Translations under genes and position numbers: made by a program
Shown: in pieces, positions 1-64,000 of the stretch
How positions within the stretch are numbered: the stretch's first letter is position 1
Layout of the letters: the number at the start of each line of letters is the position of its first letter
Virus record (IMG/VR): IMGVR_UViG_3300045988_135203
Location: 49,699 to 113,698 of that record
Reading direction: 5' to 3' (one strand)
Length of the DNA stretch: 64,000 nt
From: a virus
Notes under the pieces: generated by a model
Told to the model about the DNA's origin: nothing
Seen by the model: only the letters and a program-made list of their open reading frames with translations
Database searches by the model: none

Positions 1-49
1 TACAATGCCAGACCACCAAAAAGGTGTTAAGGTAATGCGTATTAAATAA
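1..49 (+). CDS. 3' end of an upstream ORF (frame 2, ...TMPDHQKGVKVMRIK*); possibly the scaffold or another head gene, truncated by the window edge
   Basis: Open frame running to TAA at 47-49, immediately upstream of the RBS of the capsid-like gene. No functional evidence. Confidence 0.25.
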   Translation, partial: TMPDHQKGVKVMRIK

Positions 50-67
50 TAAGGGGGGAAGAAGATA

Positions 68-1174
68 ATGTTAGATAGACAAAATCTAGTTCAGTTAATG
101 AAAACAGTTGCAAAGGCTGACCCTTCCGCTCCTACAGCTTATAGTTTTGGTGGACAGAACCTTAGCTATGATGCATTAAATGAAACTCTTCGTAGAGAGC
201 TTAATGAGTTAGCTGGTACATACGCACTGTATCGTGAAAATAAAAATACAATTTTCTCAATTATTGAGGAAACATTAGATGAAGTTCTTCCAAAGAAAGT
301 GGTAGAACAGTATAATCAGTTTGCAGAAACCCGCACATTTGCACAGGGTGATAAAATTCTTTTCAGACGTAAACTTACTTCTAATAATCGTGCTAAGCAG
401 TTTATCACAAGAGTAGGTCTTGCAGGTATTTACGAAGTATTTAAACTTGGTAAAAATGAAGAGAGCTTTGAAGTTCGTACATCTGCTATCGGTGGAGCAG
501 CTCAGATTGGATTTGAGGAGTTCCTTGATGGTCGTGTAGACTTCGCTGAGGTAACAAGAATTGTTATGGAAGGTATGGATGAATTAATCTATAAAGAGGT
601 TGGAGCTGCACTTAAAGCATCTATCAATCAGTTACCTCCAGCAAATAGAGTTGCCGCAACAGGATTTGATGAAGCAGCTTTTGATAAACTTCTTACTATT
701 GCTTCTGCTTATGGAACACCAACAATTTATTGTACATATGAATTTGCAGTAAATATGATTCCTAAAGAAGCTTGGAGATATACAGAAGCTATGAAAGATG
801 AGCTGTGGAGAACAGGACGTCTTGCTTCTTATAAAGGTCACAAAGTTATTATCCTTGAACAGGGATTTGAAGATGAGACTAATAGCCGCAAAGTAATTGA
901 TCCAGGATATGCTTGGATTATTCCTAGTGGTGCTGATGGAAAGCCTGTTAAAATTGCATTTGAAGGAAATACTATTGTTGATGAGTATACAAATGCAGAT
1001 CGTTCTAGAGAGATTCAGGTTTATAAGAAAGTTGGAGTCGTTTGTATGTTAACAAATGATATTTGTGCTTATGTAGATACTTCTCTAATGGGACAGATGG
1101 ATACTTGGAAACTTGATGGTATCACAGGTAAAGTTATTACATTAGATGGCCGCAAAGACGGTACAATCGCGTAA
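68..1174 (+). CDS. putative major capsid protein (368 aa)
   Basis: First gene of the structural array. RBS AAGGGGGGAAGAAG precedes the ATG. A very strong rho-independent terminator follows directly (1205-1247), which is typical of highly expressed MCP genes. Size and position (before the connector genes and the tail genes) fit an HK97-like MCP. No diagnostic motif was verified. Confidence 0.45.
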   Translation: MLDRQNLVQLMKTVAKADPSAPTAYSFGGQNLSYDALNETLRRELNELAGTYALYRENKNTIFSIIEETLDEVLPKKVVEQYNQFAETRTFAQGDKILFRRKLTSNNRAKQFITRVGLAGIYEVFKLGKNEESFEVRTSAIGGAAQIGFEEFLDGRVDFAEVTRIVMEGMDELIYKEVGAALKASINQLPPANRVAATGFDEAAFDKLLTIASAYGTPTIYCTYEFAVNMIPKEAWRYTEAMKDELWRTGRLASYKGHKVIILEQGFEDETNSRKVIDPGYAWIIPSGADGKPVKIAFEGNTIVDEYTNADRSREIQVYKKVGVVCMLTNDICAYVDTSLMGQMDTWKLDGITGKVITLDGRKDGTIA

Positions 1175-1204
1175 TCTATACTCGGTAATTTAATATAAAA
1201 AACT

Positions 1205-1247
1205 GGGGGAGAGGGAGAAGCTTCCCTCTCCCCTTATTTTTATTTGA
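1205..1247 (+). terminator. rho-independent terminator (GGGGAGAGGGA...TCCCTCTCCCC stem followed by a T-tract)
   Basis: Perfect GC-rich inverted repeat GGGGAGAGGGAGAAGCTTCCCTCTCCCC followed by TTATTTTTATTT. Confidence 0.8.
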
Positions 1248-1267
1248 GATAAAGGAGATAAATATAT

Positions 1268-1849
1268 ATGGAAAGTTCAAAAATTCTTAGAGTTAAAAAT
1301 AGAAGTGCAAGTTTGGCTGTATATTCAATTCCAGAGATTAATATTCGTAGAGAATTTGCTCCTGGAGAAACAAAAAATATTACCTATGGCGAATTAGAGA
1401 AACTCTCTTATCAGCCAGGTGGTAGAACTATTATGCAGAACTTCTTGCAAATTATTGACCCAGAAGCTACAGGTGATTTAGGTATCAATCGTGAACCAGA
1501 ATATGATTTAAGTGAACAGCAAATTGTTGATTTAATGACTAAAGGTTCTTTAGATGCTTTTCTTGATTGTCTTGATTTTGCACCTGTTGGAGTAATTGAT
1601 TTAATTAAGAAATTTTCAGTTTCTCTTCCTTTAAATGACATTGATAAAAGAGATGCTCTTAAAAAGAAAACAGGCTTTGATGTAACAGTAGCTCTTGCTA
1701 ATATGCAAAAAGAGAAAGAAGATATGGATGCTCCAGCTGTAGAAAGTAAAGAACGTCGTGTAAAGACCGAGTCTGCTCCAGAAGGGCGTAGAACAACACC
1801 TAAATATAATGTAGTTCAACCTACAACAACAGCAAAATTAGATAAATAA
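1268..1849 (+). CDS. hypothetical head-associated protein (193 aa; possible decoration or head-completion protein)
   Basis: RBS AAAGGAGA 8 nt upstream. Lies directly after the capsid gene. Charged C-terminal tail. Function not recognisable. Confidence 0.55.
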   Translation: MESSKILRVKNRSASLAVYSIPEINIRREFAPGETKNITYGELEKLSYQPGGRTIMQNFLQIIDPEATGDLGINREPEYDLSEQQIVDLMTKGSLDAFLDCLDFAPVGVIDLIKKFSVSLPLNDIDKRDALKKKTGFDVTVALANMQKEKEDMDAPAVESKERRVKTESAPEGRRTTPKYNVVQPTTTAKLDK

Positions 1850-1864
1850 TCAGGAGGATTATAT

Positions 1865-2482
1865 ATGGGTGAACAGAGAAAAGGTACACTTTTTTCTGCT
1901 GTTTATAATCGTTTTCTTGGTAAAATTACAGACGATATGTATATAGAATTAACACCAGAAGATACTATCAAGGATTTGCAAAATCTTTTAATTGATGCAA
2001 TTCCTGGTTTTGAATTTCCTAGACAAGATATCTCTAATTATACTACACAAGTAGTACAAATTAAAGAAGATGAAGTTCTTGATGGAGATTTTATTATTGG
2101 TGTCGTATGGGATGATTTAGAAGAAAATATCGTCGAAACTCCAGACGTATTAGTTGACCGCTCTTGCTTTGCTGCAAATCTTACTTCTGAAGAAATTAAT
2201 ATATTAGCTTTATTAATGAAACAAAGTTGGGTTCAAAGGCAAGTTAATTCAATAGAAAATACCAGAATGAAATATTATGGAAGTGATTTTAAAATGACTT
2301 CTCAAGCAAATCATTTATCTAAGTTAATGAATTTACTTGAAACCGCAAAAACGGAGTCTTTTCATATGCAACGTTTATATAAACGTAGAAGATTGGATGA
2401 TAAAGGTTATTATCATTCTAATTGGACTGTGTTGCGAGAAAGGAGTGCTTTAGATGCCAATGGGTACTATCCTCCTCGATAA
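1865..2482 (+). CDS. putative head-tail connector/adaptor protein (205 aa)
   Basis: RBS AGGAGG. Position and size are typical of gp6/gp15-like adaptor proteins between the capsid and tail genes. No motif confirmed. Confidence 0.45.
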   Translation: MGEQRKGTLFSAVYNRFLGKITDDMYIELTPEDTIKDLQNLLIDAIPGFEFPRQDISNYTTQVVQIKEDEVLDGDFIIGVVWDDLEENIVETPDVLVDRSCFAANLTSEEINILALLMKQSWVQRQVNSIENTRMKYYGSDFKMTSQANHLSKLMNLLETAKTESFHMQRLYKRRRLDDKGYYHSNWTVLRERSALDANGYYPPR

Positions 2483-2765
2483 ATATAATATTGGTTTTTC
2501 TAATGAAGATATAGCTAAAAATGTTCAACGTTTAACTAATCAATTATGGAAATTAATTCCAATGCGTGAACATAAAGAAGATTGGTCAAAACAACTTGAT
2601 ACTGTTATTATAGAAATTACTGGGCTTAATGAAATTTTCATTGGGCCTACTTTTTTACAATTACTTAGTAAATTAGAGGGCTTGCGAGTTAAAGATACTA
2701 CATTTGAGCTATACCGTAAGACTATATTTGAATGTATAAGTCTTTTACAGGAGCTAAACGGATGA
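2454..2765 (+). CDS. small neck/head-closure-like protein (103 aa)
   Basis: RBS AAAGGAG 7 nt upstream of ATG 2454. Overlaps the previous gene by 29 nt, suggesting translational coupling. Size typical of stopper or head-closure proteins. Confidence 0.45.
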   Translation: MPMGTILLDKYNIGFSNEDIAKNVQRLTNQLWKLIPMREHKEDWSKQLDTVIIEITGLNEIFIGPTFLQLLSKLEGLRVKDTTFELYRKTIFECISLLQELNG

Positions 2766-3886
2766 CACGTTATAAAGAAGATAGCAACCCCTCTTTAAAT
2801 TTAATGCTAAGACGTTTAGGAGTTTTTAATGATTCAAAGCCAACCAGCGCTCCTTTAGAACGCCCAAATCCATTAAAAATGCGGGCGCAAGATAATATTG
2901 AAGGTGTAACTAATATTGCTGGTCGAATGAAAGTAAATGGCGGTTATTATCAGCAAGAGAGAATGATTTTTGATAAACGCCGCACTTTAGAAAGGGCTTT
3001 ATTATATTCTTATCAAAGTGCGAATGTTAAAAAATTAACTCAAGATTTGTCTGATTTAAAAGAAGAAGGAATAATTGAAACTAGAGTTTTAATTAATCCT
3101 GATAAAACAAAACAAAGTTATGATGATAAAATAATATCTGGATATTATGAAGACGGATGGAAACCCGGAGATGTATTTGAATGGACAGGTACTCAGACTC
3201 ATTGGCTAATATATTTACAAGATACAACTGAATTAGCTTATTTTAGAGGAAGCATAAGACGTTGTAGTTATACAGTTAATTGGGAAGATGAGGATGGATT
3301 ACATTCTAGCTATATGGCAGTTCAAGGTCCAGTAGAAACTAGAATTGATTATGTTCAAAAACATGAAATTAGTATTGATAAACCAAATTTTTCACTTGAT
3401 ATATTAATGCCCGCAAATGAAGCTACAGTTAAGTATTTTCGTCGATACGCTAAATTCTATTTAAAGGGATTAATTAAAGGTTCACCTGACATTTGTTGGA
3501 GAACAGAAGCTGTAGATTGGATTAGCACTCCTGGAATAATAAGAATTCATGCAGTTGAATACTATATCAATAAAGAAGAAGATGATGTAGAAAAAGGATT
3601 AGTTGGAAGCTTAATAACTAAACCAGAAAATCCAAATTCAAACAATGTTGAACAAATGATTGAAGGACCATCCTTTATTAAACCAAAACTTGAATATGAA
3701 TTTACTTGGACAGGTATTTCAGGAAAGCAATGGTCTGTTGATAAAAGAAAATATCCAGTTAAATTAGTAATAGATAATGAAGACCCTAAGAAGTGTAAAA
3801 TTAAATGGATTGCTCCTGTAAGTGGTCAATTTGAACTTACTTGCGGCAATGTAACTAAAACTATTATAGTAGAGTCTTTATTTTAA
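2762..3886 (+). CDS. hypothetical virion structural protein (374 aa from ATG 2762)
   Basis: The ORF track starts at 2732. An ATG at 2762 has a better RBS (AGGAG 7 nt upstream) and forms an ATGA start/stop overlap with the previous gene. Function unknown. Confidence 0.5.
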   Translation: MTRYKEDSNPSLNLMLRRLGVFNDSKPTSAPLERPNPLKMRAQDNIEGVTNIAGRMKVNGGYYQQERMIFDKRRTLERALLYSYQSANVKKLTQDLSDLKEEGIIETRVLINPDKTKQSYDDKIISGYYEDGWKPGDVFEWTGTQTHWLIYLQDTTELAYFRGSIRRCSYTVNWEDEDGLHSSYMAVQGPVETRIDYVQKHEISIDKPNFSLDILMPANEATVKYFRRYAKFYLKGLIKGSPDICWRTEAVDWISTPGIIRIHAVEYYINKEEDDVEKGLVGSLITKPENPNSNNVEQMIEGPSFIKPKLEYEFTWTGISGKQWSVDKRKYPVKLVIDNEDPKKCKIKWIAPVSGQFELTCGNVTKTIIVESLF

Positions 3887-3904
3887 GAGTTAAAGGAGAT
3901 TTGG

Positions 3905-4489
3905 TTGATGAAAGTAGAGAATTATAAACCGACTAAATCAAGTTTTTTATCTATTGAAAAAGATATATCTATAATTATAGATAGTATTTTTTCTAATAAA
4001 ACTTTATTAAAGTTACTTTATTATGCATCTAAAGATGCTCTTGAAAGACCGGCTTTAACTGAAGAACAAAAATTGGAAATGGTAGATAAGAATATAAAAA
4101 TTAGACCAAAAGTCTATGTTGATAATGATGTAAAAACTTATATAATAATTAGAATTAGAGATTTTGTTCCTAGCTCAAATCCAGAATATCGAAGTTGTAT
4201 AATTGAATTTGATATTTGTTGTCATATGGAGCAATGGGCTATGAAAGATTTTAAATTACGTCCTTATAGAATCGCCGCAGAATTAGATTCAATGTTTACA
4301 AATAAGCATTTATCTGGAATAGGAACTTTAGATTTTGCAGGAACTAGTGATTTAAACCTAACAGATGAGTATTGTGGTTTATGTTTACAATTTTTAGCTT
4401 ATCATGGAGATGAAGATAAAAATAATGTACAACCAAAAGAAAATCCAGCTCATGTACAAGATTTTAAAGATATTATAGAGGATTATTAA
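3905..4489 (+). CDS. hypothetical neck/tail-completion-sized protein (194 aa)
   Basis: RBS AAAGGAG upstream. TTG at 3905 or ATG at 3908 could be the start. Sits within the connector gene block. Confidence 0.5.
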   Translation: MMKVENYKPTKSSFLSIEKDISIIIDSIFSNKTLLKLLYYASKDALERPALTEEQKLEMVDKNIKIRPKVYVDNDVKTYIIIRIRDFVPSSNPEYRSCIIEFDICCHMEQWAMKDFKLRPYRIAAELDSMFTNKHLSGIGTLDFAGTSDLNLTDEYCGLCLQFLAYHGDEDKNNVQPKENPAHVQDFKDIIEDY

Positions 4490-4490
4490 T

Positions 4491-5216
4491 ATGGATTTAC
4501 GTCTAGCACTTATGTCTGGAATTGACATACCGGTGCCGGAATGCCAAGTTATTTTACATCAACCGACTATAAAAGAAATTGCTTTTATAGGAAATGAAGA
4601 TTTTTTCATTGGTGTTCAAACACTTTGTCTTTATAAAAGCATGTTTGTAGAGGACAAAAAAGTTCTAGAAGAAATAAATAACTTTCAGATATTTATGACA
4701 GTAATGAATGATAAAGAGTGCGCTGATAAAAAACATGATGTTATGCAAATTTTAACATTATTATTTCCTGGGGCGCAAATATTATTCACTCCACGCTCTT
4801 TGGTAATTAATGGTTTACCTTCTGGAAGTGTTACTATAGATGCTAACAATTTTGAGTTTTTACAAGAAGCTTTAAGATTAATATTTTGTAGTAAAACTGG
4901 TCCAATGGATCAACAGGCTTTCAACCCAGCCGATGATAAAGCTAGAGAAATAGCTCAAAAGCTAATGCGTGGTCGTCAACGTGTTGCCGCACAAAAGGGA
5001 GAATCAAATTCTTGTGTATTTACGCAATATATTTCTATTTTAACTGTTGCATTAAGAATACCTCCGCAAGAATTATTAAATTGTACAATGTATCAATTAT
5101 ATGATTTAATGGAAAGATATTCTTTATATAATGCATGGGATTTAGATGTGCGGGTAAGGCTTGCCGGAGGCAAACCAGATTCTCAACCTGACAATTGGAT
5201 GAAAAATATCCATTGA
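4491..5216 (+). CDS. hypothetical structural protein (241 aa; possibly tail terminator/completion)
   Basis: Starts 1 nt after the stop of the previous gene. Sits within the connector-to-tail transition. No motif recognised. Confidence 0.5.
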   Translation: MDLRLALMSGIDIPVPECQVILHQPTIKEIAFIGNEDFFIGVQTLCLYKSMFVEDKKVLEEINNFQIFMTVMNDKECADKKHDVMQILTLLFPGAQILFTPRSLVINGLPSGSVTIDANNFEFLQEALRLIFCSKTGPMDQQAFNPADDKAREIAQKLMRGRQRVAAQKGESNSCVFTQYISILTVALRIPPQELLNCTMYQLYDLMERYSLYNAWDLDVRVRLAGGKPDSQPDNWMKNIH

Positions 5217-5291
5217 ACAAGTTATTTATTTATTTCTTTTAAATAAATAATTTATTTTATATTTATGAAATTTATAAGGAGGAAATAGCTT

Positions 5292-6293
5292 ATGCGATTC
5301 GGTGTCCGCGAAATTTGTGATGTTGTATTAAAGGCTAAATCAGCACAAAAAATCGGTAACAAAATCTTTTATGCTAACGAGCCTGTAATTTATTTTGATA
5401 CACTGAAAACTTCTAGCCTTGAAGGTGCAGCTACTACAGTATATGCACAGGGTGGTAGAGGTAATGCTCGTTTAGTAGCTTGGGAAGGTGAAAGAACAGT
5501 AACCTTCACTATGGAAGATGCTCTTATTTCTCCAGAAGGATTTATGATTCTTTCTGGTGCAGGACTTATTAATTCTTCTGAAAAGAAACCTATTTATCAG
5601 CATGTTACAGAAACTATTGATGCTACAATGGTTAAAGTTTCTGGTGAGGATGAAGAGCTAGAGTATCAGATTGAACTTAGTAAGAAACCTTATCTTCCAG
5701 CAGATAAAAATGATAACTTCGCTTATGTAATGTTTATGAAAAATGGTGAGATTGTATCTGAGCCATATATTCCAGTACATGAAGAAGTTGACAAAAATGA
5801 TGATGGTTATTATGTGCTTAGAGTAAGAGCTCATAAAGCATATAGCGGCGTAGCCCCAGGAGAAGAGAATGCTCATCAATATGCACTTGATAAAACTTCT
5901 TGGAATGCTACTACATTTGATAGTGTTTTAGTAGATTATTACGTAGAACATGCAGGTTCTGATGCACAACAGATTGAAATTACCGCAGATAAATTTGGTG
6001 GTAACTATTATCTTGAGGCTTCTACATTATTCCGTGATACTAATGGTGTAGATATGCCTGCTGAATTTATTATTCCTAACTGCAAGATTCAATCTAACTT
6101 TACATTCACAATGGCATCTTCTGGAGACCCAAGTACATTTACATTTACTATGGATGCATTCCCAGACTATACAAGATTTGACCACAGTAAGAAAGTTCTT
6201 GCTGCAATTCAAATTATTAAAGATGCAGGAAGTCAAGATTTACATCGTCATAGTACTGCTCATGAAGCAGCTCATGATTCATTATCTTGGTAA
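5292..6293 (+). CDS. putative major tail (tube) protein with a C-terminal extension (333 aa)
   Basis: Strong RBS AAGGAGG. Preceded by an AT-rich palindromic spacer and followed by a strong terminator (6310-6343). This matches the usual expression pattern of abundant tail tube proteins. Position is upstream of the chaperone and TMP. The fold itself was not verified. Confidence 0.4.
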   Translation: MRFGVREICDVVLKAKSAQKIGNKIFYANEPVIYFDTLKTSSLEGAATTVYAQGGRGNARLVAWEGERTVTFTMEDALISPEGFMILSGAGLINSSEKKPIYQHVTETIDATMVKVSGEDEELEYQIELSKKPYLPADKNDNFAYVMFMKNGEIVSEPYIPVHEEVDKNDDGYYVLRVRAHKAYSGVAPGEENAHQYALDKTSWNATTFDSVLVDYYVEHAGSDAQQIEITADKFGGNYYLEASTLFRDTNGVDMPAEFIIPNCKIQSNFTFTMASSGDPSTFTFTMDAFPDYTRFDHSKKVLAAIQIIKDAGSQDLHRHSTAHEAAHDSLSW

Positions 6294-6309
6294 TTAAATA
6301 ATGATTTTT

Positions 6310-6343
6310 AGGGGAGAGATTTTATATCTCTCCCCTAATTTTG
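6310..6343 (+). terminator. rho-independent terminator (AGGGGAGAGAT / ATCTCTCCCCT)
   Basis: 11-bp perfect stem with a 5-nt loop, followed by AATTTT. Confidence 0.75.
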
Positions 6344-6361
6344 CGTTAAAGGAGAATTTAT

Positions 6362-7837
6362 ATGGCAGAAATAAGTTTTGATGAATATTTTAACTTTCCA
6401 GATACTTATAAACAAAATTTATTAAATGCTACAACAACTGTTAAAGAAAAAATTTCATCTTTGAATAGAGTTAATCCTGATGAATATGCAAAGTTAGAAA
6501 ATTATTTAAACAGTATTTTTTATCCATCAGAAGATAATGCTGATGGAGTAGCTTATAGTAAACAATTTATGAATAGATTGCGGTCTTTGTATGAAGCAAA
6601 AACTGATAAAGTTATTACGAGCGATATTGGCGATTTAACATATAAAGCTTTAAATAAAAAGCCTACTTTAGATAGAAGTGTTAATGTACACAGAGCTTCT
6701 TTAAGAACTATGAAAAGCCAATATGATGCAATAGTTAATGTAATTAATAATTTAGCTGATACAGAAAATGCTAAAGAAATTCAGGCGGTTTTAGATGAAG
6801 TTAATAAACAATATGGTAACGTTTTAGCTACTATAGAAGATGTATTAAAAACTTATGAAGATGAAGGAGAAACTACTCAAATTGGTAAAGGTATAGTTAA
6901 AAAGCATGGTGGAAATTTTGAAAAAATAAATGAAGCACAGAATGGATTAAGAGCTTTATACAATACTTTTAATAATGCTGGATTAATTATACTTCCTATA
7001 GACTATGGAGATTTTCTTGAATATGGATTAGGTTTATTATCAAATGAAATGGCTGAAATAACAGATAATTTTGAGGATGAAGTTATTGAATATATGCAAG
7101 ATAAAATTGTATTAGGTGGTCAAAATGTTGCACGTGGTGGTGGTTTAGTAGATGTAGATATGTCTATTAAATCTGATTTCAAGAAAAAGACAAAAAAGAT
7201 TGAAAATGGTTCAACCAAAATCTTCTGGCAATATCAAAATATTACTCTTAGTTATGATCCTTCTAATATAACAGTTTTAAATACTGGTGTTAAAAAGCAA
7301 GGTAAAGTCGATGTAATGCTAACATTACCAGATGCAATGGGCGGTGAAAAATTTAGAATTTCCGCAAAGAACTGGAAAACAATAGATGAATTAAGAAATT
7401 TAGGTTCTACTTCTCTTATGGATGCAATACATAGAAATACTGGAGATTTAGAATTAGATTATTATATGTTATCTATGCAAAACCCAAAAGAAGTATATAT
7501 GCAGGCTGCAGATGAGCTAGCTAAGATTTGTATTTTTGCGGATATTGCTATGGGTTTGTCCCAGGAAGAAGGTTATGCGGATACATTGGTTATAAATGAT
7601 AGAACTGCAAAACATCTATATGTTCGTAATATTCCTCAAATGATATTAGATGCGGTTAATAAGAATTTATCTAGTTTAGCATTAAAAGGGTATGATGTAT
7701 CTTCTATTAGTGAAGAAGCCGCGAAGGCTAGACAAATAGCCATGAAATTAAAAGAAGGTCGTCTTGAGGAATATTTTAGAATTTTTAGAAGTCAATTAAG
7801 AAGTATTGAGGTTTCTGTTCAGTTTTTAGCCCCATAA
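6362..7837 (+). CDS. hypothetical tail-associated protein (491 aa)
   Basis: RBS AAAGGAGAA. Lies between the putative tube gene and the chaperone-like gene. Too large for a canonical gpG chaperone and has no tube or sheath signature that I can verify. Confidence 0.5.
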   Translation: MAEISFDEYFNFPDTYKQNLLNATTTVKEKISSLNRVNPDEYAKLENYLNSIFYPSEDNADGVAYSKQFMNRLRSLYEAKTDKVITSDIGDLTYKALNKKPTLDRSVNVHRASLRTMKSQYDAIVNVINNLADTENAKEIQAVLDEVNKQYGNVLATIEDVLKTYEDEGETTQIGKGIVKKHGGNFEKINEAQNGLRALYNTFNNAGLIILPIDYGDFLEYGLGLLSNEMAEITDNFEDEVIEYMQDKIVLGGQNVARGGGLVDVDMSIKSDFKKKTKKIENGSTKIFWQYQNITLSYDPSNITVLNTGVKKQGKVDVMLTLPDAMGGEKFRISAKNWKTIDELRNLGSTSLMDAIHRNTGDLELDYYMLSMQNPKEVYMQAADELAKICIFADIAMGLSQEEGYADTLVINDRTAKHLYVRNIPQMILDAVNKNLSSLALKGYDVSSISEEAAKARQIAMKLKEGRLEEYFRIFRSQLRSIEVSVQFLAP

Positions 7838-7913
7838 TCTAAAAATTTGACTTTGTTATTTTTTTTCGTTACAATTAACATATAAAACAAGTGAAAAAGG
7901 AGAAAAAGTTAGA

Positions 7914-8441
7914 ATGGCTAAAGTAACTTTTAACAAACTAAATTTAACTAAGAATACAGAAATAAAAAATATAGATATTAATGAAAATATTATAGAAGTT
8001 AAACAATATTTACCAGTAGAAGAAAAACTTGAATTAATTTCTTATATTGTAAATATGGCACATGATGAAGATTATAATTTTTCAAATCCTGTAAAAGTTG
8101 AAGTATTTGCGGGAATTGGTATTATTAAATATTATACTAACATAACATTTACTGAAAAACAACTTGAAAATCCTGCAAAAATTTATGATTTATTAAATTC
8201 CAATAATGTTATTAATAATGTTATTGCGGCAATACCAAGTAATGAATATGATGAAATCCGCACTGGTATTGAAGATACAATTAAATCTATTTATCAATAT
8301 CAAAATAGTGCACTTGGTATTTTAGATACCATTGGTCAGGATTATTCAGATTTAAATCTAGAAGCTGATACTATAAATGAAAAACTTAGTAACCCAGATA
8401 ATATGAAGTTACTTCGTGATGTGTTAGCCAAATTAGGTTAA
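7914..8441 (+). CDS. putative tail assembly chaperone (acidic, 175 aa)
   Basis: RBS AAAGGAG. Small, acidic and located immediately upstream of the TMP, which is the classic gpG/XkdN-like chaperone position. No -1 frameshift partner ORF is evident. Confidence 0.4.
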   Translation: MAKVTFNKLNLTKNTEIKNIDINENIIEVKQYLPVEEKLELISYIVNMAHDEDYNFSNPVKVEVFAGIGIIKYYTNITFTEKQLENPAKIYDLLNSNNVINNVIAAIPSNEYDEIRTGIEDTIKSIYQYQNSALGILDTIGQDYSDLNLEADTINEKLSNPDNMKLLRDVLAKLG

Positions 8442-8478
8442 TTATATTACTTTAGAAATTAAATTTAATAGGAGTTAA

Positions 8479-8514
8479 GGGAAGAGTTAATTATTAACTC
8501 TTCCCTCTTTTTTT
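8479..8514 (+). terminator. rho-independent terminator (GGGAAGAGTTAA / TTAACTCTTCCC)
   Basis: 12-bp perfect stem, 3-nt loop, followed by TCTTTTTTT. Confidence 0.8.
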
Positions 8515-8566
8515 ATTTTGCGCAAGATAAAGAGAGAAATAACGGAGAGAAAGGAGTAAAATAAAA

Positions 8567-11500
8567 ATGGCTAAAAAATTGAATGTTGAATTAGGTTTTT
8601 CGGTTAATAATTCATCTGCTAAAAAACAAATAGATGATTTACTTAACCAACTTCAAAAAATTCAAACAACTCCTTCTAAAGTTTTTGATGACAAAGATTT
8701 AAAAGATGCGAGTAAAGCCGCACAAGAATTACAGCAACATATCAGAAATGCTGTTAATACTAATACAGGTAAGTTAGATTTAACTAAATTTGCTACAAGT
8801 TTAAGTAAATCTAATACAAATCTTGAATATTTTAGAAAACAACTTACTAAAGCTGGTACAGATGGGAAAAATAGCTTTGCTAGTCTAACAAATGCAATAG
8901 CACAAGCTGATGCCCCAATGTTAAAATTAAATGGCCGTTTAGGCGAATTTATGACCACTTTGAAAAACTCTGCTAGATGGCAACTTTCTTCAAATATTCT
9001 ACATGGGCTTGAAGGAGCTCTCGGTTCTGCCATTGGATATGCAAAAGATTTAGATGAATCTTTAAATAACATTCGTATTGTAACAGGTAAAAGTACAGAT
9101 GATATGGCTTCTTTTGCAAAAGAAGCCAATGAGGCTGCAAAAGCTTTAAGTACAACTACTACTAATTATACAGATGCAAGTTTAATTTATTATCAACAAG
9201 GTTTATCTGATGAAGAGGTAAAAAAGAGAACTGACATTACTGTTAAGATGGGTAATGTTGCACGTGAAAGCGCAGAAGAAGTTTCACAATACATGACTGC
9301 AATTTGGGAGAACTATGCAGATGGTTCTGAATCATTGGAATCATATGCAGATAAAATTACAGCTTTAGGTGCTGCAACTGCATCAAGTTCTAAAGAAATT
9401 GCGAATGGTCTTGAAAAATTTGTTGCTGTTGGTGACCAAATTGGTTTATCATATGATTATGCAACTGCTGCATTAACTACTATTTTAGCTAAAACTCGTC
9501 AAAGTGAAGATGTAGTAGGTACTGCATTAAAAACAATTTTTGCACGTATCCAAGGCTTTAACTTAGGTGAAACCGCAGATGATGGTGTTACATTAAATAA
9601 ATATTCATCCGCTTTAAAAGCTGTTGGTGTTGATGTATTAGATGTTAATGGTGAAATGAAGGATATGGATACTATTCTTAATGAATTAGCATCTAAATGG
9701 GGAACTTTAGGCAAAGCACAACAGAACGCTTTAGCACAAACAGTTGCCGGTGTTCGTCAATATACTCAATTAGTTGCTCTTATGGATAATTGGGATTTTT
9801 TTAAAGAAAATCTTGATACAATAGAAGATTCAGAAGGTGCCTTACAAAAACAAGCTGATATTTTTGCCGATTCTTGGGAGGCAGCAAGAAAAAGAGTAAA
9901 AGCTTCTTGGGAAGGTCTTTATGATGATTTAATTGATACTGATGGAATTACTAAATTAGATAATATTTTAGCAGATACTCTTGATATATTAGATGATGTT
10001 ATTAATAATTTTGGTGGATTACAAGGCGTCTTAGGAACTATTGCAGGATTTATGATGCAGAAATTCGCCAAAGAAGTACCTGGAGCTTTAAATAATTTAT
10101 TAGCTTCATTAAATTTAATAACTAATAAATCTCAAACTCAGGCTACACAGATGCTCGAAGAAGTGGCAAAACAGCAGAGGCAAGTCGCAAATAATGAACT
10201 TGGAGCTTCTGGTTTACCAACAGCTGAAAATTTAACTTATTCTGCTGAATTACAACAATCTGCAAAATTAGCTGAATTAAAAGCTACTTTAGCCAAAGAG
10301 AGTAAAAATTTATCTACTCAGGAAAAAGAAGAAGCCCAAAGATTAATTGAAATTACTGAAGCTAGATATAAAGATATTCAAGCTATTGGTAAACAAATAG
10401 AAGAGCAAAAAAAAGCTGAAGAATCAAAGGTTAGCGGCTTAGCTTCTAGTATGGCAAATAGAACGGTTACTAGTGAAGGTAAATCTGATGTTGATTATAA
10501 TAAAGATTTAGCTAAAGCCACTAGTGAATATCAAAAACAAATTGATGCTGTTAAAAAATTATCTTTTTCTCTTGGAGAGTTAAAAGAATTAAAAACTACT
10601 ATCTCTGAGCAAAAGGATATTTGGGAAGACCCAAATACTAAGGCTCAACAATTTGAGCAGAACTTAAAATTAATTATTCAGTCAATAGAAGAAACTTCTG
10701 CAGATTTAGCCGGAACTGCGAGTTTTGAAAAGTTAACTAAACAGTTCGATGAATTGCAACAACATTTAAAAGATGGGTCTGGAAATTTTGATGAAATTAA
10801 AAATAAAATTCTAGATACTATGACAGAATTAGCAGGAGACAATGTTGCTTCTGAATTGGAAATTAGTGTTAAAGATGCTCAAAATAGAATACAAGAATTA
10901 GTTGATAACTTAAAAGCTAAAGGCTTTAATGAAGAAGCTGAAAAAATTGAGCAGTTAGGAAAAGCTTTTGAGAAATTAGGAGGTAGCGCGCAAAGAGGTG
11001 CACAAGGTCTAAGAAGTTTAAATGAAATTAATATTCCTAAGCATTTAACTAAAATTTCAGAAGGAATTTTTTCTACTATTGGAGCTTTATCTCAATTAAC
11101 TTTTAGTTTTCAATCAGTGGCTAATGGATTTACTACATTAAATGATTCATCTGCTACAACATCTGAAAGAATTACTGCAGCTACCTCTTCTTTGATGTCT
11201 TTAAGCTTTGCTGGTAAAGCTGCAATTTCTACATTTAAAGGTTTGGCCGAGGCTACTTCTGTAGGGTTTGCTGGAGCTTTGGGAATAGCTACTGTGGCCA
11301 TATCTGCTATATTAGCTGCAATTAGCTATGCTTCCCAAAAGAAAGAAGAAGAAATTAAAAAAGCTAGAGAAGAAGCTCAAAATTCTTTAAATGAAGTTGA
11401 TGAAATTCAAGAAGAAGTAGATAAATTAAACAGTTTATCTGAGAAGTATTCTGATGCTAAAAAGAATTTTGATGAAAATAAAAATGCTGATAATAATTCA

Positions 11501-14500
11501 GCTTTAATAGACAGTACACGGAATTTAGCTGAAGAACTAAATAATGAAATAGATGCTTTAAAAGATACTCATTCTGAATTGGAAAATGTTAATGAAGAGA
11601 ACATTATTGCTCAAGGCACTTATAATGATTTAGAGCAATCTATTAGGGATGTTACTAAAGCCAGAATGGAAGATAAGGCTGCAGTGGCAAAAACTGCAAT
11701 GCAAGATGCTGGAATTGCTTTTTCTAAAAGTATGACCAAAGGTAGAGGTAATACTTTATTTGGAGAATATCAAGCTGATATTAATGCTAATAATTATAAT
11801 AAATATTTAGATGAATCTTTAAGTAAAGCAGATTCTAGTAAAGTTAAATATAATACTTATAATGGGCAAATAAATTTACGTGCAAATTATGATCCAAATG
11901 ATATTGAAGCTACATATAAAAGTGAAATCGAAACTTATGAAGAAGTTTTAAATGCGGTAACTGAAGCTAAGAAAAATGCTAGTGCTGCAGGAGCTGAAGA
12001 ACTTCAAGATTTAGAAAATTCAGATGGTTATAAAAATTTAGTTAGCTGGCTAGAAAAAGCAAAAGATGATTATGATTTATTAACTCAGTCTACTAAAGAG
12101 TTTAAAGATGCTAATGGAGTCCAATATTTACAAGATACTCTTACTGCATTTGGTGATGTAAATGTAGATTCTATTAAAGAATATAGTAAAGTAGTAGATG
12201 ATTTAGCAGAAAGGCTTGCTAAACAGGAGTTAGGTTATGACCAAAATGCTACTTTAACAGATGATCAATTAGAAGCTGTTAAGAAAGAGACTGAAAACCA
12301 AAAAGAATTAGCTCAAAGTACTTTAGAAACTTCTGGAGCATATGATGAGTTTGCTAATTCTTATGGAACTGCACAAGATGCTATTACTAAGGCGACAAAA
12401 AGTAAAGACGAAGGTGGTTCTGGTTGGGATAATAGTAAAGTAGATTTAAATGATTATTATTTAAATCACTTACAAACTGATGATGAAAGAAAGTTATTTG
12501 TTCAATTAGATTTTGACCAAGATCAATCAGTAAAAAATCTTGATGCTCAATTAGATTATTTACAGGCTCAAGCAGATTCTAATAAAGTAATAAACATTAC
12601 AACTTCTATTGATGCAGCTTTAGGAGCATTAGCTTCTAGTAAATCAGATAAGATGTCTACTATTCAAAACCTTATTGATTGGGGTAAAAATGGTATTGAG
12701 TCTTTTGAGGAGTTTAGTCAAAAGACAGAAGAAGAACAATTTGCAACATTAATTGCTTTAGGTAGACAATTCGCACAATCCACTGATGAAAATACTAAAA
12801 AGTCTAAGGATGAAATGAATAAAGCCTTAGAGGAAATAAAACAAAATCGTCAGGATTTAGAAGCAGAATTAACTGCAGCACAGAATAAAGTCGAGAATGC
12901 AAAGACTGATTTAGAAAAAGGTCAAGCTCAGAAAGAGGTAGATGCATTACAAGAACAACTTAATAATATGGATGCCGATATCGAGGAAAAGAAAGAAGAA
13001 ATTAAAAATTTTACTGCGGATAAAGGCTTTAATCCAACTTATGAGACTAATGAAGATTATCTTGATAAGTTAAGTGATCTTGATAAATTAAATACTTTAC
13101 TTTCTACTGGACAAGAATTATCTGGAGGTTTAAAACAAGAACTTGCAGATATGATAGTTTCTCTTGATAATACTGATGTTGAAGAGAAATTTAAACTTCT
13201 TACAAGCACTTTAGAGTCTGGAAAAATTGATATAGATAATTTTAATGAAGCATTATTGCAATTATCTTCTTCAGGAGAAGTAACAGCTGAACATTTACAA
13301 GAAATTTTTATGAAGGATGATGGTTCTATTGATAAGGACTTCATGGAAAGTTACTCTGAAAATTTACAAGCAGTTGCTCAAAATTATGATAATTGTACTG
13401 CAGCTTTAGAAAGATACAAACAAGCTTTAGCTAGTGGAAATGAAACTCAACAACAGATTGCACAATCTGCTCTTGAATTGTCTGTTCGTGCAGGAGAAGA
13501 TGGGGAAAAATATGGAGTAGATGCTGAAAGACTTGAAATTTTAGCTTCTACATATTTAGATGAAGCTAAAAATCTTAAAGCTGTTACTGAAGAAGGAGCA
13601 AATGCTGCTGAAATAGCTGAAGATATGGCAGTTGCTGAAGTCCGTTTGAATGCAGCTATTGAAGATTTATATAGTAATTGGGAAGATTATCAAAGTATTG
13701 TTGATATATGTAATGATACTTTATCCGAAGGCACTGATGCTACTGTACGTCAAATTATGGCAGATAGTAAATTATCTAAATCATTTATTCAATTACGTAA
13801 AGATGTCGCTGGATTATTAAATACATCTGAAGATATGCTTGGTAGTGATTGGATTGTTAGCCAAATGGATAATATTCAAGCAGCTGCAGAAGGTAATGAA
13901 GAAGCAATAGAAGCTTTAAGAGAAAGTGCAGCTCAAGAAATTCTTTTAAACACTAATGTTGATAACGTTTGGAATGATATAGACGGTTTATCTGCAGCAA
14001 TAAATGAAATACCTGATGGAGAAATTGACTTAGAGAGTGATAACTTTATTCAGGGTCTTGTCTATGTAATGCAACAAGCGGGTATGGCTCGTGATGAAAT
14101 CGAAACCGCATTACAAGGAATGGGTATTAGTGTTGATCTCGATGAAGCTGACCAAAGTTTACAAGATGCTATTAATGACTTTCAATGGAATGGTGAAATA
14201 GCTGGTAAAGCATTTGCAGATGGCGTAGCTGCTAATGCAGGTGTTGATGCTGAAACTGTAACGAAACAAGATAAAGCCGAGGATGAACAAACTTATAGTG
14301 GCTTTAAGGTTAATATGCATAGAAATACTAATTATGGTAATGTACCAGTAATTAGTGGTAATAGTTTATTTGGTTTTCATGTAGAACAAGTTCCAACTCA
14401 ATATATTACTTATGATGAACAGATTGAACCTACTCCAGAAAAAACTACTGATACAAAACAACAAACCACTATGGCTTTAAAAGTTAAATCAGCTAGTAAA

Positions 14501-17500
14501 GAATCTGGTGGTCATATTACTACTACTAATAAACCAGGTGGTACTAATAGACAACCTGCGGCTACTAGAGCAAGAGCTGCAAGGACTCCTCATTCTAGTT
14601 CAGGCACTCGTTCAACTCCAAGAGCTAAAACTTTTAGACCTTCTCGTGAAGTTAATGTTTCTGATATTGTTAAAGATGATAAAAAGAAACTTAAAGATGA
14701 AAAAGAACGTTATCATGTAATTAATAATCAATTAGAAGATATTTCTCATAACTTAGCTGATATTGCTCAATTAAAAGATAGAGCATTTGGTAAAAATAAA
14801 TTAAATGCTTTAAAAGCTGAAAATAAAGAGCTTCAATCTCAAGCTAAGGCGCAGGCTAAATTAGTTAAAGAAACTGAAAAATATTTAAAGATTGATAAAG
14901 CTGCAGTTCAAGCATTGGGCGCAACTATAGGGTCTGATGGAACTATTACTAACTATGATGCATTAATGACTAATAAAGTTAAATCTTATAATAATTCTGT
15001 ATTAGCTTATGCTAAAATGCAAAAAGCTGCAGAAGATGAATATAATAGAGCAATGCAAGATGCTACCAATAGATATAATGCCAGTAGTAGAAGTGATGCA
15101 GATAGCGCTATTTATGATGCGGCAGCTGAACGAGCTAAAGAGCGCAAAGATGAAGCTGATAAACAAGCTGAACGTTATAAAAAACAAATTGATGAAGATT
15201 ATAAAGATTTTACTGATAAAATTAATCAATATGAAGAAACTTATGATAAAATGCGTGAAGAAAAATTAAAAGAGCAACAAATTCAAGATCAAATTTATGA
15301 CAATGAACTTGAAACTATCCAATATGAAGTTGAAATTAAAGTTGATGTTGATGAAGACACTCTTAAATTTTTAAATGAGCTTTTTGACCAAATGGGTGAT
15401 AGCGCAGATTATGCAGCAGACCGTATTGCTAATTTAACTAAACAAGCTAAAGCTTATAATAATGAAGCTAAAGCTTATGAAAATGGTATTTCTAGTATTC
15501 TTAAACATGCTGGCGCAGATCAAGAACTTATCAATGGATTTATTAATGGTAAATTAACTAAAGACCAGATTAAAGAAATGGGAGCACTTGGTTTTACTGA
15601 AGGTGATGCTGAAGCTTTAAGGGATTATAGTGATAAATTAATTGAACTTAATAATAATTATAGAGACCTTAGAGATACTATGGTTGACCAAGTAAGTGCG
15701 GCATTTGATGAATATATTGAAAAGCTTGAAGATGCATCGGATAAAATTGAAAAACTTCAAAAAGTTACTGAAACTTATAAGAATATTATTGATGTAGTTG
15801 GAAAACGTATTCTTGACCCTACTGGTAAAATTACAAAAGCTTTAGATGATGCGGCATTTAATTCTGCAAAAAATCTAACTAAGTCAAATAAATCTACTTT
15901 AGACTTTGCTGAGAATGCATTAAAAGAAGCTAAAAAAACTAGAGATTCATTAGCTAAACAATATGGTGAAGATAATGAAACTGTTAGAAAATGGGATGAA
16001 CAAGTTAAGGAACTTGAAGATAAACGTGATGAAGCTTATTCAGATTGGTTAGATGCTTGGGAAGCTGAATGTGAAGCCGCAAGAACAACTTTTGAAGATA
16101 CATTAGAGTCTATTATAACTAATTTTGAAACTAAAATTTCAGGATTAGCAGGTAGTCTTGACATGTTAAATGATGCTTATGAGCGTCAGTCTAAAGTTGA
16201 TGAAGTATATGTTGATGATTATGAAAAAATATATCAACTTTCAAAATTATCACGAGAGATAAGTAAATCTATTGATGATACAAGTCAAGTAAAAAATAAA
16301 GAGAAATTAAAAAAATTACAAGATGAGATTGTTAAAAAACAAGAACAAGGTGTAAAATTAAGTCAATATGATTTAGATTATCTTGAGAAAAAATATCAAT
16401 TAGAATTAGCTAGACAGCAATTAGAAGAAGCAAAAAATGCAAAAACGCAAGTTACAATGAAACGTGATTCAGAAGGTAATTATGGTTATGTATATACTGC
16501 GGACGCTAATGCGGTTGCAGATGCTGAACAAAACTATGAAGATAGACTTCATGAATTACAAGAATTAAATAGTGAGTATATTAAAACTTTACAAGGTGAT
16601 ATTATTCAAGTCCAACAAGATTTAGAAAATGACCTTAAAGATTTTGCAGAGAATTTTAAAGGTACTCAAGAAGAGTATGAGAAAGGTGTTGCTGAAATTA
16701 CAGAGAAGTATAAAACTTTAATGGAATATAAACAACAACAAATGCAAAATGTATTAAGTAATAATCGTGATTTATATATGAATGATTGGAAATCATATTC
16801 TGAAGCAACTGGATATAAATTATCTGTAGATGCTGATTATCTTGATAAATGGGAAGAAACAAATTATTCAATTATTACAGGGTATGAAACTCTTGAAGAT
16901 GCTATGAGTGCTTGGCGTGATGGTGTTGAACAAGTAACTAATGATGCTAATGAAGCTTATAGAATCTGGTATGAACAAACCAATCAAGCTTTGGAAGATG
17001 GTGGAACTTCAATGGATAATTTTGCTAATAAAGCAGAAGAAGTTGCAGGTGAAGTTACTAGCCAAACAGACAAAATTGCTGAAGGCGCAAAAGAAATGTC
17101 AGAGACTTTTAAAACAAGTTTTGATGACATCCTTGAGAATGCAAAAACATTTTCACAACAGTTTGAAGATGTTATTATGGGAATTATTGATTCCAATACA
17201 AAACTTGCAGATTCTATCAGAAAAGTATTAGCGGAAGCTTCTAAAGTTTCTAGTTCAACAAATTCTGGAACTAATGGAAATTATACTGGAGGTACTTCAG
17301 ATAATATCAATGGAAATGGTTCTTCTACTAGTGGAGGAAGTAATTCTGGCACAGATGCAAGTGGTTTAGATTTTACAGATGGCACTAAAGGTAACAGAAA
17401 AAGTCGTCGAAGTAAAGGAAAAGGCAGAACTTCTAAACTTGATGCAAAAACTAAATATGGTGTTGCTTTAGCTATTATTGAAGGTACTTATGGATGGGGC

Positions 17501-18013
17501 GATGACCCATTTCGTTCTGGAAAGCTTACTCAAAAATTTGGAAGTAATAATGGTATTCAAGCTATTGTTAATAAGCTTTGGGCTGAAGGTAAAGTATTTA
17601 GTGGAGCTTGGGAAGGAGCTTATTATGGTTTAACTTCTAAAGATATGCCTAGATATGCTTATAATAGATTTAATACTGGTGGATATACAGGTTATTGGCC
17701 TGGAGATACTGGTAAATTAGCTTTTCTTGATAGCAAAGAAATTGTCCTTAATAAAGATGATACAGCTAATTTCCTTAGCGCAGTAGATATCGTTAGAGAT
17801 ATTGCTAAGACGATTGATTTAACAGCATCTAGTGCAAGCAATAGTTTTTCTAGACTATTTGCGGCGGCAGGTATAAAAACCGCAGCTAATACACTTGAGC
17901 AAGAAGTTCATATTACTGCAGAATTTCCTAATGCAACAAATAAAAATGAAATTCTTGATGCATTTGATAATGTTATTAATCTTGCTACACAATATGCTAA
18001 TAGAAGTAAATAA
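8567..18013 (+). CDS. tail tape measure protein, 3148 aa
   Basis: Residues ~150-330 (ESLNNIRIVTGKS...GLSDEEVKKRTDITVKMGNVARESAEEV...GTALKTIFARIQG) match the conserved TP901-family/PhageMin_Tail TMP core as I recall it. The rest is very long predicted coiled coil rich in E/K/Q/L/A. There is a hydrophobic segment near aa 880-920 (FAGALGIATVAISAILAAISYA). The gene sits in the canonical position after the tube and chaperone genes. Confidence 0.85.
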   Translation: MAKKLNVELGFSVNNSSAKKQIDDLLNQLQKIQTTPSKVFDDKDLKDASKAAQELQQHIRNAVNTNTGKLDLTKFATSLSKSNTNLEYFRKQLTKAGTDGKNSFASLTNAIAQADAPMLKLNGRLGEFMTTLKNSARWQLSSNILHGLEGALGSAIGYAKDLDESLNNIRIVTGKSTDDMASFAKEANEAAKALSTTTTNYTDASLIYYQQGLSDEEVKKRTDITVKMGNVARESAEEVSQYMTAIWENYADGSESLESYADKITALGAATASSSKEIANGLEKFVAVGDQIGLSYDYATAALTTILAKTRQSEDVVGTALKTIFARIQGFNLGETADDGVTLNKYSSALKAVGVDVLDVNGEMKDMDTILNELASKWGTLGKAQQNALAQTVAGVRQYTQLVALMDNWDFFKENLDTIEDSEGALQKQADIFADSWEAARKRVKASWEGLYDDLIDTDGITKLDNILADTLDILDDVINNFGGLQGVLGTIAGFMMQKFAKEVPGALNNLLASLNLITNKSQTQATQMLEEVAKQQRQVANNELGASGLPTAENLTYSAELQQSAKLAELKATLAKESKNLSTQEKEEAQRLIEITEARYKDIQAIGKQIEEQKKAEESKVSGLASSMANRTVTSEGKSDVDYNKDLAKATSEYQKQIDAVKKLSFSLGELKELKTTISEQKDIWEDPNTKAQQFEQNLKLIIQSIEETSADLAGTASFEKLTKQFDELQQHLKDGSGNFDEIKNKILDTMTELAGDNVASELEISVKDAQNRIQELVDNLKAKGFNEEAEKIEQLGKAFEKLGGSAQRGAQGLRSLNEINIPKHLTKISEGIFSTIGALSQLTFSFQSVANGFTTLNDSSATTSERITAATSSLMSLSFAGKAAISTFKGLAEATSVGFAGALGIATVAISAILAAISYASQKKEEEIKKAREEAQNSLNEVDEIQEEVDKLNSLSEKYSDAKKNFDENKNADNNSALIDSTRNLAEELNNEIDALKDTHSELENVNEENIIAQGTYNDLEQSIRDVTKARMEDKAAVAKTAMQDAGIAFSKSMTKGRGNTLFGEYQADINANNYNKYLDESLSKADSSKVKYNTYNGQINLRANYDPNDIEATYKSEIETYEEVLNAVTEAKKNASAAGAEELQDLENSDGYKNLVSWLEKAKDDYDLLTQSTKEFKDANGVQYLQDTLTAFGDVNVDSIKEYSKVVDDLAERLAKQELGYDQNATLTDDQLEAVKKETENQKELAQSTLETSGAYDEFANSYGTAQDAITKATKSKDEGGSGWDNSKVDLNDYYLNHLQTDDERKLFVQLDFDQDQSVKNLDAQLDYLQAQADSNKVINITTSIDAALGALASSKSDKMSTIQNLIDWGKNGIESFEEFSQKTEEEQFATLIALGRQFAQSTDENTKKSKDEMNKALEEIKQNRQDLEAELTAAQNKVENAKTDLEKGQAQKEVDALQEQLNNMDADIEEKKEEIKNFTADKGFNPTYETNEDYLDKLSDLDKLNTLLSTGQELSGGLKQELADMIVSLDNTDVEEKFKLLTSTLESGKIDIDNFNEALLQLSSSGEVTAEHLQEIFMKDDGSIDKDFMESYSENLQAVAQNYDNCTAALERYKQALASGNETQQQIAQSALELSVRAGEDGEKYGVDAERLEILASTYLDEAKNLKAVTEEGANAAEIAEDMAVAEVRLNAAIEDLYSNWEDYQSIVDICNDTLSEGTDATVRQIMADSKLSKSFIQLRKDVAGLLNTSEDMLGSDWIVSQMDNIQAAAEGNEEAIEALRESAAQEILLNTNVDNVWNDIDGLSAAINEIPDGEIDLESDNFIQGLVYVMQQAGMARDEIETALQGMGISVDLDEADQSLQDAINDFQWNGEIAGKAFADGVAANAGVDAETVTKQDKAEDEQTYSGFKVNMHRNTNYGNVPVISGNSLFGFHVEQVPTQYITYDEQIEPTPEKTTDTKQQTTMALKVKSASKESGGHITTTNKPGGTNRQPAATRARAARTPHSSSGTRSTPRAKTFRPSREVNVSDIVKDDKKKLKDEKERYHVINNQLEDISHNLADIAQLKDRAFGKNKLNALKAENKELQSQAKAQAKLVKETEKYLKIDKAAVQALGATIGSDGTITNYDALMTNKVKSYNNSVLAYAKMQKAAEDEYNRAMQDATNRYNASSRSDADSAIYDAAAERAKERKDEADKQAERYKKQIDEDYKDFTDKINQYEETYDKMREEKLKEQQIQDQIYDNELETIQYEVEIKVDVDEDTLKFLNELFDQMGDSADYAADRIANLTKQAKAYNNEAKAYENGISSILKHAGADQELINGFINGKLTKDQIKEMGALGFTEGDAEALRDYSDKLIELNNNYRDLRDTMVDQVSAAFDEYIEKLEDASDKIEKLQKVTETYKNIIDVVGKRILDPTGKITKALDDAAFNSAKNLTKSNKSTLDFAENALKEAKKTRDSLAKQYGEDNETVRKWDEQVKELEDKRDEAYSDWLDAWEAECEAARTTFEDTLESIITNFETKISGLAGSLDMLNDAYERQSKVDEVYVDDYEKIYQLSKLSREISKSIDDTSQVKNKEKLKKLQDEIVKKQEQGVKLSQYDLDYLEKKYQLELARQQLEEAKNAKTQVTMKRDSEGNYGYVYTADANAVADAEQNYEDRLHELQELNSEYIKTLQGDIIQVQQDLENDLKDFAENFKGTQEEYEKGVAEITEKYKTLMEYKQQQMQNVLSNNRDLYMNDWKSYSEATGYKLSVDADYLDKWEETNYSIITGYETLEDAMSAWRDGVEQVTNDANEAYRIWYEQTNQALEDGGTSMDNFANKAEEVAGEVTSQTDKIAEGAKEMSETFKTSFDDILENAKTFSQQFEDVIMGIIDSNTKLADSIRKVLAEASKVSSSTNSGTNGNYTGGTSDNINGNGSSTSGGSNSGTDASGLDFTDGTKGNRKSRRSKGKGRTSKLDAKTKYGVALAIIEGTYGWGDDPFRSGKLTQKFGSNNGIQAIVNKLWAEGKVFSGAWEGAYYGLTSKDMPRYAYNRFNTGGYTGYWPGDTGKLAFLDSKEIVLNKDDTANFLSAVDIVRDIAKTIDLTASSASNSFSRLFAAAGIKTAANTLEQEVHITAEFPNATNKNEILDAFDNVINLATQYANRSK

Positions 18014-18020
18014 AATTTTA

Positions 18021-18053
18021 GGGAAGAGTATAATTACTCTTCCCTATTTTTTA
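18021..18053 (+). terminator. rho-independent terminator (GGGAAGAGTA / TACTCTTCCC)
   Basis: 10-bp perfect stem, 4-nt loop, followed by TATTTTTT. Lies directly after the TMP stop codon. Confidence 0.8.
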
Positions 18054-18072
18054 TTTGGGCAAATGATATGAA

Positions 18073-18101
18073 TTGACAAGTTAAAAAAATTATGATAATA
18101 T
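18073..18101 (+). promoter_or_regulatory. sigma-A-like promoter (TTGACA, 17-bp spacer, TAATAT)
   Basis: Consensus -35 TTGACA at 18073-18078, a 17-nt spacer and TAATAT at 18096-18101. Lies between the TMP terminator and the next gene's RBS. Confidence 0.5.
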
Positions 18102-18129
18102 AGAATAAGGAGTGAAAGGAGGCCATCAG

Positions 18130-21100
18130 ATGGCAGATAATGCGAAAGCTTTGGACGATATATTTAAGTCTATAGATATTATTATAGATGGTAGACTTCA
18201 AGGATTAAAATTTGATAAAACTATTACTTGTTCCATTTTAAGTAATAAGAATGCCGCTCGGGGTGAGTATACTGTTACAGATGGCGCAACTACCTTTAAG
18301 GCATATTCTGATGTTACAACTTATCAAGTTAATCAATATGTTTATGTTAAAGTGCCTAATGGTAGTTTTAATAATAAAAAAATAATTACAGGAAGATATA
18401 TAGAAGAAAATAGTGAATACTATACTTATGTTCCACCACTTGATAGTTTTATAGATATGAGTCATAATCTCATTGATAATAGCATTAAACCATTAGGCTT
18501 AGTAGCTAATGGTAAAGAAAAAGAAATTGTTGTGTGGGAAAAGCATAATCTACATTATAATGATTATGATAGAATAGGTATTCGCGCAGGTTTTAGAACT
18601 TGGCTTAATCAATATGATTTGGTCAAAGGTAATTATGGTTTAAAACTTTATGTAGTAATTAAACGTGGAAAAGAAAATGAAGCGATTAATAAGCAAGATA
18701 TTTTTTCTGTATATTTTACTTTAGATACATCTGATTTCTATGGAAGTCTATATAATTATGAAACTTATTATAATCAAGAAAAAGTATTTGATATAGGACA
18801 ATACTTAGATGATGAGCATTATATTTCTGATATAAGATTAGTATTTTTCCAAGATAATAATTTTGAAGATGCTAAAGGAAATAGAATAGCTAGCGCAATA
18901 CCAGATTCTGGGGTAGAATTACCCAAAAATATTTTTATGGCAAGCCCTTATATTGGTATTGGTTATAATAAAAATAAGTATCCATCAGATACAGCATTAT
19001 TATATACTTTTGATTCTTTAGATTATAAGGCGTTATTATCTGACGAAGATAAAGCTAATTTTATTGCGGCTTTGGATGTAAATTCTGAAACTTATAATCA
19101 AGATAGAGATAATATACTTTATGATGCGGCAACCGCAAAAAATCTTTTAAATCAGCTTAATAGACGTAAATTACAAGTTCGATGGATTCATTTTGATGAA
19201 GATATGAATCCATATGTATTTGATAAAAATTCTGATTTACCAGAAACCGCGCAAGTACATTGGTATAGATATTTTCTTGAAGAAGAACTTAGTGATAAAC
19301 TTGCTGGAGCCTTTTGGAAAGAAATTGAAACACCAGATAAAAATTACTTTGAGTATAAAGATTTTGAGCCAGATATGACTCGACAGCATGATATGCTTAA
19401 AGTGATTATTGAGTATCCTTCTCGTGAAACTATTGCTAAACAAATTTATGATTTAAGTCTTAAAACTGGTGAAAAAGAAAATCCAGAAACAGGTAAGATA
19501 GATGAAGTTGGAGATTTACTTTATTCTTTTCTTCCCTCAAATAAAAAGCCAGATGATAAGACATATTATGATTATATAGAAGAAGCTAAATTAAATTTAA
19601 TTAATGCAATTCAAAAACTTGATAATTTACTTGAAGATTATGAGTTACAAGCGAATAGAGTTAATGAATTGTATAAAGAATTGGGTGAAAGACAGCAAGA
19701 ATATAAAAAAGCTCATCCTGAAAAAACAGACGATGATTTAGCTACTGATGAAAAATATCTAGCTATTGCTACATATTTTAATGACCAAGTAGATAATTTA
19801 ACTGATAGAACTAATGAAAAGCGTGACGAATTACAAACTATTAGTAATGAAGTAAGTGCTTATGAATCAGAAATTAATTATTATTCTTCTAGTGTCGTAG
19901 AATTTAAAAATTCTACTAATGTGATTGATAGTACTTCTGTTGATTTAATTAGCGGTCTTGATATTGTATGTGATCCAGAAGGATATAATGGTGTTTATAG
20001 AATTTATGATGATAATGGTGACATTATGAGTTCTAGTGAAAGTATAAAGAAAAGAATCTTGACTGCAACATATGAATCTTTAGTTACAGGTGATAAAACT
20101 CTTGATACTGCGGAAAAAATTTATTGGTATATTCCAATTACTAATACAATGATTCAATATCCAACAGAAGAAACTGAATATTCCTATTATACAAAGGTTG
20201 ATATAACTAATAGTGAATATAATGCGGCATTATATAAAGATAAATATTTTATAAAAGATTTATCTGGTATTTACCATCCTGCTACTTCTGATTATTCTAA
20301 TACTGAAAAATATTATGAAAGAAATACAACCACAACTTCAAAAACTAAGGACGGAAATTATTTTGTTATTTGTAGGAATGGTGTAAGTATTGATTCTGAG
20401 GCTGGAACTGAAGAATCTAAGAATGATAGTCAAATTTTTAGAGTTAAATCTTATTATAGTCAAAGTGCTGTAAATAATACTATTAGATGTATTATCGAAA
20501 AAAATGGGCGTAAATTTGAAAAAGATATTACATTAGTATTTGGTCCAACAGGAACAAATGGTACTACTTATACTTTATCATTAGAGTTTGATAATAAAGT
20601 TTCTGCGGTGACTGTTGCGGCAGATGATGGGAAAAATGGAAGTGGAATTTATAATTCAGTTAAAGTAATTCCGCATTTATATGATTATCAAAATAATGAT
20701 ATAACCGCAAAATTTGCTTCTGCGGGTAAAATTTCTTACTCTTGGTACTGCAAAGGTAATGAGGGATTAGGTATTAGTGACCCAGATGAAACGGATGGTT
20801 CCATTGAATTATTTGGTAAAAGTAGTAATATTGAAGATTATAAGTATTATATACTTTTATGTACAGTAGAAGATGCTACAGAAATTGTACCAAATAGTAA
20901 AATTAATTTAACTGCATATTTACCTATTCCAGTTAGAGCAAGTGAAATATATACTGCTTTTGATGGTGCTACTAAGATTACTTATGATTCAAATGGCGGT
21001 AATCCGCAGTTTTATAAAGATGGATACAAAATATATAAATATAACAATTCTTCTGGAAATAATGAGCCTATAATTAATGCTACTTGGGAAATATCTTTAG

Positions 21101-24100
21101 GTGATGATACTGTTGGTATTGATTTAAAAGATGAATATAAAACAACATCTGTAATTACTCAGTATTATCCTACTGTTACTACAGAAGGTGTTTTAAGTGC
21201 GCCAGCTATGTATTTAAAAGAGAACGGAAAGCAAGTTGGTGTATCATGTAAAGTAGATGGAAAAGTCGTATGGTTTCAACCTTTATATATTTATCAGAAT
21301 TCTTATTCATCTTCATTACTTAACTCCTGGGATGGTAGTTTGACACAAGATGAAAAAAATGGTACTATATTATCAACAATGATAGGAGCCGGAAAAAAGG
21401 ATACCTTTAACCGATTTAATGGTGTGCTTATGGGTGATATAAGTGCAGCGAATAATCAACATGATATTGGATTATATGGATATCATGAAGGCGTTCAAAG
21501 TTATGGGCTTAATATTAATGGTACTGCTTTTATAGGTAAATCTGGTAGGGGTCAGATTAAATTTAATGGAAATTCTGGTTATATCCAGAGCGGAAATTAT
21601 GGTAAGTCTGGTGCAGGTGGAATGCAGATTGACCTTAATAATGGTATATTAAAAATCATTGGTGAAAAATTTACTCAAGCACAAATTAAAGCAAATGGTA
21701 GTATTTTTAAAGGTGTAGACAAAGCCTATCAAGCTCAAATTGATTATTATAAATCAATTAAAGAAAGATTGGATGAGCAAGTAAAAAAATGTTCTGCTAA
21801 AGTAACAAGTTTAACAACTGTGCAAAAAGAATATCAAACTAATGCTAATAATTATAATCAGGCTATAACTGATGAAAATAAAGATAAGCAAACTGCTCAA
21901 TCTAATTTAGATATATTAAATGGTACTGGAACGAGTTCCATTAAACATATACAAAACCAAATAACTAAGGTGCAAGAGCAAATTAAAATAAAGAAGCAAG
22001 AATTAACAAATGCTCAAAAGAGTTCATTAAAAGCTTCTGATAAAATGAAAAAAATTTCAGAAATCAAAACAAAAATTTCTGAATTAAATTCGCAATTAAG
22101 TGGTTATCAAGCTAATTTAAGACAGAAAAAAACTGAGCGTGATAATTTAAAAGCTACAATAACCGTATGTGAAGGTAAGATTAAAACTTATACTCAAAGA
22201 AAGAATTTTTATATAAAGCGTCTTGAAGAAATAAATAATGAAATTACAACTTTAGGTAATGATAAGACTAAATATGAAAAACAATCTGGTAATTATGAAA
22301 ATTTAATTACAAGTCTTAATGATACTATTACAAAATATAATGCGGCAACTGGTGATACAAAGATAAAATATGAAAATTCTATGGTGAATTATCTTAGGGA
22401 GAATTTACCTGATAGTTTTGAAATATCTACTAAAACTACTGGAAGTCAAATTTTAATTTCATCTTTAAGCCCTTATTTAAAAATTATTTCTAATGATAAT
22501 AAGACCTTACTAAATATAGCAGATAATAGTTATTATTTACAGACAAATGATTTTGTTCAGCATGTATTAACTAATGGGGAATTTACAACTAAAGGTCAAG
22601 GTATGAAACTTGATTTACAGAATGGAAAAATTATTTCTTATAATTTTGATTTATTAGCTTTAGATTCTTCCGATGGAAATAATGCTGGGTCTTATATTAG
22701 AATAAGTAAATTTGGAAATCCTTATTTGAGAGTTCATTTTGAAGATAAGACTAAAAATCAAAAGTTAAATATATTAGAAATAACTAAAACTAATTTTTAT
22801 TTATGCTCTCATAATTGGGAAGCTAATAAGGAAGGCATTAATATAGATTTAACTAATGGTCGTATTACTGCTTTTAACAATTTTAACTTAAAAGCCACAA
22901 TAAATACCACAAATCAAAATGATAAACGATATAATGGTTCTTATGTACAAATTAAAAGTGGTGACCCATTTTTTACCGTTCATTTTGAAGATTCATATTC
23001 TCCCAAAAAAAGTTTAGACCTTATTAAAATAGGAATTAATAATTGGTTTATGCAATCTCAAGATTGGGTGAATGGAAAATCCGGTATTCGTTTTGACATG
23101 GCGAAAGGAAAAATTACTGCTTATAGTTTTACAATTAAAGCATATAAAACTGAAAAAAAATATATTTATATAGATAGTACAGATAATACGCATCCATTAA
23201 AAATAGGTAATAAATTTAGTGTAGATTGGGAAGGTAAAGTAACTGCAAGTTATATTGATGCTAGTGGTGGAACTATTGGTCCATTTACTATAGATAGTAA
23301 AGCATTGTATTCTGAAGGAAATGCATTAGGTTCTTCTGGAGTATATTTAGGTAAAGCAGGTCTTAGCGTTAATAATGATTTAATAGTACGAACTTCTCCA
23401 GGAACAAATGAATATACTCTTACTGTTGGTGGTACTTCTTATTTTGGAGGACCAATGACAGTTGCTGGTTCTTTAGGTGTTACCAGTAATGGAAGTATTA
23501 CTGCCGCTGGTAGCATTACTGCAAATGGAACGCTTACTACGAATGGAAGTTTAGTAGTTGCTAATGGTGGTAGTTTTGGTGGAGATATAAATGTAATTGG
23601 AAATCTTAAAGTAAGTGGTAGTATTTATGATTCTAATGGCAGATGGAGTTCTACTGGACAAGATGGTGGTAGTCAGAAATTATATGGTACTTCTGGTAAT
23701 ATTGGTAATTGGGGTATTAATGATGGCCGTATTGCTAATGGTCAAACAACTTTAGGTAGCGATGGAATAATTACTGCTGGAAATATTACTATTAATGGTG
23801 GCGATGGAAGCAATGGAACTATTACATTTGGAAATAATGCAAATATTCATCAGGGCTCATCTACCCTTTATTTACAGGGTGGTACTAATGGAGTACAAAT
23901 AGGGCTTGGAAATGTATCTTCATCTTTGGATTATCCAATTATAATGGCGACAAATACAAAAGTTAATGGAACTTTTAGTGCTACAACAATAAAGCAAGGG
24001 TCTCAAGAGCTTAAAGCTTTGGCTTTTGCGGATGACATAAAAAAAAAGTTTAACATAAGTTATGTAAATTTTGATTTTTGGTATAAAGTGAGCGAAAAAA

Positions 24101-24585
24101 CTATAAATATAAATAAAAATTCTTCAAATAGTAAATCGTCTTATTATGTTAGCTCTGTTTATGGATACAAAAAGAATGGAAGCTCAACTACTTATGCTGT
24201 AAGAAAACATAGCTATGTTTATTCTGCAACTTTTAGACGACCTCAAGGAACAGGTTACTATTATTATACTAAGCTATCATTTGATGGATATCCAGGACCT
24301 GATGTTCTAGGTGATGAAACTTTTTATAGTGGTCCCGTTGCTATAATTCCTTACGATTATGAATATGTAGATAATTATGATTATGTTACACTTTCAGAAG
24401 GTTATTATTTATATACTCATCAAGATAATCCAACTGTAGATTTTAATACAGTAGAAAAATCTGGATACACTAAAAAAACAATGGCGCTATCTAAAAAAGG
24501 TACTAAAAAAGTTACATTTGGCCCTAATGACCCTACAGATTCAAGTTCAGATACAATCACATTAACTAATGTAGATTTTTCTTAA
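18130..24585 (+). CDS. giant tail/baseplate-associated protein (2152 aa from ATG 18130) with a coiled-coil region, three tandem ~90-aa repeats and beta-helix-like fibre repeats
   Basis: The ORF track's GTG 18112 is replaced by ATG 18130, which has AGGAGG 7 nt upstream. Coiled-coil stretch at ~21720-22350. Three ~90-aa tandem repeats at ~22594-23280 (GQGMKLDLQNGKIISYNF... / GINIDLTNGRITAFNNF... / GIRFDMAKGKITAYSF...). Gly-rich SLGVTSNGSITAAGSITANGTLTTNGSLVVANGG fibre-like repeats at ~23470-23630. Confidence 0.7.
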   Translation: MADNAKALDDIFKSIDIIIDGRLQGLKFDKTITCSILSNKNAARGEYTVTDGATTFKAYSDVTTYQVNQYVYVKVPNGSFNNKKIITGRYIEENSEYYTYVPPLDSFIDMSHNLIDNSIKPLGLVANGKEKEIVVWEKHNLHYNDYDRIGIRAGFRTWLNQYDLVKGNYGLKLYVVIKRGKENEAINKQDIFSVYFTLDTSDFYGSLYNYETYYNQEKVFDIGQYLDDEHYISDIRLVFFQDNNFEDAKGNRIASAIPDSGVELPKNIFMASPYIGIGYNKNKYPSDTALLYTFDSLDYKALLSDEDKANFIAALDVNSETYNQDRDNILYDAATAKNLLNQLNRRKLQVRWIHFDEDMNPYVFDKNSDLPETAQVHWYRYFLEEELSDKLAGAFWKEIETPDKNYFEYKDFEPDMTRQHDMLKVIIEYPSRETIAKQIYDLSLKTGEKENPETGKIDEVGDLLYSFLPSNKKPDDKTYYDYIEEAKLNLINAIQKLDNLLEDYELQANRVNELYKELGERQQEYKKAHPEKTDDDLATDEKYLAIATYFNDQVDNLTDRTNEKRDELQTISNEVSAYESEINYYSSSVVEFKNSTNVIDSTSVDLISGLDIVCDPEGYNGVYRIYDDNGDIMSSSESIKKRILTATYESLVTGDKTLDTAEKIYWYIPITNTMIQYPTEETEYSYYTKVDITNSEYNAALYKDKYFIKDLSGIYHPATSDYSNTEKYYERNTTTTSKTKDGNYFVICRNGVSIDSEAGTEESKNDSQIFRVKSYYSQSAVNNTIRCIIEKNGRKFEKDITLVFGPTGTNGTTYTLSLEFDNKVSAVTVAADDGKNGSGIYNSVKVIPHLYDYQNNDITAKFASAGKISYSWYCKGNEGLGISDPDETDGSIELFGKSSNIEDYKYYILLCTVEDATEIVPNSKINLTAYLPIPVRASEIYTAFDGATKITYDSNGGNPQFYKDGYKIYKYNNSSGNNEPIINATWEISLGDDTVGIDLKDEYKTTSVITQYYPTVTTEGVLSAPAMYLKENGKQVGVSCKVDGKVVWFQPLYIYQNSYSSSLLNSWDGSLTQDEKNGTILSTMIGAGKKDTFNRFNGVLMGDISAANNQHDIGLYGYHEGVQSYGLNINGTAFIGKSGRGQIKFNGNSGYIQSGNYGKSGAGGMQIDLNNGILKIIGEKFTQAQIKANGSIFKGVDKAYQAQIDYYKSIKERLDEQVKKCSAKVTSLTTVQKEYQTNANNYNQAITDENKDKQTAQSNLDILNGTGTSSIKHIQNQITKVQEQIKIKKQELTNAQKSSLKASDKMKKISEIKTKISELNSQLSGYQANLRQKKTERDNLKATITVCEGKIKTYTQRKNFYIKRLEEINNEITTLGNDKTKYEKQSGNYENLITSLNDTITKYNAATGDTKIKYENSMVNYLRENLPDSFEISTKTTGSQILISSLSPYLKIISNDNKTLLNIADNSYYLQTNDFVQHVLTNGEFTTKGQGMKLDLQNGKIISYNFDLLALDSSDGNNAGSYIRISKFGNPYLRVHFEDKTKNQKLNILEITKTNFYLCSHNWEANKEGINIDLTNGRITAFNNFNLKATINTTNQNDKRYNGSYVQIKSGDPFFTVHFEDSYSPKKSLDLIKIGINNWFMQSQDWVNGKSGIRFDMAKGKITAYSFTIKAYKTEKKYIYIDSTDNTHPLKIGNKFSVDWEGKVTASYIDASGGTIGPFTIDSKALYSEGNALGSSGVYLGKAGLSVNNDLIVRTSPGTNEYTLTVGGTSYFGGPMTVAGSLGVTSNGSITAAGSITANGTLTTNGSLVVANGGSFGGDINVIGNLKVSGSIYDSNGRWSSTGQDGGSQKLYGTSGNIGNWGINDGRIANGQTTLGSDGIITAGNITINGGDGSNGTITFGNNANIHQGSSTLYLQGGTNGVQIGLGNVSSSLDYPIIMATNTKVNGTFSATTIKQGSQELKALAFADDIKKKFNISYVNFDFWYKVSEKTININKNSSNSKSSYYVSSVYGYKKNGSSTTYAVRKHSYVYSATFRRPQGTGYYYYTKLSFDGYPGPDVLGDETFYSGPVAIIPYDYEYVDNYDYVTLSEGYYLYTHQDNPTVDFNTVEKSGYTKKTMALSKKGTKKVTFGPNDPTDSSSDTITLTNVDFS

Positions 24586-24625
24586 TTTAATATAGATATT
24601 TTATATATAAAGGAGATAAAGGATT

Positions 24626-25024
24626 ATGCAAACAACAAAGACTTTAAAAAATGGTGAAATTTTTGAAATGGCAACAAATTTAATTGAGGCTTTTCAGAAA
24701 GATACAGAATCTGGAGAAAAGACTTATCCAATTAAAGTTTTGTTTTATCTTAGAAAAAATATGAAAACTCTTACAGAGCTTGCTCAGGATATTGAGAAAG
24801 CAAGAGTTGAAATTATTCAAAGATATGGAACTCCATCAGAGGAGAATCCAGAGCAATATCAATTTGAGACACAAGAAAAAATTGATGCGGCAAATAAAGA
24901 ATTTGAAGAGCTGTTCGGTTTAGAGCAGGAAGTTACTATTTATACAATTCCATTAGAGGCTTTCAATGACATGGAACTCACTGAAAAACAGATGGATGCA
25001 GTAATGGAAATGATTGAGGAGTAA
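24626..25024 (+). CDS. small acidic hypothetical protein (132 aa), possibly an assembly chaperone
   Basis: RBS AAAGGAGATAAAGGA. Very acidic. Sits between two large tail genes. Confidence 0.55.
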   Translation: MQTTKTLKNGEIFEMATNLIEAFQKDTESGEKTYPIKVLFYLRKNMKTLTELAQDIEKARVEIIQRYGTPSEENPEQYQFETQEKIDAANKEFEELFGLEQEVTIYTIPLEAFNDMELTEKQMDAVMEMIEE

Positions 25025-25030
25025 AAAGAT

Positions 25031-27769
25031 ATGGCTAAATTGTATCCTCCAAATATAGGGGGAACAATTCCAGCCTTCTGTCGAAATTCTAGTGGGACTG
25101 TTATTTTAACAGTCCCTTTTTCTATGAATAGAGCAGTTGCAAGGGCGGAAGTTGCTGGATTTGTTCTAAAATTAAAAACTGTTAATGGTACTTATCTAGC
25201 AACTATTAATGCCGTTATTAATAATACAACTGGAACTCCTTATGATATTATTGATAGAATGGAAGTTGATTTTGATGTTACCAAAGTAACAGGATTAAAT
25301 GTTGGACAATACTATAAAGTCCAAATGGCATATATAAATCAAAATAATGAAGTGGGTTATTTTTCTACAGTTGGTGTAGCAAAATATACTGCGCAACCGC
25401 GAGTATCTATAAAGAATCTTTCTTTTGGAAGAATTAATTCACATGAATATCAGTATACTGGTGTTTATAGTCAGCTTAATGGTGACCCATCAGAAAAGAT
25501 GTATTCTTGTCGATTTAAGTTGTTAGATGAAGATGAAAATATAATTGAAGATAGCGGTGATATAATTCATAATACTATGAATGATGATTTACGTTATGAA
25601 TCACATGAAGTATTTACAATTTCTAGGGATTTATCTTCAGAGAAATCATATTATATCATTTTTACAGTTACAACTAATAATGAATTAACTATATCTACTC
25701 CTAGATATAGAATAATGCAAAGACGTTCAATTAATCCAGAGATAATTGTTGATTTAAAGGCTGAATTAAATTATGATAATGGTTATATTAAATTAACTAT
25801 GAATAATGAAGAAGATTCAATTATTTCTGGTACATTTTTAATTGCACGAGCTTGTAGTAAAGACGGTTATGCATGGGAAGAATTTAAACGTTTTGACATG
25901 CAATCTATGGTTCCTAGTATGTGGAGTTTAATGGATTGTACTCTCGAACAAGGAGTTACATATAAGTATTCTTTACAACAATACAATAATAATGGTGTAT
26001 ATTCTGACCGTATAGTTTCAAATGAGTGTTATGCAGACTTTGAAGATGCTTTTTTATATGATGGCGAAAAACAACTTAGAATTAGATTTGACCCAAAGGT
26101 ATCTAGTTTTAAGAATGATTTACTTGAATCTAAGGTAGAAACAATAGGAAGCACACACCCATATATTCTTCGCAATGGAAATGTAAATTATAAAGAATTT
26201 CCAATAGCAGGATTAATTTCTTATCAAATGGATGAAGATGGATTATTTTGTTCTAAAAAAATATTAGGTATATCCGCAAACATTACAGATTTAACTAGTG
26301 AAAATATAAAAGCTGAAAGAATATTTAAACTTAAAGCATTAGAATGGCTAACTGATGGAAAAGCAAAGTTGTTTCGTTCTCCAACAGAAGGCAATTACAT
26401 TGTACGTTTACTTAATGTTTCTCTTTCTCCTAATGATACTCTTGGACGCATGCTGCATAGTTTTTCTGCAACTGCATATGAAGTTGCAAAATTTAATACT
26501 CAGAGTCTTGGCGACTATGGACTAATCGACCCCGCAGAAAACCTAACAACGCAAACGAGATGGGCTTCTGTAGATTTACGAGAATTTTATATTAAACTTA
26601 AAACTGAAGCTGATGCTAATAAAAAACCTTTAGGTAATAAACTTGGACCAATCAATACTAGACAAATATATTCAGTTACTTTTACCGATATGATGCCTGG
26701 TTCAATAGTCTATATTGGAGATACTTCTATTGAGATTGGTGCTACTGGTGCCTATATAATAGAGAGTAGTAGTCCAATTACTTATTTAGGCGTAGATAAT
26801 TTTTCTGCGCAGCAAGGTGGAATTTGTACTTATAGCTATCAAACTAAAACAGTTAATGTATTTAGTACAATTACAGAAGTTGAAGTAGAAGATATTCCTT
26901 GTGAGCAAATTATTGGTCAAGATTATTTATATAAAGCAAGTGATTTAATTTCTTCACTAATAGACACAAGAACTCATATATTACAAGTTCCTTTTGGTAG
27001 ATTTATAAAAAGAACTGTTAAAGATATTTATATTGATATAGATAATCCCAAAGATGTATATATAGGAATTAAAGATTGTAATTATTATTGGGATATGGAT
27101 TGTAAAGACATGATAGATGAATTTGACCCATTAACTTTATATCATGTTAGATGTCATCGTACTGCGGGAAGTAGACAAAATTTTTTAAATGAGGGGTATT
27201 ATGTTGATGCAAATAAAGATGTATTTGCTCCTTATACAGATTTTATTATAGATGGGAACCATCCAAAAGAATTAATTAAAATAACAGATGATATATTTTA
27301 TCTGGAAATTGGAGAAGAAATTATTGATTTGGATGAAACTGAAAAATATATTCTTAAAGATGTAGATAACTATAGTTTAAAAATTAAACCTCATTTAGGT
27401 GTAATTTCTGAGATTAGTTATTCAAGACAATTAGCTAAATATTCTTTTGAAGAAGAACAAGCAACAAATGAAATTTATGATGCAGTTTATAAGGCTAAAC
27501 AAGATTATGATAAAAAGGCTAATGATTATGAGCGAAATGTATTGGGTGGCGTAAATGCGGATTCTAGTTATTCAGTAGAAGGAGTTTCTTACGATTTTAG
27601 AATTATTATAGGAAACAAAACTCCAGAAACTTTATTAGCCGAAGCAAAGGTTAGAGATATAGGGCTTAAAGGCTTAAAGAAAATGGTTGATGCTAAATAT
27701 AATTATTATATCAAATGTTTAGAAGCCGCAATTAAATATTATAAAAAAATAAATGGATTGGTGGAATGA
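25031..27769 (+). CDS. baseplate protein, possibly an extended distal-tail (Dit)-like protein (912 aa)
   Basis: Large protein in the post-TMP block, in the order expected for baseplate components. This is a weak positional call with no verified motif. Confidence 0.35.
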   Translation: MAKLYPPNIGGTIPAFCRNSSGTVILTVPFSMNRAVARAEVAGFVLKLKTVNGTYLATINAVINNTTGTPYDIIDRMEVDFDVTKVTGLNVGQYYKVQMAYINQNNEVGYFSTVGVAKYTAQPRVSIKNLSFGRINSHEYQYTGVYSQLNGDPSEKMYSCRFKLLDEDENIIEDSGDIIHNTMNDDLRYESHEVFTISRDLSSEKSYYIIFTVTTNNELTISTPRYRIMQRRSINPEIIVDLKAELNYDNGYIKLTMNNEEDSIISGTFLIARACSKDGYAWEEFKRFDMQSMVPSMWSLMDCTLEQGVTYKYSLQQYNNNGVYSDRIVSNECYADFEDAFLYDGEKQLRIRFDPKVSSFKNDLLESKVETIGSTHPYILRNGNVNYKEFPIAGLISYQMDEDGLFCSKKILGISANITDLTSENIKAERIFKLKALEWLTDGKAKLFRSPTEGNYIVRLLNVSLSPNDTLGRMLHSFSATAYEVAKFNTQSLGDYGLIDPAENLTTQTRWASVDLREFYIKLKTEADANKKPLGNKLGPINTRQIYSVTFTDMMPGSIVYIGDTSIEIGATGAYIIESSSPITYLGVDNFSAQQGGICTYSYQTKTVNVFSTITEVEVEDIPCEQIIGQDYLYKASDLISSLIDTRTHILQVPFGRFIKRTVKDIYIDIDNPKDVYIGIKDCNYYWDMDCKDMIDEFDPLTLYHVRCHRTAGSRQNFLNEGYYVDANKDVFAPYTDFIIDGNHPKELIKITDDIFYLEIGEEIIDLDETEKYILKDVDNYSLKIKPHLGVISEISYSRQLAKYSFEEEQATNEIYDAVYKAKQDYDKKANDYERNVLGGVNADSSYSVEGVSYDFRIIIGNKTPETLLAEAKVRDIGLKGLKKMVDAKYNYYIKCLEAAIKYYKKINGLVE

Positions 27770-27773
27770 TAAT

Positions 27774-30341
27774 ATGAATCCATTAGCAGATAAAGATTTT
27801 TTAAGAGAATTAGACCAAAATAGAGAACGAGAAGTTTTCGCTAAAATTGTGTCATTAGATTATAATGAAAATCCAATAGAAGAAATAACTGGACGCGTAA
27901 GTTCAGGAACGGTTAGCATAGATGGTTCTTCATCTGTGCGCCGTTCTTGCTCTTTGAGCTTAATTGCGCAAGAACTTAATATTCATGACTTCTATTGGGG
28001 ATTAACTACAAAGTTTAAATTATATTCTGGTTTAAAAAATAATATTAATTCTAAGTATCCTGATATTATTTGGTTTCCTCTGGGCATGTTTGTAATTTCA
28101 TCTTTTAATACTTCACAAAATATAAATTCTTATACAGTTTCAATTCAGGGTAAAGATAAAATGTGTTTACTTAATGGAACTCTTGGTGGAACTGTAATGT
28201 CATTAACTGCAGATTTTGGTACTGAAACGATAGAAGATGAAAGTGGAGAATCTTATAAACAAGATTTACCTATTAAAAATATTATCCGAGAAGTAGTTCA
28301 TGAATATGCAAGAGAGCCTTATCATAATATTATTATTAATGATTTAGATACTTATGGATTGGAATTAATGGAATATCGCGGTTCTTCCCCTATGTACATT
28401 CTTATTAACCAATCTGATGAAGCAGTTAATATCCGAATGGATTTATCAATGGATAATATGTATTTGGGTAAATATAAAGATGGTCGATATGTATGGAGTA
28501 TAAAACCAGGTGTATTTTTGGACAAACCAAAAATAATGATAGATGGATATAGTTTAGTAACTGTATATGATACTAGACTTGAATCTTTAGATGTAGAACA
28601 ACATCCAGATAGAATATCTATTTTTTATGGTGGAAAAGATAATGGCGGTAATGATAGTTATTATACTGTAATGAAAGCTGAATATGGTTCTTCTGTTGGA
28701 TATAAAGTAACCGAACTTACTTATTCAGGTGATTTAATTGCACAAGTTGGTAGCCCAGTAACAACTGCAGTATTAGATAAAATAGTTTCTATGCTTGGTG
28801 ATTTTGAATATTTTTATGATTTACAAGGTAGATTTATTTTTCAACGTAAGAAAACTTATATTAATACTTCTTGGAATAATATTCGTTCTGATTCAGAAAA
28901 TAAACAAGTTTATGTAGAATCTGCAGCTTATACTTCTGAGGTTACTTATTCATTTGAGAATTCTAGTTTAATTACTTCGTTTCAAAATAGTCCAGATTTT
29001 GATAATTTAAGAAATGATTATTCAATTTGGGGAACTAAAACAACAGTCAGTGGAAATGAAACTCCTGTACATCTTCGATATGCTTTAGATAAAAAACCTA
29101 TTAGATATATTAATTATGAAGGAGATATTTATTCTACAAATGAAGATAATGAGTTATTTATAGGACAAATACAATGCGATTGGCGTGAATTAATATATCA
29201 AATGGCTTCAGATTATATGAAGCATAATAGAGATGATGATTTTACGATTCAGGTAGGAAAAAATAATCCAGACTATTATCCTGATGGATATACAGGCTAT
29301 GAAGTTTATTATACTGATATATATAGTTTTTGGAGAGAATTATATAATCCAGATTATGAGAGTACTTATTCTATTTGTTATGTTACTAAAAGTAATTATG
29401 AACAAGCCATGAAAGATAAAAAAATTGAATATTATTGGTATGACCAATGCACTGATAAAACTGCATATATACCAGAGAATGATTATTTTTATAAAGATGC
29501 TTATGGAATATTCCAGAAGGTTCATTCAATGACCGCAGAGAAATTAAAAAATAATTCTTCATATTATTATACATTAATTAAATGTGATGAAACAATGCCA
29601 TATGTTAGTAATAGAGATTATTATATAAAATCTGAAGGGGACTATGTAACTTTAAAGAATTATAAAGATTTAGGAACTTCAATTAATAATATTGGTTGGA
29701 ATATTAATGTAATTAAACTTCCTCAACAACTAAATTTTTGGTTTGACTTTTTAGATACTGAAGGTGAATTAGACCAATATTCTGTACGTAATATTGGTAC
29801 TAGGCCGAAAGCTGAAAATGATTCTGATGTAAAAGCTATTTATTTTAGAGATATTCCTACAATCTTATTTCTTGGAATTGAAGATACAAAAGCGCAATTA
29901 AAAAGAGATTTAAAAATTAATTATGTAAATTATGGATTAACAAAACCGCAAGTAGAAGCAATGTCAGATAAACAATTAGAAGATTATATTATTGAAAATA
30001 ATTTAATTTCTAAATTAATAGCAAAGCAAAAAGATGAAATGCCTGGTTATGCTTTTATTCAATTACCAGATTATTTAGAAAATCTTTTTACAATAAGTAC
30101 ACAAGGTAAATGTGCTAAAGATTCACTTGATTCTTGGCTATATAAATATACTTATTGTACTGAAACTGTTTCTTTAACTTCAATTCCTATTTATTATTTA
30201 GAACCTAATACTAGAGTTTATATACATGATAATAATAGTGGAATAGATGGAGAGTATATAGTTGATAGAATTTCTTTACCACTTCAATATAGTGGTACAA
30301 TGAATATTTCAGCAACTAAAGCCGCTGAGAGAATTTATTAA
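27774..30341 (+). CDS. baseplate hub / tail-associated (Tal-like) protein (856 aa from ATG 27774)
   Basis: The track ORF starts at 27753, overlapping the upstream gene. ATG 27774 lies 4 nt after the upstream stop with GGTGGAA upstream. Position after the putative Dit is consistent with Tal/gp27-like hub proteins. No motif verified. Confidence 0.35.
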   Translation: MNPLADKDFLRELDQNREREVFAKIVSLDYNENPIEEITGRVSSGTVSIDGSSSVRRSCSLSLIAQELNIHDFYWGLTTKFKLYSGLKNNINSKYPDIIWFPLGMFVISSFNTSQNINSYTVSIQGKDKMCLLNGTLGGTVMSLTADFGTETIEDESGESYKQDLPIKNIIREVVHEYAREPYHNIIINDLDTYGLELMEYRGSSPMYILINQSDEAVNIRMDLSMDNMYLGKYKDGRYVWSIKPGVFLDKPKIMIDGYSLVTVYDTRLESLDVEQHPDRISIFYGGKDNGGNDSYYTVMKAEYGSSVGYKVTELTYSGDLIAQVGSPVTTAVLDKIVSMLGDFEYFYDLQGRFIFQRKKTYINTSWNNIRSDSENKQVYVESAAYTSEVTYSFENSSLITSFQNSPDFDNLRNDYSIWGTKTTVSGNETPVHLRYALDKKPIRYINYEGDIYSTNEDNELFIGQIQCDWRELIYQMASDYMKHNRDDDFTIQVGKNNPDYYPDGYTGYEVYYTDIYSFWRELYNPDYESTYSICYVTKSNYEQAMKDKKIEYYWYDQCTDKTAYIPENDYFYKDAYGIFQKVHSMTAEKLKNNSSYYYTLIKCDETMPYVSNRDYYIKSEGDYVTLKNYKDLGTSINNIGWNINVIKLPQQLNFWFDFLDTEGELDQYSVRNIGTRPKAENDSDVKAIYFRDIPTILFLGIEDTKAQLKRDLKINYVNYGLTKPQVEAMSDKQLEDYIIENNLISKLIAKQKDEMPGYAFIQLPDYLENLFTISTQGKCAKDSLDSWLYKYTYCTETVSLTSIPIYYLEPNTRVYIHDNNSGIDGEYIVDRISLPLQYSGTMNISATKAAERIY

Positions 30342-30357
30342 GGAGGTTAAGGAGAGA

Positions 30358-30726
30358 ATGGCTAATAGAATTAGACAATATCGTTTTTATAATAATAAAA
30401 ACGGAGCTAATAAAAATTACCCATCAAGCATTTCTATAAATAATGCTATTACAGACGTTACGTATGATTACTATACTAATGGTACTGTATTTGAAAATAA
30501 TTTTCCTATTCTACAGCTTGGTATTCAGGCTCCTCCTGGTACAAAGTTTAGAATAAACAATGGAGATTATATTATTATTGGCACTACTGGAATTTTTGAA
30601 TTAGACTTAGAGGGTAAAACAGAAATTACAAGTCTTGCTTTTGATTCTGTTTCTATGGCATTTATTAATGCTAATGATAATTTAAGTTTAATTGTTGATA
30701 CAATATATGATGATGGAAAGGAGTAA
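30358..30726 (+). CDS. small hypothetical tail protein (122 aa)
   Basis: RBS AAGGAGAGA. Sits between the hub-like gene and the 1794-aa fibre gene. Confidence 0.5.
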   Translation: MANRIRQYRFYNNKNGANKNYPSSISINNAITDVTYDYYTNGTVFENNFPILQLGIQAPPGTKFRINNGDYIIIGTTGIFELDLEGKTEITSLAFDSVSMAFINANDNLSLIVDTIYDDGKE

Positions 30727-30731
30727 AATAA

Positions 30732-33700
30732 ATGGGTTTTTATGGAAATATAACGAATACATCTAGAACTTCTTTCCAATTCGATAAAACATATTCAAGT
30801 CGATATGTTATGGACCAAGCTGTTGCAAGCGATGGTGTTTTTATTGGACGTTTTGTATTAATAGAATATGATAAGAACATTAACAAGCTTGACTATATTA
30901 CAGCTTACAAAAGAGTTGAAGGAAAGAGACCTATTTTTGGTGTTGGTTTTGACAAAAACAATGCTTTAAATAGATTTATTATTGGAACTACTAGACATGA
31001 TAATGTAATTCCAGATGGTACTGTTATTAGAGTACCTGGTAAAGAAAAAGATGGTACAAATTATTTTAATCATACCTATAAAGAAGTTAGTTTAACTAAA
31101 GAAAGTTATAAAATAAATACTTATTATATCTATGATGGCGGTGAATTTGTTTTATCTAAAGGGGCTTTTGATAGTTCAAAAATTTACTTTCAATTAACAT
31201 ACGGCGAAAGTGATGAATATTACATTGGACATGGAACTCTTAATGAAGAAGCACAATTTACTAGAATTAAAACCACAATTTCTGATACTAATAGTTCAAC
31301 TTATACAAATTATGTTTTTAATTTTGACTTAGATAATGGAATATATGGAGCTAGTAGAGGATATGATTCTACTGTATGGCAAAAAGTATATACAGATAAT
31401 GTTCAAAAATATGTAATGGTTGCGGAATTAAATTCTGTAGTTCCTACTTTCGATGTATCTGCGGATGCACCTACTCAAATACCAATGGTTCCTCATTTTG
31501 ATACGGATAGTACCAATGTATATTATAAATTACATTGGCAACCTGCTTGGGGATTAAGAGTTAAATCTTCTCTTAATAATTTACGTTCAACACAATTAAA
31601 TCCAGATGGAACGGCTATTAATGGAACAAGTATTCTTATGTCAGATAATTTAAAAGAATATCCATCAGATGTAACAACTACTTGGGTTAAACAGGAATAT
31701 GATCCTCAAACTGGTGATATGGTTTCTAGCTATCTAAGTTATGAAGAACCAAATAATGACTACGATAATAATGGTATATGGAAGCAACAACTCCAGGACG
31801 AAGAAATTACACCTATACCTGCCGCAATTTATTTCAATAAAGCCGGATTTAATTCAGAAACAATTAGCTATAGTGGTGATAAAAACTATGAAGGTTGGGG
31901 AGAAAATAAAAAAGTTACTGATGAAATTAATGTTCTTCCTACCGGTAAAAGTGGTCACCAATACAACCCGCATGATGGTACTGTAGATAAACAATCTAAA
32001 GTAGATACTCAAGAATTAGAAGTAATGCTTCCTTCTCTTGGCGATAGTGTTGCTAAAATGTGGGATTTAGTTTATGGCGGAAGAGATACTTCTGAAGGTA
32101 TTAAAAAAACTGGTCGTCGCAATACTGATATAAATTGGGAAGATGGCTATGCAGTTTTAAATCGTCAAGGACTTCGTATGGTAAAAGATACAAATGAATC
32201 TACTCCATATGTTAAAGATAAAGGTGATAATAAATATAATAAAGCTGCAATTAATACATTAGCAGGATGTATAAATTCAGTTCATGACCTTATGGGTATG
32301 ATTATTATGCCTAAGAATGGTGCAGAAATAGATTCTGAAATAGAAAGCTATGATATTGATAAAATTTATTATAGTACCAATACTCATCAGTATTATAGAA
32401 AGCATCAAACTTATACTTATGATAATATTCCTTTTACTAGTGATAATTATATTATGAAAGTTGTAGATATAGATGCAGAAAACTATTTACCTGGTTTATA
32501 TTATATTAGTACAGCAACAGGAAATAATGTAAGACCAGAAAATTGCTCTATTTCTAATGATAATTATGATTCTACAAAAATTTATTACTTGAAGCAATTA
32601 AAGAAAGAAATTTCTGATGAAAAGGTAGTAGTAGATAATCGTTTACTAGATTTTTCTAAAGGTGATTATTGGTTTGGTGAAAATCCTACTGGTAGTTATA
32701 TTAAAGGAGATATACCATTTCAGAATTATATTAAAGATTCTACATATCATAAAGGAAAAGTTTATTATACAATTAAAAATCCAACTAAAGAAGATTTAAT
32801 GGATGATTACAAAAAAGGAACTTTATACTGCTCATATGGTACTAGAAAATTCTTTAATGCTACTCTTAACAAAGAAGAAGTTTGGACTAATGGTTATGAA
32901 TTATGTTTAGATGAAAAATACGACGATAGTAAAGAATACTATAAAATTAAAAAGGTATATTCTTTAAAAGAAGCTAATTTTGATGGTATTTATTTACCAG
33001 GAGTTTTTTATTATAAAGCTTTAGCTAGTAGTCCAACTCGTGAACCTTGGGACCCAGTAGAAAATAAAAATGATGAATTTGTATATGCTCTTGATACAAC
33101 TTTAAGAGGAACTGGTACTGAAACAAATACTACTGAAAGAACTCATTATGCAATTACTACTGAATCTGCTTCTGGCGGAAATAATAATACTTATATTTTA
33201 GTTACAGAATATCGTAAAATAACATTGACAGAAAAGAATTATGTTAAAAATAAATATTATTATTATGTTAATGGTAATGCAACTTCAATTAGTTATAATT
33301 TATTTAAAGATGTACCTGAAAATATTAGAAATAATGCTTATGAAAAGATTCTAGTTTATAAACGAGCAGATACAGAAACAGTTATTATTAATGAAAATAA
33401 TCCTCTTCAATTAAGACCATATGATGAATCTGAACAGTGGTACAAAAGAAAAATAGATAATAAAACTGGTGAAATTACTTATGGTTTATTAGATATTAGT
33501 AATGTTGATAGGTCTTGTACAGAGGATTATTATACTTTTGTAAATCCTATTGATAAATCACAAGTAGGAATTGAAAAAGTTAATAGATTCTATACTCCAA
33601 GTAAATATTATTATAAGATTACAGATAAAAATAGCGAGTTTAAAGATAGTTATTTAATTGATAATCAAGAGCATATTGAACGTGATGAAAACGTTACTGA

Positions 33701-36116
33701 TTTTTATTATACCATTAATCCAAATTCTATTACTAAGATTGGCGGAGCAGATAAATTTTTTGACCCAACAACTTATTATGATGAAAATGGTAACTTGGTA
33801 ACAACAAAACCTGCAAATGGAACTACTATATATAAAAAACGTAATGTATATGTAGTAGAAGACTCATTAGGACAATATCCAAAAGGAACGCCTTGGAGCA
33901 AAGATATTTTATCTGTTCCTGCTTCAATTACTTTAGGTATTCGTGATGATGCATATGATGCTAAACCACTGGAAGGATTTGCTGATACATTAAATACAAT
34001 ACATGGTCTAATTCTTCGTATTAATAATGTTTTAGAATCAGGAGATGAGCTTACAAGAAATACTGATACTGTACAAGGTTGCATTAATAGTATTAAAGAT
34101 ATTCTTGTTAAAATTGATGCTCTTAAACCATCAGAAATGGTTGTTGTTGATGCTTATGGTAGAATACATAGTGCTAAATGTGATACAAGACAGATGGCAA
34201 CTGCGGATATATTTAAAGAAACCAACAGAGATGATGGAGTCAAGGGAGATAAATTTGCTAAAACCGCAAGTTTAGAATCCATGAAAAATCAATGGTTGAC
34301 CTTATACATTAATGACAATCCTTCAGAACCTAAATTAATTTTAAGACATAATTTCCAACCAGTAGAAGATACAAGCAATGCTTCTAATTTAAATGATGCC
34401 AATACTAATACTATTAATTTATATACTCCAATAGTAGATAAAATGGGACATGTAGTTGGTAAAAATACTAAAACTGTTACATTGCCTTATGGATTTAAAA
34501 AAGTAATTAGTAATGGAAGAGGAAATTCTGTTGCGATAAATACTGGTGCTGTAAGTAGCTCTACTTTAACCGCAAAAAATACTCAAGACAGTTTAACAAT
34601 TAATTCTGGAAATAAATGGGTTAGAATTGATGGAGATGCTAATACAAATAGTTTATCAATTTCACATGATGTTCATAGCTTTTCTAATGGCAAAGCTAAT
34701 ACTAATTATGGACTAACCAGTAGTAAATCTATTCAGGAATTAGATTCTAATAATACTTTTACTATTCCATATTTTCAATTTGACGAAGCTGGTCATATTA
34801 TTAGTGCGGGAAATAATACTGTAACTGTTCCAGAAGTATTTGCTACAATTAAAGTTTCAACTAGTACAGATATAGGAAATTCAACTGCGGGTATAGCTGG
34901 TTCTTGTGTTGCAGATAGTCTACAAGATACTTTAACTTTAGCCGAGGGAAACAAATGGATTAATCTAGTAGCAGACGAAGTTAATGATAAGATTACATTT
35001 TATCATTATGCTCAAGCTTTTACGCAATCTACTCAAACAACTAATTTTAATGATGCAAGTGTAGGGAATACATTTGCTATTCAGGTTATTGAATGGGATG
35101 AAGCTGGTCATTTAACAAGTAGTATTAAAAATACTTTTACTTTGCCAAACGCATTTTCAAGTGTAAAAATCGGAAGCTCCTCTTCAACTGAGGTTACGGA
35201 GATAGCAGCCGCCAATGGCGCAGTGAATGCAAGCGCAATAAAAGATGAAATTACTTTCAACGTTGGAAATAGATGGTTAAAAGCAAAAGTTGATGGCAAA
35301 ACTATTACTTTCGCGCATGCAGCTCCAGATACTAGAAGTAGTTCTACATCTTCTTCAATGGCTAATACGCAAACACCAAGCTTTGGAAATACTTTTAATA
35401 TTCCAGTAATAAAATATGACCAGATGGGACATATTTTCTCGGTTGGAACTACTACTGTTAAAATTCCAAATATTACTTTTACTGGTGGTATAGGTAATGT
35501 TGTTACTGAGTTAACTTATAATAATGGTGCTTTTACTTTATCTAAAGCTAATATTGGAACTTTAGCTATTACAGGATATACTGCTGTTACTAACGGTCAT
35601 ATTAGTGCGACAGATAGTTTAAATAGCGCTTTAAATAAATTAGATTCTGCTATTACAAGTGAGATTTCTAATAGACAAAATGCAATTAATAGTTTAGGCA
35701 TGAATGAAATTAGTGCTGATACGGGAGAAATTATTAGTTCGATTAAACAAACTAATGGCTTAGTTAGTGCAACCTCTCGTAAATTAACGAAAGATGATAT
35801 TACTCCTTTACTTACTGATTATAGTACATCTAATCAAATTGCAAATGTGTATGTTACCAAAGACTCTCTTGGAACTATGTCTAGTAAGAATGCGGATTCT
35901 TATTATACAAAAACAGAAATTGATAATAAAGGTTATTTTACTTCTGCTGATACTTATACAAAAGCAGAAATTGATGACAAAGGTTATTTAACTAAAGATT
36001 CTACTTTAGAATATAGTCAGAATGATATTACTTCTACTACAATTACTATTCAAGCTTTAGCTAAAAAAGTAGCAGAATTAGAAGCTAAAATTGCACAATT
36101 AACTCCAACTATTTAA
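30732..36116 (+). CDS. tail fibre protein, 1794 aa, with four tandem ~75-aa repeats and C-terminal YTKxEID fibre repeats
   Basis: Four repeats at ~34390-35470 share GN(K/R)W(I/V/L)..(D/V)........H..........GNTF.IP....D..GH...(S/A/V)......T(V/L/I)..P. C-terminal YYTKTEIDNKGYFTSADTYTKAEIDDKGYLTKD resembles Phage_fiber_2-type repeats. The last residues (ITIQALAKKVAELEAKIAQL) are coiled-coil-like. Confidence 0.75.
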   Translation: MGFYGNITNTSRTSFQFDKTYSSRYVMDQAVASDGVFIGRFVLIEYDKNINKLDYITAYKRVEGKRPIFGVGFDKNNALNRFIIGTTRHDNVIPDGTVIRVPGKEKDGTNYFNHTYKEVSLTKESYKINTYYIYDGGEFVLSKGAFDSSKIYFQLTYGESDEYYIGHGTLNEEAQFTRIKTTISDTNSSTYTNYVFNFDLDNGIYGASRGYDSTVWQKVYTDNVQKYVMVAELNSVVPTFDVSADAPTQIPMVPHFDTDSTNVYYKLHWQPAWGLRVKSSLNNLRSTQLNPDGTAINGTSILMSDNLKEYPSDVTTTWVKQEYDPQTGDMVSSYLSYEEPNNDYDNNGIWKQQLQDEEITPIPAAIYFNKAGFNSETISYSGDKNYEGWGENKKVTDEINVLPTGKSGHQYNPHDGTVDKQSKVDTQELEVMLPSLGDSVAKMWDLVYGGRDTSEGIKKTGRRNTDINWEDGYAVLNRQGLRMVKDTNESTPYVKDKGDNKYNKAAINTLAGCINSVHDLMGMIIMPKNGAEIDSEIESYDIDKIYYSTNTHQYYRKHQTYTYDNIPFTSDNYIMKVVDIDAENYLPGLYYISTATGNNVRPENCSISNDNYDSTKIYYLKQLKKEISDEKVVVDNRLLDFSKGDYWFGENPTGSYIKGDIPFQNYIKDSTYHKGKVYYTIKNPTKEDLMDDYKKGTLYCSYGTRKFFNATLNKEEVWTNGYELCLDEKYDDSKEYYKIKKVYSLKEANFDGIYLPGVFYYKALASSPTREPWDPVENKNDEFVYALDTTLRGTGTETNTTERTHYAITTESASGGNNNTYILVTEYRKITLTEKNYVKNKYYYYVNGNATSISYNLFKDVPENIRNNAYEKILVYKRADTETVIINENNPLQLRPYDESEQWYKRKIDNKTGEITYGLLDISNVDRSCTEDYYTFVNPIDKSQVGIEKVNRFYTPSKYYYKITDKNSEFKDSYLIDNQEHIERDENVTDFYYTINPNSITKIGGADKFFDPTTYYDENGNLVTTKPANGTTIYKKRNVYVVEDSLGQYPKGTPWSKDILSVPASITLGIRDDAYDAKPLEGFADTLNTIHGLILRINNVLESGDELTRNTDTVQGCINSIKDILVKIDALKPSEMVVVDAYGRIHSAKCDTRQMATADIFKETNRDDGVKGDKFAKTASLESMKNQWLTLYINDNPSEPKLILRHNFQPVEDTSNASNLNDANTNTINLYTPIVDKMGHVVGKNTKTVTLPYGFKKVISNGRGNSVAINTGAVSSSTLTAKNTQDSLTINSGNKWVRIDGDANTNSLSISHDVHSFSNGKANTNYGLTSSKSIQELDSNNTFTIPYFQFDEAGHIISAGNNTVTVPEVFATIKVSTSTDIGNSTAGIAGSCVADSLQDTLTLAEGNKWINLVADEVNDKITFYHYAQAFTQSTQTTNFNDASVGNTFAIQVIEWDEAGHLTSSIKNTFTLPNAFSSVKIGSSSSTEVTEIAAANGAVNASAIKDEITFNVGNRWLKAKVDGKTITFAHAAPDTRSSSTSSSMANTQTPSFGNTFNIPVIKYDQMGHIFSVGTTTVKIPNITFTGGIGNVVTELTYNNGAFTLSKANIGTLAITGYTAVTNGHISATDSLNSALNKLDSAITSEISNRQNAINSLGMNEISADTGEIISSIKQTNGLVSATSRKLTKDDITPLLTDYSTSNQIANVYVTKDSLGTMSSKNADSYYTKTEIDNKGYFTSADTYTKAEIDDKGYLTKDSTLEYSQNDITSTTITIQALAKKVAELEAKIAQLTPTI

Positions 36117-36120
36117 AAAT

Positions 36121-36152
36121 AAGTCTGGCCGCAAGGTCAGACTTATTTAATT
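36121..36152 (+). terminator. rho-independent terminator (AAGTCTGGCC / GGTCAGACTT)
   Basis: 10-bp stem with one G-U pair, GCAA loop, followed by ATTTAATT. Confidence 0.6.
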
Positions 36153-36203
36153 ATACTTTTTTAAAACTAAAAATAAATAGAGAGAACAAAGGAGGTAATC
36201 ATT

Positions 36204-37115
36204 TTGGCTTACACAACAAAATTAGGCAACTATGTTAAGTTTATGCGTGGCACGCCAAAAGACTGGGCTGCTTTAACTAAAGCAGAAAAAGATTTAGATA
36301 CTCTTTATTTTATCTCTGAACCTGAAGGGGAAGAAGGAAAACTTTATTTAGGTCCTAAATTAATTGCGGGCGGAGGTAGTGGCACTTCTGTTGGCTCTTT
36401 AAAGGATTTACAAGATATTTTACTTTCTGAAAGTATTGAAGCTAATTCATTTTTAGTATATGATTCTGAAAGTAAAAAATGGGTAAATAAAGCCGCTTCT
36501 CAGGTTTTAGCATCTATTGCTACTTTAATGAAAGGTGCTACAGCTGATAAAGATGGAGAAGCTGGATTGGTGCCAGTTCCGGCTCAAGGACAGCAAAATC
36601 TTTTTTTAAGAGGTGATGCTACGTGGGCTGACCCAACTACTGAATTAAAAGCTACTGTTACAACTTTAATTGGCGAAGATACTGATAAATCAATTAGACA
36701 GATAGCTAGAAGTGAAATTCAGACAGTTATTGGTACAGCTTCAGATGCATTTGATACTTTAGGTGAAATCGAGACATGGATTAAGAATCACGAATCCGCA
36801 GTTAACTTACTTGATTTAAACAATAAAGTAACAAACTTAAATAATGTCGTTATTAATGGTATCACAGGCGACGATGGGGAAATTAAAGCCCCAAGTTTAG
36901 TAAAACAAGTTTCTGACTTAAATACTGAATTTAAGACTTTAAATGAAACTGTGAATGGTACAGAAAGTAATCCAACTTCTGGACTAGTTTATGTTACTAA
37001 TAATTTAAAAGATACCGTATCAATTCTCACTAAAACTACTACTACACATACAAAAGAAATTAGTGAGATTCAAGAGAAACTTCGTTGGCAAGATTTAGTA
37101 CTTGCAAACGAATAA
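36204..37115 (+). CDS. tail fibre protein (303 aa; TTG start)
   Basis: RBS AAAGGAGG upstream of TTG. Contains the GLVPVPAQGQQNLFLRGDATWADP motif that I recall as characteristic of phage tail-fibre or collar-fibre N-terminal domains. Confidence 0.55.
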   Translation: MAYTTKLGNYVKFMRGTPKDWAALTKAEKDLDTLYFISEPEGEEGKLYLGPKLIAGGGSGTSVGSLKDLQDILLSESIEANSFLVYDSESKKWVNKAASQVLASIATLMKGATADKDGEAGLVPVPAQGQQNLFLRGDATWADPTTELKATVTTLIGEDTDKSIRQIARSEIQTVIGTASDAFDTLGEIETWIKNHESAVNLLDLNNKVTNLNNVVINGITGDDGEIKAPSLVKQVSDLNTEFKTLNETVNGTESNPTSGLVYVTNNLKDTVSILTKTTTTHTKEISEIQEKLRWQDLVLANE

Positions 37116-37134
37116 TTAAAAGGGGGAATAATTC

Positions 37135-38727
37135 ATGGCTAATGTTGGTTTTAAACTTGGTACCCAAGCCAAAGTTGATGCCTTACTAAAAACTCCTGGT
37201 ACCTCAGTCGTAGAAGGTAGTTTTTATTTAACCAGTGACACTCATAGACTATATATCGGACAGAAAGCAACCGCTGAAGATACGAACGCGCAGTTGTTCC
37301 CAGTAAATGAAGGTGTTATTACAGTTGCTAATGTAGCTGACCTTCCTACTGTTTCTGAAGCTGATAAACCAGTATATGCAGGACGTTTTTATTACGTAAC
37401 AAACGGTAACATTCTTTGTGTATATAGTGGTAAATCATGGGTTCAAATTAATACTAATACTGATACAGTTATTAGTACTCATAGCTATTCAGTAGATGGT
37501 GGAACAATTACAAATAAAATTCATCTTTCCAATGGAAAAGATACAGATGCTAAATTTACGGTAGCAGGAACTAATGGTATTCAGATTACTGGTACAGGCA
37601 CAACATTAACAATTACTGGAGATAAATATTCTTTATCTAGTACAGTAGCCGGCAATAAAGCAACAGTAAAATTAGATTCTGCAAATACAACTAATGATAC
37701 TTCAGTAGTATTAGCTGGTGGAGATAATGTAACTATTACTCAAGATGCTGATACAAAAGAAGTTACAATTAAATCTAATAATACAAAACTTAGTAGCTTA
37801 ACAGGTGCGGCAGCTGCAGAAGGATTTACTATTACAGGTAATAACTCTGATGGTAGTAAAACTATCGCCGCAACCATTAATCCACAAATTAAAGTAGGTA
37901 AAACTACACAGCCAGTAGCAAAATTTGTTAATGGTACTGCTACATTAGATGTATATAGTACAAAAGACATTGATGATAAGATGAAAGCTCTTAACGCAAT
38001 GGTTTATAAGGGTACTCTTGGAAAAAAAGGTACTGTAGCAGCATTGCCAACAGCTAACGTTTGTATCGGTGACACTTATCTTGCCGCAGAGGATGTTACA
38101 ATTAATGAACATACTGTACATACTGGTTCTCTTATAATTGCTAGAGGTACTGAAGATGCTTCTGGTTTTATTACAACTGAGACTTTAGTATGGGATATTG
38201 TTGAAAGCACTAAAGATTCTGATACACAATACAAATTCCAAACTATTGCAGGTGGTATTAAATTACATGCTAGCACAGGACCAGATGCTGGTCAATTAGT
38301 AATTAATGGAGGCACTGATGTAGCTGTGGCTTCAGCTAGCGCTGATGCATCACTTAATCAGACATTAACTGTAAATCATAAAGCTGTTACAAGAGCTGAT
38401 AGTGCTGATACAGCTTTAACTCAGACTAAAAATGCAAGTACAGATGTAACAGTAATAACTGGTGTAACAACTAGTGCAACAGGACATGTTACTGGAGTTA
38501 AAACTAAAAAAATAACACTTGTAGATAGTAATACAAAACTTACATCTGTTAGTAATTCAGTTACAGCTACAGGCAATATTGCAACTGTTACTTCTACAGT
38601 GAAAGGTACTTTAGGCGCTGGTGCTGAAACTAAAGCCACAGGCGCTTTTACTGTAGCTAGTACTTCTATGACTGTAACTGGTTCAAATAACCAAGTAAAT
38701 ATTGATTTAACTTGGGGCACTTTCTAA
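37135..38727 (+). CDS. tail fibre protein (530 aa), Thr/Ala/Gly/Val-rich beta-rich shaft
   Basis: RBS AAAGGGGGAATAA. Composition and repetitive T/V/G/A-rich segments are typical of fibre shafts. Adjacent to other fibre genes. Confidence 0.55.
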   Translation: MANVGFKLGTQAKVDALLKTPGTSVVEGSFYLTSDTHRLYIGQKATAEDTNAQLFPVNEGVITVANVADLPTVSEADKPVYAGRFYYVTNGNILCVYSGKSWVQINTNTDTVISTHSYSVDGGTITNKIHLSNGKDTDAKFTVAGTNGIQITGTGTTLTITGDKYSLSSTVAGNKATVKLDSANTTNDTSVVLAGGDNVTITQDADTKEVTIKSNNTKLSSLTGAAAAEGFTITGNNSDGSKTIAATINPQIKVGKTTQPVAKFVNGTATLDVYSTKDIDDKMKALNAMVYKGTLGKKGTVAALPTANVCIGDTYLAAEDVTINEHTVHTGSLIIARGTEDASGFITTETLVWDIVESTKDSDTQYKFQTIAGGIKLHASTGPDAGQLVINGGTDVAVASASADASLNQTLTVNHKAVTRADSADTALTQTKNASTDVTVITGVTTSATGHVTGVKTKKITLVDSNTKLTSVSNSVTATGNIATVTSTVKGTLGAGAETKATGAFTVASTSMTVTGSNNQVNIDLTWGTF

Positions 38728-38771
38728 TAATTGATTAAAAATAACTTTTAATTCTATTAGAGAGATTGGAA

Positions 38772-38816
38772 CGGAAGAGAAATGTTTGTTTCATTTCTCT
38801 TCCGTTTTTTTACTTT
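38772..38816 (+). terminator. rho-independent terminator (ACGGAAGAGAAATG / CATTTCTCTTCCGT followed by a T-tract)
   Basis: 14-bp perfect stem with a 7-nt loop, followed by TTTTTT. Confidence 0.8.
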
Positions 38817-38844
38817 ATATAAAAAGATAGAAAGGAGATACCGC

Positions 38845-41800
38845 ATGAATCCAAGTTTTAGACCTATACGTGGTACAGAAGAAAAACTTCTAAGTACACC
38901 ATATCAAGAAGGTTATATATATTTCGCTGTTGACACCGGTAATATCTACATGGATGCCAACGGTCAAGCTAAAATACCGCTTGGAGGCAGAGGAGCCGCA
39001 GTACTATATTCTAAAGTTAAAGGCGCTCAAAATGCTGGTGATGATAATTATACTCTTTATCAGGATGGTTTAGAAGACCCAAATCAAACTGTTAGAGAAG
39101 GCGATTTAATTATTAATACTGCTGATGGAGCTTTCTATAAAGTTCTTGAACTTAATCCGGCAGAAGAAGCAATTATTTGTGCGAGAATTGCTGTAAGTGG
39201 CTCTGGTGGTGGTGGCGGAACCGGTGGAGACTCTGGTCCGACGATTCGAAGAGGTCGTTTAACAGTAACTAATGATGGTGAATCAGATATTCTTAATGGT
39301 TCGCCTTGTACTTTTACTATTACAACAACTTCTGCTACAGAAACTATTGAAGGACAAGCTAAACCTATTGATGATGAATTACAATTAGCTATTAAATTTA
39401 TGCTAACTGAATCAAATCAAGTTTTTTATACAGAAACTTTAACTGTTGAGCATGGTCAGACTTTCACTTATAATGTAGGTGAACATTTAAGAAGTTCTTC
39501 AGACATTACTATTGACTTTAAATTATCAGGTAGTTTAACAAACTCCTTTTATAATAGTGGACAATTACAAAGACGAATCAAAACCCATGATTTAAACATT
39601 GAATGGGTAGCTAGTCAGTTTAGTAATATGAAATACTTTACTGATTCTATTAATACATCAATTCGTTTTTCTACTGGTGCTAGACGTATTCTTGATGTTT
39701 ATTTTGATGATGCATTAATTTATACAAAAATTTATTCAGCAGAAGCATCAGATGCAAATGCTTCCCCTATTATTACTAAAAATTCTACTATATACAATTT
39801 AAATGGAACCTCTACAGGCAATACTCTTAGTGCAGCTTATTCTCATGGTAGACATACTATTAGTGCTAGATTAAGTTTAGCTAAAGCTGATGGTAGTCGT
39901 GGTAGTAGCACTAATTTAATCAAAAAAGAGGTAGCTCTTTACCTTGATGAAGGATATCCTCTTATTTGGTTTGGTGATATGGAATCTATTTATTATGAAT
40001 ATGATACTCCATTAGTACCAATTCGTGTATATGATCCACACGCTGGAGCAGCTGGCGCAGAAGTATATTTATATATTGATGGTTCAGATGCTTTAGATGG
40101 TTCTTGTTATACAATTTCTAATGATGCTTCTAATTATTTATATTGGACTCTTACAAAACTTGCGGCAGGTCAAACAACCGTTTATCAAGTTCGTGTAGGA
40201 GAAGATAAATATGAAACTTGGGAAACTGTTCCAGAATTTGAAGTATTAGAAGACCCAAGAAAAATGGATATTGCTAGAAGTTCTTTAATTGTTGATTTCG
40301 ACTCAAGAGGACGTTCTAATTCGGAAGTTGCTCAAAGACGTTCTCAATTAAAGATTGGTGATTCTTATGCTACTTTATCAGGATTTAACTGGTATAATAA
40401 TGGTTGGGTTATGGATAGTAATAATGTAACCTGTTTAAGAATCAGCAATGGCGCAAGTGTATCATTACCAATAGGTTCTATGTCATTTGCGGGAAATATA
40501 GCTTCTCATACCATTGAAATGAGATTGAAAATTCGTAATGTTCAATCTTATGATAAACTTATTACTAATTATACTCGTTATCAAGTAATTAGTGACCCAG
40601 ATAAGTTATCTAGTCCTGATATTGATAGAAGCTGGACTGATGATACTGTTTTTGCAGAATTCTTAGCTCAAAAAGCTACAGGGCTTGCAAGTTATGACGC
40701 TTATCTGACAAAGAGATTACCAGAATTAAGAGAGCAAAATCCAACAATTCCTACTTATGAAGATTTGGAATTTAGTCGTTTACATCGTACATATGACCTT
40801 GCTTCTGCAATGGTTAAATATATCGAAAATGAATCTAGCCCTCAGACTGAAGCTGCAATTTGTCTTGGACCGCAAGATGGTTACTTTTCTAATGGAACAA
40901 ATGCTGTAACAGTAGATTATGTAGAAGATAAGGTTATTAACTTAACTATCGTTTATGATAATGGTACTGGTACAAGTAATTTAGGAAATAATAAATTAAT
41001 GAAATTCTATCTGAATGGTATGTTAACTAGCGTTGCTCGTTCTCAATCCGCAGGTAGTTGGTCAATTGGAGCAAACAATCTTATTATCAGTTCTGGTGGA
41101 TGTGATGTTGACCTTTATAAATTTAGAGTTTATAATCGTGCATTAGGACTTAATGAAGTTCTTAAAAATATTGCATATGATGATACAGATACAACAGCTT
41201 GGGATTTAGCTGAACTTTATGTAGCTAATGAATCTATTGGTGAGGATTACCAATTTTCTTATAATAAGATGATTGAGTATAATAAGAACCATCCAGATGG
41301 TTATATTATGCCTTATATTATCTTTACTACTGATGATACAGATAACTCTACTGGTGGTAAGTTGCCTTGGAGAAAAGATACTCCTGTAACTGCGGGAATT
41401 GAATTTGTTAATACTGGACTTGAAAGAGCTTATGATAACGGTGATTTGGCCGCAGAAGCAAAAGCCGCAGGAGTAGAAATTGAAGATTACTATTTACATC
41501 ATTGTCCTTCTTGGATTGCTGAAGGCGCAAAATTAAGTGTTCAGGGTACTTCTTCTGAGTTTTATCCACGTCGTAATTATAAAGGTAAGACAAAAGTTGA
41601 TGTGCCACATGTAGATGAAAATGGTGGTACTTCTACTGATGAGTTCGGTGATGTAAGAACAGATACTGTTTATACTATGAAATGCCATAAAGGACCTTTC
41701 AAGAAGAAATATGATGCTGGTGAAGCAAAACCTCAAAAATTCTTCTATTATGATAATAATACAGTAGGTACTAATAAATTTACTTTAAAAGTAGATTATA

Positions 41801-44800
41801 TGGAATCTTCTGGTACTTATAATATGGGTCTTGCGAATTTAGTTAATACAGCTTATTCACATCATCCATTAAGAGATTATAATAGTGCAGAAGCTTTTGT
41901 TACTGGAACTGCAGGAAAAGAAACTCTTATTTCAGCATATCCTGCTAATGGATTATGTTGGTACAGAAATCATAAAGGTAATTGGAAATGTGCATCAACT
42001 GGCGATGCTAGTAAAGATGAACAATTAATTACTACTCCTTATGGCGATGTATTGGGAGATATCTCTTGTAAGAATGCCGCAGATTTTGCTAAAGGACCAT
42101 GGCAATTAGCTAAAGAGCAAGGACAAACTAAAGTTCTTGGTGGAACTAAGAAAACTTTACCAGATTCATTAGATGATATTGATATTATTACCAATAACAT
42201 TAATCAAAACAGTGAAAATGGTACTTATGACGACCTTAAAGGTTATATTAATAAATGGTATTCATATGTTCCAGGTACATTATCTCCTATAACTGTAGGT
42301 AATTTAAGTGATTATAGAACTTCTGTTCAAGGATTCCCTACTTTAGCATTCTGGCAAACAAAAACTGGAAAAGAAAATAAACAAGAACCATTATTTATTG
42401 GACGTTATAATATGCTACTTGATAAAGGTTCTGCTGAAGCATATGGATTTAAACTTGGTGGAAGTTATAAACAAGCTTTTATTGAAGGCAATCCATCAGT
42501 AGCTGATGTCGCTGAATGTTGGGAATTTGAAAACAACTCTCGTGGTTATTGTTCATTTAGAGACCCGTGGAGTCGTAAGGAACTTTCCTTTAAAGCTCCA
42601 GTAGGAGAAAGTAATGAATTTACTGCAAAAGGCGCACCTATTATTGCCGACTATTTTGAATATAGATATAATGCTAATGATGATTATATTGACATGCTTT
42701 ATAGTATGAATGCTTCTTTTGAAAATACTAATACTATAAAGAAATTACAAAAACAGTTTGGTGCAGACCAAATTACTGATATTGCTTCTGGTCGTAAAAA
42801 ATTACTTGATTTATATAGTAATTGGGAAAAAGCAGTAGCATGGGTATGGTCAACTGCAACAGATGCTGTAATTGATGGAAAAACTATTCCTACTCTTGGT
42901 TCTTATAATAAAATTGAATTAGCAGAATATATTTTTGCCCCAAATAAATTTTATATTGAAGATGAACAAGGTGGATATAAATTTGCTACTGAATATAAAA
43001 CTGGTATTTCTTATTACTTAATTAATAATGATAAACAATACTATGGTGTTACAGTAACAAATGAAGCTAATAAAGTATATGTAGCTAATAAATATTATAC
43101 CTTAGAGAATGATAGTTATGTTCTTGCTGAAGGAGCATATGATTCTAGTGAAGTATACTATGAATTAGTACAAGATACAAGTAAAATTGATGAGTTCTGG
43201 AAGCTTCCAGCGCCAGTAACTTATGGAACAACAACTTATGAATATGATACACAAGAATATCGTTTAGCTAAATTCAAAAATGAGATTGAAGACCATTTTA
43301 ATCTTGAATATTTAGTAACATATTTCGTAATTACTGAAGTTCTTGAATGTTATGATTCTCGTGGAAAGAATGCAATGTTTGCTTCTTGGGGTCCTCAAAA
43401 GGCTAAAGGAGATTATATCTGGTATCCAATTTTCTACGATATGGATACACAGTTAGGTATTAACAATACTGGTATTCCTTCTTTTGAATATAACATTGAT
43501 GCTACTGAAGATGGAACATTCTCTACTAATGATAGTGTTCTGTGGAACAACTTATATGCACTATTTAAAAACTTGATTACAGATAAATATGAGCAATTAA
43601 CAGGTGTTCCTAGTGATTACTTTGGTGGAAAACTTGAAAATCCTCCATTCGTTAATGTAGAAACTATTCAAAGTTGGTATACATGTGACCCTAAATATAT
43701 TAAGAGTTATTCTGTAAAAGGAATTAGACCTTTACTTGCTCTTAACCTTGATGAGCAATATAAATACATTTCTATTACTAATGGTAAAGTTGGTTATCAA
43801 TATCAAAATGGTGAAATAACCCAAGATACAAGCAACACTTATTTCTATGCTTTACAAGGTGATAGAAAATTATCCAATAATCAATTCTTAACAAACCGTT
43901 TGAATTATATTGATTCATGGTTGGCTGTAGGAAACTACAAACGTGGCGGCGCAAATAGAATTCGTTCTCGTGTATCTGCGAACAACGCTCAGAATACATC
44001 AGATAAATGGATTGAGGGTACTTCTACTAATGGTGCTAGTGGTCTTATCATTAATACACCTTACTATAAAGAAGACGGAAAAACTAAAACTCATTTATTC
44101 GATGGTGAATATTGGATTACAATGACACCTGTTCGTAATATGTATGTAACTGTTGGTACTGATGCGGCAAACTTCCCATCTCTGAAATATTCTGGTACTC
44201 CTGTACGTTTTGAGACTTCAGACTTGGAAAAAGGTGTACGTGAAAGTGGTAACTATCGTGAGCAGTTATATTATATTTATGGACTTGACCAAATGAAATC
44301 ACTTGGAGATTTAAGTAGACTATATTTCCAAGAGTTTGAACTTTCTGGTAAAGCTTCTAAGATGGTAGATTTACTTCTTGGATATGATGGAACTGATGAA
44401 GAAGGAAGTCAATATAAAAATAGTGGTGTAAATGATTGGACAATTCCAGCTGCTGCAGGTACTATTACTGGTGGTATGCCATTATTAAGAGAGGTTAATT
44501 TAAGTAATATTACTTTCAAAAACCAAACTCCTACATTTGATTTTTCAAGTTGTGAAAAACTTGAAAATTTCCGTGATATTGGTTCAAACATCACTCAAGT
44601 TACTTTTGCTGATGGTGTTGCTTTAAATACTTTGTATTTATCTGATTCTACAGTAAATTTAAAACTTGTTGAAGCTAGATTACTTACTGACTTAGTAACT
44701 GATGAAAAAGCCCCAATTACTAGAAAGAAAGATAATACACTTACAGCTAAACCTGGTTTGTTTATTGATGGTTTAACAAATAATAAGCAACAAACTAAAC

Positions 44801-46725
44801 TCATTACTTTTGATATTCAAGGTGGTAATTTAGGTTATAATAGCTATAAATTATTAAAGCTTTATATTGATGCTGCAAGTCATACAGATGCAAATGCAAC
44901 TCGTAATATTAATCTTACTGATGTTCAGTGGAGTCCATATGTTAAAGTTACTGATTCAGATTTAGGATTTAGTAATACTGCTAAATATTTTAAAGATGAT
45001 GGACACTTTGGATTAGTAGCATTTACTAGAGATAATTATAATGAAGTAGGTTTCTCTGGTTGGTCTCAATTAATCAAAAATGAAATGATTTATGAATATA
45101 CACCAACTGCAATAAATGGTATTACATTAGATGAAGCTAATGGTGTAACAAATATTACAGATACAGCTCTTCTTGAAGAACTTGTAAGTAATGTTCATTA
45201 CCTTAGTACTGCAGAATCTAATAATGAAGTTCCAAATATTACAGGTTATGTATATATTAATAATGAAACTGCTATTGATGAAGGAACAATTCAAACTAAG
45301 TTGGCAAGTAAATTCCCTGGTTTAACTTTCTTCTTTAATAAAGTTGATAAAGGATATGCAGCTAGATTTGTTATTCTTGAAAATGGTGTAGAAACATTAA
45401 TTGGAACCGATAAGATTAGTAAACAAAACTTTAATACTTTCTTTACTAATCCATTAGAAAGAACAGAAACTGCATTTAGCCCAAGTAGAATTAATGCTTT
45501 AAGACCTACTAAAGACTTCTTAGGTTGGGGTACAACTAATAATAGAGGCGGTTTAATTGAAACATATGATGAAGTTGCTACTGGTCTTGGACTATCCGCA
45601 ACTCATTTATGGAAAGACCAAAAATTAGAAAAAGATAAATATGATTATACTTTTTATGCAGTGTTTGAAGATCATTATTGGAATATTTCTTTCTATATAG
45701 TTGAAGCTGATGGAAGTTATACTCCAATCACAAAAGATACCTACTCTTCTTCTGGCGGAGAAGATGTAGTAACTAAAGTTCCAGTCTCTTATAAAGCAGT
45801 TCATGGTAGTATTTTACATGACCCTGGGGTTAATGTAGCCCGCAGTGATGAAGTTAATTTGGCTAAAGATCAACGTTATAGATTCATTGGCTTTACAAGA
45901 AAAGTAAATGGTAAAAATGTTTATTCTGCGGAAAATGCAGTCAATGTAGTAGATTTTTCTAAAATAGCTGCAACTGCAAATACAAGTTTTTATGCAGCAT
46001 TTGTAGAAGAAAGTGTTTATGATAAAACTACTGATGATAAATATTTTGATTACGTAAATATCCAAATGGATGGAGCTTCTGGATATAGGCTTGAACTTAA
46101 ATCTAAATATTGTAACTCTGGATTCGGAGGTAAGATTACCTTACCAGTAGAATATAATGAAAAACCTATTCTTCAGATTAGTGGATTTGGTGGCGAAACT
46201 AACCATACAAATATTACTCACGTATTCTTTAAAGGAACACCAAAAGTTAAATCTATTGCGGCAGATTGTTTCCGAAATTGCGATAGATTAAAATATTTCC
46301 AATATCCAGATACTATAACTGAATTAGAGGCATATTGTTTCCAACTTACAAAATCACTTGAAGCTTTTAGACTTAATAAAGGTTTAAAAATTATTGGTGA
46401 TAGTGCTTTAAACCAAGCATTTGAGGAATCATCAGATCCTTACGAACTATATATTCCAGGTACAGTTAGTCAACTTGACCAATATGGTGTTTCTTACTTA
46501 TTTAGTAATATTACATCTATTACTATTGGTGGTCCTGGAGATGGAACTAATCTGAGAACTCTTAGTCCTAACGCTTTATCTCAGAATCATAAAGCAAGTA
46601 GTATGACTGTTTACTCTAACGGTCCACTTGAATCTTCATTTAAGACATTATTGGAAGCAACTTCTACAGATTCTCAAGTAGGATTTATTAAACCTAATGT
46701 AACTATTAACTATGTAAATGCATGA
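38845..46725 (+). CDS. giant receptor-binding/tail protein (2627 aa) containing a LamG-like (concanavalin-like) domain and BspA-type leucine-rich repeats
   Basis: The track start 38782 would place the first 21 codons inside the terminator hairpin. ATG 38845 has AAAGGAGA 6 nt upstream. LamG signature ...GGCDVDLYKFRVYNRALGLNEVLKNI at ~40440-41190. BspA/LRR_5-like repeats (VKSIAADCFRNCDRLKYFQYPDTITELEAYCFQLTKSLEAFRLNKGLKIIGDSALNQAF) at ~46220-46425. Gly-rich linker SGSGGGGGTGGDSG near the N-terminus. Confidence 0.7.
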   Translation: MNPSFRPIRGTEEKLLSTPYQEGYIYFAVDTGNIYMDANGQAKIPLGGRGAAVLYSKVKGAQNAGDDNYTLYQDGLEDPNQTVREGDLIINTADGAFYKVLELNPAEEAIICARIAVSGSGGGGGTGGDSGPTIRRGRLTVTNDGESDILNGSPCTFTITTTSATETIEGQAKPIDDELQLAIKFMLTESNQVFYTETLTVEHGQTFTYNVGEHLRSSSDITIDFKLSGSLTNSFYNSGQLQRRIKTHDLNIEWVASQFSNMKYFTDSINTSIRFSTGARRILDVYFDDALIYTKIYSAEASDANASPIITKNSTIYNLNGTSTGNTLSAAYSHGRHTISARLSLAKADGSRGSSTNLIKKEVALYLDEGYPLIWFGDMESIYYEYDTPLVPIRVYDPHAGAAGAEVYLYIDGSDALDGSCYTISNDASNYLYWTLTKLAAGQTTVYQVRVGEDKYETWETVPEFEVLEDPRKMDIARSSLIVDFDSRGRSNSEVAQRRSQLKIGDSYATLSGFNWYNNGWVMDSNNVTCLRISNGASVSLPIGSMSFAGNIASHTIEMRLKIRNVQSYDKLITNYTRYQVISDPDKLSSPDIDRSWTDDTVFAEFLAQKATGLASYDAYLTKRLPELREQNPTIPTYEDLEFSRLHRTYDLASAMVKYIENESSPQTEAAICLGPQDGYFSNGTNAVTVDYVEDKVINLTIVYDNGTGTSNLGNNKLMKFYLNGMLTSVARSQSAGSWSIGANNLIISSGGCDVDLYKFRVYNRALGLNEVLKNIAYDDTDTTAWDLAELYVANESIGEDYQFSYNKMIEYNKNHPDGYIMPYIIFTTDDTDNSTGGKLPWRKDTPVTAGIEFVNTGLERAYDNGDLAAEAKAAGVEIEDYYLHHCPSWIAEGAKLSVQGTSSEFYPRRNYKGKTKVDVPHVDENGGTSTDEFGDVRTDTVYTMKCHKGPFKKKYDAGEAKPQKFFYYDNNTVGTNKFTLKVDYMESSGTYNMGLANLVNTAYSHHPLRDYNSAEAFVTGTAGKETLISAYPANGLCWYRNHKGNWKCASTGDASKDEQLITTPYGDVLGDISCKNAADFAKGPWQLAKEQGQTKVLGGTKKTLPDSLDDIDIITNNINQNSENGTYDDLKGYINKWYSYVPGTLSPITVGNLSDYRTSVQGFPTLAFWQTKTGKENKQEPLFIGRYNMLLDKGSAEAYGFKLGGSYKQAFIEGNPSVADVAECWEFENNSRGYCSFRDPWSRKELSFKAPVGESNEFTAKGAPIIADYFEYRYNANDDYIDMLYSMNASFENTNTIKKLQKQFGADQITDIASGRKKLLDLYSNWEKAVAWVWSTATDAVIDGKTIPTLGSYNKIELAEYIFAPNKFYIEDEQGGYKFATEYKTGISYYLINNDKQYYGVTVTNEANKVYVANKYYTLENDSYVLAEGAYDSSEVYYELVQDTSKIDEFWKLPAPVTYGTTTYEYDTQEYRLAKFKNEIEDHFNLEYLVTYFVITEVLECYDSRGKNAMFASWGPQKAKGDYIWYPIFYDMDTQLGINNTGIPSFEYNIDATEDGTFSTNDSVLWNNLYALFKNLITDKYEQLTGVPSDYFGGKLENPPFVNVETIQSWYTCDPKYIKSYSVKGIRPLLALNLDEQYKYISITNGKVGYQYQNGEITQDTSNTYFYALQGDRKLSNNQFLTNRLNYIDSWLAVGNYKRGGANRIRSRVSANNAQNTSDKWIEGTSTNGASGLIINTPYYKEDGKTKTHLFDGEYWITMTPVRNMYVTVGTDAANFPSLKYSGTPVRFETSDLEKGVRESGNYREQLYYIYGLDQMKSLGDLSRLYFQEFELSGKASKMVDLLLGYDGTDEEGSQYKNSGVNDWTIPAAAGTITGGMPLLREVNLSNITFKNQTPTFDFSSCEKLENFRDIGSNITQVTFADGVALNTLYLSDSTVNLKLVEARLLTDLVTDEKAPITRKKDNTLTAKPGLFIDGLTNNKQQTKLITFDIQGGNLGYNSYKLLKLYIDAASHTDANATRNINLTDVQWSPYVKVTDSDLGFSNTAKYFKDDGHFGLVAFTRDNYNEVGFSGWSQLIKNEMIYEYTPTAINGITLDEANGVTNITDTALLEELVSNVHYLSTAESNNEVPNITGYVYINNETAIDEGTIQTKLASKFPGLTFFFNKVDKGYAARFVILENGVETLIGTDKISKQNFNTFFTNPLERTETAFSPSRINALRPTKDFLGWGTTNNRGGLIETYDEVATGLGLSATHLWKDQKLEKDKYDYTFYAVFEDHYWNISFYIVEADGSYTPITKDTYSSSGGEDVVTKVPVSYKAVHGSILHDPGVNVARSDEVNLAKDQRYRFIGFTRKVNGKNVYSAENAVNVVDFSKIAATANTSFYAAFVEESVYDKTTDDKYFDYVNIQMDGASGYRLELKSKYCNSGFGGKITLPVEYNEKPILQISGFGGETNHTNITHVFFKGTPKVKSIAADCFRNCDRLKYFQYPDTITELEAYCFQLTKSLEAFRLNKGLKIIGDSALNQAFEESSDPYELYIPGTVSQLDQYGVSYLFSNITSITIGGPGDGTNLRTLSPNALSQNHKASSMTVYSNGPLESSFKTLLEATSTDSQVGFIKPNVTINYVNA

Positions 46726-46740
46726 TAACGGAGGCTTAAC

Positions 46741-46953
46741 ATGACAAAGGTTAAATTATATGTCTATCTGGGGACCAATGGAACCATTGAGTCTCCGGTC
46801 CATTTGGAAGATATATTTTACACTACTCGTTATCGTCTTGTAGCAGACAACGACATGGCTCTTACTAAAGATGGTAAGAACCTTGTCGGTTCTACAACTG
46901 TTCCAGAAGATGAAGTTGATGAGTGGAAAGAAGTTCCAGCTGGACAAAAATAA
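46741..46953 (+). CDS. small hypothetical protein (70 aa)
   Basis: RBS GGAGG 6 nt upstream. Lies immediately after the giant gene. No homology recognisable. Confidence 0.45.
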   Translation: MTKVKLYVYLGTNGTIESPVHLEDIFYTTRYRLVADNDMALTKDGKNLVGSTTVPEDEVDEWKEVPAGQK

Positions 46954-47018
46954 TTATAAATAATAGTTTATCTTTCAGAATATTGTGAAAGAAAATACAA
47001 GCGGTTTCTGATTGTGCT

Positions 47019-47046
47019 TTGCGCCAATCGGGAGCCGCAATAATAT
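47019..47046 (+). promoter_or_regulatory. candidate promoter (TTGCGC, 16-bp spacer, TAATAT) in an unusually GC-rich intergenic patch
   Basis: Weak -35 but a good -10. Upstream of gene 47067 and not preceded by a terminator. Confidence 0.25.
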
Positions 47047-47066
47047 AGAAAGGATTGGGCATTTAG

Positions 47067-49232
47067 ATGATTACAAAACAGACTAAAGAGTATGGTGACC
47101 TTTTTAGACAAGCATCAGAAGACCTTAAAAAGTATAATACTAGTTATCAGCTAATTTCTGACCCAAAAACTCAAGACAAAACACCAATTTTAAAAACAAA
47201 TTATGTTGTAATTGAGTTAACTGCGGATGATTATGTTCCAAAGACATATTATATTCAAAAGAGTGAAGGTGTCTATGAAATTGATAATAGCCTTACTTTT
47301 ACTCCTGGTCAGACTTATTATTATGATGCAGCTGAACAGATTACCAGTTTGGATGAGTATTTTTCATACATTGAAGATTTAAATCATATTAATCGTAAAT
47401 ATACAATTCTTCCATTAGATGAAGAGCCTTTTGTAATTGATGCTAATACAAGAACTATTACAGTTCCTAAGTCTTTTAAGACTAATGGTATTAGTGTTCA
47501 AGGTGATGAAGCTGCAGAAACTATTTATTTTAAAATTGATAGATTCTTTGATGCTACAGACCTTGATATGATGGACATTTATGTTCAGTGGCGTTCTTCT
47601 GAAGTTGATGAGGAAGGTAATCCAGTAGAAAAGGTATCCCCTATTTGGGTTAAAGATATTGAAAGTCAGCCAGGTTATATTATTTTTGGTTGGCCTATTA
47701 GTTCAAAAGCTACTGTTGCGGATGGCAAAATTCAGTTATCTGTTCGTTTTTATAAATATGATAGAGAAACAGAAAAACTTACTTATAGTTTATCTACATT
47801 AACTTGTACTGCTGAAATTAAACCTTCTCTTAATTTTGACCTTCCAGGAATTATTAAAGATGGAAAAGAAAGAATTGATGATGCAACTAATCTGATTAAT
47901 AACAGATTTGTTAACTCTACTGGAACTACGGGCGGAACACCTGCCGCAGAACCTTTATTCGTTAAAGACCTTGATGGTAAACCATTTGTTGATGAAAAAG
48001 GAAAAAATGTTAAGGAAGCATTTCTTGATAAGAGAACTGGAATCCTTAAAGACCATGTTGAGGCTGTTTCTACAGATGGTGGCGCAATTACTTATACATG
48101 GAAGAAATATAATATTGATACTAATGAAAGAATGCAAGGATTGGATTCTAATGGTCAGGATGTAATGCCTTATGAAACAGTTCATATTGAATCTACTGAT
48201 AAAGAACGTAATCCTAATAAACTTTATTACATTTCTTCTACTATTTCTGATGGTTTAACTCCTGTATATACTTTATATAAAGGTGCTATTCCTCCAGAGG
48301 ATGAAGAAACAATTATTTATGAGAAAGTTTCTCAAGGAACTATGAACTCTGTTGGTAAATATATTGTTACTTCTACAAATCGTGTTAAACAAAGTAGAAA
48401 AACTGCAGATAGTACAATGGTTTATATTAAGAAACCATCTGAAGTTGTTGTTGAGGAAAGCTTTAAAGATAGTCTTAGTGCAATTATTCCTCCGCAAGCA
48501 AAAGATTCAGATGTACCAGGAAGTGTTACTTTAAATGTTAAAGCAACTACTCAGGATACTGTTGATAAGAAACCTAATGATGTTACTTACCAGTGGTATA
48601 AAAAACCTATTACTGCAAAGCCAGATGATAAGACCGAATGGGAAAAACTTACACCTGGCGGAACTGGAAGCAGCTATATGGTAACAGGTTATGATGCTGT
48701 TGTTGGCGGAGTGCATGAAGGCGATGGTTATTATAAAGCTATTGTAACAAATACTCTTAATAAAGAAGCTACTTCTACAGAATCTAAAGTATGTCGTGTT
48801 ACTCATAAAGCTTCAGTTCCTGCTATCAAAGAAACTACTGACCTTTCTAAACCAGTAAGTTTAGCTAAGAGAATTGGTTTCTCTATTGAGGGAAGTATTC
48901 CAGCAGATGCCGGTGAAGCTGGTAGAACTGATCAAGATACTTTTGAATATCAATGGTTTATTTATAGATATAGTAATATCAATAAACTTCAAGAGGATAG
49001 AGAAAAAGCAGAGAAACAAGAATATCTATTTGATAAAGACCTTGAGATTGTTGGAGCTACTAAAGCTAAAATTAAGCTTGAAGATTATACAATTCCTGCG
49101 GCTGCAGATTCTGATACCTGGGCTGGTTTAACAATCTTCTGTCAGGTGACAAATGTTTATAATGGAACTAAAGCAGTTCGTTGTTCTAGATTCTTTGATA
49201 TCCTTCGTGATGCTGCGGCAGATGGTGAATGA
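47067..49232 (+). CDS. tail/baseplate-attached protein (721 aa) whose N-terminal domain is shared with the next ORF
   Basis: N-terminal ~230 aa are paralogous to ORF 49260-49850. Compare DANTRTITVPKSF...AAETIYFKIDRFFDATDLDMMDIYVQW with DLNTRKIDAPKYL...KAETIYFKIARYYDNIDLANMTCIVQY. Confidence 0.65.
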   Translation: MITKQTKEYGDLFRQASEDLKKYNTSYQLISDPKTQDKTPILKTNYVVIELTADDYVPKTYYIQKSEGVYEIDNSLTFTPGQTYYYDAAEQITSLDEYFSYIEDLNHINRKYTILPLDEEPFVIDANTRTITVPKSFKTNGISVQGDEAAETIYFKIDRFFDATDLDMMDIYVQWRSSEVDEEGNPVEKVSPIWVKDIESQPGYIIFGWPISSKATVADGKIQLSVRFYKYDRETEKLTYSLSTLTCTAEIKPSLNFDLPGIIKDGKERIDDATNLINNRFVNSTGTTGGTPAAEPLFVKDLDGKPFVDEKGKNVKEAFLDKRTGILKDHVEAVSTDGGAITYTWKKYNIDTNERMQGLDSNGQDVMPYETVHIESTDKERNPNKLYYISSTISDGLTPVYTLYKGAIPPEDEETIIYEKVSQGTMNSVGKYIVTSTNRVKQSRKTADSTMVYIKKPSEVVVEESFKDSLSAIIPPQAKDSDVPGSVTLNVKATTQDTVDKKPNDVTYQWYKKPITAKPDDKTEWEKLTPGGTGSSYMVTGYDAVVGGVHEGDGYYKAIVTNTLNKEATSTESKVCRVTHKASVPAIKETTDLSKPVSLAKRIGFSIEGSIPADAGEAGRTDQDTFEYQWFIYRYSNINKLQEDREKAEKQEYLFDKDLEIVGATKAKIKLEDYTIPAAADSDTWAGLTIFCQVTNVYNGTKAVRCSRFFDILRDAAADGE

Positions 49233-49259
49233 TTAATTAAGTAAAGGAGGTCATTAAAA

Positions 49260-49850
49260 GTGATTACAACTCCACAAGAATACTATGACTTACTTTACAG
49301 AATTCAGGATGAAAATAAACCAACTCTTGCGCTATTACTTCCTAGCGATGAAAAAATCTTTGAAATAGATTTGAATACGCGTAAGATTGATGCTCCTAAA
49401 TATTTAAGCGTAGAATTAGACCATAAAGCTGAAACAATTTATTTTAAAATTGCAAGATATTATGATAATATTGATTTAGCTAATATGACTTGTATAGTTC
49501 AATATATTAATGCTAAGGGTGAGGGCCGCGTTTATGCGGTCCCTTACTATGATGTTGATACTTATTCCGACGAGAATATGATGCTTTTCCCTTGGTGTAT
49601 AGATGGAGAAGCAACAAAAGCCGCAGGTGATGTATCATATTCAGTGCGTTTTTATGACATAGATGAGTCTGGTACTTATTTGCGTTATAATATTAGTACT
49701 CTTCCTTCAAAAAGTGAAGTATTACATGGTATTGCACCAAAGACTGATATAGATAATTCCAATGATTATTTAGCTAGTTTTAAAGACCAGTTATTTGCAG
49801 AAATTAAGAAAATTTCTGAATACGATTTACATTGGGAAGACCACTTTTAA
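49260..49850 (+). CDS. short paralogue (196 aa) of the N-terminal domain of the preceding gene
   Basis: GTG start with AAAGGAGG upstream. Clear protein-level similarity to residues ~30-230 of ORF 47067-49232. Followed by a strong terminator. Confidence 0.6.
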   Translation: MITTPQEYYDLLYRIQDENKPTLALLLPSDEKIFEIDLNTRKIDAPKYLSVELDHKAETIYFKIARYYDNIDLANMTCIVQYINAKGEGRVYAVPYYDVDTYSDENMMLFPWCIDGEATKAAGDVSYSVRFYDIDESGTYLRYNISTLPSKSEVLHGIAPKTDIDNSNDYLASFKDQLFAEIKKISEYDLHWEDHF

Positions 49851-49857
49851 CTCATAT

Positions 49858-49896
49858 AGAGAGGGTAACCTGCGGGTTGCCCTCTCTTTTTTTTTG
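49858..49896 (+). terminator. rho-independent terminator (AGAGAGGGTAACC / GGTTGCCCTCTCT followed by T9)
   Basis: 13-bp stem with one G-U pair, 4-nt loop, followed by nine T residues. Confidence 0.85.
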
Positions 49897-49985
49897 GACA
49901 AAAATAATTAAAATAAAATTAGATATTTTTATAAATTCATAGAGATATAAAAAACTTAAATGAAATGAGAAAAAGGAGGTTAAAC

Positions 49986-52900
49986 ATGGCAGACAATACA
50001 ATAGCTAATGCTATTAAATTTTTAAAAGGCGAAGAAAAAAGTTTGCCCGCAACCAAAACTGAAGGTCAAGTATATTTTGCCTATAAGAATGTCGGCACCG
50101 CAGAGAAACCTTCATATACAGGTGCTATTTATATAGATACTCCTATTGGAGGAACTCAGAATAGAATAAAAATGACCGCAAATGCGGATATAGCAGAATA
50201 TGCTAAAAAAGCTAATACAGATTCTCAAGGTAATCTTATTACAGGATATTTAAGAAATGCTTCTTTGACTGGAAATGCTGATAGTCAAACTTTTACATTT
50301 ACTGCACCTAGTGGTGCAAAATTTAATTTAAAATTAAACGGAGTAAATGATTCACAAGCTGGATTAGTTACTTCTGGTGATCAAATATTTCCTGGATATA
50401 AAACATTAAAATTAAGAGCTAAACCTAGTTCTATAGTTGGCTCAAATGCTGAAAATTCAGATGGATGGTATAAAGTTGCTACAAGTACAATGAGGGATTA
50501 TGATAATACTAATATTTTATACTATGTTAAAAATGGATATAGTTCAGAAGCAGTCGGTATTTTAGATTTTGAAATGAGAAGTAATGATACTAGTATTCAA
50601 TGTTGGGCTTGTAAATGGCTTGTAAGAGGTGCTGGATTTACATCAGGTATGTTTCGTGTTGTTATTGATGGAATGACATGGACCTTATATGCTTATCAGC
50701 CAGTAAAAAGATGGGGTCGTATTTCAATAACTGAAATTTCCAATACAAATATGAGTGGTAATAATCCCAATTATAAAATTACTTATTATAATTCAACCAC
50801 TAAAGAAACTACTGAGCCTGATAAAACGATTAGTTCATCAGATGGCGGACAAGTATATTTAGCAAGCAAAACCACAAGCGATGGAAATGGTCAAAATATT
50901 GCTAATACTTATATTAAATCTTTATCATATTCTAATGATGGAAAGCAATTAATAGCAACGAGAGGCTCAGGGGATACCTCTTTAAAACTTTCATTACCAG
51001 TAGCTAGTTTAACTAAATCTGGTATTGTCACCACTGATGCTCAAAGTTTTGGTGGAACAAAGACTTTTACTACTATTAATTCTACCAATTTAACTGTAAC
51101 TGGTTCTAGTGGTTTTAATTATAGTGGTATTGAAACTGCCACTGGTAATAAAGCAAGACCAGTTTGGTTTGCATATGATGGCATAAATGGTAAGCCTGTA
51201 GTTAATGCTAATTTTACTTATAATCCTGCTACCCAGACACTTAGTGTTGCAAATTTATCTGGAACTGCACAAAAAGCTAGTAATGATGATGGTGGACAGA
51301 ATATTAGAAGTACTTATGTAAAATATAAAACTATAAAATTCAGTGCTGCAGCTGATAAAATCTATCTTTTAGAAGGTAATGGTGCAGGTAGTTCAACTAA
51401 TACTACTATAGGTGATTCAAACATTTCTACAGCCATCATTCCTGCAGCAACAGACAAAGCCGCAGGAGTTATTACAACTGGAACACAAACCTTTAGTGGT
51501 GAGAAAAAATTCAATAATACCATATTCGTAAATGACTGTTTAGCTAGTAAGTCTATAACAGGAACAAATATTACTAAATTAGTATTACTTAGTACACCTA
51601 ATGCAAATATAGGAGATGCTTCTCATACTACTTCAGTTTATTTTAAAGCTTTATTAAAATGGATTTGTTCTAATTATCCTAATAAAATTGAGTGTACTTT
51701 TTTGGGAAAAGTAACTCCTAGCTCAATAGCAAATACATCTATTTTTATTTATAATACTAGTCAAATAGATGCTACTTCTGGTTTACCTCAATATTCATCT
51801 GGTAGTTATACTCACCTTGGTGGTAATATTTATACTTTTGGTACTTATAATTATGCTTTTTACTTTAGAGAAAGCTTAATGTCGGATGACCATTATGCGG
51901 GTTCTGCTTCTTCAGGTGGTGCAGCCACAAGTGCTAATAAATTAAATACCAATGCAGGCTCAGCAACCCTACCAGTATATTTTTCTAATGGTATACCAGT
52001 AGCTTGTAGTACAAATTTAGGAGTTAGTATAACAGGAAATGCAGCTTCTGCTACTAAGTTAACTTCAAGTGCAGGTTCTACTACTCAGCCTATATATTTT
52101 AAAGATGGGAAACCTGTTGCTACTACCTATTCTTTAAATGCCACTATAAAAGCAGGAGTATCTAATAGGATAGCTTTTTATTCTGGTAATAATGAAATTT
52201 CAAGTACTAATTATTTAAAATATTATACTGCTACAAATAGTAAAAAAGCAAATCAAACTATTTTACGTATTTGGGGTACTACTTATGGTAATGATGCAAC
52301 TACTACAATTAGCGGTAAAGCAAGTTCTTTAAATTGGAACGATGGTGGCCCGCAAATACAATTTAGTACTTCTGAAGCAGGATCTCAAGATGGAGCTTTA
52401 ATTTTTACAGACCATGATTCAGCAGGAATTGGAGCAAGTTTTCATTTTGTATCAAATCAAAGTGAATGGAGTGTTGTTTCTAAAAGATTTGTTGCAAAAA
52501 CAAGTATAATCATCGGTCAAGAAGCTCATACCTCTGACAATCAAGGTTATAATTTATATGTTAATGGAACTGAATATATTAATGGAATTTTAACAGCTGT
52601 TGGTGATTGTAAGTTTATTGCTCATGGTAATGAATTCAATTTTGTTCCAACTTTAAAAGCCTCAACTTCTGTATGGCTTAATTATAGACAGACAGGTGGA
52701 CAACCTACAGATGGTGACTTTATTATTAATGAATATATTTTTGGTAATGGTGCAAATAAAGCTTTAGCAAGCATTAAAGATGGTTTATTTTCCGGAGCTG
52801 CTACTTATGTTCGTGATTCTAATAATAAAACAAATAATATTTCAATAACTTATTCTAAAGTTGGACAAACATCAACTTCTTGGCTTGCTTCTTGGAATGG

Positions 52901-54074
52901 GTATGAATTAGGTTGTATTTCTCCTGCTAATATTACTGCGGGTAAAGCTACTAAATTAGCTACAGTACGTACTATAACTTTATCTGGAGCTGTAACTGGC
53001 TCAGTTAGTTTTGATGGTAGCGCAAATGTAACTCTTACTACAAATGTTAATCATACGCATAGTCAATATTATGATTCAAATATATCGAGAACTAAAAATA
53101 CAGTACTTGCTGCACCAAATGGAGCAGATGGTAAAGCTGTATTTAGAAGTTTAGTTGCTGCAGATATTCCTTCTTTAACCAAGAGTAAAATATCTGATTT
53201 TCCAAGCTCTATGCCTGCGAGTGACGTTTATGCATGGGCTAAAGCAAGCAGTAAACCAAGTTATAGTTGGGGTGAGATTACTGGTAAACCGAGTACATTT
53301 ACACCAAGTAGTCATACTCATAATTATTTACCTCTTTCAGGTGGAACAATGTCTGGAGATATAGGTATACCTAATACACCTTCTACTATTGATGGTTCCG
53401 TCCCATATGCAGGTTCTGTTGTAGTTACTGATAATATTACTAAATTTTCATCTTATAAAACATATTTAGGCACATATTGTGATAGTACGGGTACCTGGCG
53501 CAATATGATTTCTATAAGACATAGAAATGGTGCCAATGATGGAATTGATTATGGCATGATGATTTATACACAGCTTACTAGTAAAAGTGATCTTAACTGG
53601 AATAAACAGATAGGAAAAGACAACTGGCAGGGAAGCCGTACAATCCTCGATTCTTCAAATTTCGTTACATATGTACCAACAAAAACTGGTGGTGGAGCTT
53701 CAGGAACTTGGGGAATCAGTGTAACTGGCTCTTCTACATCTTGTACAGGTAACGCTGCTACTGCAACTAAACTTCAAACAGCATGCACTATCAATGGAAC
53801 TTCTTTTAATGGAACAAGTAATATTACAACCTCATATTGGGGAACCGCTAGAAATATTTATATTAGAGATTGTACTAATTCTAATACAGGAACTGCTGTT
53901 TCAGTAAATGGTTCTACCAATGCTTATCTTTCAATGCCATCAACAGCGAGGTTTACTGGTTCTGTTGGAATTGGAAACGGTTCTGGAGCAACTCTTAATT
54001 TCTATACTGCTGCAGACACTATTGGCGCAAAAATTGTTGCATATAACGATAGAATAGAATTCGTATTTGCTTAA
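49986..54074 (+). CDS. tail fibre / receptor-binding protein (1362 aa from ATG 49986)
   Basis: The track start 49965 has no RBS. ATG 49986 has AAAGGAGG 7 nt upstream. Contains two copies of the fibre motif common in phages of Gram-positive bacteria: AGKATKLATVRTITLSGAVTGSVSFDGSANVTL..NHTHSQY (~52940-53060) and AATATKLQTACTINGTSFNGTSNITT (~53757-53830). Also contains GTWGISVTGS, which is shared with the downstream fibres. Confidence 0.75.
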   Translation: MADNTIANAIKFLKGEEKSLPATKTEGQVYFAYKNVGTAEKPSYTGAIYIDTPIGGTQNRIKMTANADIAEYAKKANTDSQGNLITGYLRNASLTGNADSQTFTFTAPSGAKFNLKLNGVNDSQAGLVTSGDQIFPGYKTLKLRAKPSSIVGSNAENSDGWYKVATSTMRDYDNTNILYYVKNGYSSEAVGILDFEMRSNDTSIQCWACKWLVRGAGFTSGMFRVVIDGMTWTLYAYQPVKRWGRISITEISNTNMSGNNPNYKITYYNSTTKETTEPDKTISSSDGGQVYLASKTTSDGNGQNIANTYIKSLSYSNDGKQLIATRGSGDTSLKLSLPVASLTKSGIVTTDAQSFGGTKTFTTINSTNLTVTGSSGFNYSGIETATGNKARPVWFAYDGINGKPVVNANFTYNPATQTLSVANLSGTAQKASNDDGGQNIRSTYVKYKTIKFSAAADKIYLLEGNGAGSSTNTTIGDSNISTAIIPAATDKAAGVITTGTQTFSGEKKFNNTIFVNDCLASKSITGTNITKLVLLSTPNANIGDASHTTSVYFKALLKWICSNYPNKIECTFLGKVTPSSIANTSIFIYNTSQIDATSGLPQYSSGSYTHLGGNIYTFGTYNYAFYFRESLMSDDHYAGSASSGGAATSANKLNTNAGSATLPVYFSNGIPVACSTNLGVSITGNAASATKLTSSAGSTTQPIYFKDGKPVATTYSLNATIKAGVSNRIAFYSGNNEISSTNYLKYYTATNSKKANQTILRIWGTTYGNDATTTISGKASSLNWNDGGPQIQFSTSEAGSQDGALIFTDHDSAGIGASFHFVSNQSEWSVVSKRFVAKTSIIIGQEAHTSDNQGYNLYVNGTEYINGILTAVGDCKFIAHGNEFNFVPTLKASTSVWLNYRQTGGQPTDGDFIINEYIFGNGANKALASIKDGLFSGAATYVRDSNNKTNNISITYSKVGQTSTSWLASWNGYELGCISPANITAGKATKLATVRTITLSGAVTGSVSFDGSANVTLTTNVNHTHSQYYDSNISRTKNTVLAAPNGADGKAVFRSLVAADIPSLTKSKISDFPSSMPASDVYAWAKASSKPSYSWGEITGKPSTFTPSSHTHNYLPLSGGTMSGDIGIPNTPSTIDGSVPYAGSVVVTDNITKFSSYKTYLGTYCDSTGTWRNMISIRHRNGANDGIDYGMMIYTQLTSKSDLNWNKQIGKDNWQGSRTILDSSNFVTYVPTKTGGGASGTWGISVTGSSTSCTGNAATATKLQTACTINGTSFNGTSNITTSYWGTARNIYIRDCTNSNTGTAVSVNGSTNAYLSMPSTARFTGSVGIGNGSGATLNFYTAADTIGAKIVAYNDRIEFVFA

Positions 54075-54088
54075 TATAAAAATCTAAT

Positions 54089-54125
54089 AGGTTAAGGTCA
54101 AATTGACTTTAACCTATTTTTTTTA
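54089..54125 (+). terminator. rho-independent terminator (AGGTTAAGGTCA / TGACTTTAACCT followed by T9)
   Basis: 12-bp stem with one mismatch, followed by ATTTTTTTTT. Confidence 0.75.
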
Positions 54126-54155
54126 TACTATTATTTAGATATAAAGGAGTTAATT

Positions 54156-54959
54156 ATGCTAGACAATTTAAAAAATAATTTATTTTTGGAAGCCTATACT
54201 GTCGCGAATTTTGATAAACCGCACCTACTTTTTACTGATAATCAAACTTTTAGTTCTACAAATTCTTATACAAAACTTACTACTAGTGTTGGTGTACCTT
54301 ATGCTTATTACAGTGGGGGTACTACAATAAAAATAAGACAAAATTATGGTAGTTCTTTTGGATATTGCGGGTTTATGAGATTTCCTTATTCTCCCAGAAG
54401 TATTATAAATTTGGGGGCTTACAATGAAACGGGAGAAAAAGTTGTTCAAGATGTGCAAAATTATACAAATAATCAGTCTGAAGATTATTTTTTTTTAGTT
54501 GATATAATATATAATTCTGGTTCTAATGTTTATACGATAACATTAAATATTTACTCTACTTTACAAAATAAATGGGTTTATACTAATAACCTAAATATGC
54601 ATATGCCTAGTGGATATAATACAGATTCAATATCAGATTATTGTCCTGGATTTATATTTGAAACTACTGGTCCTGTATGGATATATAATTTTAGAGGATA
54701 TGGCTATAGTATTGGTAAAATTAATGCAGAAGATTTAGCTTGTGGGAAAGTATATTATATAAAAGCTACTAAAACTTTAATGGCACCTTGCTTTAATGAA
54801 TACAAAAATACTGATTATGCTAATGGTGGACATAATTATACTAATACTTGCTTTTCTAGGAAGGGCGGAGTTTGCTGTAAAGGTACTATCGAACAATCTA
54901 ACTTAAATAGAATTACTAGAACAGGTGATGTAAAATATAATGATATTATTGAATATTAA
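54156..54959 (+). CDS. hypothetical Cys-containing protein (267 aa) embedded in the fibre cluster
   Basis: RBS AAAGGAG. Has its own terminator upstream. No signal peptide. C-terminal CFSRKGGVCCKGT. Confidence 0.55.
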   Translation: MLDNLKNNLFLEAYTVANFDKPHLLFTDNQTFSSTNSYTKLTTSVGVPYAYYSGGTTIKIRQNYGSSFGYCGFMRFPYSPRSIINLGAYNETGEKVVQDVQNYTNNQSEDYFFLVDIIYNSGSNVYTITLNIYSTLQNKWVYTNNLNMHMPSGYNTDSISDYCPGFIFETTGPVWIYNFRGYGYSIGKINAEDLACGKVYYIKATKTLMAPCFNEYKNTDYANGGHNYTNTCFSRKGGVCCKGTIEQSNLNRITRTGDVKYNDIIEY

Positions 54960-54970
54960 GGAGGGATAAA

Positions 54971-56071
54971 ATGGCAATTTTAAAAGATACGACAATTAAT
55001 GGGACTTTAACCTTGACGGGAAATGGCTATATAACTCTTCCTAAAAAATCTCTTTCTTGGTTACAAGGTTTTCAGCAATCTCCAATTCAAATATCAGATG
55101 CTACTGATAATGGCGGTTATCATCCTTGGATAATCCAGAAGAATACAAGTTCTGCAAAAATGTTTACGATGGGTGTTTATCAAAGTTATTTTGTAATGGC
55201 GGGAAGTGCAACTTCAAGAACAAGTAATGGTTATGATAATGCATTATTTTTTAATGTTACTAATGGAGAATTGAAATTAAATAATTCTTATCTTTATTTA
55301 CATTCTAATAATTATAATAATTATGCTCCTACTAAATCTGGCGGTGGCGCACATGGTACTTGGGGTATTAATATTTCAGGTAACGCCGCAAGCCTATCCT
55401 CAACATTACCTATTAGTAAAGGTGGTACTGGAAGTACAAGCTTTACTTCTAATAGAATGATATATTATAATGGTTCTAGATTAGTATCAGCAAGCAATGT
55501 TAGAGTTTATAGTTCAGAAATTTTTGTTGAAGTTAATAATACTGATACAGTACGTTTTTATGTTCAAAATAATAATAATACTGTAGATTTAAGAACATCA
55601 ACTAGTGCAGGTGTTTATCATAGTAATAGTAAAGGAAGTAAATCAGCTAAATGGCTTATTTATATCAATACTTCTGGAACAGTTGTTGCTAATACATCCG
55701 ATAGAAGAAAGAAAAAATATATTGAAGATACTACAGAATATGAAACAACTTCGATATTAAAAAATATTAAAATTCGTAATTTTATATATAAAGAAGATAT
55801 AGGACATAATAATTTAGTTCAAAATGGTATTTTTGCTCAGGATTTAAGGGATATTATGAAACATTATAATATAAGTAATCGTCCTTGGTTGCAATGGCAT
55901 TATAATAATGATGATAATGTTTATTATGATATAAATGAACCAGAAACAGATAATATGACTTATGAAATTAATTATTCTAGTTTAATTCCATTACTTATAA
56001 AAGGTTGGCAAATTAATGAAAATAAAATTTCTCAATTAAAAGATAAAATTAAAGAATTGGAAGAGATGTAA
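54971..56071 (+). CDS. tail fibre protein with a C-terminal S74-type intramolecular chaperone (autoproteolytic) domain (366 aa)
   Basis: C-terminal ~140 aa (TSDRRKKKYIED...GIFAQDLRD...INYSSLIPLLIKGWQ...LKDKIKELEE) fit the Peptidase_S74 chaperone domain of endosialidase and L-shaped fibres: the Ser-Lys dyad context, the GxxAQ(D/E) motif and YxSLIPLL. The shared motif PTKSGGGAHGTWGINISGNAASLS links it to the neighbouring fibres. Confidence 0.7.
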   Translation: MAILKDTTINGTLTLTGNGYITLPKKSLSWLQGFQQSPIQISDATDNGGYHPWIIQKNTSSAKMFTMGVYQSYFVMAGSATSRTSNGYDNALFFNVTNGELKLNNSYLYLHSNNYNNYAPTKSGGGAHGTWGINISGNAASLSSTLPISKGGTGSTSFTSNRMIYYNGSRLVSASNVRVYSSEIFVEVNNTDTVRFYVQNNNNTVDLRTSTSAGVYHSNSKGSKSAKWLIYINTSGTVVANTSDRRKKKYIEDTTEYETTSILKNIKIRNFIYKEDIGHNNLVQNGIFAQDLRDIMKHYNISNRPWLQWHYNNDDNVYYDINEPETDNMTYEINYSSLIPLLIKGWQINENKISQLKDKIKELEEM

Positions 56072-56074
56072 ATT

Positions 56075-57331
56075 ATGTCTAGATTACGTTCTACTTTAAT
56101 AAATGGAGATTTAACTACTACTAATACTATTACAATTCCACAGAGAAATGTTTCATGGATAGATGGATTTAAAAATTCACCAATTAAAATAATTGATAGT
56201 ACTGATTCATCTAATTATACCCCTTGGTTAATACAATATAATATAGCAGATACTTATACTAGTTATGTTAGTTTTGGGACTTTTATAAATGATATAACTT
56301 TAGTTGGAATACATAAAACTAAATATGATGATGCTATTGAAATTGAACCAGAAAGTAATAATTCTAATATTGCAGTAGCTTCTGACCCTGATGTAACTTT
56401 TGAAGAAGATTTAGATGAAAATTGTATGGTTAGATGGTGGTTTAATGTTGATAATGGCGGATTTGGTATAAGAGGTAGTAAAAAAAGATTAAATGATAAA
56501 AATTGTTATTATATTAATTCTAATAATTATACTAATTATATGCCATCTAAAGCAGGTTCTGGAGCTTCTGGCACTTGGGGAATTAATATTTCGGGTAATG
56601 CCGCAAGTTTATCAAAAGTATTATCAATAGATAAAGGTGGAACTGGTCATAGTTCAATGCAATCTGGTTGTATACTTGTCAAAGGTAGTGGCATCGGAAC
56701 TTTTCCTTGTCTTAAAGCTAATAATTCTACCTATGGAATAGAAACTACAACTGCACAAGCTAAAATAGGAGTATGGAATAATTATAATACAGTAGAATTA
56801 GCTACAAATCAAAATGCTGGTATTTATTGTGATGCTAAAACTTTTACTGATGGAGAAACGAATCCTCCAGATTCAATATATGGAAAGGAAAGTAGATGGC
56901 TCATTTATATTAATACTTCTGGTACTGTTACAAAAAATACCTCAGATAAAAGAAGAAAATTATATATAGAAGATATGCCAGAAAACGAAACTAAAGTATT
57001 ATTAAATGTTCCAATTCGCAACTTTGTATTTAAAGAAGACATTGGACATAATGACCTTGAACAAAATGGTGTATTTGCTCAAGATTTGCGGGAGTTATTA
57101 AAAAAGAATAATATAGGTAATCGTCCTTATTTACAATGGGAATATAACGATAATGACAGAGATGATGTATATTATGATATTAATGCTCCAGAAAAAGATG
57201 ATATGACTTATTCTGTATCTTATAATCATATGATACCTGCGCTTATCAAAGGCTGGCAAATGCAGAATAAAGAAATTGAAGAATTAGAAAAGAAACTCGC
57301 AATACTTAGAATAAAGAAATTAGGTAAATAA
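56075..57331 (+). CDS. paralogous tail fibre protein with a C-terminal S74-type intramolecular chaperone domain (418 aa)
   Basis: Tandem paralogue of the previous gene with a 3-nt gap. Contains SKAGSGASGTWGINISGNAASLS and a C-terminal TSDKRRKLYIED...GVFAQDLRE...VSYNHMIPALIKGWQ. Confidence 0.7.
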   Translation: MSRLRSTLINGDLTTTNTITIPQRNVSWIDGFKNSPIKIIDSTDSSNYTPWLIQYNIADTYTSYVSFGTFINDITLVGIHKTKYDDAIEIEPESNNSNIAVASDPDVTFEEDLDENCMVRWWFNVDNGGFGIRGSKKRLNDKNCYYINSNNYTNYMPSKAGSGASGTWGINISGNAASLSKVLSIDKGGTGHSSMQSGCILVKGSGIGTFPCLKANNSTYGIETTTAQAKIGVWNNYNTVELATNQNAGIYCDAKTFTDGETNPPDSIYGKESRWLIYINTSGTVTKNTSDKRRKLYIEDMPENETKVLLNVPIRNFVFKEDIGHNDLEQNGVFAQDLRELLKKNNIGNRPYLQWEYNDNDRDDVYYDINAPEKDDMTYSVSYNHMIPALIKGWQMQNKEIEELEKKLAILRIKKLGK

Positions 57332-57333
57332 TT

Positions 57334-58428
57334 ATGGCTATTATTGGAAAATGGATGTTTTATAGATCTGGAAGTTTGGGCAGTAAAAAATTTGCTACTA
57401 ACAATGAAATGATTCAAGAAGGCGATGAATTTTTTTGGAAAATAGATTATAAGGGCAATTTTACTGGAACTGCCCATCAAGCCAATCAATTAGGAAGCTC
57501 AACTATTGGTAGCTTAACAAAACCAATATACTTAGTAAACGGAAAACCTACAGCTTGTAGTGATTTAATGCCTAAATCTGGAGGAACTTTTTCTGGTGCT
57601 GTAACATTTAATAGTACAGTTACATGCAGCTCTACTTTAAAGTGCGGAGAATACATAAAAAGTAGTAAATCAGCTTATGCTGGTATAACCAGTTACATAG
57701 ATATGGCAGCTACATCTACAGCTGCTGGAGTAAAAGGTGCAATTTGTATTAGAAATAGTAGTGGAATACATATACAAGGTAATATTGTTGTAATTGAAGG
57801 CGACACAAGTACACCTGCTGCATATGAAGCAGGATATCATATGACAGAAACTGGAAATATGTGTGTTAGAGGAAAATTTCTATGTAAAAATGTTATAGGC
57901 TCATCATATATGTACAATCATGACACAGTATCTGGTGGTGCTAATGTTTATGTTACTTCTAATGGTTGGTTAAGAAGAGCTACTTCTTCAGCAAAATATA
58001 AATTAGATATTAAAGAAATAGAAGAAGACGAAAAATATCCTTATAAAATTTTAAATTTAAAACCAAAACAATGGTTTGATAAAAATAGCATTGAAAAATA
58101 CTCTCAATGGTTAGAAGGTAAAATTAAAAAAGATGAATTAGATGATTGTTCGATAGATTCTTATTATGGCTTAATAGCCGAAGATGTAGAAAAAGTTGGT
58201 TTAAATAAATTTTGTTTTTATGGATATGATAATGCTCGTAATTTAAAAACTATAGAAGGTATTCAATATGATAGATTGCCTATTTTATTTATACCAATAT
58301 TAAATGATTGTATTGATTGTTTTAAAGCTATTTTACCAACAGTGAAAGAGAATATTAAAGATAAAGAAACGTTAGATAAAATTGCTTCGTTAGAAGATAA
58401 ATTTAATTCTATTGGACTTTCTTCTTAA
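57334..58428 (+). CDS. third fibre-like protein with a divergent C-terminal S74-like chaperone domain (364 aa)
   Basis: Starts 2 nt after the previous stop. The C-terminus (ATSSAKYKLDIKEIE...YGLIAEDVEKV...IQYDRLPILFIPILND) matches the same chaperone-domain pattern. Confidence 0.6.
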   Translation: MAIIGKWMFYRSGSLGSKKFATNNEMIQEGDEFFWKIDYKGNFTGTAHQANQLGSSTIGSLTKPIYLVNGKPTACSDLMPKSGGTFSGAVTFNSTVTCSSTLKCGEYIKSSKSAYAGITSYIDMAATSTAAGVKGAICIRNSSGIHIQGNIVVIEGDTSTPAAYEAGYHMTETGNMCVRGKFLCKNVIGSSYMYNHDTVSGGANVYVTSNGWLRRATSSAKYKLDIKEIEEDEKYPYKILNLKPKQWFDKNSIEKYSQWLEGKIKKDELDDCSIDSYYGLIAEDVEKVGLNKFCFYGYDNARNLKTIEGIQYDRLPILFIPILNDCIDCFKAILPTVKENIKDKETLDKIASLEDKFNSIGLSS

Positions 58429-58466
58429 AATATTATAATATATAAATAAAAAAGGAGATACTAAAA

Positions 58467-58745
58467 GTGAGATTACACGCGGGAGATGTAGTTAAACATT
58501 TTAAACGAGAGACCCTTTCACAAGAAGAACAGGAAAACACTAAAAAATATTTATATATAATTTATGATATAGCAGAGCATACTGAAACTGGTGAAAAATT
58601 AGTAATATATCATAGCTTATATGAGCCATTTAAATTATATGCTCGTCCAATAGATATGTTTATGAGTGAAGTGGATAAAGAAAAATATCCAAACATAAAA
58701 CAAGAATATAGATTTGAACTTTGGGAGGATAAAAAGGATGAATAG
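58467..58745 (+). CDS. DUF1653-like small protein (92 aa; GTG start)
   Basis: The pattern HFKRE...YIIYDIAEHTETGEKLVIYHSLYEP...ARPIDMF...YRFE resembles the DUF1653 family as I remember it. RBS AAAGGAG. Confidence 0.45.
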   Translation: MRLHAGDVVKHFKRETLSQEEQENTKKYLYIIYDIAEHTETGEKLVIYHSLYEPFKLYARPIDMFMSEVDKEKYPNIKQEYRFELWEDKKDE

Positions 58746-59136
58746 TTTAGATATTTTAAAACAAATTTTTGATGTATGTATTGTGCCTTTAATTGCAATT
58801 TTAACTTCTTATTTAATTAGTTATATTCAAGTCCAAAAAGAGCAATTAAAGAAAAAAACAGATAATGAGTTACTAAATAAGTATATTGACATGGCGGCTA
58901 ATACTATTGCGGATTGTGTTACTACAACTAATCAAACGTATGTAGAAGCCTTGAAAAAAGAAGGTAAATTTGATGAGGAAGCGCAAAAGGTTGCCTTTCA
59001 AAAAACTTTAAATGCGGTTTTAGCTTTACTCACTAAAGAAGCTAAAGATTATTTAACTGAAGCTTATGGAGATTTGAATTTATATTTAACTAATAAAATT
59101 GAGTCTACAGTTAATGAGAAAAAAACTTCTAAATAA
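58738..59136 (+). CDS. putative holin (Holin_LLH / superfamily-6-like; 132 aa from ATG 58738)
   Basis: Single N-terminal TM helix (IVPLIAILTSYLISYI). The hydrophilic remainder shows an A.N..ADCV...NQTYVEALKKEGKFDEEAQK...IESTVNE pattern resembling LL-H-type holins. RBS GGAGGATAAAAAGG precedes ATG 58738. The track start 58714 lacks an RBS. A terminator follows. Confidence 0.5.
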   Translation: MNSLDILKQIFDVCIVPLIAILTSYLISYIQVQKEQLKKKTDNELLNKYIDMAANTIADCVTTTNQTYVEALKKEGKFDEEAQKVAFQKTLNAVLALLTKEAKDYLTEAYGDLNLYLTNKIESTVNEKKTSK

Positions 59137-59146
59137 TATATTGCCA

Positions 59147-59186
59147 AAGGGGTAGGTTCTTAGAAAAGGAACCTACCCCTTATTTT
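59147..59186 (+). terminator. rho-independent terminator (AAGGGGTAGGTTC / GAACCTACCCCTT)
   Basis: 13-bp perfect stem, 9-nt loop, followed by ATTTTG. Confidence 0.65.
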
Positions 59187-59326
59187 GCATTATACCAAAA
59201 ATTTTTTAGAAAAATATTTTGGAGTGTAGGAGAAAACTGGGCGAAGGAAGTAAAAGATTACCAAAAAATTCGCATATACTTATGAAAGGGAGAGGAGAAA
59301 AAGTTAATAGAAAGAAGGTAAGTAAA

Positions 59327-59749
59327 ATGTATCCTAATTACAATTATTACCCACCTCGCCAACAGCAACAAATGCAGCCGCAACAATCACAACCTCAAAT
59401 TCCTCCTTTTCTTAAAGGTAGACCAGTATCTTCATTAGAAGAGGTTAGAGCTATTCCAATAGACTTTGATGGTTCTGTTTTTTACTTCCCAGATATAGCC
59501 AATAGAAGAATATATACAAAACAAATTAATTTAGATGGGACAGCATTAATAAACATGTATGAATTCAAGCCTATTCCAGTAGCACAAGAATCTACTTCTA
59601 ATACAAATACAGATGCCTTTGTAACTAGAGAAGAATTTGAAGAAACAATGTCAAAAATTAAAGGAATGTTTGCGGCGATACCAGTGCAGAGTCCGCAACC
59701 GGCGCAAAAAGAAGTAACTAAGAAACCCGCAGAAATGCCAAAATTTTAA
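59327..59749 (+). CDS. Pro/Gln/Tyr-rich hypothetical protein (140 aa from ATG 59327)
   Basis: The track ORF begins at 59219 with no RBS. ATG 59327 has AGAAGG 8 nt upstream. N-terminus MYPNYNYYPPRQQQQMQPQQSQPQIPP is low-complexity. Confidence 0.4.
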   Translation: MYPNYNYYPPRQQQQMQPQQSQPQIPPFLKGRPVSSLEEVRAIPIDFDGSVFYFPDIANRRIYTKQINLDGTALINMYEFKPIPVAQESTSNTNTDAFVTREEFEETMSKIKGMFAAIPVQSPQPAQKEVTKKPAEMPKF

Positions 59750-59761
59750 GGAGGAAACCGC

Positions 59762-60007
59762 ATGAATAATATAAATCCTATGCAATTAATTCAGATGATT
59801 AAAGGCGGTCAAAATCCGCAACAACTTATGATGAGTATACTTGAACAACAAATGCAAAATACTCCAATGGGAGCTAATCTATTGTCTTTAGCAAAGCAAA
59901 ATAGAAGTGCAGATATTGAACAAATCGCCCGCAATATATGTAAACAAAGCGGAAAAGATTTTGATAAAGAATTTAATGCTTTCAAGCAAATGCTTGGGCT
60001 TAAATAA
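59762..60007 (+). CDS. small Gln-rich hypothetical protein (81 aa)
   Basis: RBS AAGGAGGAAACC. No recognisable domain. Confidence 0.45.
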   Translation: MNNINPMQLIQMIKGGQNPQQLMMSILEQQMQNTPMGANLLSLAKQNRSADIEQIARNICKQSGKDFDKEFNAFKQMLGLK

Positions 60008-60031
60008 TAAATTTTAAAGGAGGACATTAAT

Positions 60032-60802
60032 ATGTTCAATAATGCAGCTAGTGGCTATAGTTTAGCCGATATCGCAGCCGCTACAGGTTCTACCCGTAAT
60101 GATAATGGATGGGGCTTTGGTGGCGATGGAGGAGCTTGGTGGATTATCATACTTTTCCTTTTCTGTTTCGCAGGATGGGGAGGAAATGGAAATGGTCTAT
60201 TTGGAGGCGGTTCCACAGGTTCCGGAATTACTGATGGTTATATTTTAACATCAGATTTTGCCAACATTGAAAGAAAAATTGATAACGTAAATAATGGTAT
60301 TTGTGATGGATTTTATGCCATGAATACAGGCATGTTGAATGGATTTGCTGGTATTAATAATAATATTACACAGCAAACTATTGCAGATATGCAGAATACT
60401 AACGCTATTAATTCAGGTATTACCAATTTGGGTACTCAATTACAGCAATGTTGCTGCCAGACAAGATATGAAGACGCTCAAAACTTTGCTCAATTAAATT
60501 ATAATTTAGCAGACCAAGAATGTTCAACTCGTAGAGCTGTTTCTGATGCGACAAGAGATTTAATGGAAAATCAAAATGCTAATACTAGAAGTGTATTAAG
60601 CGCAATTCAAGAAATGCAAACACAGGCACTGCATGATAAGATTACTGAACTTACAGCTGTTAATTCTGACCTTAAATTCCAAGCTAGTCAGGCAGCTCAG
60701 AACAGTTATCTCATCAATGCACTTAATCCTTCACCTGTACCTGCATACACAGTTCCTAACCCTTATTCAAGTTATAGAAGCTGTGGATGTTCAACTTTAT
60801 GA
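60032..60802 (+). CDS. membrane protein with a Gly-zipper TM segment and a Q/N-rich, Cys-containing extracytoplasmic or cytoplasmic domain (256 aa)
   Basis: RBS AAAGGAGG. Has GAWWIIILFLFCFAGWGGNGNGLFGGG as a single TM helix plus Gly-rich flanks, a CCCQ triplet, and C-terminal SCGCSTL. Confidence 0.55.
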   Translation: MFNNAASGYSLADIAAATGSTRNDNGWGFGGDGGAWWIIILFLFCFAGWGGNGNGLFGGGSTGSGITDGYILTSDFANIERKIDNVNNGICDGFYAMNTGMLNGFAGINNNITQQTIADMQNTNAINSGITNLGTQLQQCCCQTRYEDAQNFAQLNYNLADQECSTRRAVSDATRDLMENQNANTRSVLSAIQEMQTQALHDKITELTAVNSDLKFQASQAAQNSYLINALNPSPVPAYTVPNPYSSYRSCGCSTL

Positions 60803-60871
60803 TTAATTAGCTTGACTACTAGGGAGCTGGCAGGCTCCCTAGATAGTTAAATTCCTGAAAGGAGACTATTT

Positions 60872-61294
60872 ATGGAACTAACTAGTAATGTAGTACAAAC
60901 TGTAAATGCAAATGATAATGTTGTATTTATTACAACAAGAATCCCTGGTAATTGTTCAGTTCTTCATACCGAGGGAAGTGGAAATATTAAAATGAGAGGC
61001 TTGTCTAATAACCAATGCCGCTCAAGATTCAAGGTAACTTTTACTGGTAATATTGCGGTTCCAACTGGAGGTACCGCAGGAGCTATTTCACTAACTATTA
61101 CTATAGATGGTGAAGCAGTCCGTACCGCACAAATGATTGTAACACCTGCCGCAGTAGAGCAATACTTTAATGTAGCTTCATGTGTATACATTGATGTACC
61201 TACTGGATGCTGCTCAACTGCAGGAGTAACCAATACTTCAACACAAGCGATTAACGTTCAAAACGCTAATCTTATAGTAGAAAGGGTGGCGTAA
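60872..61294 (+). CDS. small beta-rich protein (140 aa) with C1q/TNF-like (BclA-CTD/BxpB-like) character
   Basis: RBS AAAGGAGA. The sequence pattern (FKVTFTGNIAVP, ISLTITIDGEAV, YFNVASCVYIDVPTG, ANLIVERV) is reminiscent of the jelly-roll C-terminal domains of Bacillus exosporium proteins. Judged by eye only. Confidence 0.4.
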   Translation: MELTSNVVQTVNANDNVVFITTRIPGNCSVLHTEGSGNIKMRGLSNNQCRSRFKVTFTGNIAVPTGGTAGAISLTITIDGEAVRTAQMIVTPAAVEQYFNVASCVYIDVPTGCCSTAGVTNTSTQAINVQNANLIVERVA

Positions 61295-61295
61295 T

Positions 61296-61832
61296 ATGCA
61301 TAGACTATATGATATGAAAAATTGTTTAATTAGTGCTGCCCAATCTCAAATGGGAAATCTTCAAGATTGTAATGCTGAAGAGCTTGGTGAAGTAATTGAT
61401 ATGATAAAAGACCTTGAAGAAGCAATTTATTATTGTACAATTACAAAAGCTATGAACGAAAAAGAAGAAAATAATTCTTCTCAATATCGTATGTATTACA
61501 AGGAAAGAGGAGGACAAGATTATGATAATTCCTCTTCATATATTAACTATCCTAGAATTGATAAGTATAATGATAAAAGCAATGAACATTATCGAGAAAG
61601 AGAATTTCCTTTAGAGATGCGGGATGCACGCGAGGGTCGCAGTCCAGTGCGTCGTCGCATGTATATGGAATCTAAAGAACTTCATAAGGATAAAGTAACT
61701 GCAATGAAAGAACTTGAAGAGTATATGCAAGAATTAAGTTCTGACATTTGTGAAATGATTGAAGATGCTTCTCCAGAAGAGAAACAACTACTTCAAAAGA
61801 AAATTATTGCTTTATCAAATAAAATACAATGA
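61296..61832 (+). CDS. highly charged hypothetical protein (178 aa)
   Basis: Starts 1 nt after the previous stop (TAAT ATG). K/E/R/D-rich and coiled-coil-like. Confidence 0.5.
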   Translation: MHRLYDMKNCLISAAQSQMGNLQDCNAEELGEVIDMIKDLEEAIYYCTITKAMNEKEENNSSQYRMYYKERGGQDYDNSSSYINYPRIDKYNDKSNEHYREREFPLEMRDAREGRSPVRRRMYMESKELHKDKVTAMKELEEYMQELSSDICEMIEDASPEEKQLLQKKIIALSNKIQ

Positions 61833-62146
61833 TTAAAATAAATGGAGAAACCTGGAGAATATTCTTGGTTTCTCCTAATCATCCAATTCTATATACTAAT
61901 GGTTCTTATACACTTGGGGCTTGTGATAATGTTACTCATTCAATTTATATTAATGAAAACCTTAGTTCTCATAAAATGAAAAAAGTATTATGTCATGAGT
62001 TAACACATGCCGCAATGTTTAGTTATGAGGTAGAATTAACGTTAAAACAAGAAGAACTACTAGCAGATTTACTTGCTACTTATGGGCAAGAAATTATTAA
62101 TATGACAAATGAAATTTTTATTAAATTAAAGAGGAATATTTATTAG
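61829..62146 (+). CDS. small HExxH zinc-metallopeptidase-like protein (105 aa; SprT/ImmA-like motif)
   Basis: ATGA overlap with the upstream gene. The VLCHELTHAAMFSYE motif matches the HExxH plus downstream Glu arrangement of small SprT/ImmA-like Zn proteases. Confidence 0.5.
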   Translation: MIKINGETWRIFLVSPNHPILYTNGSYTLGACDNVTHSIYINENLSSHKMKKVLCHELTHAAMFSYEVELTLKQEELLADLLATYGQEIINMTNEIFIKLKRNIY

Positions 62147-62174
62147 CATGATTAATAAATATTCCTCTTTTTTC
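62128..62174. terminator. bidirectional terminator between convergent transcription units
   Basis: AAAGAGGAATATTTATTA / TAATAAATATTCCTCTTT, an 18-bp perfect inverted repeat, flanked by an A-run on one side and a T-run on the other. Lies between the plus-strand gene ending at 62146 and the minus-strand gene ending at 62177. Confidence 0.75.
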
Positions 62175-62176
62175 AT

Positions 62177-62605
62177 TTAATCGGTAATATGTTTTGCCTT
62201 TTGTACAACTAAAGCAAATAAACTATCACCATTATGATTGCCTTTTAAACCATTATAAGCATCATGGTCTTCAATACACTGTTGGTATTCTTCCAACGTT
62301 ATTTCGTGGTCTTCAGCTAATAATGCTTGGCATTCAGCTATAAATTCTTTCTTTTGCATTGAAAGAATTCCTTTTCTAAGAGCATCTAATTGCTTTTGCA
62401 ATTCTTGGTCGCCATCTCTTGATTCTTTTTCTATTACATCATATCGAGAAAACATATCTTTTTTGAGATTTTCATAAAATTTAGTACGTTCAATATTTTG
62501 TTCGTCTTCTCTCATCTTCATATATTTTTTGAAAAAGTACCCACCGCCTGCAATTATTAAGCCAAAACCAAATTCAACCCAATATTTAATTATAAAGTCT
62601 AACAT
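62177..62605 (-). CDS. hypothetical membrane-anchored protein (142 aa)
   Basis: N-terminal TM helix (VEFGFGLIIAGGGYFF) followed by a charged helical domain. RBS GGAGGAACACC upstream on the minus strand. Confidence 0.5.
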   Translation of the reverse strand: MLDFIIKYWVEFGFGLIIAGGGYFFKKYMKMREDEQNIERTKFYENLKKDMFSRYDVIEKESRDGDQELQKQLDALRKGILSMQKKEFIAECQALLAEDHEITLEEYQQCIEDHDAYNGLKGNHNGDSLFALVVQKAKHITD

Positions 62606-62666
62606 GGTGTTCCTCCTACCTTAATTCTCATATAAAATTAAAAAATAGGAGAGTCAAATTTATTTA

Positions 62667-63158
62667 TTAAGACCAATCAAACATTTCTGTTTCTTCTTCT
62701 TTTACAAAATAATGAGTTCCAATACATATTGCATCAGCTTCATCTTCTGTACATTTTAATCCATAAGTAGATTGAACATATGCTTGCGCGTTTTTCTTTT
62801 GCTCTGCTCTAACTTTACCTTTAATCTGTAAAGTAGAACGCCATTGTACAGCTAGAACTGAACTATTAGGTATTTTAATTTCTGTAAAATATTCACATAA
62901 AACTCCAATAACTTCTGCGAGTTTTTTAAATGTTAATACATTATTCCCGGCACCATTTTTTAATTGTATATCTTCAAAAATGACTTCGTCTACTTCATAT
63001 TTTTCAATTAATTCCTTAACCTTATTTTTAATATTCATTAATCTTTCACCAAAATCTTTATCAGTAAAAGTAAAATGTCCATAATCAAGAAGTTTGCCGT
63101 CTTCAAAAACGGCAAATCCTGATATTCGACTACTTTGGTCTAAAGCTAAAAGTTTCAT
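62667..63158 (-). CDS. RuvC-like Holliday junction resolvase (163 aa)
   Basis: N-terminal LALDQSSRISGFAV (catalytic Asp in the DxS context). Internal EVDEVIFEDIQ. C-terminal EDEADAICIGTHY acidic/His residues. All typical of the phage/Firmicute RuvC-family resolvase fold. Start overlaps the dUTPase stop (TAATG). Confidence 0.75.
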   Translation of the reverse strand: MKLLALDQSSRISGFAVFEDGKLLDYGHFTFTDKDFGERLMNIKNKVKELIEKYEVDEVIFEDIQLKNGAGNNVLTFKKLAEVIGVLCEYFTEIKIPNSSVLAVQWRSTLQIKGKVRAEQKKNAQAYVQSTYGLKCTEDEADAICIGTHYFVKEEETEMFDWS

Positions 63159-63727
63159 TATGTAGCAGGAATAAGAATTGGGGAAACGGCTACATCACTA
63201 GAACCAAAGCCGCCCTCTCTTAATCTATTGGTTTGAGTATCATCCGAAGTTTTATAATACTTTTTAACAATACCCTGTCCAATAATATCTCCTTTTTTAA
63301 TTTGAATAGGATAAGGACTTAAATTAATTAATTGAAAGAAAATTTCACCTTCATTAGCTTCACAGTTATAATAATCCGCATCAATAATACCAACACCATT
63401 AGCTAAAATAAGCCAATATTTAAGCGGAGTAGATGAACGAACTGAAAGCTCAAGGTATTTATCTGTTGGGAGTTTACATTTAACTCCAGTAGATACCAAA
63501 ATTGGTCTTGCTCCTGGTTTATCAGTCATTTTTTTCATTGCATTTAATGTAAGAATTGAATTTTCTGGATAACTATTTTTGCACATTTCTGTTATTGATT
63601 GATAATATGGTGGAATTACTACATCTTCTGCGGCAGCCATATCATAACCTGCGGCATTCATTGTTGCGCGTTCAGGCATCTTAATATCTTTATCTTTAAA
63701 TTTAGATACTTTTTCAAATTTAATCAT
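63158..63727 (-). CDS. dut: dUTP diphosphatase (trimeric dUTPase, 189 aa)
   Basis: The five dUTPase motifs are recognisable: AAGYDM, PILVSTGVK, RSS, GVGIIDADYY and REGGFGSSD. Confidence 0.85.
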   Translation of the reverse strand: MIKFEKVSKFKDKDIKMPERATMNAAGYDMAAAEDVVIPPYYQSITEMCKNSYPENSILTLNAMKKMTDKPGARPILVSTGVKCKLPTDKYLELSVRSSTPLKYWLILANGVGIIDADYYNCEANEGEIFFQLINLSPYPIQIKKGDIIGQGIVKKYYKTSDDTQTNRLREGGFGSSDVAVSPILIPAT

Positions 63728-63964
63728 TTATTCTACCTCGTAACTAATCAAAACTGACTGGTCAGGTTCTTTTTCATCTGTAAAAGTTTTTGTTAAAGTT
63801 ACTCTATACCATTCATCAATAACTTCACCCTTAGACTTTCTTTCTTTATGAACACAGCTATATTTTGATAAATTACCTTCCTGCTTTGCCTCTTCTAGTA
63901 GAGTATTTGCTTCACTTTCTGAGTCCAATCTATAAACTTCTGTTGTTCCAAGTAAATATTTCAT
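63728..63964 (-). CDS. small hypothetical protein (78 aa)
   Basis: RBS AAGGAGAAAATAA upstream on the minus strand. Starts right after the dUTPase gene in the same operon. No recognised domain. Confidence 0.5.
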   Translation of the reverse strand: MKYLLGTTEVYRLDSESEANTLLEEAKQEGNLSKYSCVHKERKSKGEVIDEWYRVTLTKTFTDEKEPDQSVLISYEVE

Positions 63965-64000
63965 TTATTTTCTCCTTTACTCATTAACTTTTATTTCTAC

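Follow-up and report, generated by a model that had tools for sequence, protein, structure and literature searches.

A portable six-gene cassette behind the holin gene of an SPbeta-like phage

The holin and the genes behind it

The window, the whole stretch of 64,000 nucleotides that was analysed, comes from a large gut phage of ~180 kb whose structural genes are of the SPbeta type (YonB, YomU tube, YomV, YomW, YonD and YonG). Last on the strand of the structural genes, behind a holin gene and a terminator, positions 59327-62146 carry a six-gene phage cassette (Table 1) that is portable. This copy is of variant A, with the order PQ140, Q81, mem256, beta140, chg178, HExxH105. A second terminator ends the cassette at the point where plus-strand and minus-strand genes converge.

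Table 1. Features of the holin region and the cassette, with positions in the window
Feature	Position	Strand	Description and basis
DUF1653 protein	58467..58745	+	92 aa; Pfam DUF1653, E 3.4e-17; upstream context, outside cassette
Holin	58738..59136	+	132 aa, LLH-like, one N-terminal transmembrane segment; phrog_13712
Intrinsic terminator 3' of holin	59147..59181	+	15-bp stem, then T run; -26 kcal/mol, z -5.6
PQ140	59327..59749	+	First cassette gene; RBS and ATG; homologues 5' of mem256 in 79 loci
Q81	59762..60007	+	81 aa, Gln/Asn/Met-rich, helical, 15% Gln; synteny
mem256	60032..60802	+	phrog_16490, E 1e-36
Hairpin between mem256 and beta140	60812..60850	+	17-bp stem, no U tract; -25.1 kcal/mol, z -4.8
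beta140	60872..61294	+	140 aa, stand-alone C1q/TNF/BclA-C-terminal-domain-like jelly-roll; AF2 fold
chg178	61296..61832	+	35% charged residues; homologues in 49 loci
HExxH105	61829..62146	+	105 aa, mini ImmA/IrrE (M78)-type Zn-peptidase-like; Pfam Peptidase_M78
Terminator hairpin closing cassette	62128..62170	.	19-bp stem, then T run; -20.5 kcal/mol, z -6.7

The initial annotation had placed a holin and then a terminator at this site, which agrees both with the match to the PHROG holin family phrog_13712 (E 7.5e-35; also phrog_36209, E 4e-8) and with the hairpin and its U tract. The hydropathy maximum of the holin covers residues 3-33, its start overlaps the stop of the DUF1653 gene as read from the sequence, and its scores stay below the curated thresholds of PF09682 (Holin_LLH; 13.9 bits against 24.9) and TIGR01673 (18.5 against 34.75). 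No endolysin gene adjoins it, and in large relatives of this phage the holin is likewise preceded by tail-fibre genes. The earlier statement that the window holds no lysin was borne out by Pfam and PHROG scans of nearly all its ORFs of at least 90 aa (the exceptions being one 103-aa ORF and a few nested ORFs), and precomputed Pfam calls for the 10-kb flanks, where an ordinary endolysin had been allowed for, were likewise free of lysin domains. The search thus covered 84 kb of the ~180-kb SPbeta-like genome, and the endolysin gene may lie in the rest (roughly 96 kb). In SPbeta, the lysis region consists of the blyA amidase gene and the bhlA and bhlB holin genes, and accessory genes, among them the sublancin operon, come after it. 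The window phage likewise has accessory genes beyond its lysis gene, where the structural-gene strand ends, but its holin is LLH-like rather than BhlA-like and has no adjoining amidase, and the accessory genes are the six-gene cassette.

The features first named for the six small ORFs (P/Q/Y-rich, Gln-rich, Gly-zipper with a CCCQ motif, C1q-like, highly charged, and HExxH) all hold, and so does translational coupling of the last three genes, where a single nucleotide separates the beta140 stop from the chg178 ATG and the chg178 stop overlaps the HExxH105 start as ATGA. The sensitive profile searches that had been proposed for these ORFs returned families for mem256 (PHROG) and HExxH105 (Pfam and PHROG) and none for PQ140 or chg178. 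PQ140 (9 Gln, 7 Pro and 4 Tyr among its first 32 residues) has homologues in 1,071 clusters at 50% identity, and their alignment shows a conserved domain of ~55 aa and a VTREEF...-type helix between the P/Q/Y-rich N-terminus and a Lys/Glu/Pro tail; the window copy has no match in Pfam, PHROG or PDB, and no sigma-70 promoter was recognisable 5' of its gene in the window. In chg178, which has no Pfam, PHROG or PDB family, the alignment places N- and C-terminal helices around a variable, disordered middle rich in K/Y/D/R/S. No cassette protein carries a lipobox or lipoprotein signal, and the five besides mem256 have no hydrophobic N-terminal stretch, as judged by hydropathy only.

mem256, beta140 and the peptidase-like protein

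From N- to C-terminus, mem256 consists of an acidic tail, a hydrophobic anchor (AWWIIILFLFCF) set between Gly-rich runs, a helix of ~155 residues and a Pro-rich tail. The anchor is its single hydrophobic segment (approximately residues 29-51). The protein has eight Cys and a QQCCCQ motif, with an invariant CCC in the helix and a CGC at the end of the Pro-rich tail. The AF2 model, which is of low confidence (pLDDT 52), shows a transmembrane helix and a single long helix and would fit a membrane-tethered coiled-coil stalk. This stalk would face the cytoplasm, as is suggested by the acidic N-tail, the charges flanking the anchor being by themselves not decisive. Conserved clusters of Cys such as these (CCC, CGC, GCC) would be at home in an oxidising or extracellular environment or could bind metal, which is a poor fit with a simple cytoplasmic tether. 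The overall layout of mem256 is like that of the i-spanin Rz and of T4 holin T, and several phages have its gene directly 3' of their lysis genes; however, it matches neither family (Pfam, PHROG), the cassette has no o-spanin partner and also occurs away from lysis genes, and the metagenome-assembled contigs that bear it are mostly labelled as Firmicutes, in general monoderm, so that the pair of coiled-coil protein and lipoprotein in a diderm host, by which Rz/Rz1-type spanins are recognised, is not found here.

In contrast to mem256, the neighbouring beta140 is modelled by AF2 as a monomer at pLDDT 87, with the ten-strand jelly-roll topology of the C1q/TNF/BclA-type fold; those proteins of this fold that have been characterised form trimers. 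It has an invariant C-terminus (NANLIVERVA) and conserved cysteines (Cys28, Cys49 and Cys113-Cys114). At 90% identity there are 7,522 clusters of beta140 homologues and over 7,400 of mem256 homologues; neither group has been given a Pfam family or a telling name, and both proteins keep 40-65% identity between otherwise unrelated phages. At the sequence level beta140 matched none of the C1q, TNF or BclA families (Pfam at E up to 0.1, NCBIfam up to 1) and had no PDB sequence match. Its best structural matches are F-BclA, BclA and ExsFA, that is, the C1q/TNF-like trimers formed by the BclA C-terminal domain, the F-BclA tip and ExsFA/BxpB of Bacillus spores, to which it is only 10-18% identical. 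It differs from these in being encoded by a phage, in always adjoining a membrane-anchored coiled-coil protein, and in being a bare domain that lacks a Pfam or NCBIfam family match, exosporium partner genes and a collagen-like or other N-terminal stalk.

These structural matches bear on the spore-directed action that the initial annotation had raised, in which the spores of the host would receive phage-encoded proteins of BclA/ExsFA-like and coat-like character, of low complexity and rich in Cys. The Cys-rich and K/Y/D/R/S-rich cassette proteins do resemble coat and exosporium proteins, the absence of hydrophobic N-terminal stretches outside mem256 is coat-like (again by hydropathy only), and many of the metagenome-assembled (MAG) contigs are labelled Clostridia. 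However, the C1q/TNF fold is widespread outside spores, Pfam and NCBIfam give no sequence-level match to spore families, and most of the MAG contig lineages are not known as spore formers. One of the carriers is a lytic phage whose host, Butyrivibrio fibrisolvens, is not known to form spores, and a spore-specific role is for this reason unlikely; taken with the other points, we consider it extremely so.

Another resemblance is to the TNF-superfamily ligands and ectodysplasin, which combine a type II anchor, a stalk and a trimeric head that is shed by a protease; this is an analogy only and implies no homology. In the cassette, stalk and head would be separate polypeptides, and the head has no export signal. 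We propose, tentatively, that the conserved tail of mem256 is the docking site for a putative beta140 trimer. The result would be a split stalk-and-knob assembly, comparable to a TNF ligand or BclA made as two separate chains.

The last gene of the cassette encodes HExxH105, which exceeds the Pfam Peptidase_M78 threshold (26.5 bits against a cut-off of 22), carries the motif HELTH at residues 56-60 and also matches phrog_1233 (E 3e-17). Its homologues (1,194 clusters, about 105-110 aa) are assigned PF06114 and the JGI name ImmA. While the M78 score, the HELTH motif and a size like that of minigluzincins relate it to ImmA/IrrE proteins and to the minigluzincins, its matches to minigluzincin MJ1213 and to IrrE are weak. 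The profile match is partial, covering positions 27-69 of 123 around the motif rather than a full M78 catalytic domain, and the window has no HTH gene, and no gene for an XRE/ImmR-type repressor, within the cassette or adjoining it.

The cassette in other phages

The cassette is present in 90-odd fetched loci from phages of gut and rumen Firmicutes, and mem256 and beta140 adjoin each other in constant order in ~90 loci. PQ140 lies upstream in 79, while chg178 lies downstream in 49; HExxH105 was found in 27 and Q81 in 21. The constant order of six ORFs across many independent phages is more than chance would give, and the small ORFs, which the initial annotation had grouped, do belong together. 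The invariant core is formed by PQ140, a small Gln-rich protein, mem256 and beta140, and the cluster is, in line with the first reading, the least-described part of the window.

Two variants of the cassette can be told apart. A peptidase-like gene is nearly always there, either of the Zn type at the 3' end (variant A) or of a Cys-His-Asp type at the 5' end (variant B; fam5, with invariant Cys17, His97 and Asp108). Both types occur together in 2 loci, fam5 alone in 40 and HExxH105 alone in 23. That variant B has an unrelated Cys-His-Asp protein instead suggests a substrate within the cassette and not a repressor. Q81 is similarly replaced in variant B by a 73-aa Gln-rich protein (phrog_22984), with Q81 alone in 14 loci, the 73-aa protein alone in 42 and both in none; the two share a short common motif (hhalign, probability 40%). 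Variant B also has a conserved, covarying structured RNA leader 5' of the C1q-like gene, at the same position as the window hairpin and with a terminator-like third stem, although a covariance model of this leader (R1) gave no match to the window. Hairpin and leader count for two sub-units within the cassette.

The surroundings of the cassette vary. Upstream neighbours include Phage_min_cap2 (6 loci), lysins (5), holins (4) and Sigma70_r4 (2), and in 14 loci a small sigma-70 region-4-like gene lies directly upstream; downstream ones include a converging-strand dUTPase (8), integrase (7), scaffold (6), terminase (2) and GH25 (2). The median upstream gap is ~106 nt, and terminator-like T runs (CTTTTTT) are over-represented 5' of the cassette. 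These settings count for portability and for a late-operon context. In Dulem virus 39 it lies among replication-type genes, and the cassette is therefore not always in a late operon. In Butyrivibrio virus Ceridwen it accompanies a holin and a glucosaminidase with PG_binding_1, and in Dulem virus 33 ordinary holin and endolysin genes, the endolysin being a PGRP amidase; in both a terminator separates it from the lysis genes.

These last two phages speak against the non-canonical lysis module that had been proposed at first, in which the cassette would supply a wall- or envelope-breaching activity absent from the holin. Its place directly behind the holin, the lack of a lysin domain in and around the window, the series of tail fibres, LLH-type holin and cassette that is kept in large relatives, and the i-spanin- or holin T-like layout of mem256 (N-terminal anchor and large helical Cys-containing domain) would all suit such a role. 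However, Ceridwen and Dulem virus 33 have an ordinary endolysin and holin of their own, and the cassette also occurs in head modules, beside integrases and beside early genes. No cassette protein has a hydrolase fold or a recognisable endolysin catalytic domain (amidase, lysozyme, CHAP, glucosaminidase, M15 or M23, in Pfam, PHROG, NCBIfam and PDB sequence searches), and with no lipoprotein signal among them an o-spanin partner is missing as well. Most MAG contig labels are Clostridia or Bacilli, generally monoderm groups, and the part of the genome beyond the 84 kb offers room for an endolysin. We consider this role very unlikely, and the cassette is probably not the missing cell-wall-lysing enzyme. 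Its presence beside lysis, head and integrase genes, and together with ordinary endolysins, instead makes it a portable accessory module rather than a replacement for the lysis genes.

At least 6-9 loci have the cassette between the gene for minor capsid protein 2 and the scaffold or major capsid genes. This would be expected if the cassette encoded a fibre of the head or neck bearing a C1q-like knob, or else factors for assembly, with chg178 as a scaffold-like protein and the peptidase as a maturation protease. C1q/TNF-like knobs are common on phage fibre tips, receptor-binding proteins and fibritin, cross-linking after release could make use of the Cys-rich motifs, the helices of chg178 enclose a disordered core as in scaffolding proteins, and outside mem256 the cassette proteins lack a hydrophobic N-terminal stretch (hydropathy only). 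Against this, particle proteins of tailed phages seldom have an anchor as strongly hydrophobic as that of mem256, and beta140 is highly conserved, loops included, unlike receptor-binding tips. The position of the cassette varies between phages, most phages of the same virion types lack it, and in the window it is more than 55 kb from the head genes and behind a terminator. A virion-associated or morphogenetic role is unlikely in our view. The repeated adjacency to head genes also fits a virion-related role, and as an observation it counts against the stalk-and-knob proposal.

A location at module boundaries and beside integrases, with terminators and gaps on its flanks and a sigma-70 region-4-like gene directly upstream (the 14 loci above), together with its transfer between unrelated phages, would also be expected of a moron-type accessory locus serving superinfection exclusion, anti-defence or another form of host takeover with no part in egress. 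However, six to eight co-linear genes at 40-65% identity across distant phages are unusually conserved for arms-race genes, and PADLOC defence models gave only two matches, both at chance level (E 0.02-0.06). The phage that carries the cassette here looks virulent by its replication and nucleotide-metabolism genes, with no lysogeny genes seen in the 84 kb inspected. We consider a role of this kind unlikely.

A possible complex at the cell envelope

The initial interpretation is only partly supported. The cassette is a real, portable and previously undescribed module, but the step from a missing nearby endolysin to a non-canonical lysis module is not supported. For its function we favour, with low confidence, a stalk-and-knob complex that is tethered in the membrane, expressed late and active at the cell envelope. 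In such a complex, mem256 would be the tether and beta140 the knob, the low-complexity proteins PQ140, Q81 and chg178 might serve as adaptors or matrix, and the small peptidase might process one of the cassette components. The complex would be made late in infection and leave the role of endolysin to a gene that is probably elsewhere in the genome. Host manipulation at the envelope, the other role suggested at first, is possible, and by acting there the complex may affect the timing or efficiency of egress or the exclusion of other phages.

Genome setting and the lone holin

The stretch has a G+C content of ~30% and is contained as identical sequence in the 180,528-bp metagenomic contig ena:ERZ27261545:k99_17744, of which it covers approximately positions 64001-128000 in reverse orientation. 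Its + strand carries nearly all genes up to position 62146. The Pfam families YonG_N, YonD_N, YonB, YomW, YomV_2nd and YomU_Tube have been identified in the 10 kb upstream and in the first genes of the window, and a tape-measure protein of 3,148 aa is encoded downstream of the YonB/YomW/YomV_2nd/YomU_Tube-type genes; on these grounds the phage is a large SPbeta-like siphophage. In the upstream 10 kb (L093), an HNH endonuclease interrupts the SPbeta-type head genes. Besides the tape-measure protein, the tail and fibre set comprises four more tail proteins (1,369-2,647 aa), two of which have BspA-type LRR matches, and three paralogous fibre genes, each of the type carrying a Peptidase_S74 chaperone domain. 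The giant tail proteins are followed by the S74 fibre genes, a DUF1653 gene, the holin and the cassette of six small genes, and the stop of the DUF1653 gene overlaps the holin start, so that the two are translationally coupled. No near DNA-level match to 58400-62700 was found among known phages.

Converging on this series from the minus strand are genes for a 142-aa membrane protein, RuvC, dUTPase, NrdG, NrdD, guanylate kinase and DNA polymerase III alpha. The 142-aa protein, whose gene converges on the cassette terminator, is charged and helical apart from a hydrophobic segment at its N-terminus, and could be a lysis regulator; no match to a known family was found for it. It is kept in the relatives L017 and L025.

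Coordinates of features in the window and in related loci (L-numbers)
Feature	Location	Strand	Remark
YonB	window 68-1174		Pfam
Tail/fibre genes	window 8567-18013, 18112-24585, 30732-36116, 38782-46725, 49965-54074, 54971-58428		
DUF1653 gene	window 58467-58745		
Holin	window 58738-59136		
Cassette	window 59327-62146		
mem256 gene	window 60032-60802		
Hairpin	window 60812-60850		between mem256 and beta140
142-aa protein	window 62177-62605	-	
127-aa protein (phrog_3754)	e.g. L001:5068-5445, L021:2242-2631		5' end of variant-B cassette
Variant-B leader	e.g. L022:4353-4475, L078:1088-1198, L051:6852-6973		immediately 5' of beta140
RAGATH-21 RNA	L004:9094-9170, L006:9115-9199		RF03097

The holin, the terminator and the small ORFs listed in the initial annotation were all located as it had described them. 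The holin belongs to PHROG holin family 13712 (E 7.5e-35) and is in part placed as LLH-like, its matches to the curated LLH models lying below threshold; directly after it is a terminator with a 15-bp stem. The annotation had also seen no endolysin, and indeed no peptidoglycan-hydrolase domain was found in the window, where nearly all ORFs of at least 90 aa were scanned (excepting one of 103 aa and a few nested ones), or among the genes called in the 10 kb that adjoin it on each side. An endolysin, if any, would lie in the ~96 kb of genome beyond this inspected stretch. The annotation had suggested that the downstream genes could form a non-canonical lysis or host-manipulation module. The step from the missing endolysin to a lysis role does not hold, as in Butyrivibrio virus Ceridwen and Dulem 33 the cassette occurs alongside ordinary endolysins and its presence is thus independent of an endolysin nearby. 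In the clade of the window phage the tail-fibre genes are consistently followed by the LLH-type holin and then the cassette, and no lysin gene intervenes; the lone holin is therefore a feature of the clade. For annotation, this means that a holin without a neighbouring endolysin is typical of the whole clade of SPbeta-like gut phages and is not evidence for a lytic role of the genes behind it.

In the closest large relatives (contigs of up to 175 kb; L014, L015, L017, L018, L019, L024, L025, L026, L029, L035 and L044), in-frame TAG codons occur in every cassette gene as well as in the genes for the holin, RuvC and the 142-aa membrane protein. Opposite these codons the window proteins most often have Gln (58 of 144 cases), so the relatives appear to have recoded TAG to Gln; the window phage itself reads cleanly in the standard code. 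Recoding was considered as a clock of expression time and set aside as not decisive, since TAG also occurs in two genes of the opposite strand, those for RuvC and the 142-aa protein. In-frame TGA was seen in L048 and L056.

Cassette proteins, variants and peptidase replacement

The ORFs downstream of the holin have good ribosome-binding sites, and their compositions are as first described: a P/Q/Y-rich low-complexity protein (PQ140), a Gln-rich protein of 81 aa (Q81), a Gly-zipper membrane protein (mem256), a C1q-like beta protein (beta140), a highly charged protein (chg178) and an HExxH mini-protease (HExxH105). The reported coupling of the last three also stands, with a 1-nt spacer between beta140 and chg178 and an ATGA overlap between chg178 and HExxH105. 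HExxH105 scores above the Pfam Peptidase_M78 threshold and is placed in part as an M78-type mini-peptidase, the profile match being partial and the partner repressor absent. In beta140, which is modelled as a compact jelly roll, the C-terminus is invariant and there are conserved cysteines; the protein may be placed in part by this C1q/BclA-like fold, without a sequence-family match. For PQ140, Q81, mem256 and chg178, and for the cassette taken as a whole, no match was found in Pfam, NCBIfam, PADLOC, the PDB or the searched literature; this includes PDB sequence and profile searches with mem256, PQ140, chg178 and fam5 (the Cys-His-Asp protein of variant B, below), which gave nothing meaningful, NCBIfam and PADLOC searches, which gave no families for the cassette, and literature searches for phage BclA- or C1q-like cassettes.

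In public metagenomes, the homologues of beta140 and those of mem256 fall into more than 7,400 clusters each at 90% identity, and they occur only in phages and prophages of Firmicutes from gut and rumen; none contains a Pfam domain, the sole name given is 'hypothetical protein', and no literature was found on either family. PQ140 is represented by 1,071 clusters at 50% identity and HExxH105 by 1,194 homologue clusters. Mem256 begins with an acidic tail of ~30 aa and a strongly hydrophobic segment flanked by Gly-rich runs, followed by a predicted helix of ~155 residues with an invariant CCC and a conserved C-terminal tail (P-x-P-x-PAY-x-VPNPY...CGC); its AF2 model is of low confidence. By hydropathy, no other cassette protein has a hydrophobic N-terminal stretch. 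Residues 72-141 of mem256 match residues 68-139 of the long helix of influenza haemagglutinin HA2; these profile matches are borderline (E ~1e-3 to 2e-2) and were rejected as most likely due to coiled-coil composition bias.

Iterated HMM searches over 16 phage records, among them Ceridwen and three Dulem viruses of lemur faeces, and over 80 MAG contigs of gut and rumen origin, most of which bear Clostridia or Bacilli labels, found the cassette order to be fixed, and the small ORFs are not an accidental cluster. Clustering of all ORFs of these loci separated two variants. Variant A, the window type, runs PQ140, Q81, mem256, beta140, chg178, HExxH105, and variant B runs from a 127-aa Cys-His-Asp protein through PQ140, a 73-aa Gln-rich protein (phrog_22984) and mem256 to beta140. 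Downstream of beta140 in variant B, a chg178-like protein is usually encoded, and a 110-aa helical protein often is as well. Asp-Cys, His and Asp residues are invariant throughout the 127-aa family and hint at a papain-like catalytic triad. HExxH105 occurs alone in 23 loci and the Cys-His-Asp protein alone in 40, with both in only 2, and hhalign detected no homology of HExxH105 with fam10 or fam5, which makes them replacements as opposed to divergent copies. The exchange is read as non-orthologous replacement, between a Zn type and a Cys type, of a putative peptidase needed by the cassette. Two proteins were considered as Rosetta-stone fusions: P0389 of the representative library (179 aa) has the N-terminal two-thirds of PQ140 fused to the C-terminal helices of chg178 and looks like a natural deletion fusion from which Q81, mem256 and beta140 were removed, and P0490 (740 aa) seems to be an artefact of reading through into an SNF2 helicase gene.

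A structured leader before beta140

In the window, mem256 and beta140 are separated by a 17-bp hairpin (-25 kcal/mol) without a U tract. The corresponding spacer of variant B measures ~116 nt, and in 46 of 55 loci it is highly structured. It has a variable first hairpin, then an ATG that is invariant and a second hairpin (consensus TTCGGC...GCCGAT); a terminator-like third hairpin, which is GC-rich and usually has a T run after it, lies just 5' of the beta140 ribosome-binding site. RNAalifold and pair counting revealed compensatory changes in 10-11 of 12 pairs, and 97.8% of leader cells are paired, versus 82% in shuffles and ~40% with partners slid. A covariance model found exactly one copy in each of 54 loci, always immediately 5' of beta140 even when other genes are inserted after mem256, and no copy in the window; no Rfam family matches the leader. 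Its structure, covariation and position suggest that the knob half of the cassette, that of beta140, is expressed under separate control, and the leader is probably a cis-regulatory element of attenuation type.

Genomic positions and possible function

The cassette is a portable, mostly late-operon accessory module. It follows the lysis genes at the end of the late operon in the window, its large relatives, Ceridwen and Dulem 33, adjoins an integrase in 7 loci, and is also found upstream of terminase genes and, in Dulem 39, among genes of replication type. In at least 6-9 loci it is flanked by the minor capsid protein gene on one side and the scaffold/major capsid genes on the other, and these head-module contexts, along with the Cys clusters, keep alive a virion-associated or post-lysis extracellular role. 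A RAGATH-21 RNA, above gathering score, was observed in two loci just after the chg178 homologue and before the scaffold gene. A small sigma-70 region-4-like gene is directly upstream of the cassette in 14 loci. A gap usually precedes the cassette, with terminator-like T runs over-represented; no shared promoter motif was found there, as k-mer enrichment gave only T runs and ribosome-binding sites, and CATAC-type hits were discarded as partly uncalled coding sequence.

With low confidence as to function, mem256 would be a membrane-tethered coiled-coil stalk bearing a trimeric C1q-like knob, for which the low-complexity proteins may serve as adaptors and the small peptidase as processing enzyme, the complex acting late and at the envelope. 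An exclusion or anti-defence role is a possible alternative, and the suggested action at the spore surface is unlikely, because the hosts are not known to sporulate. A more far-reaching and rather doubtful extension of the stalk-and-knob model is that the cassette represents a new kind of late system of gut Firmicute phages, a membrane-nucleated, self-assembling stalk-and-knob or lattice. Here mem256 and beta140 would form a split BclA/TNF-ligand-like pair within a matrix of low-complexity Gln-, Tyr- and Arg-rich proteins. The conserved Cys clusters would serve in cross-linking or metal binding, and the system would have a maturation peptidase of its own (Zn or Cys type) and, in variant B, a structured RNA leader of its own to control the knob sub-operon. 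After lysis, such an assembly might for instance coat progeny or cell remnants or tether them. The conservative filing is as a portable late accessory cassette of tailed phages, beside the holin.

One cultured phage-host pair carries the cassette, namely Ceridwen on B. fibrisolvens DSM 3071. The cassette is among the commoner unexplained gene sets of the gut and rumen Firmicute virome, and with its parts delimited, two variants, one fold, a peptidase swap and a covarying RNA leader, it is now directly testable.
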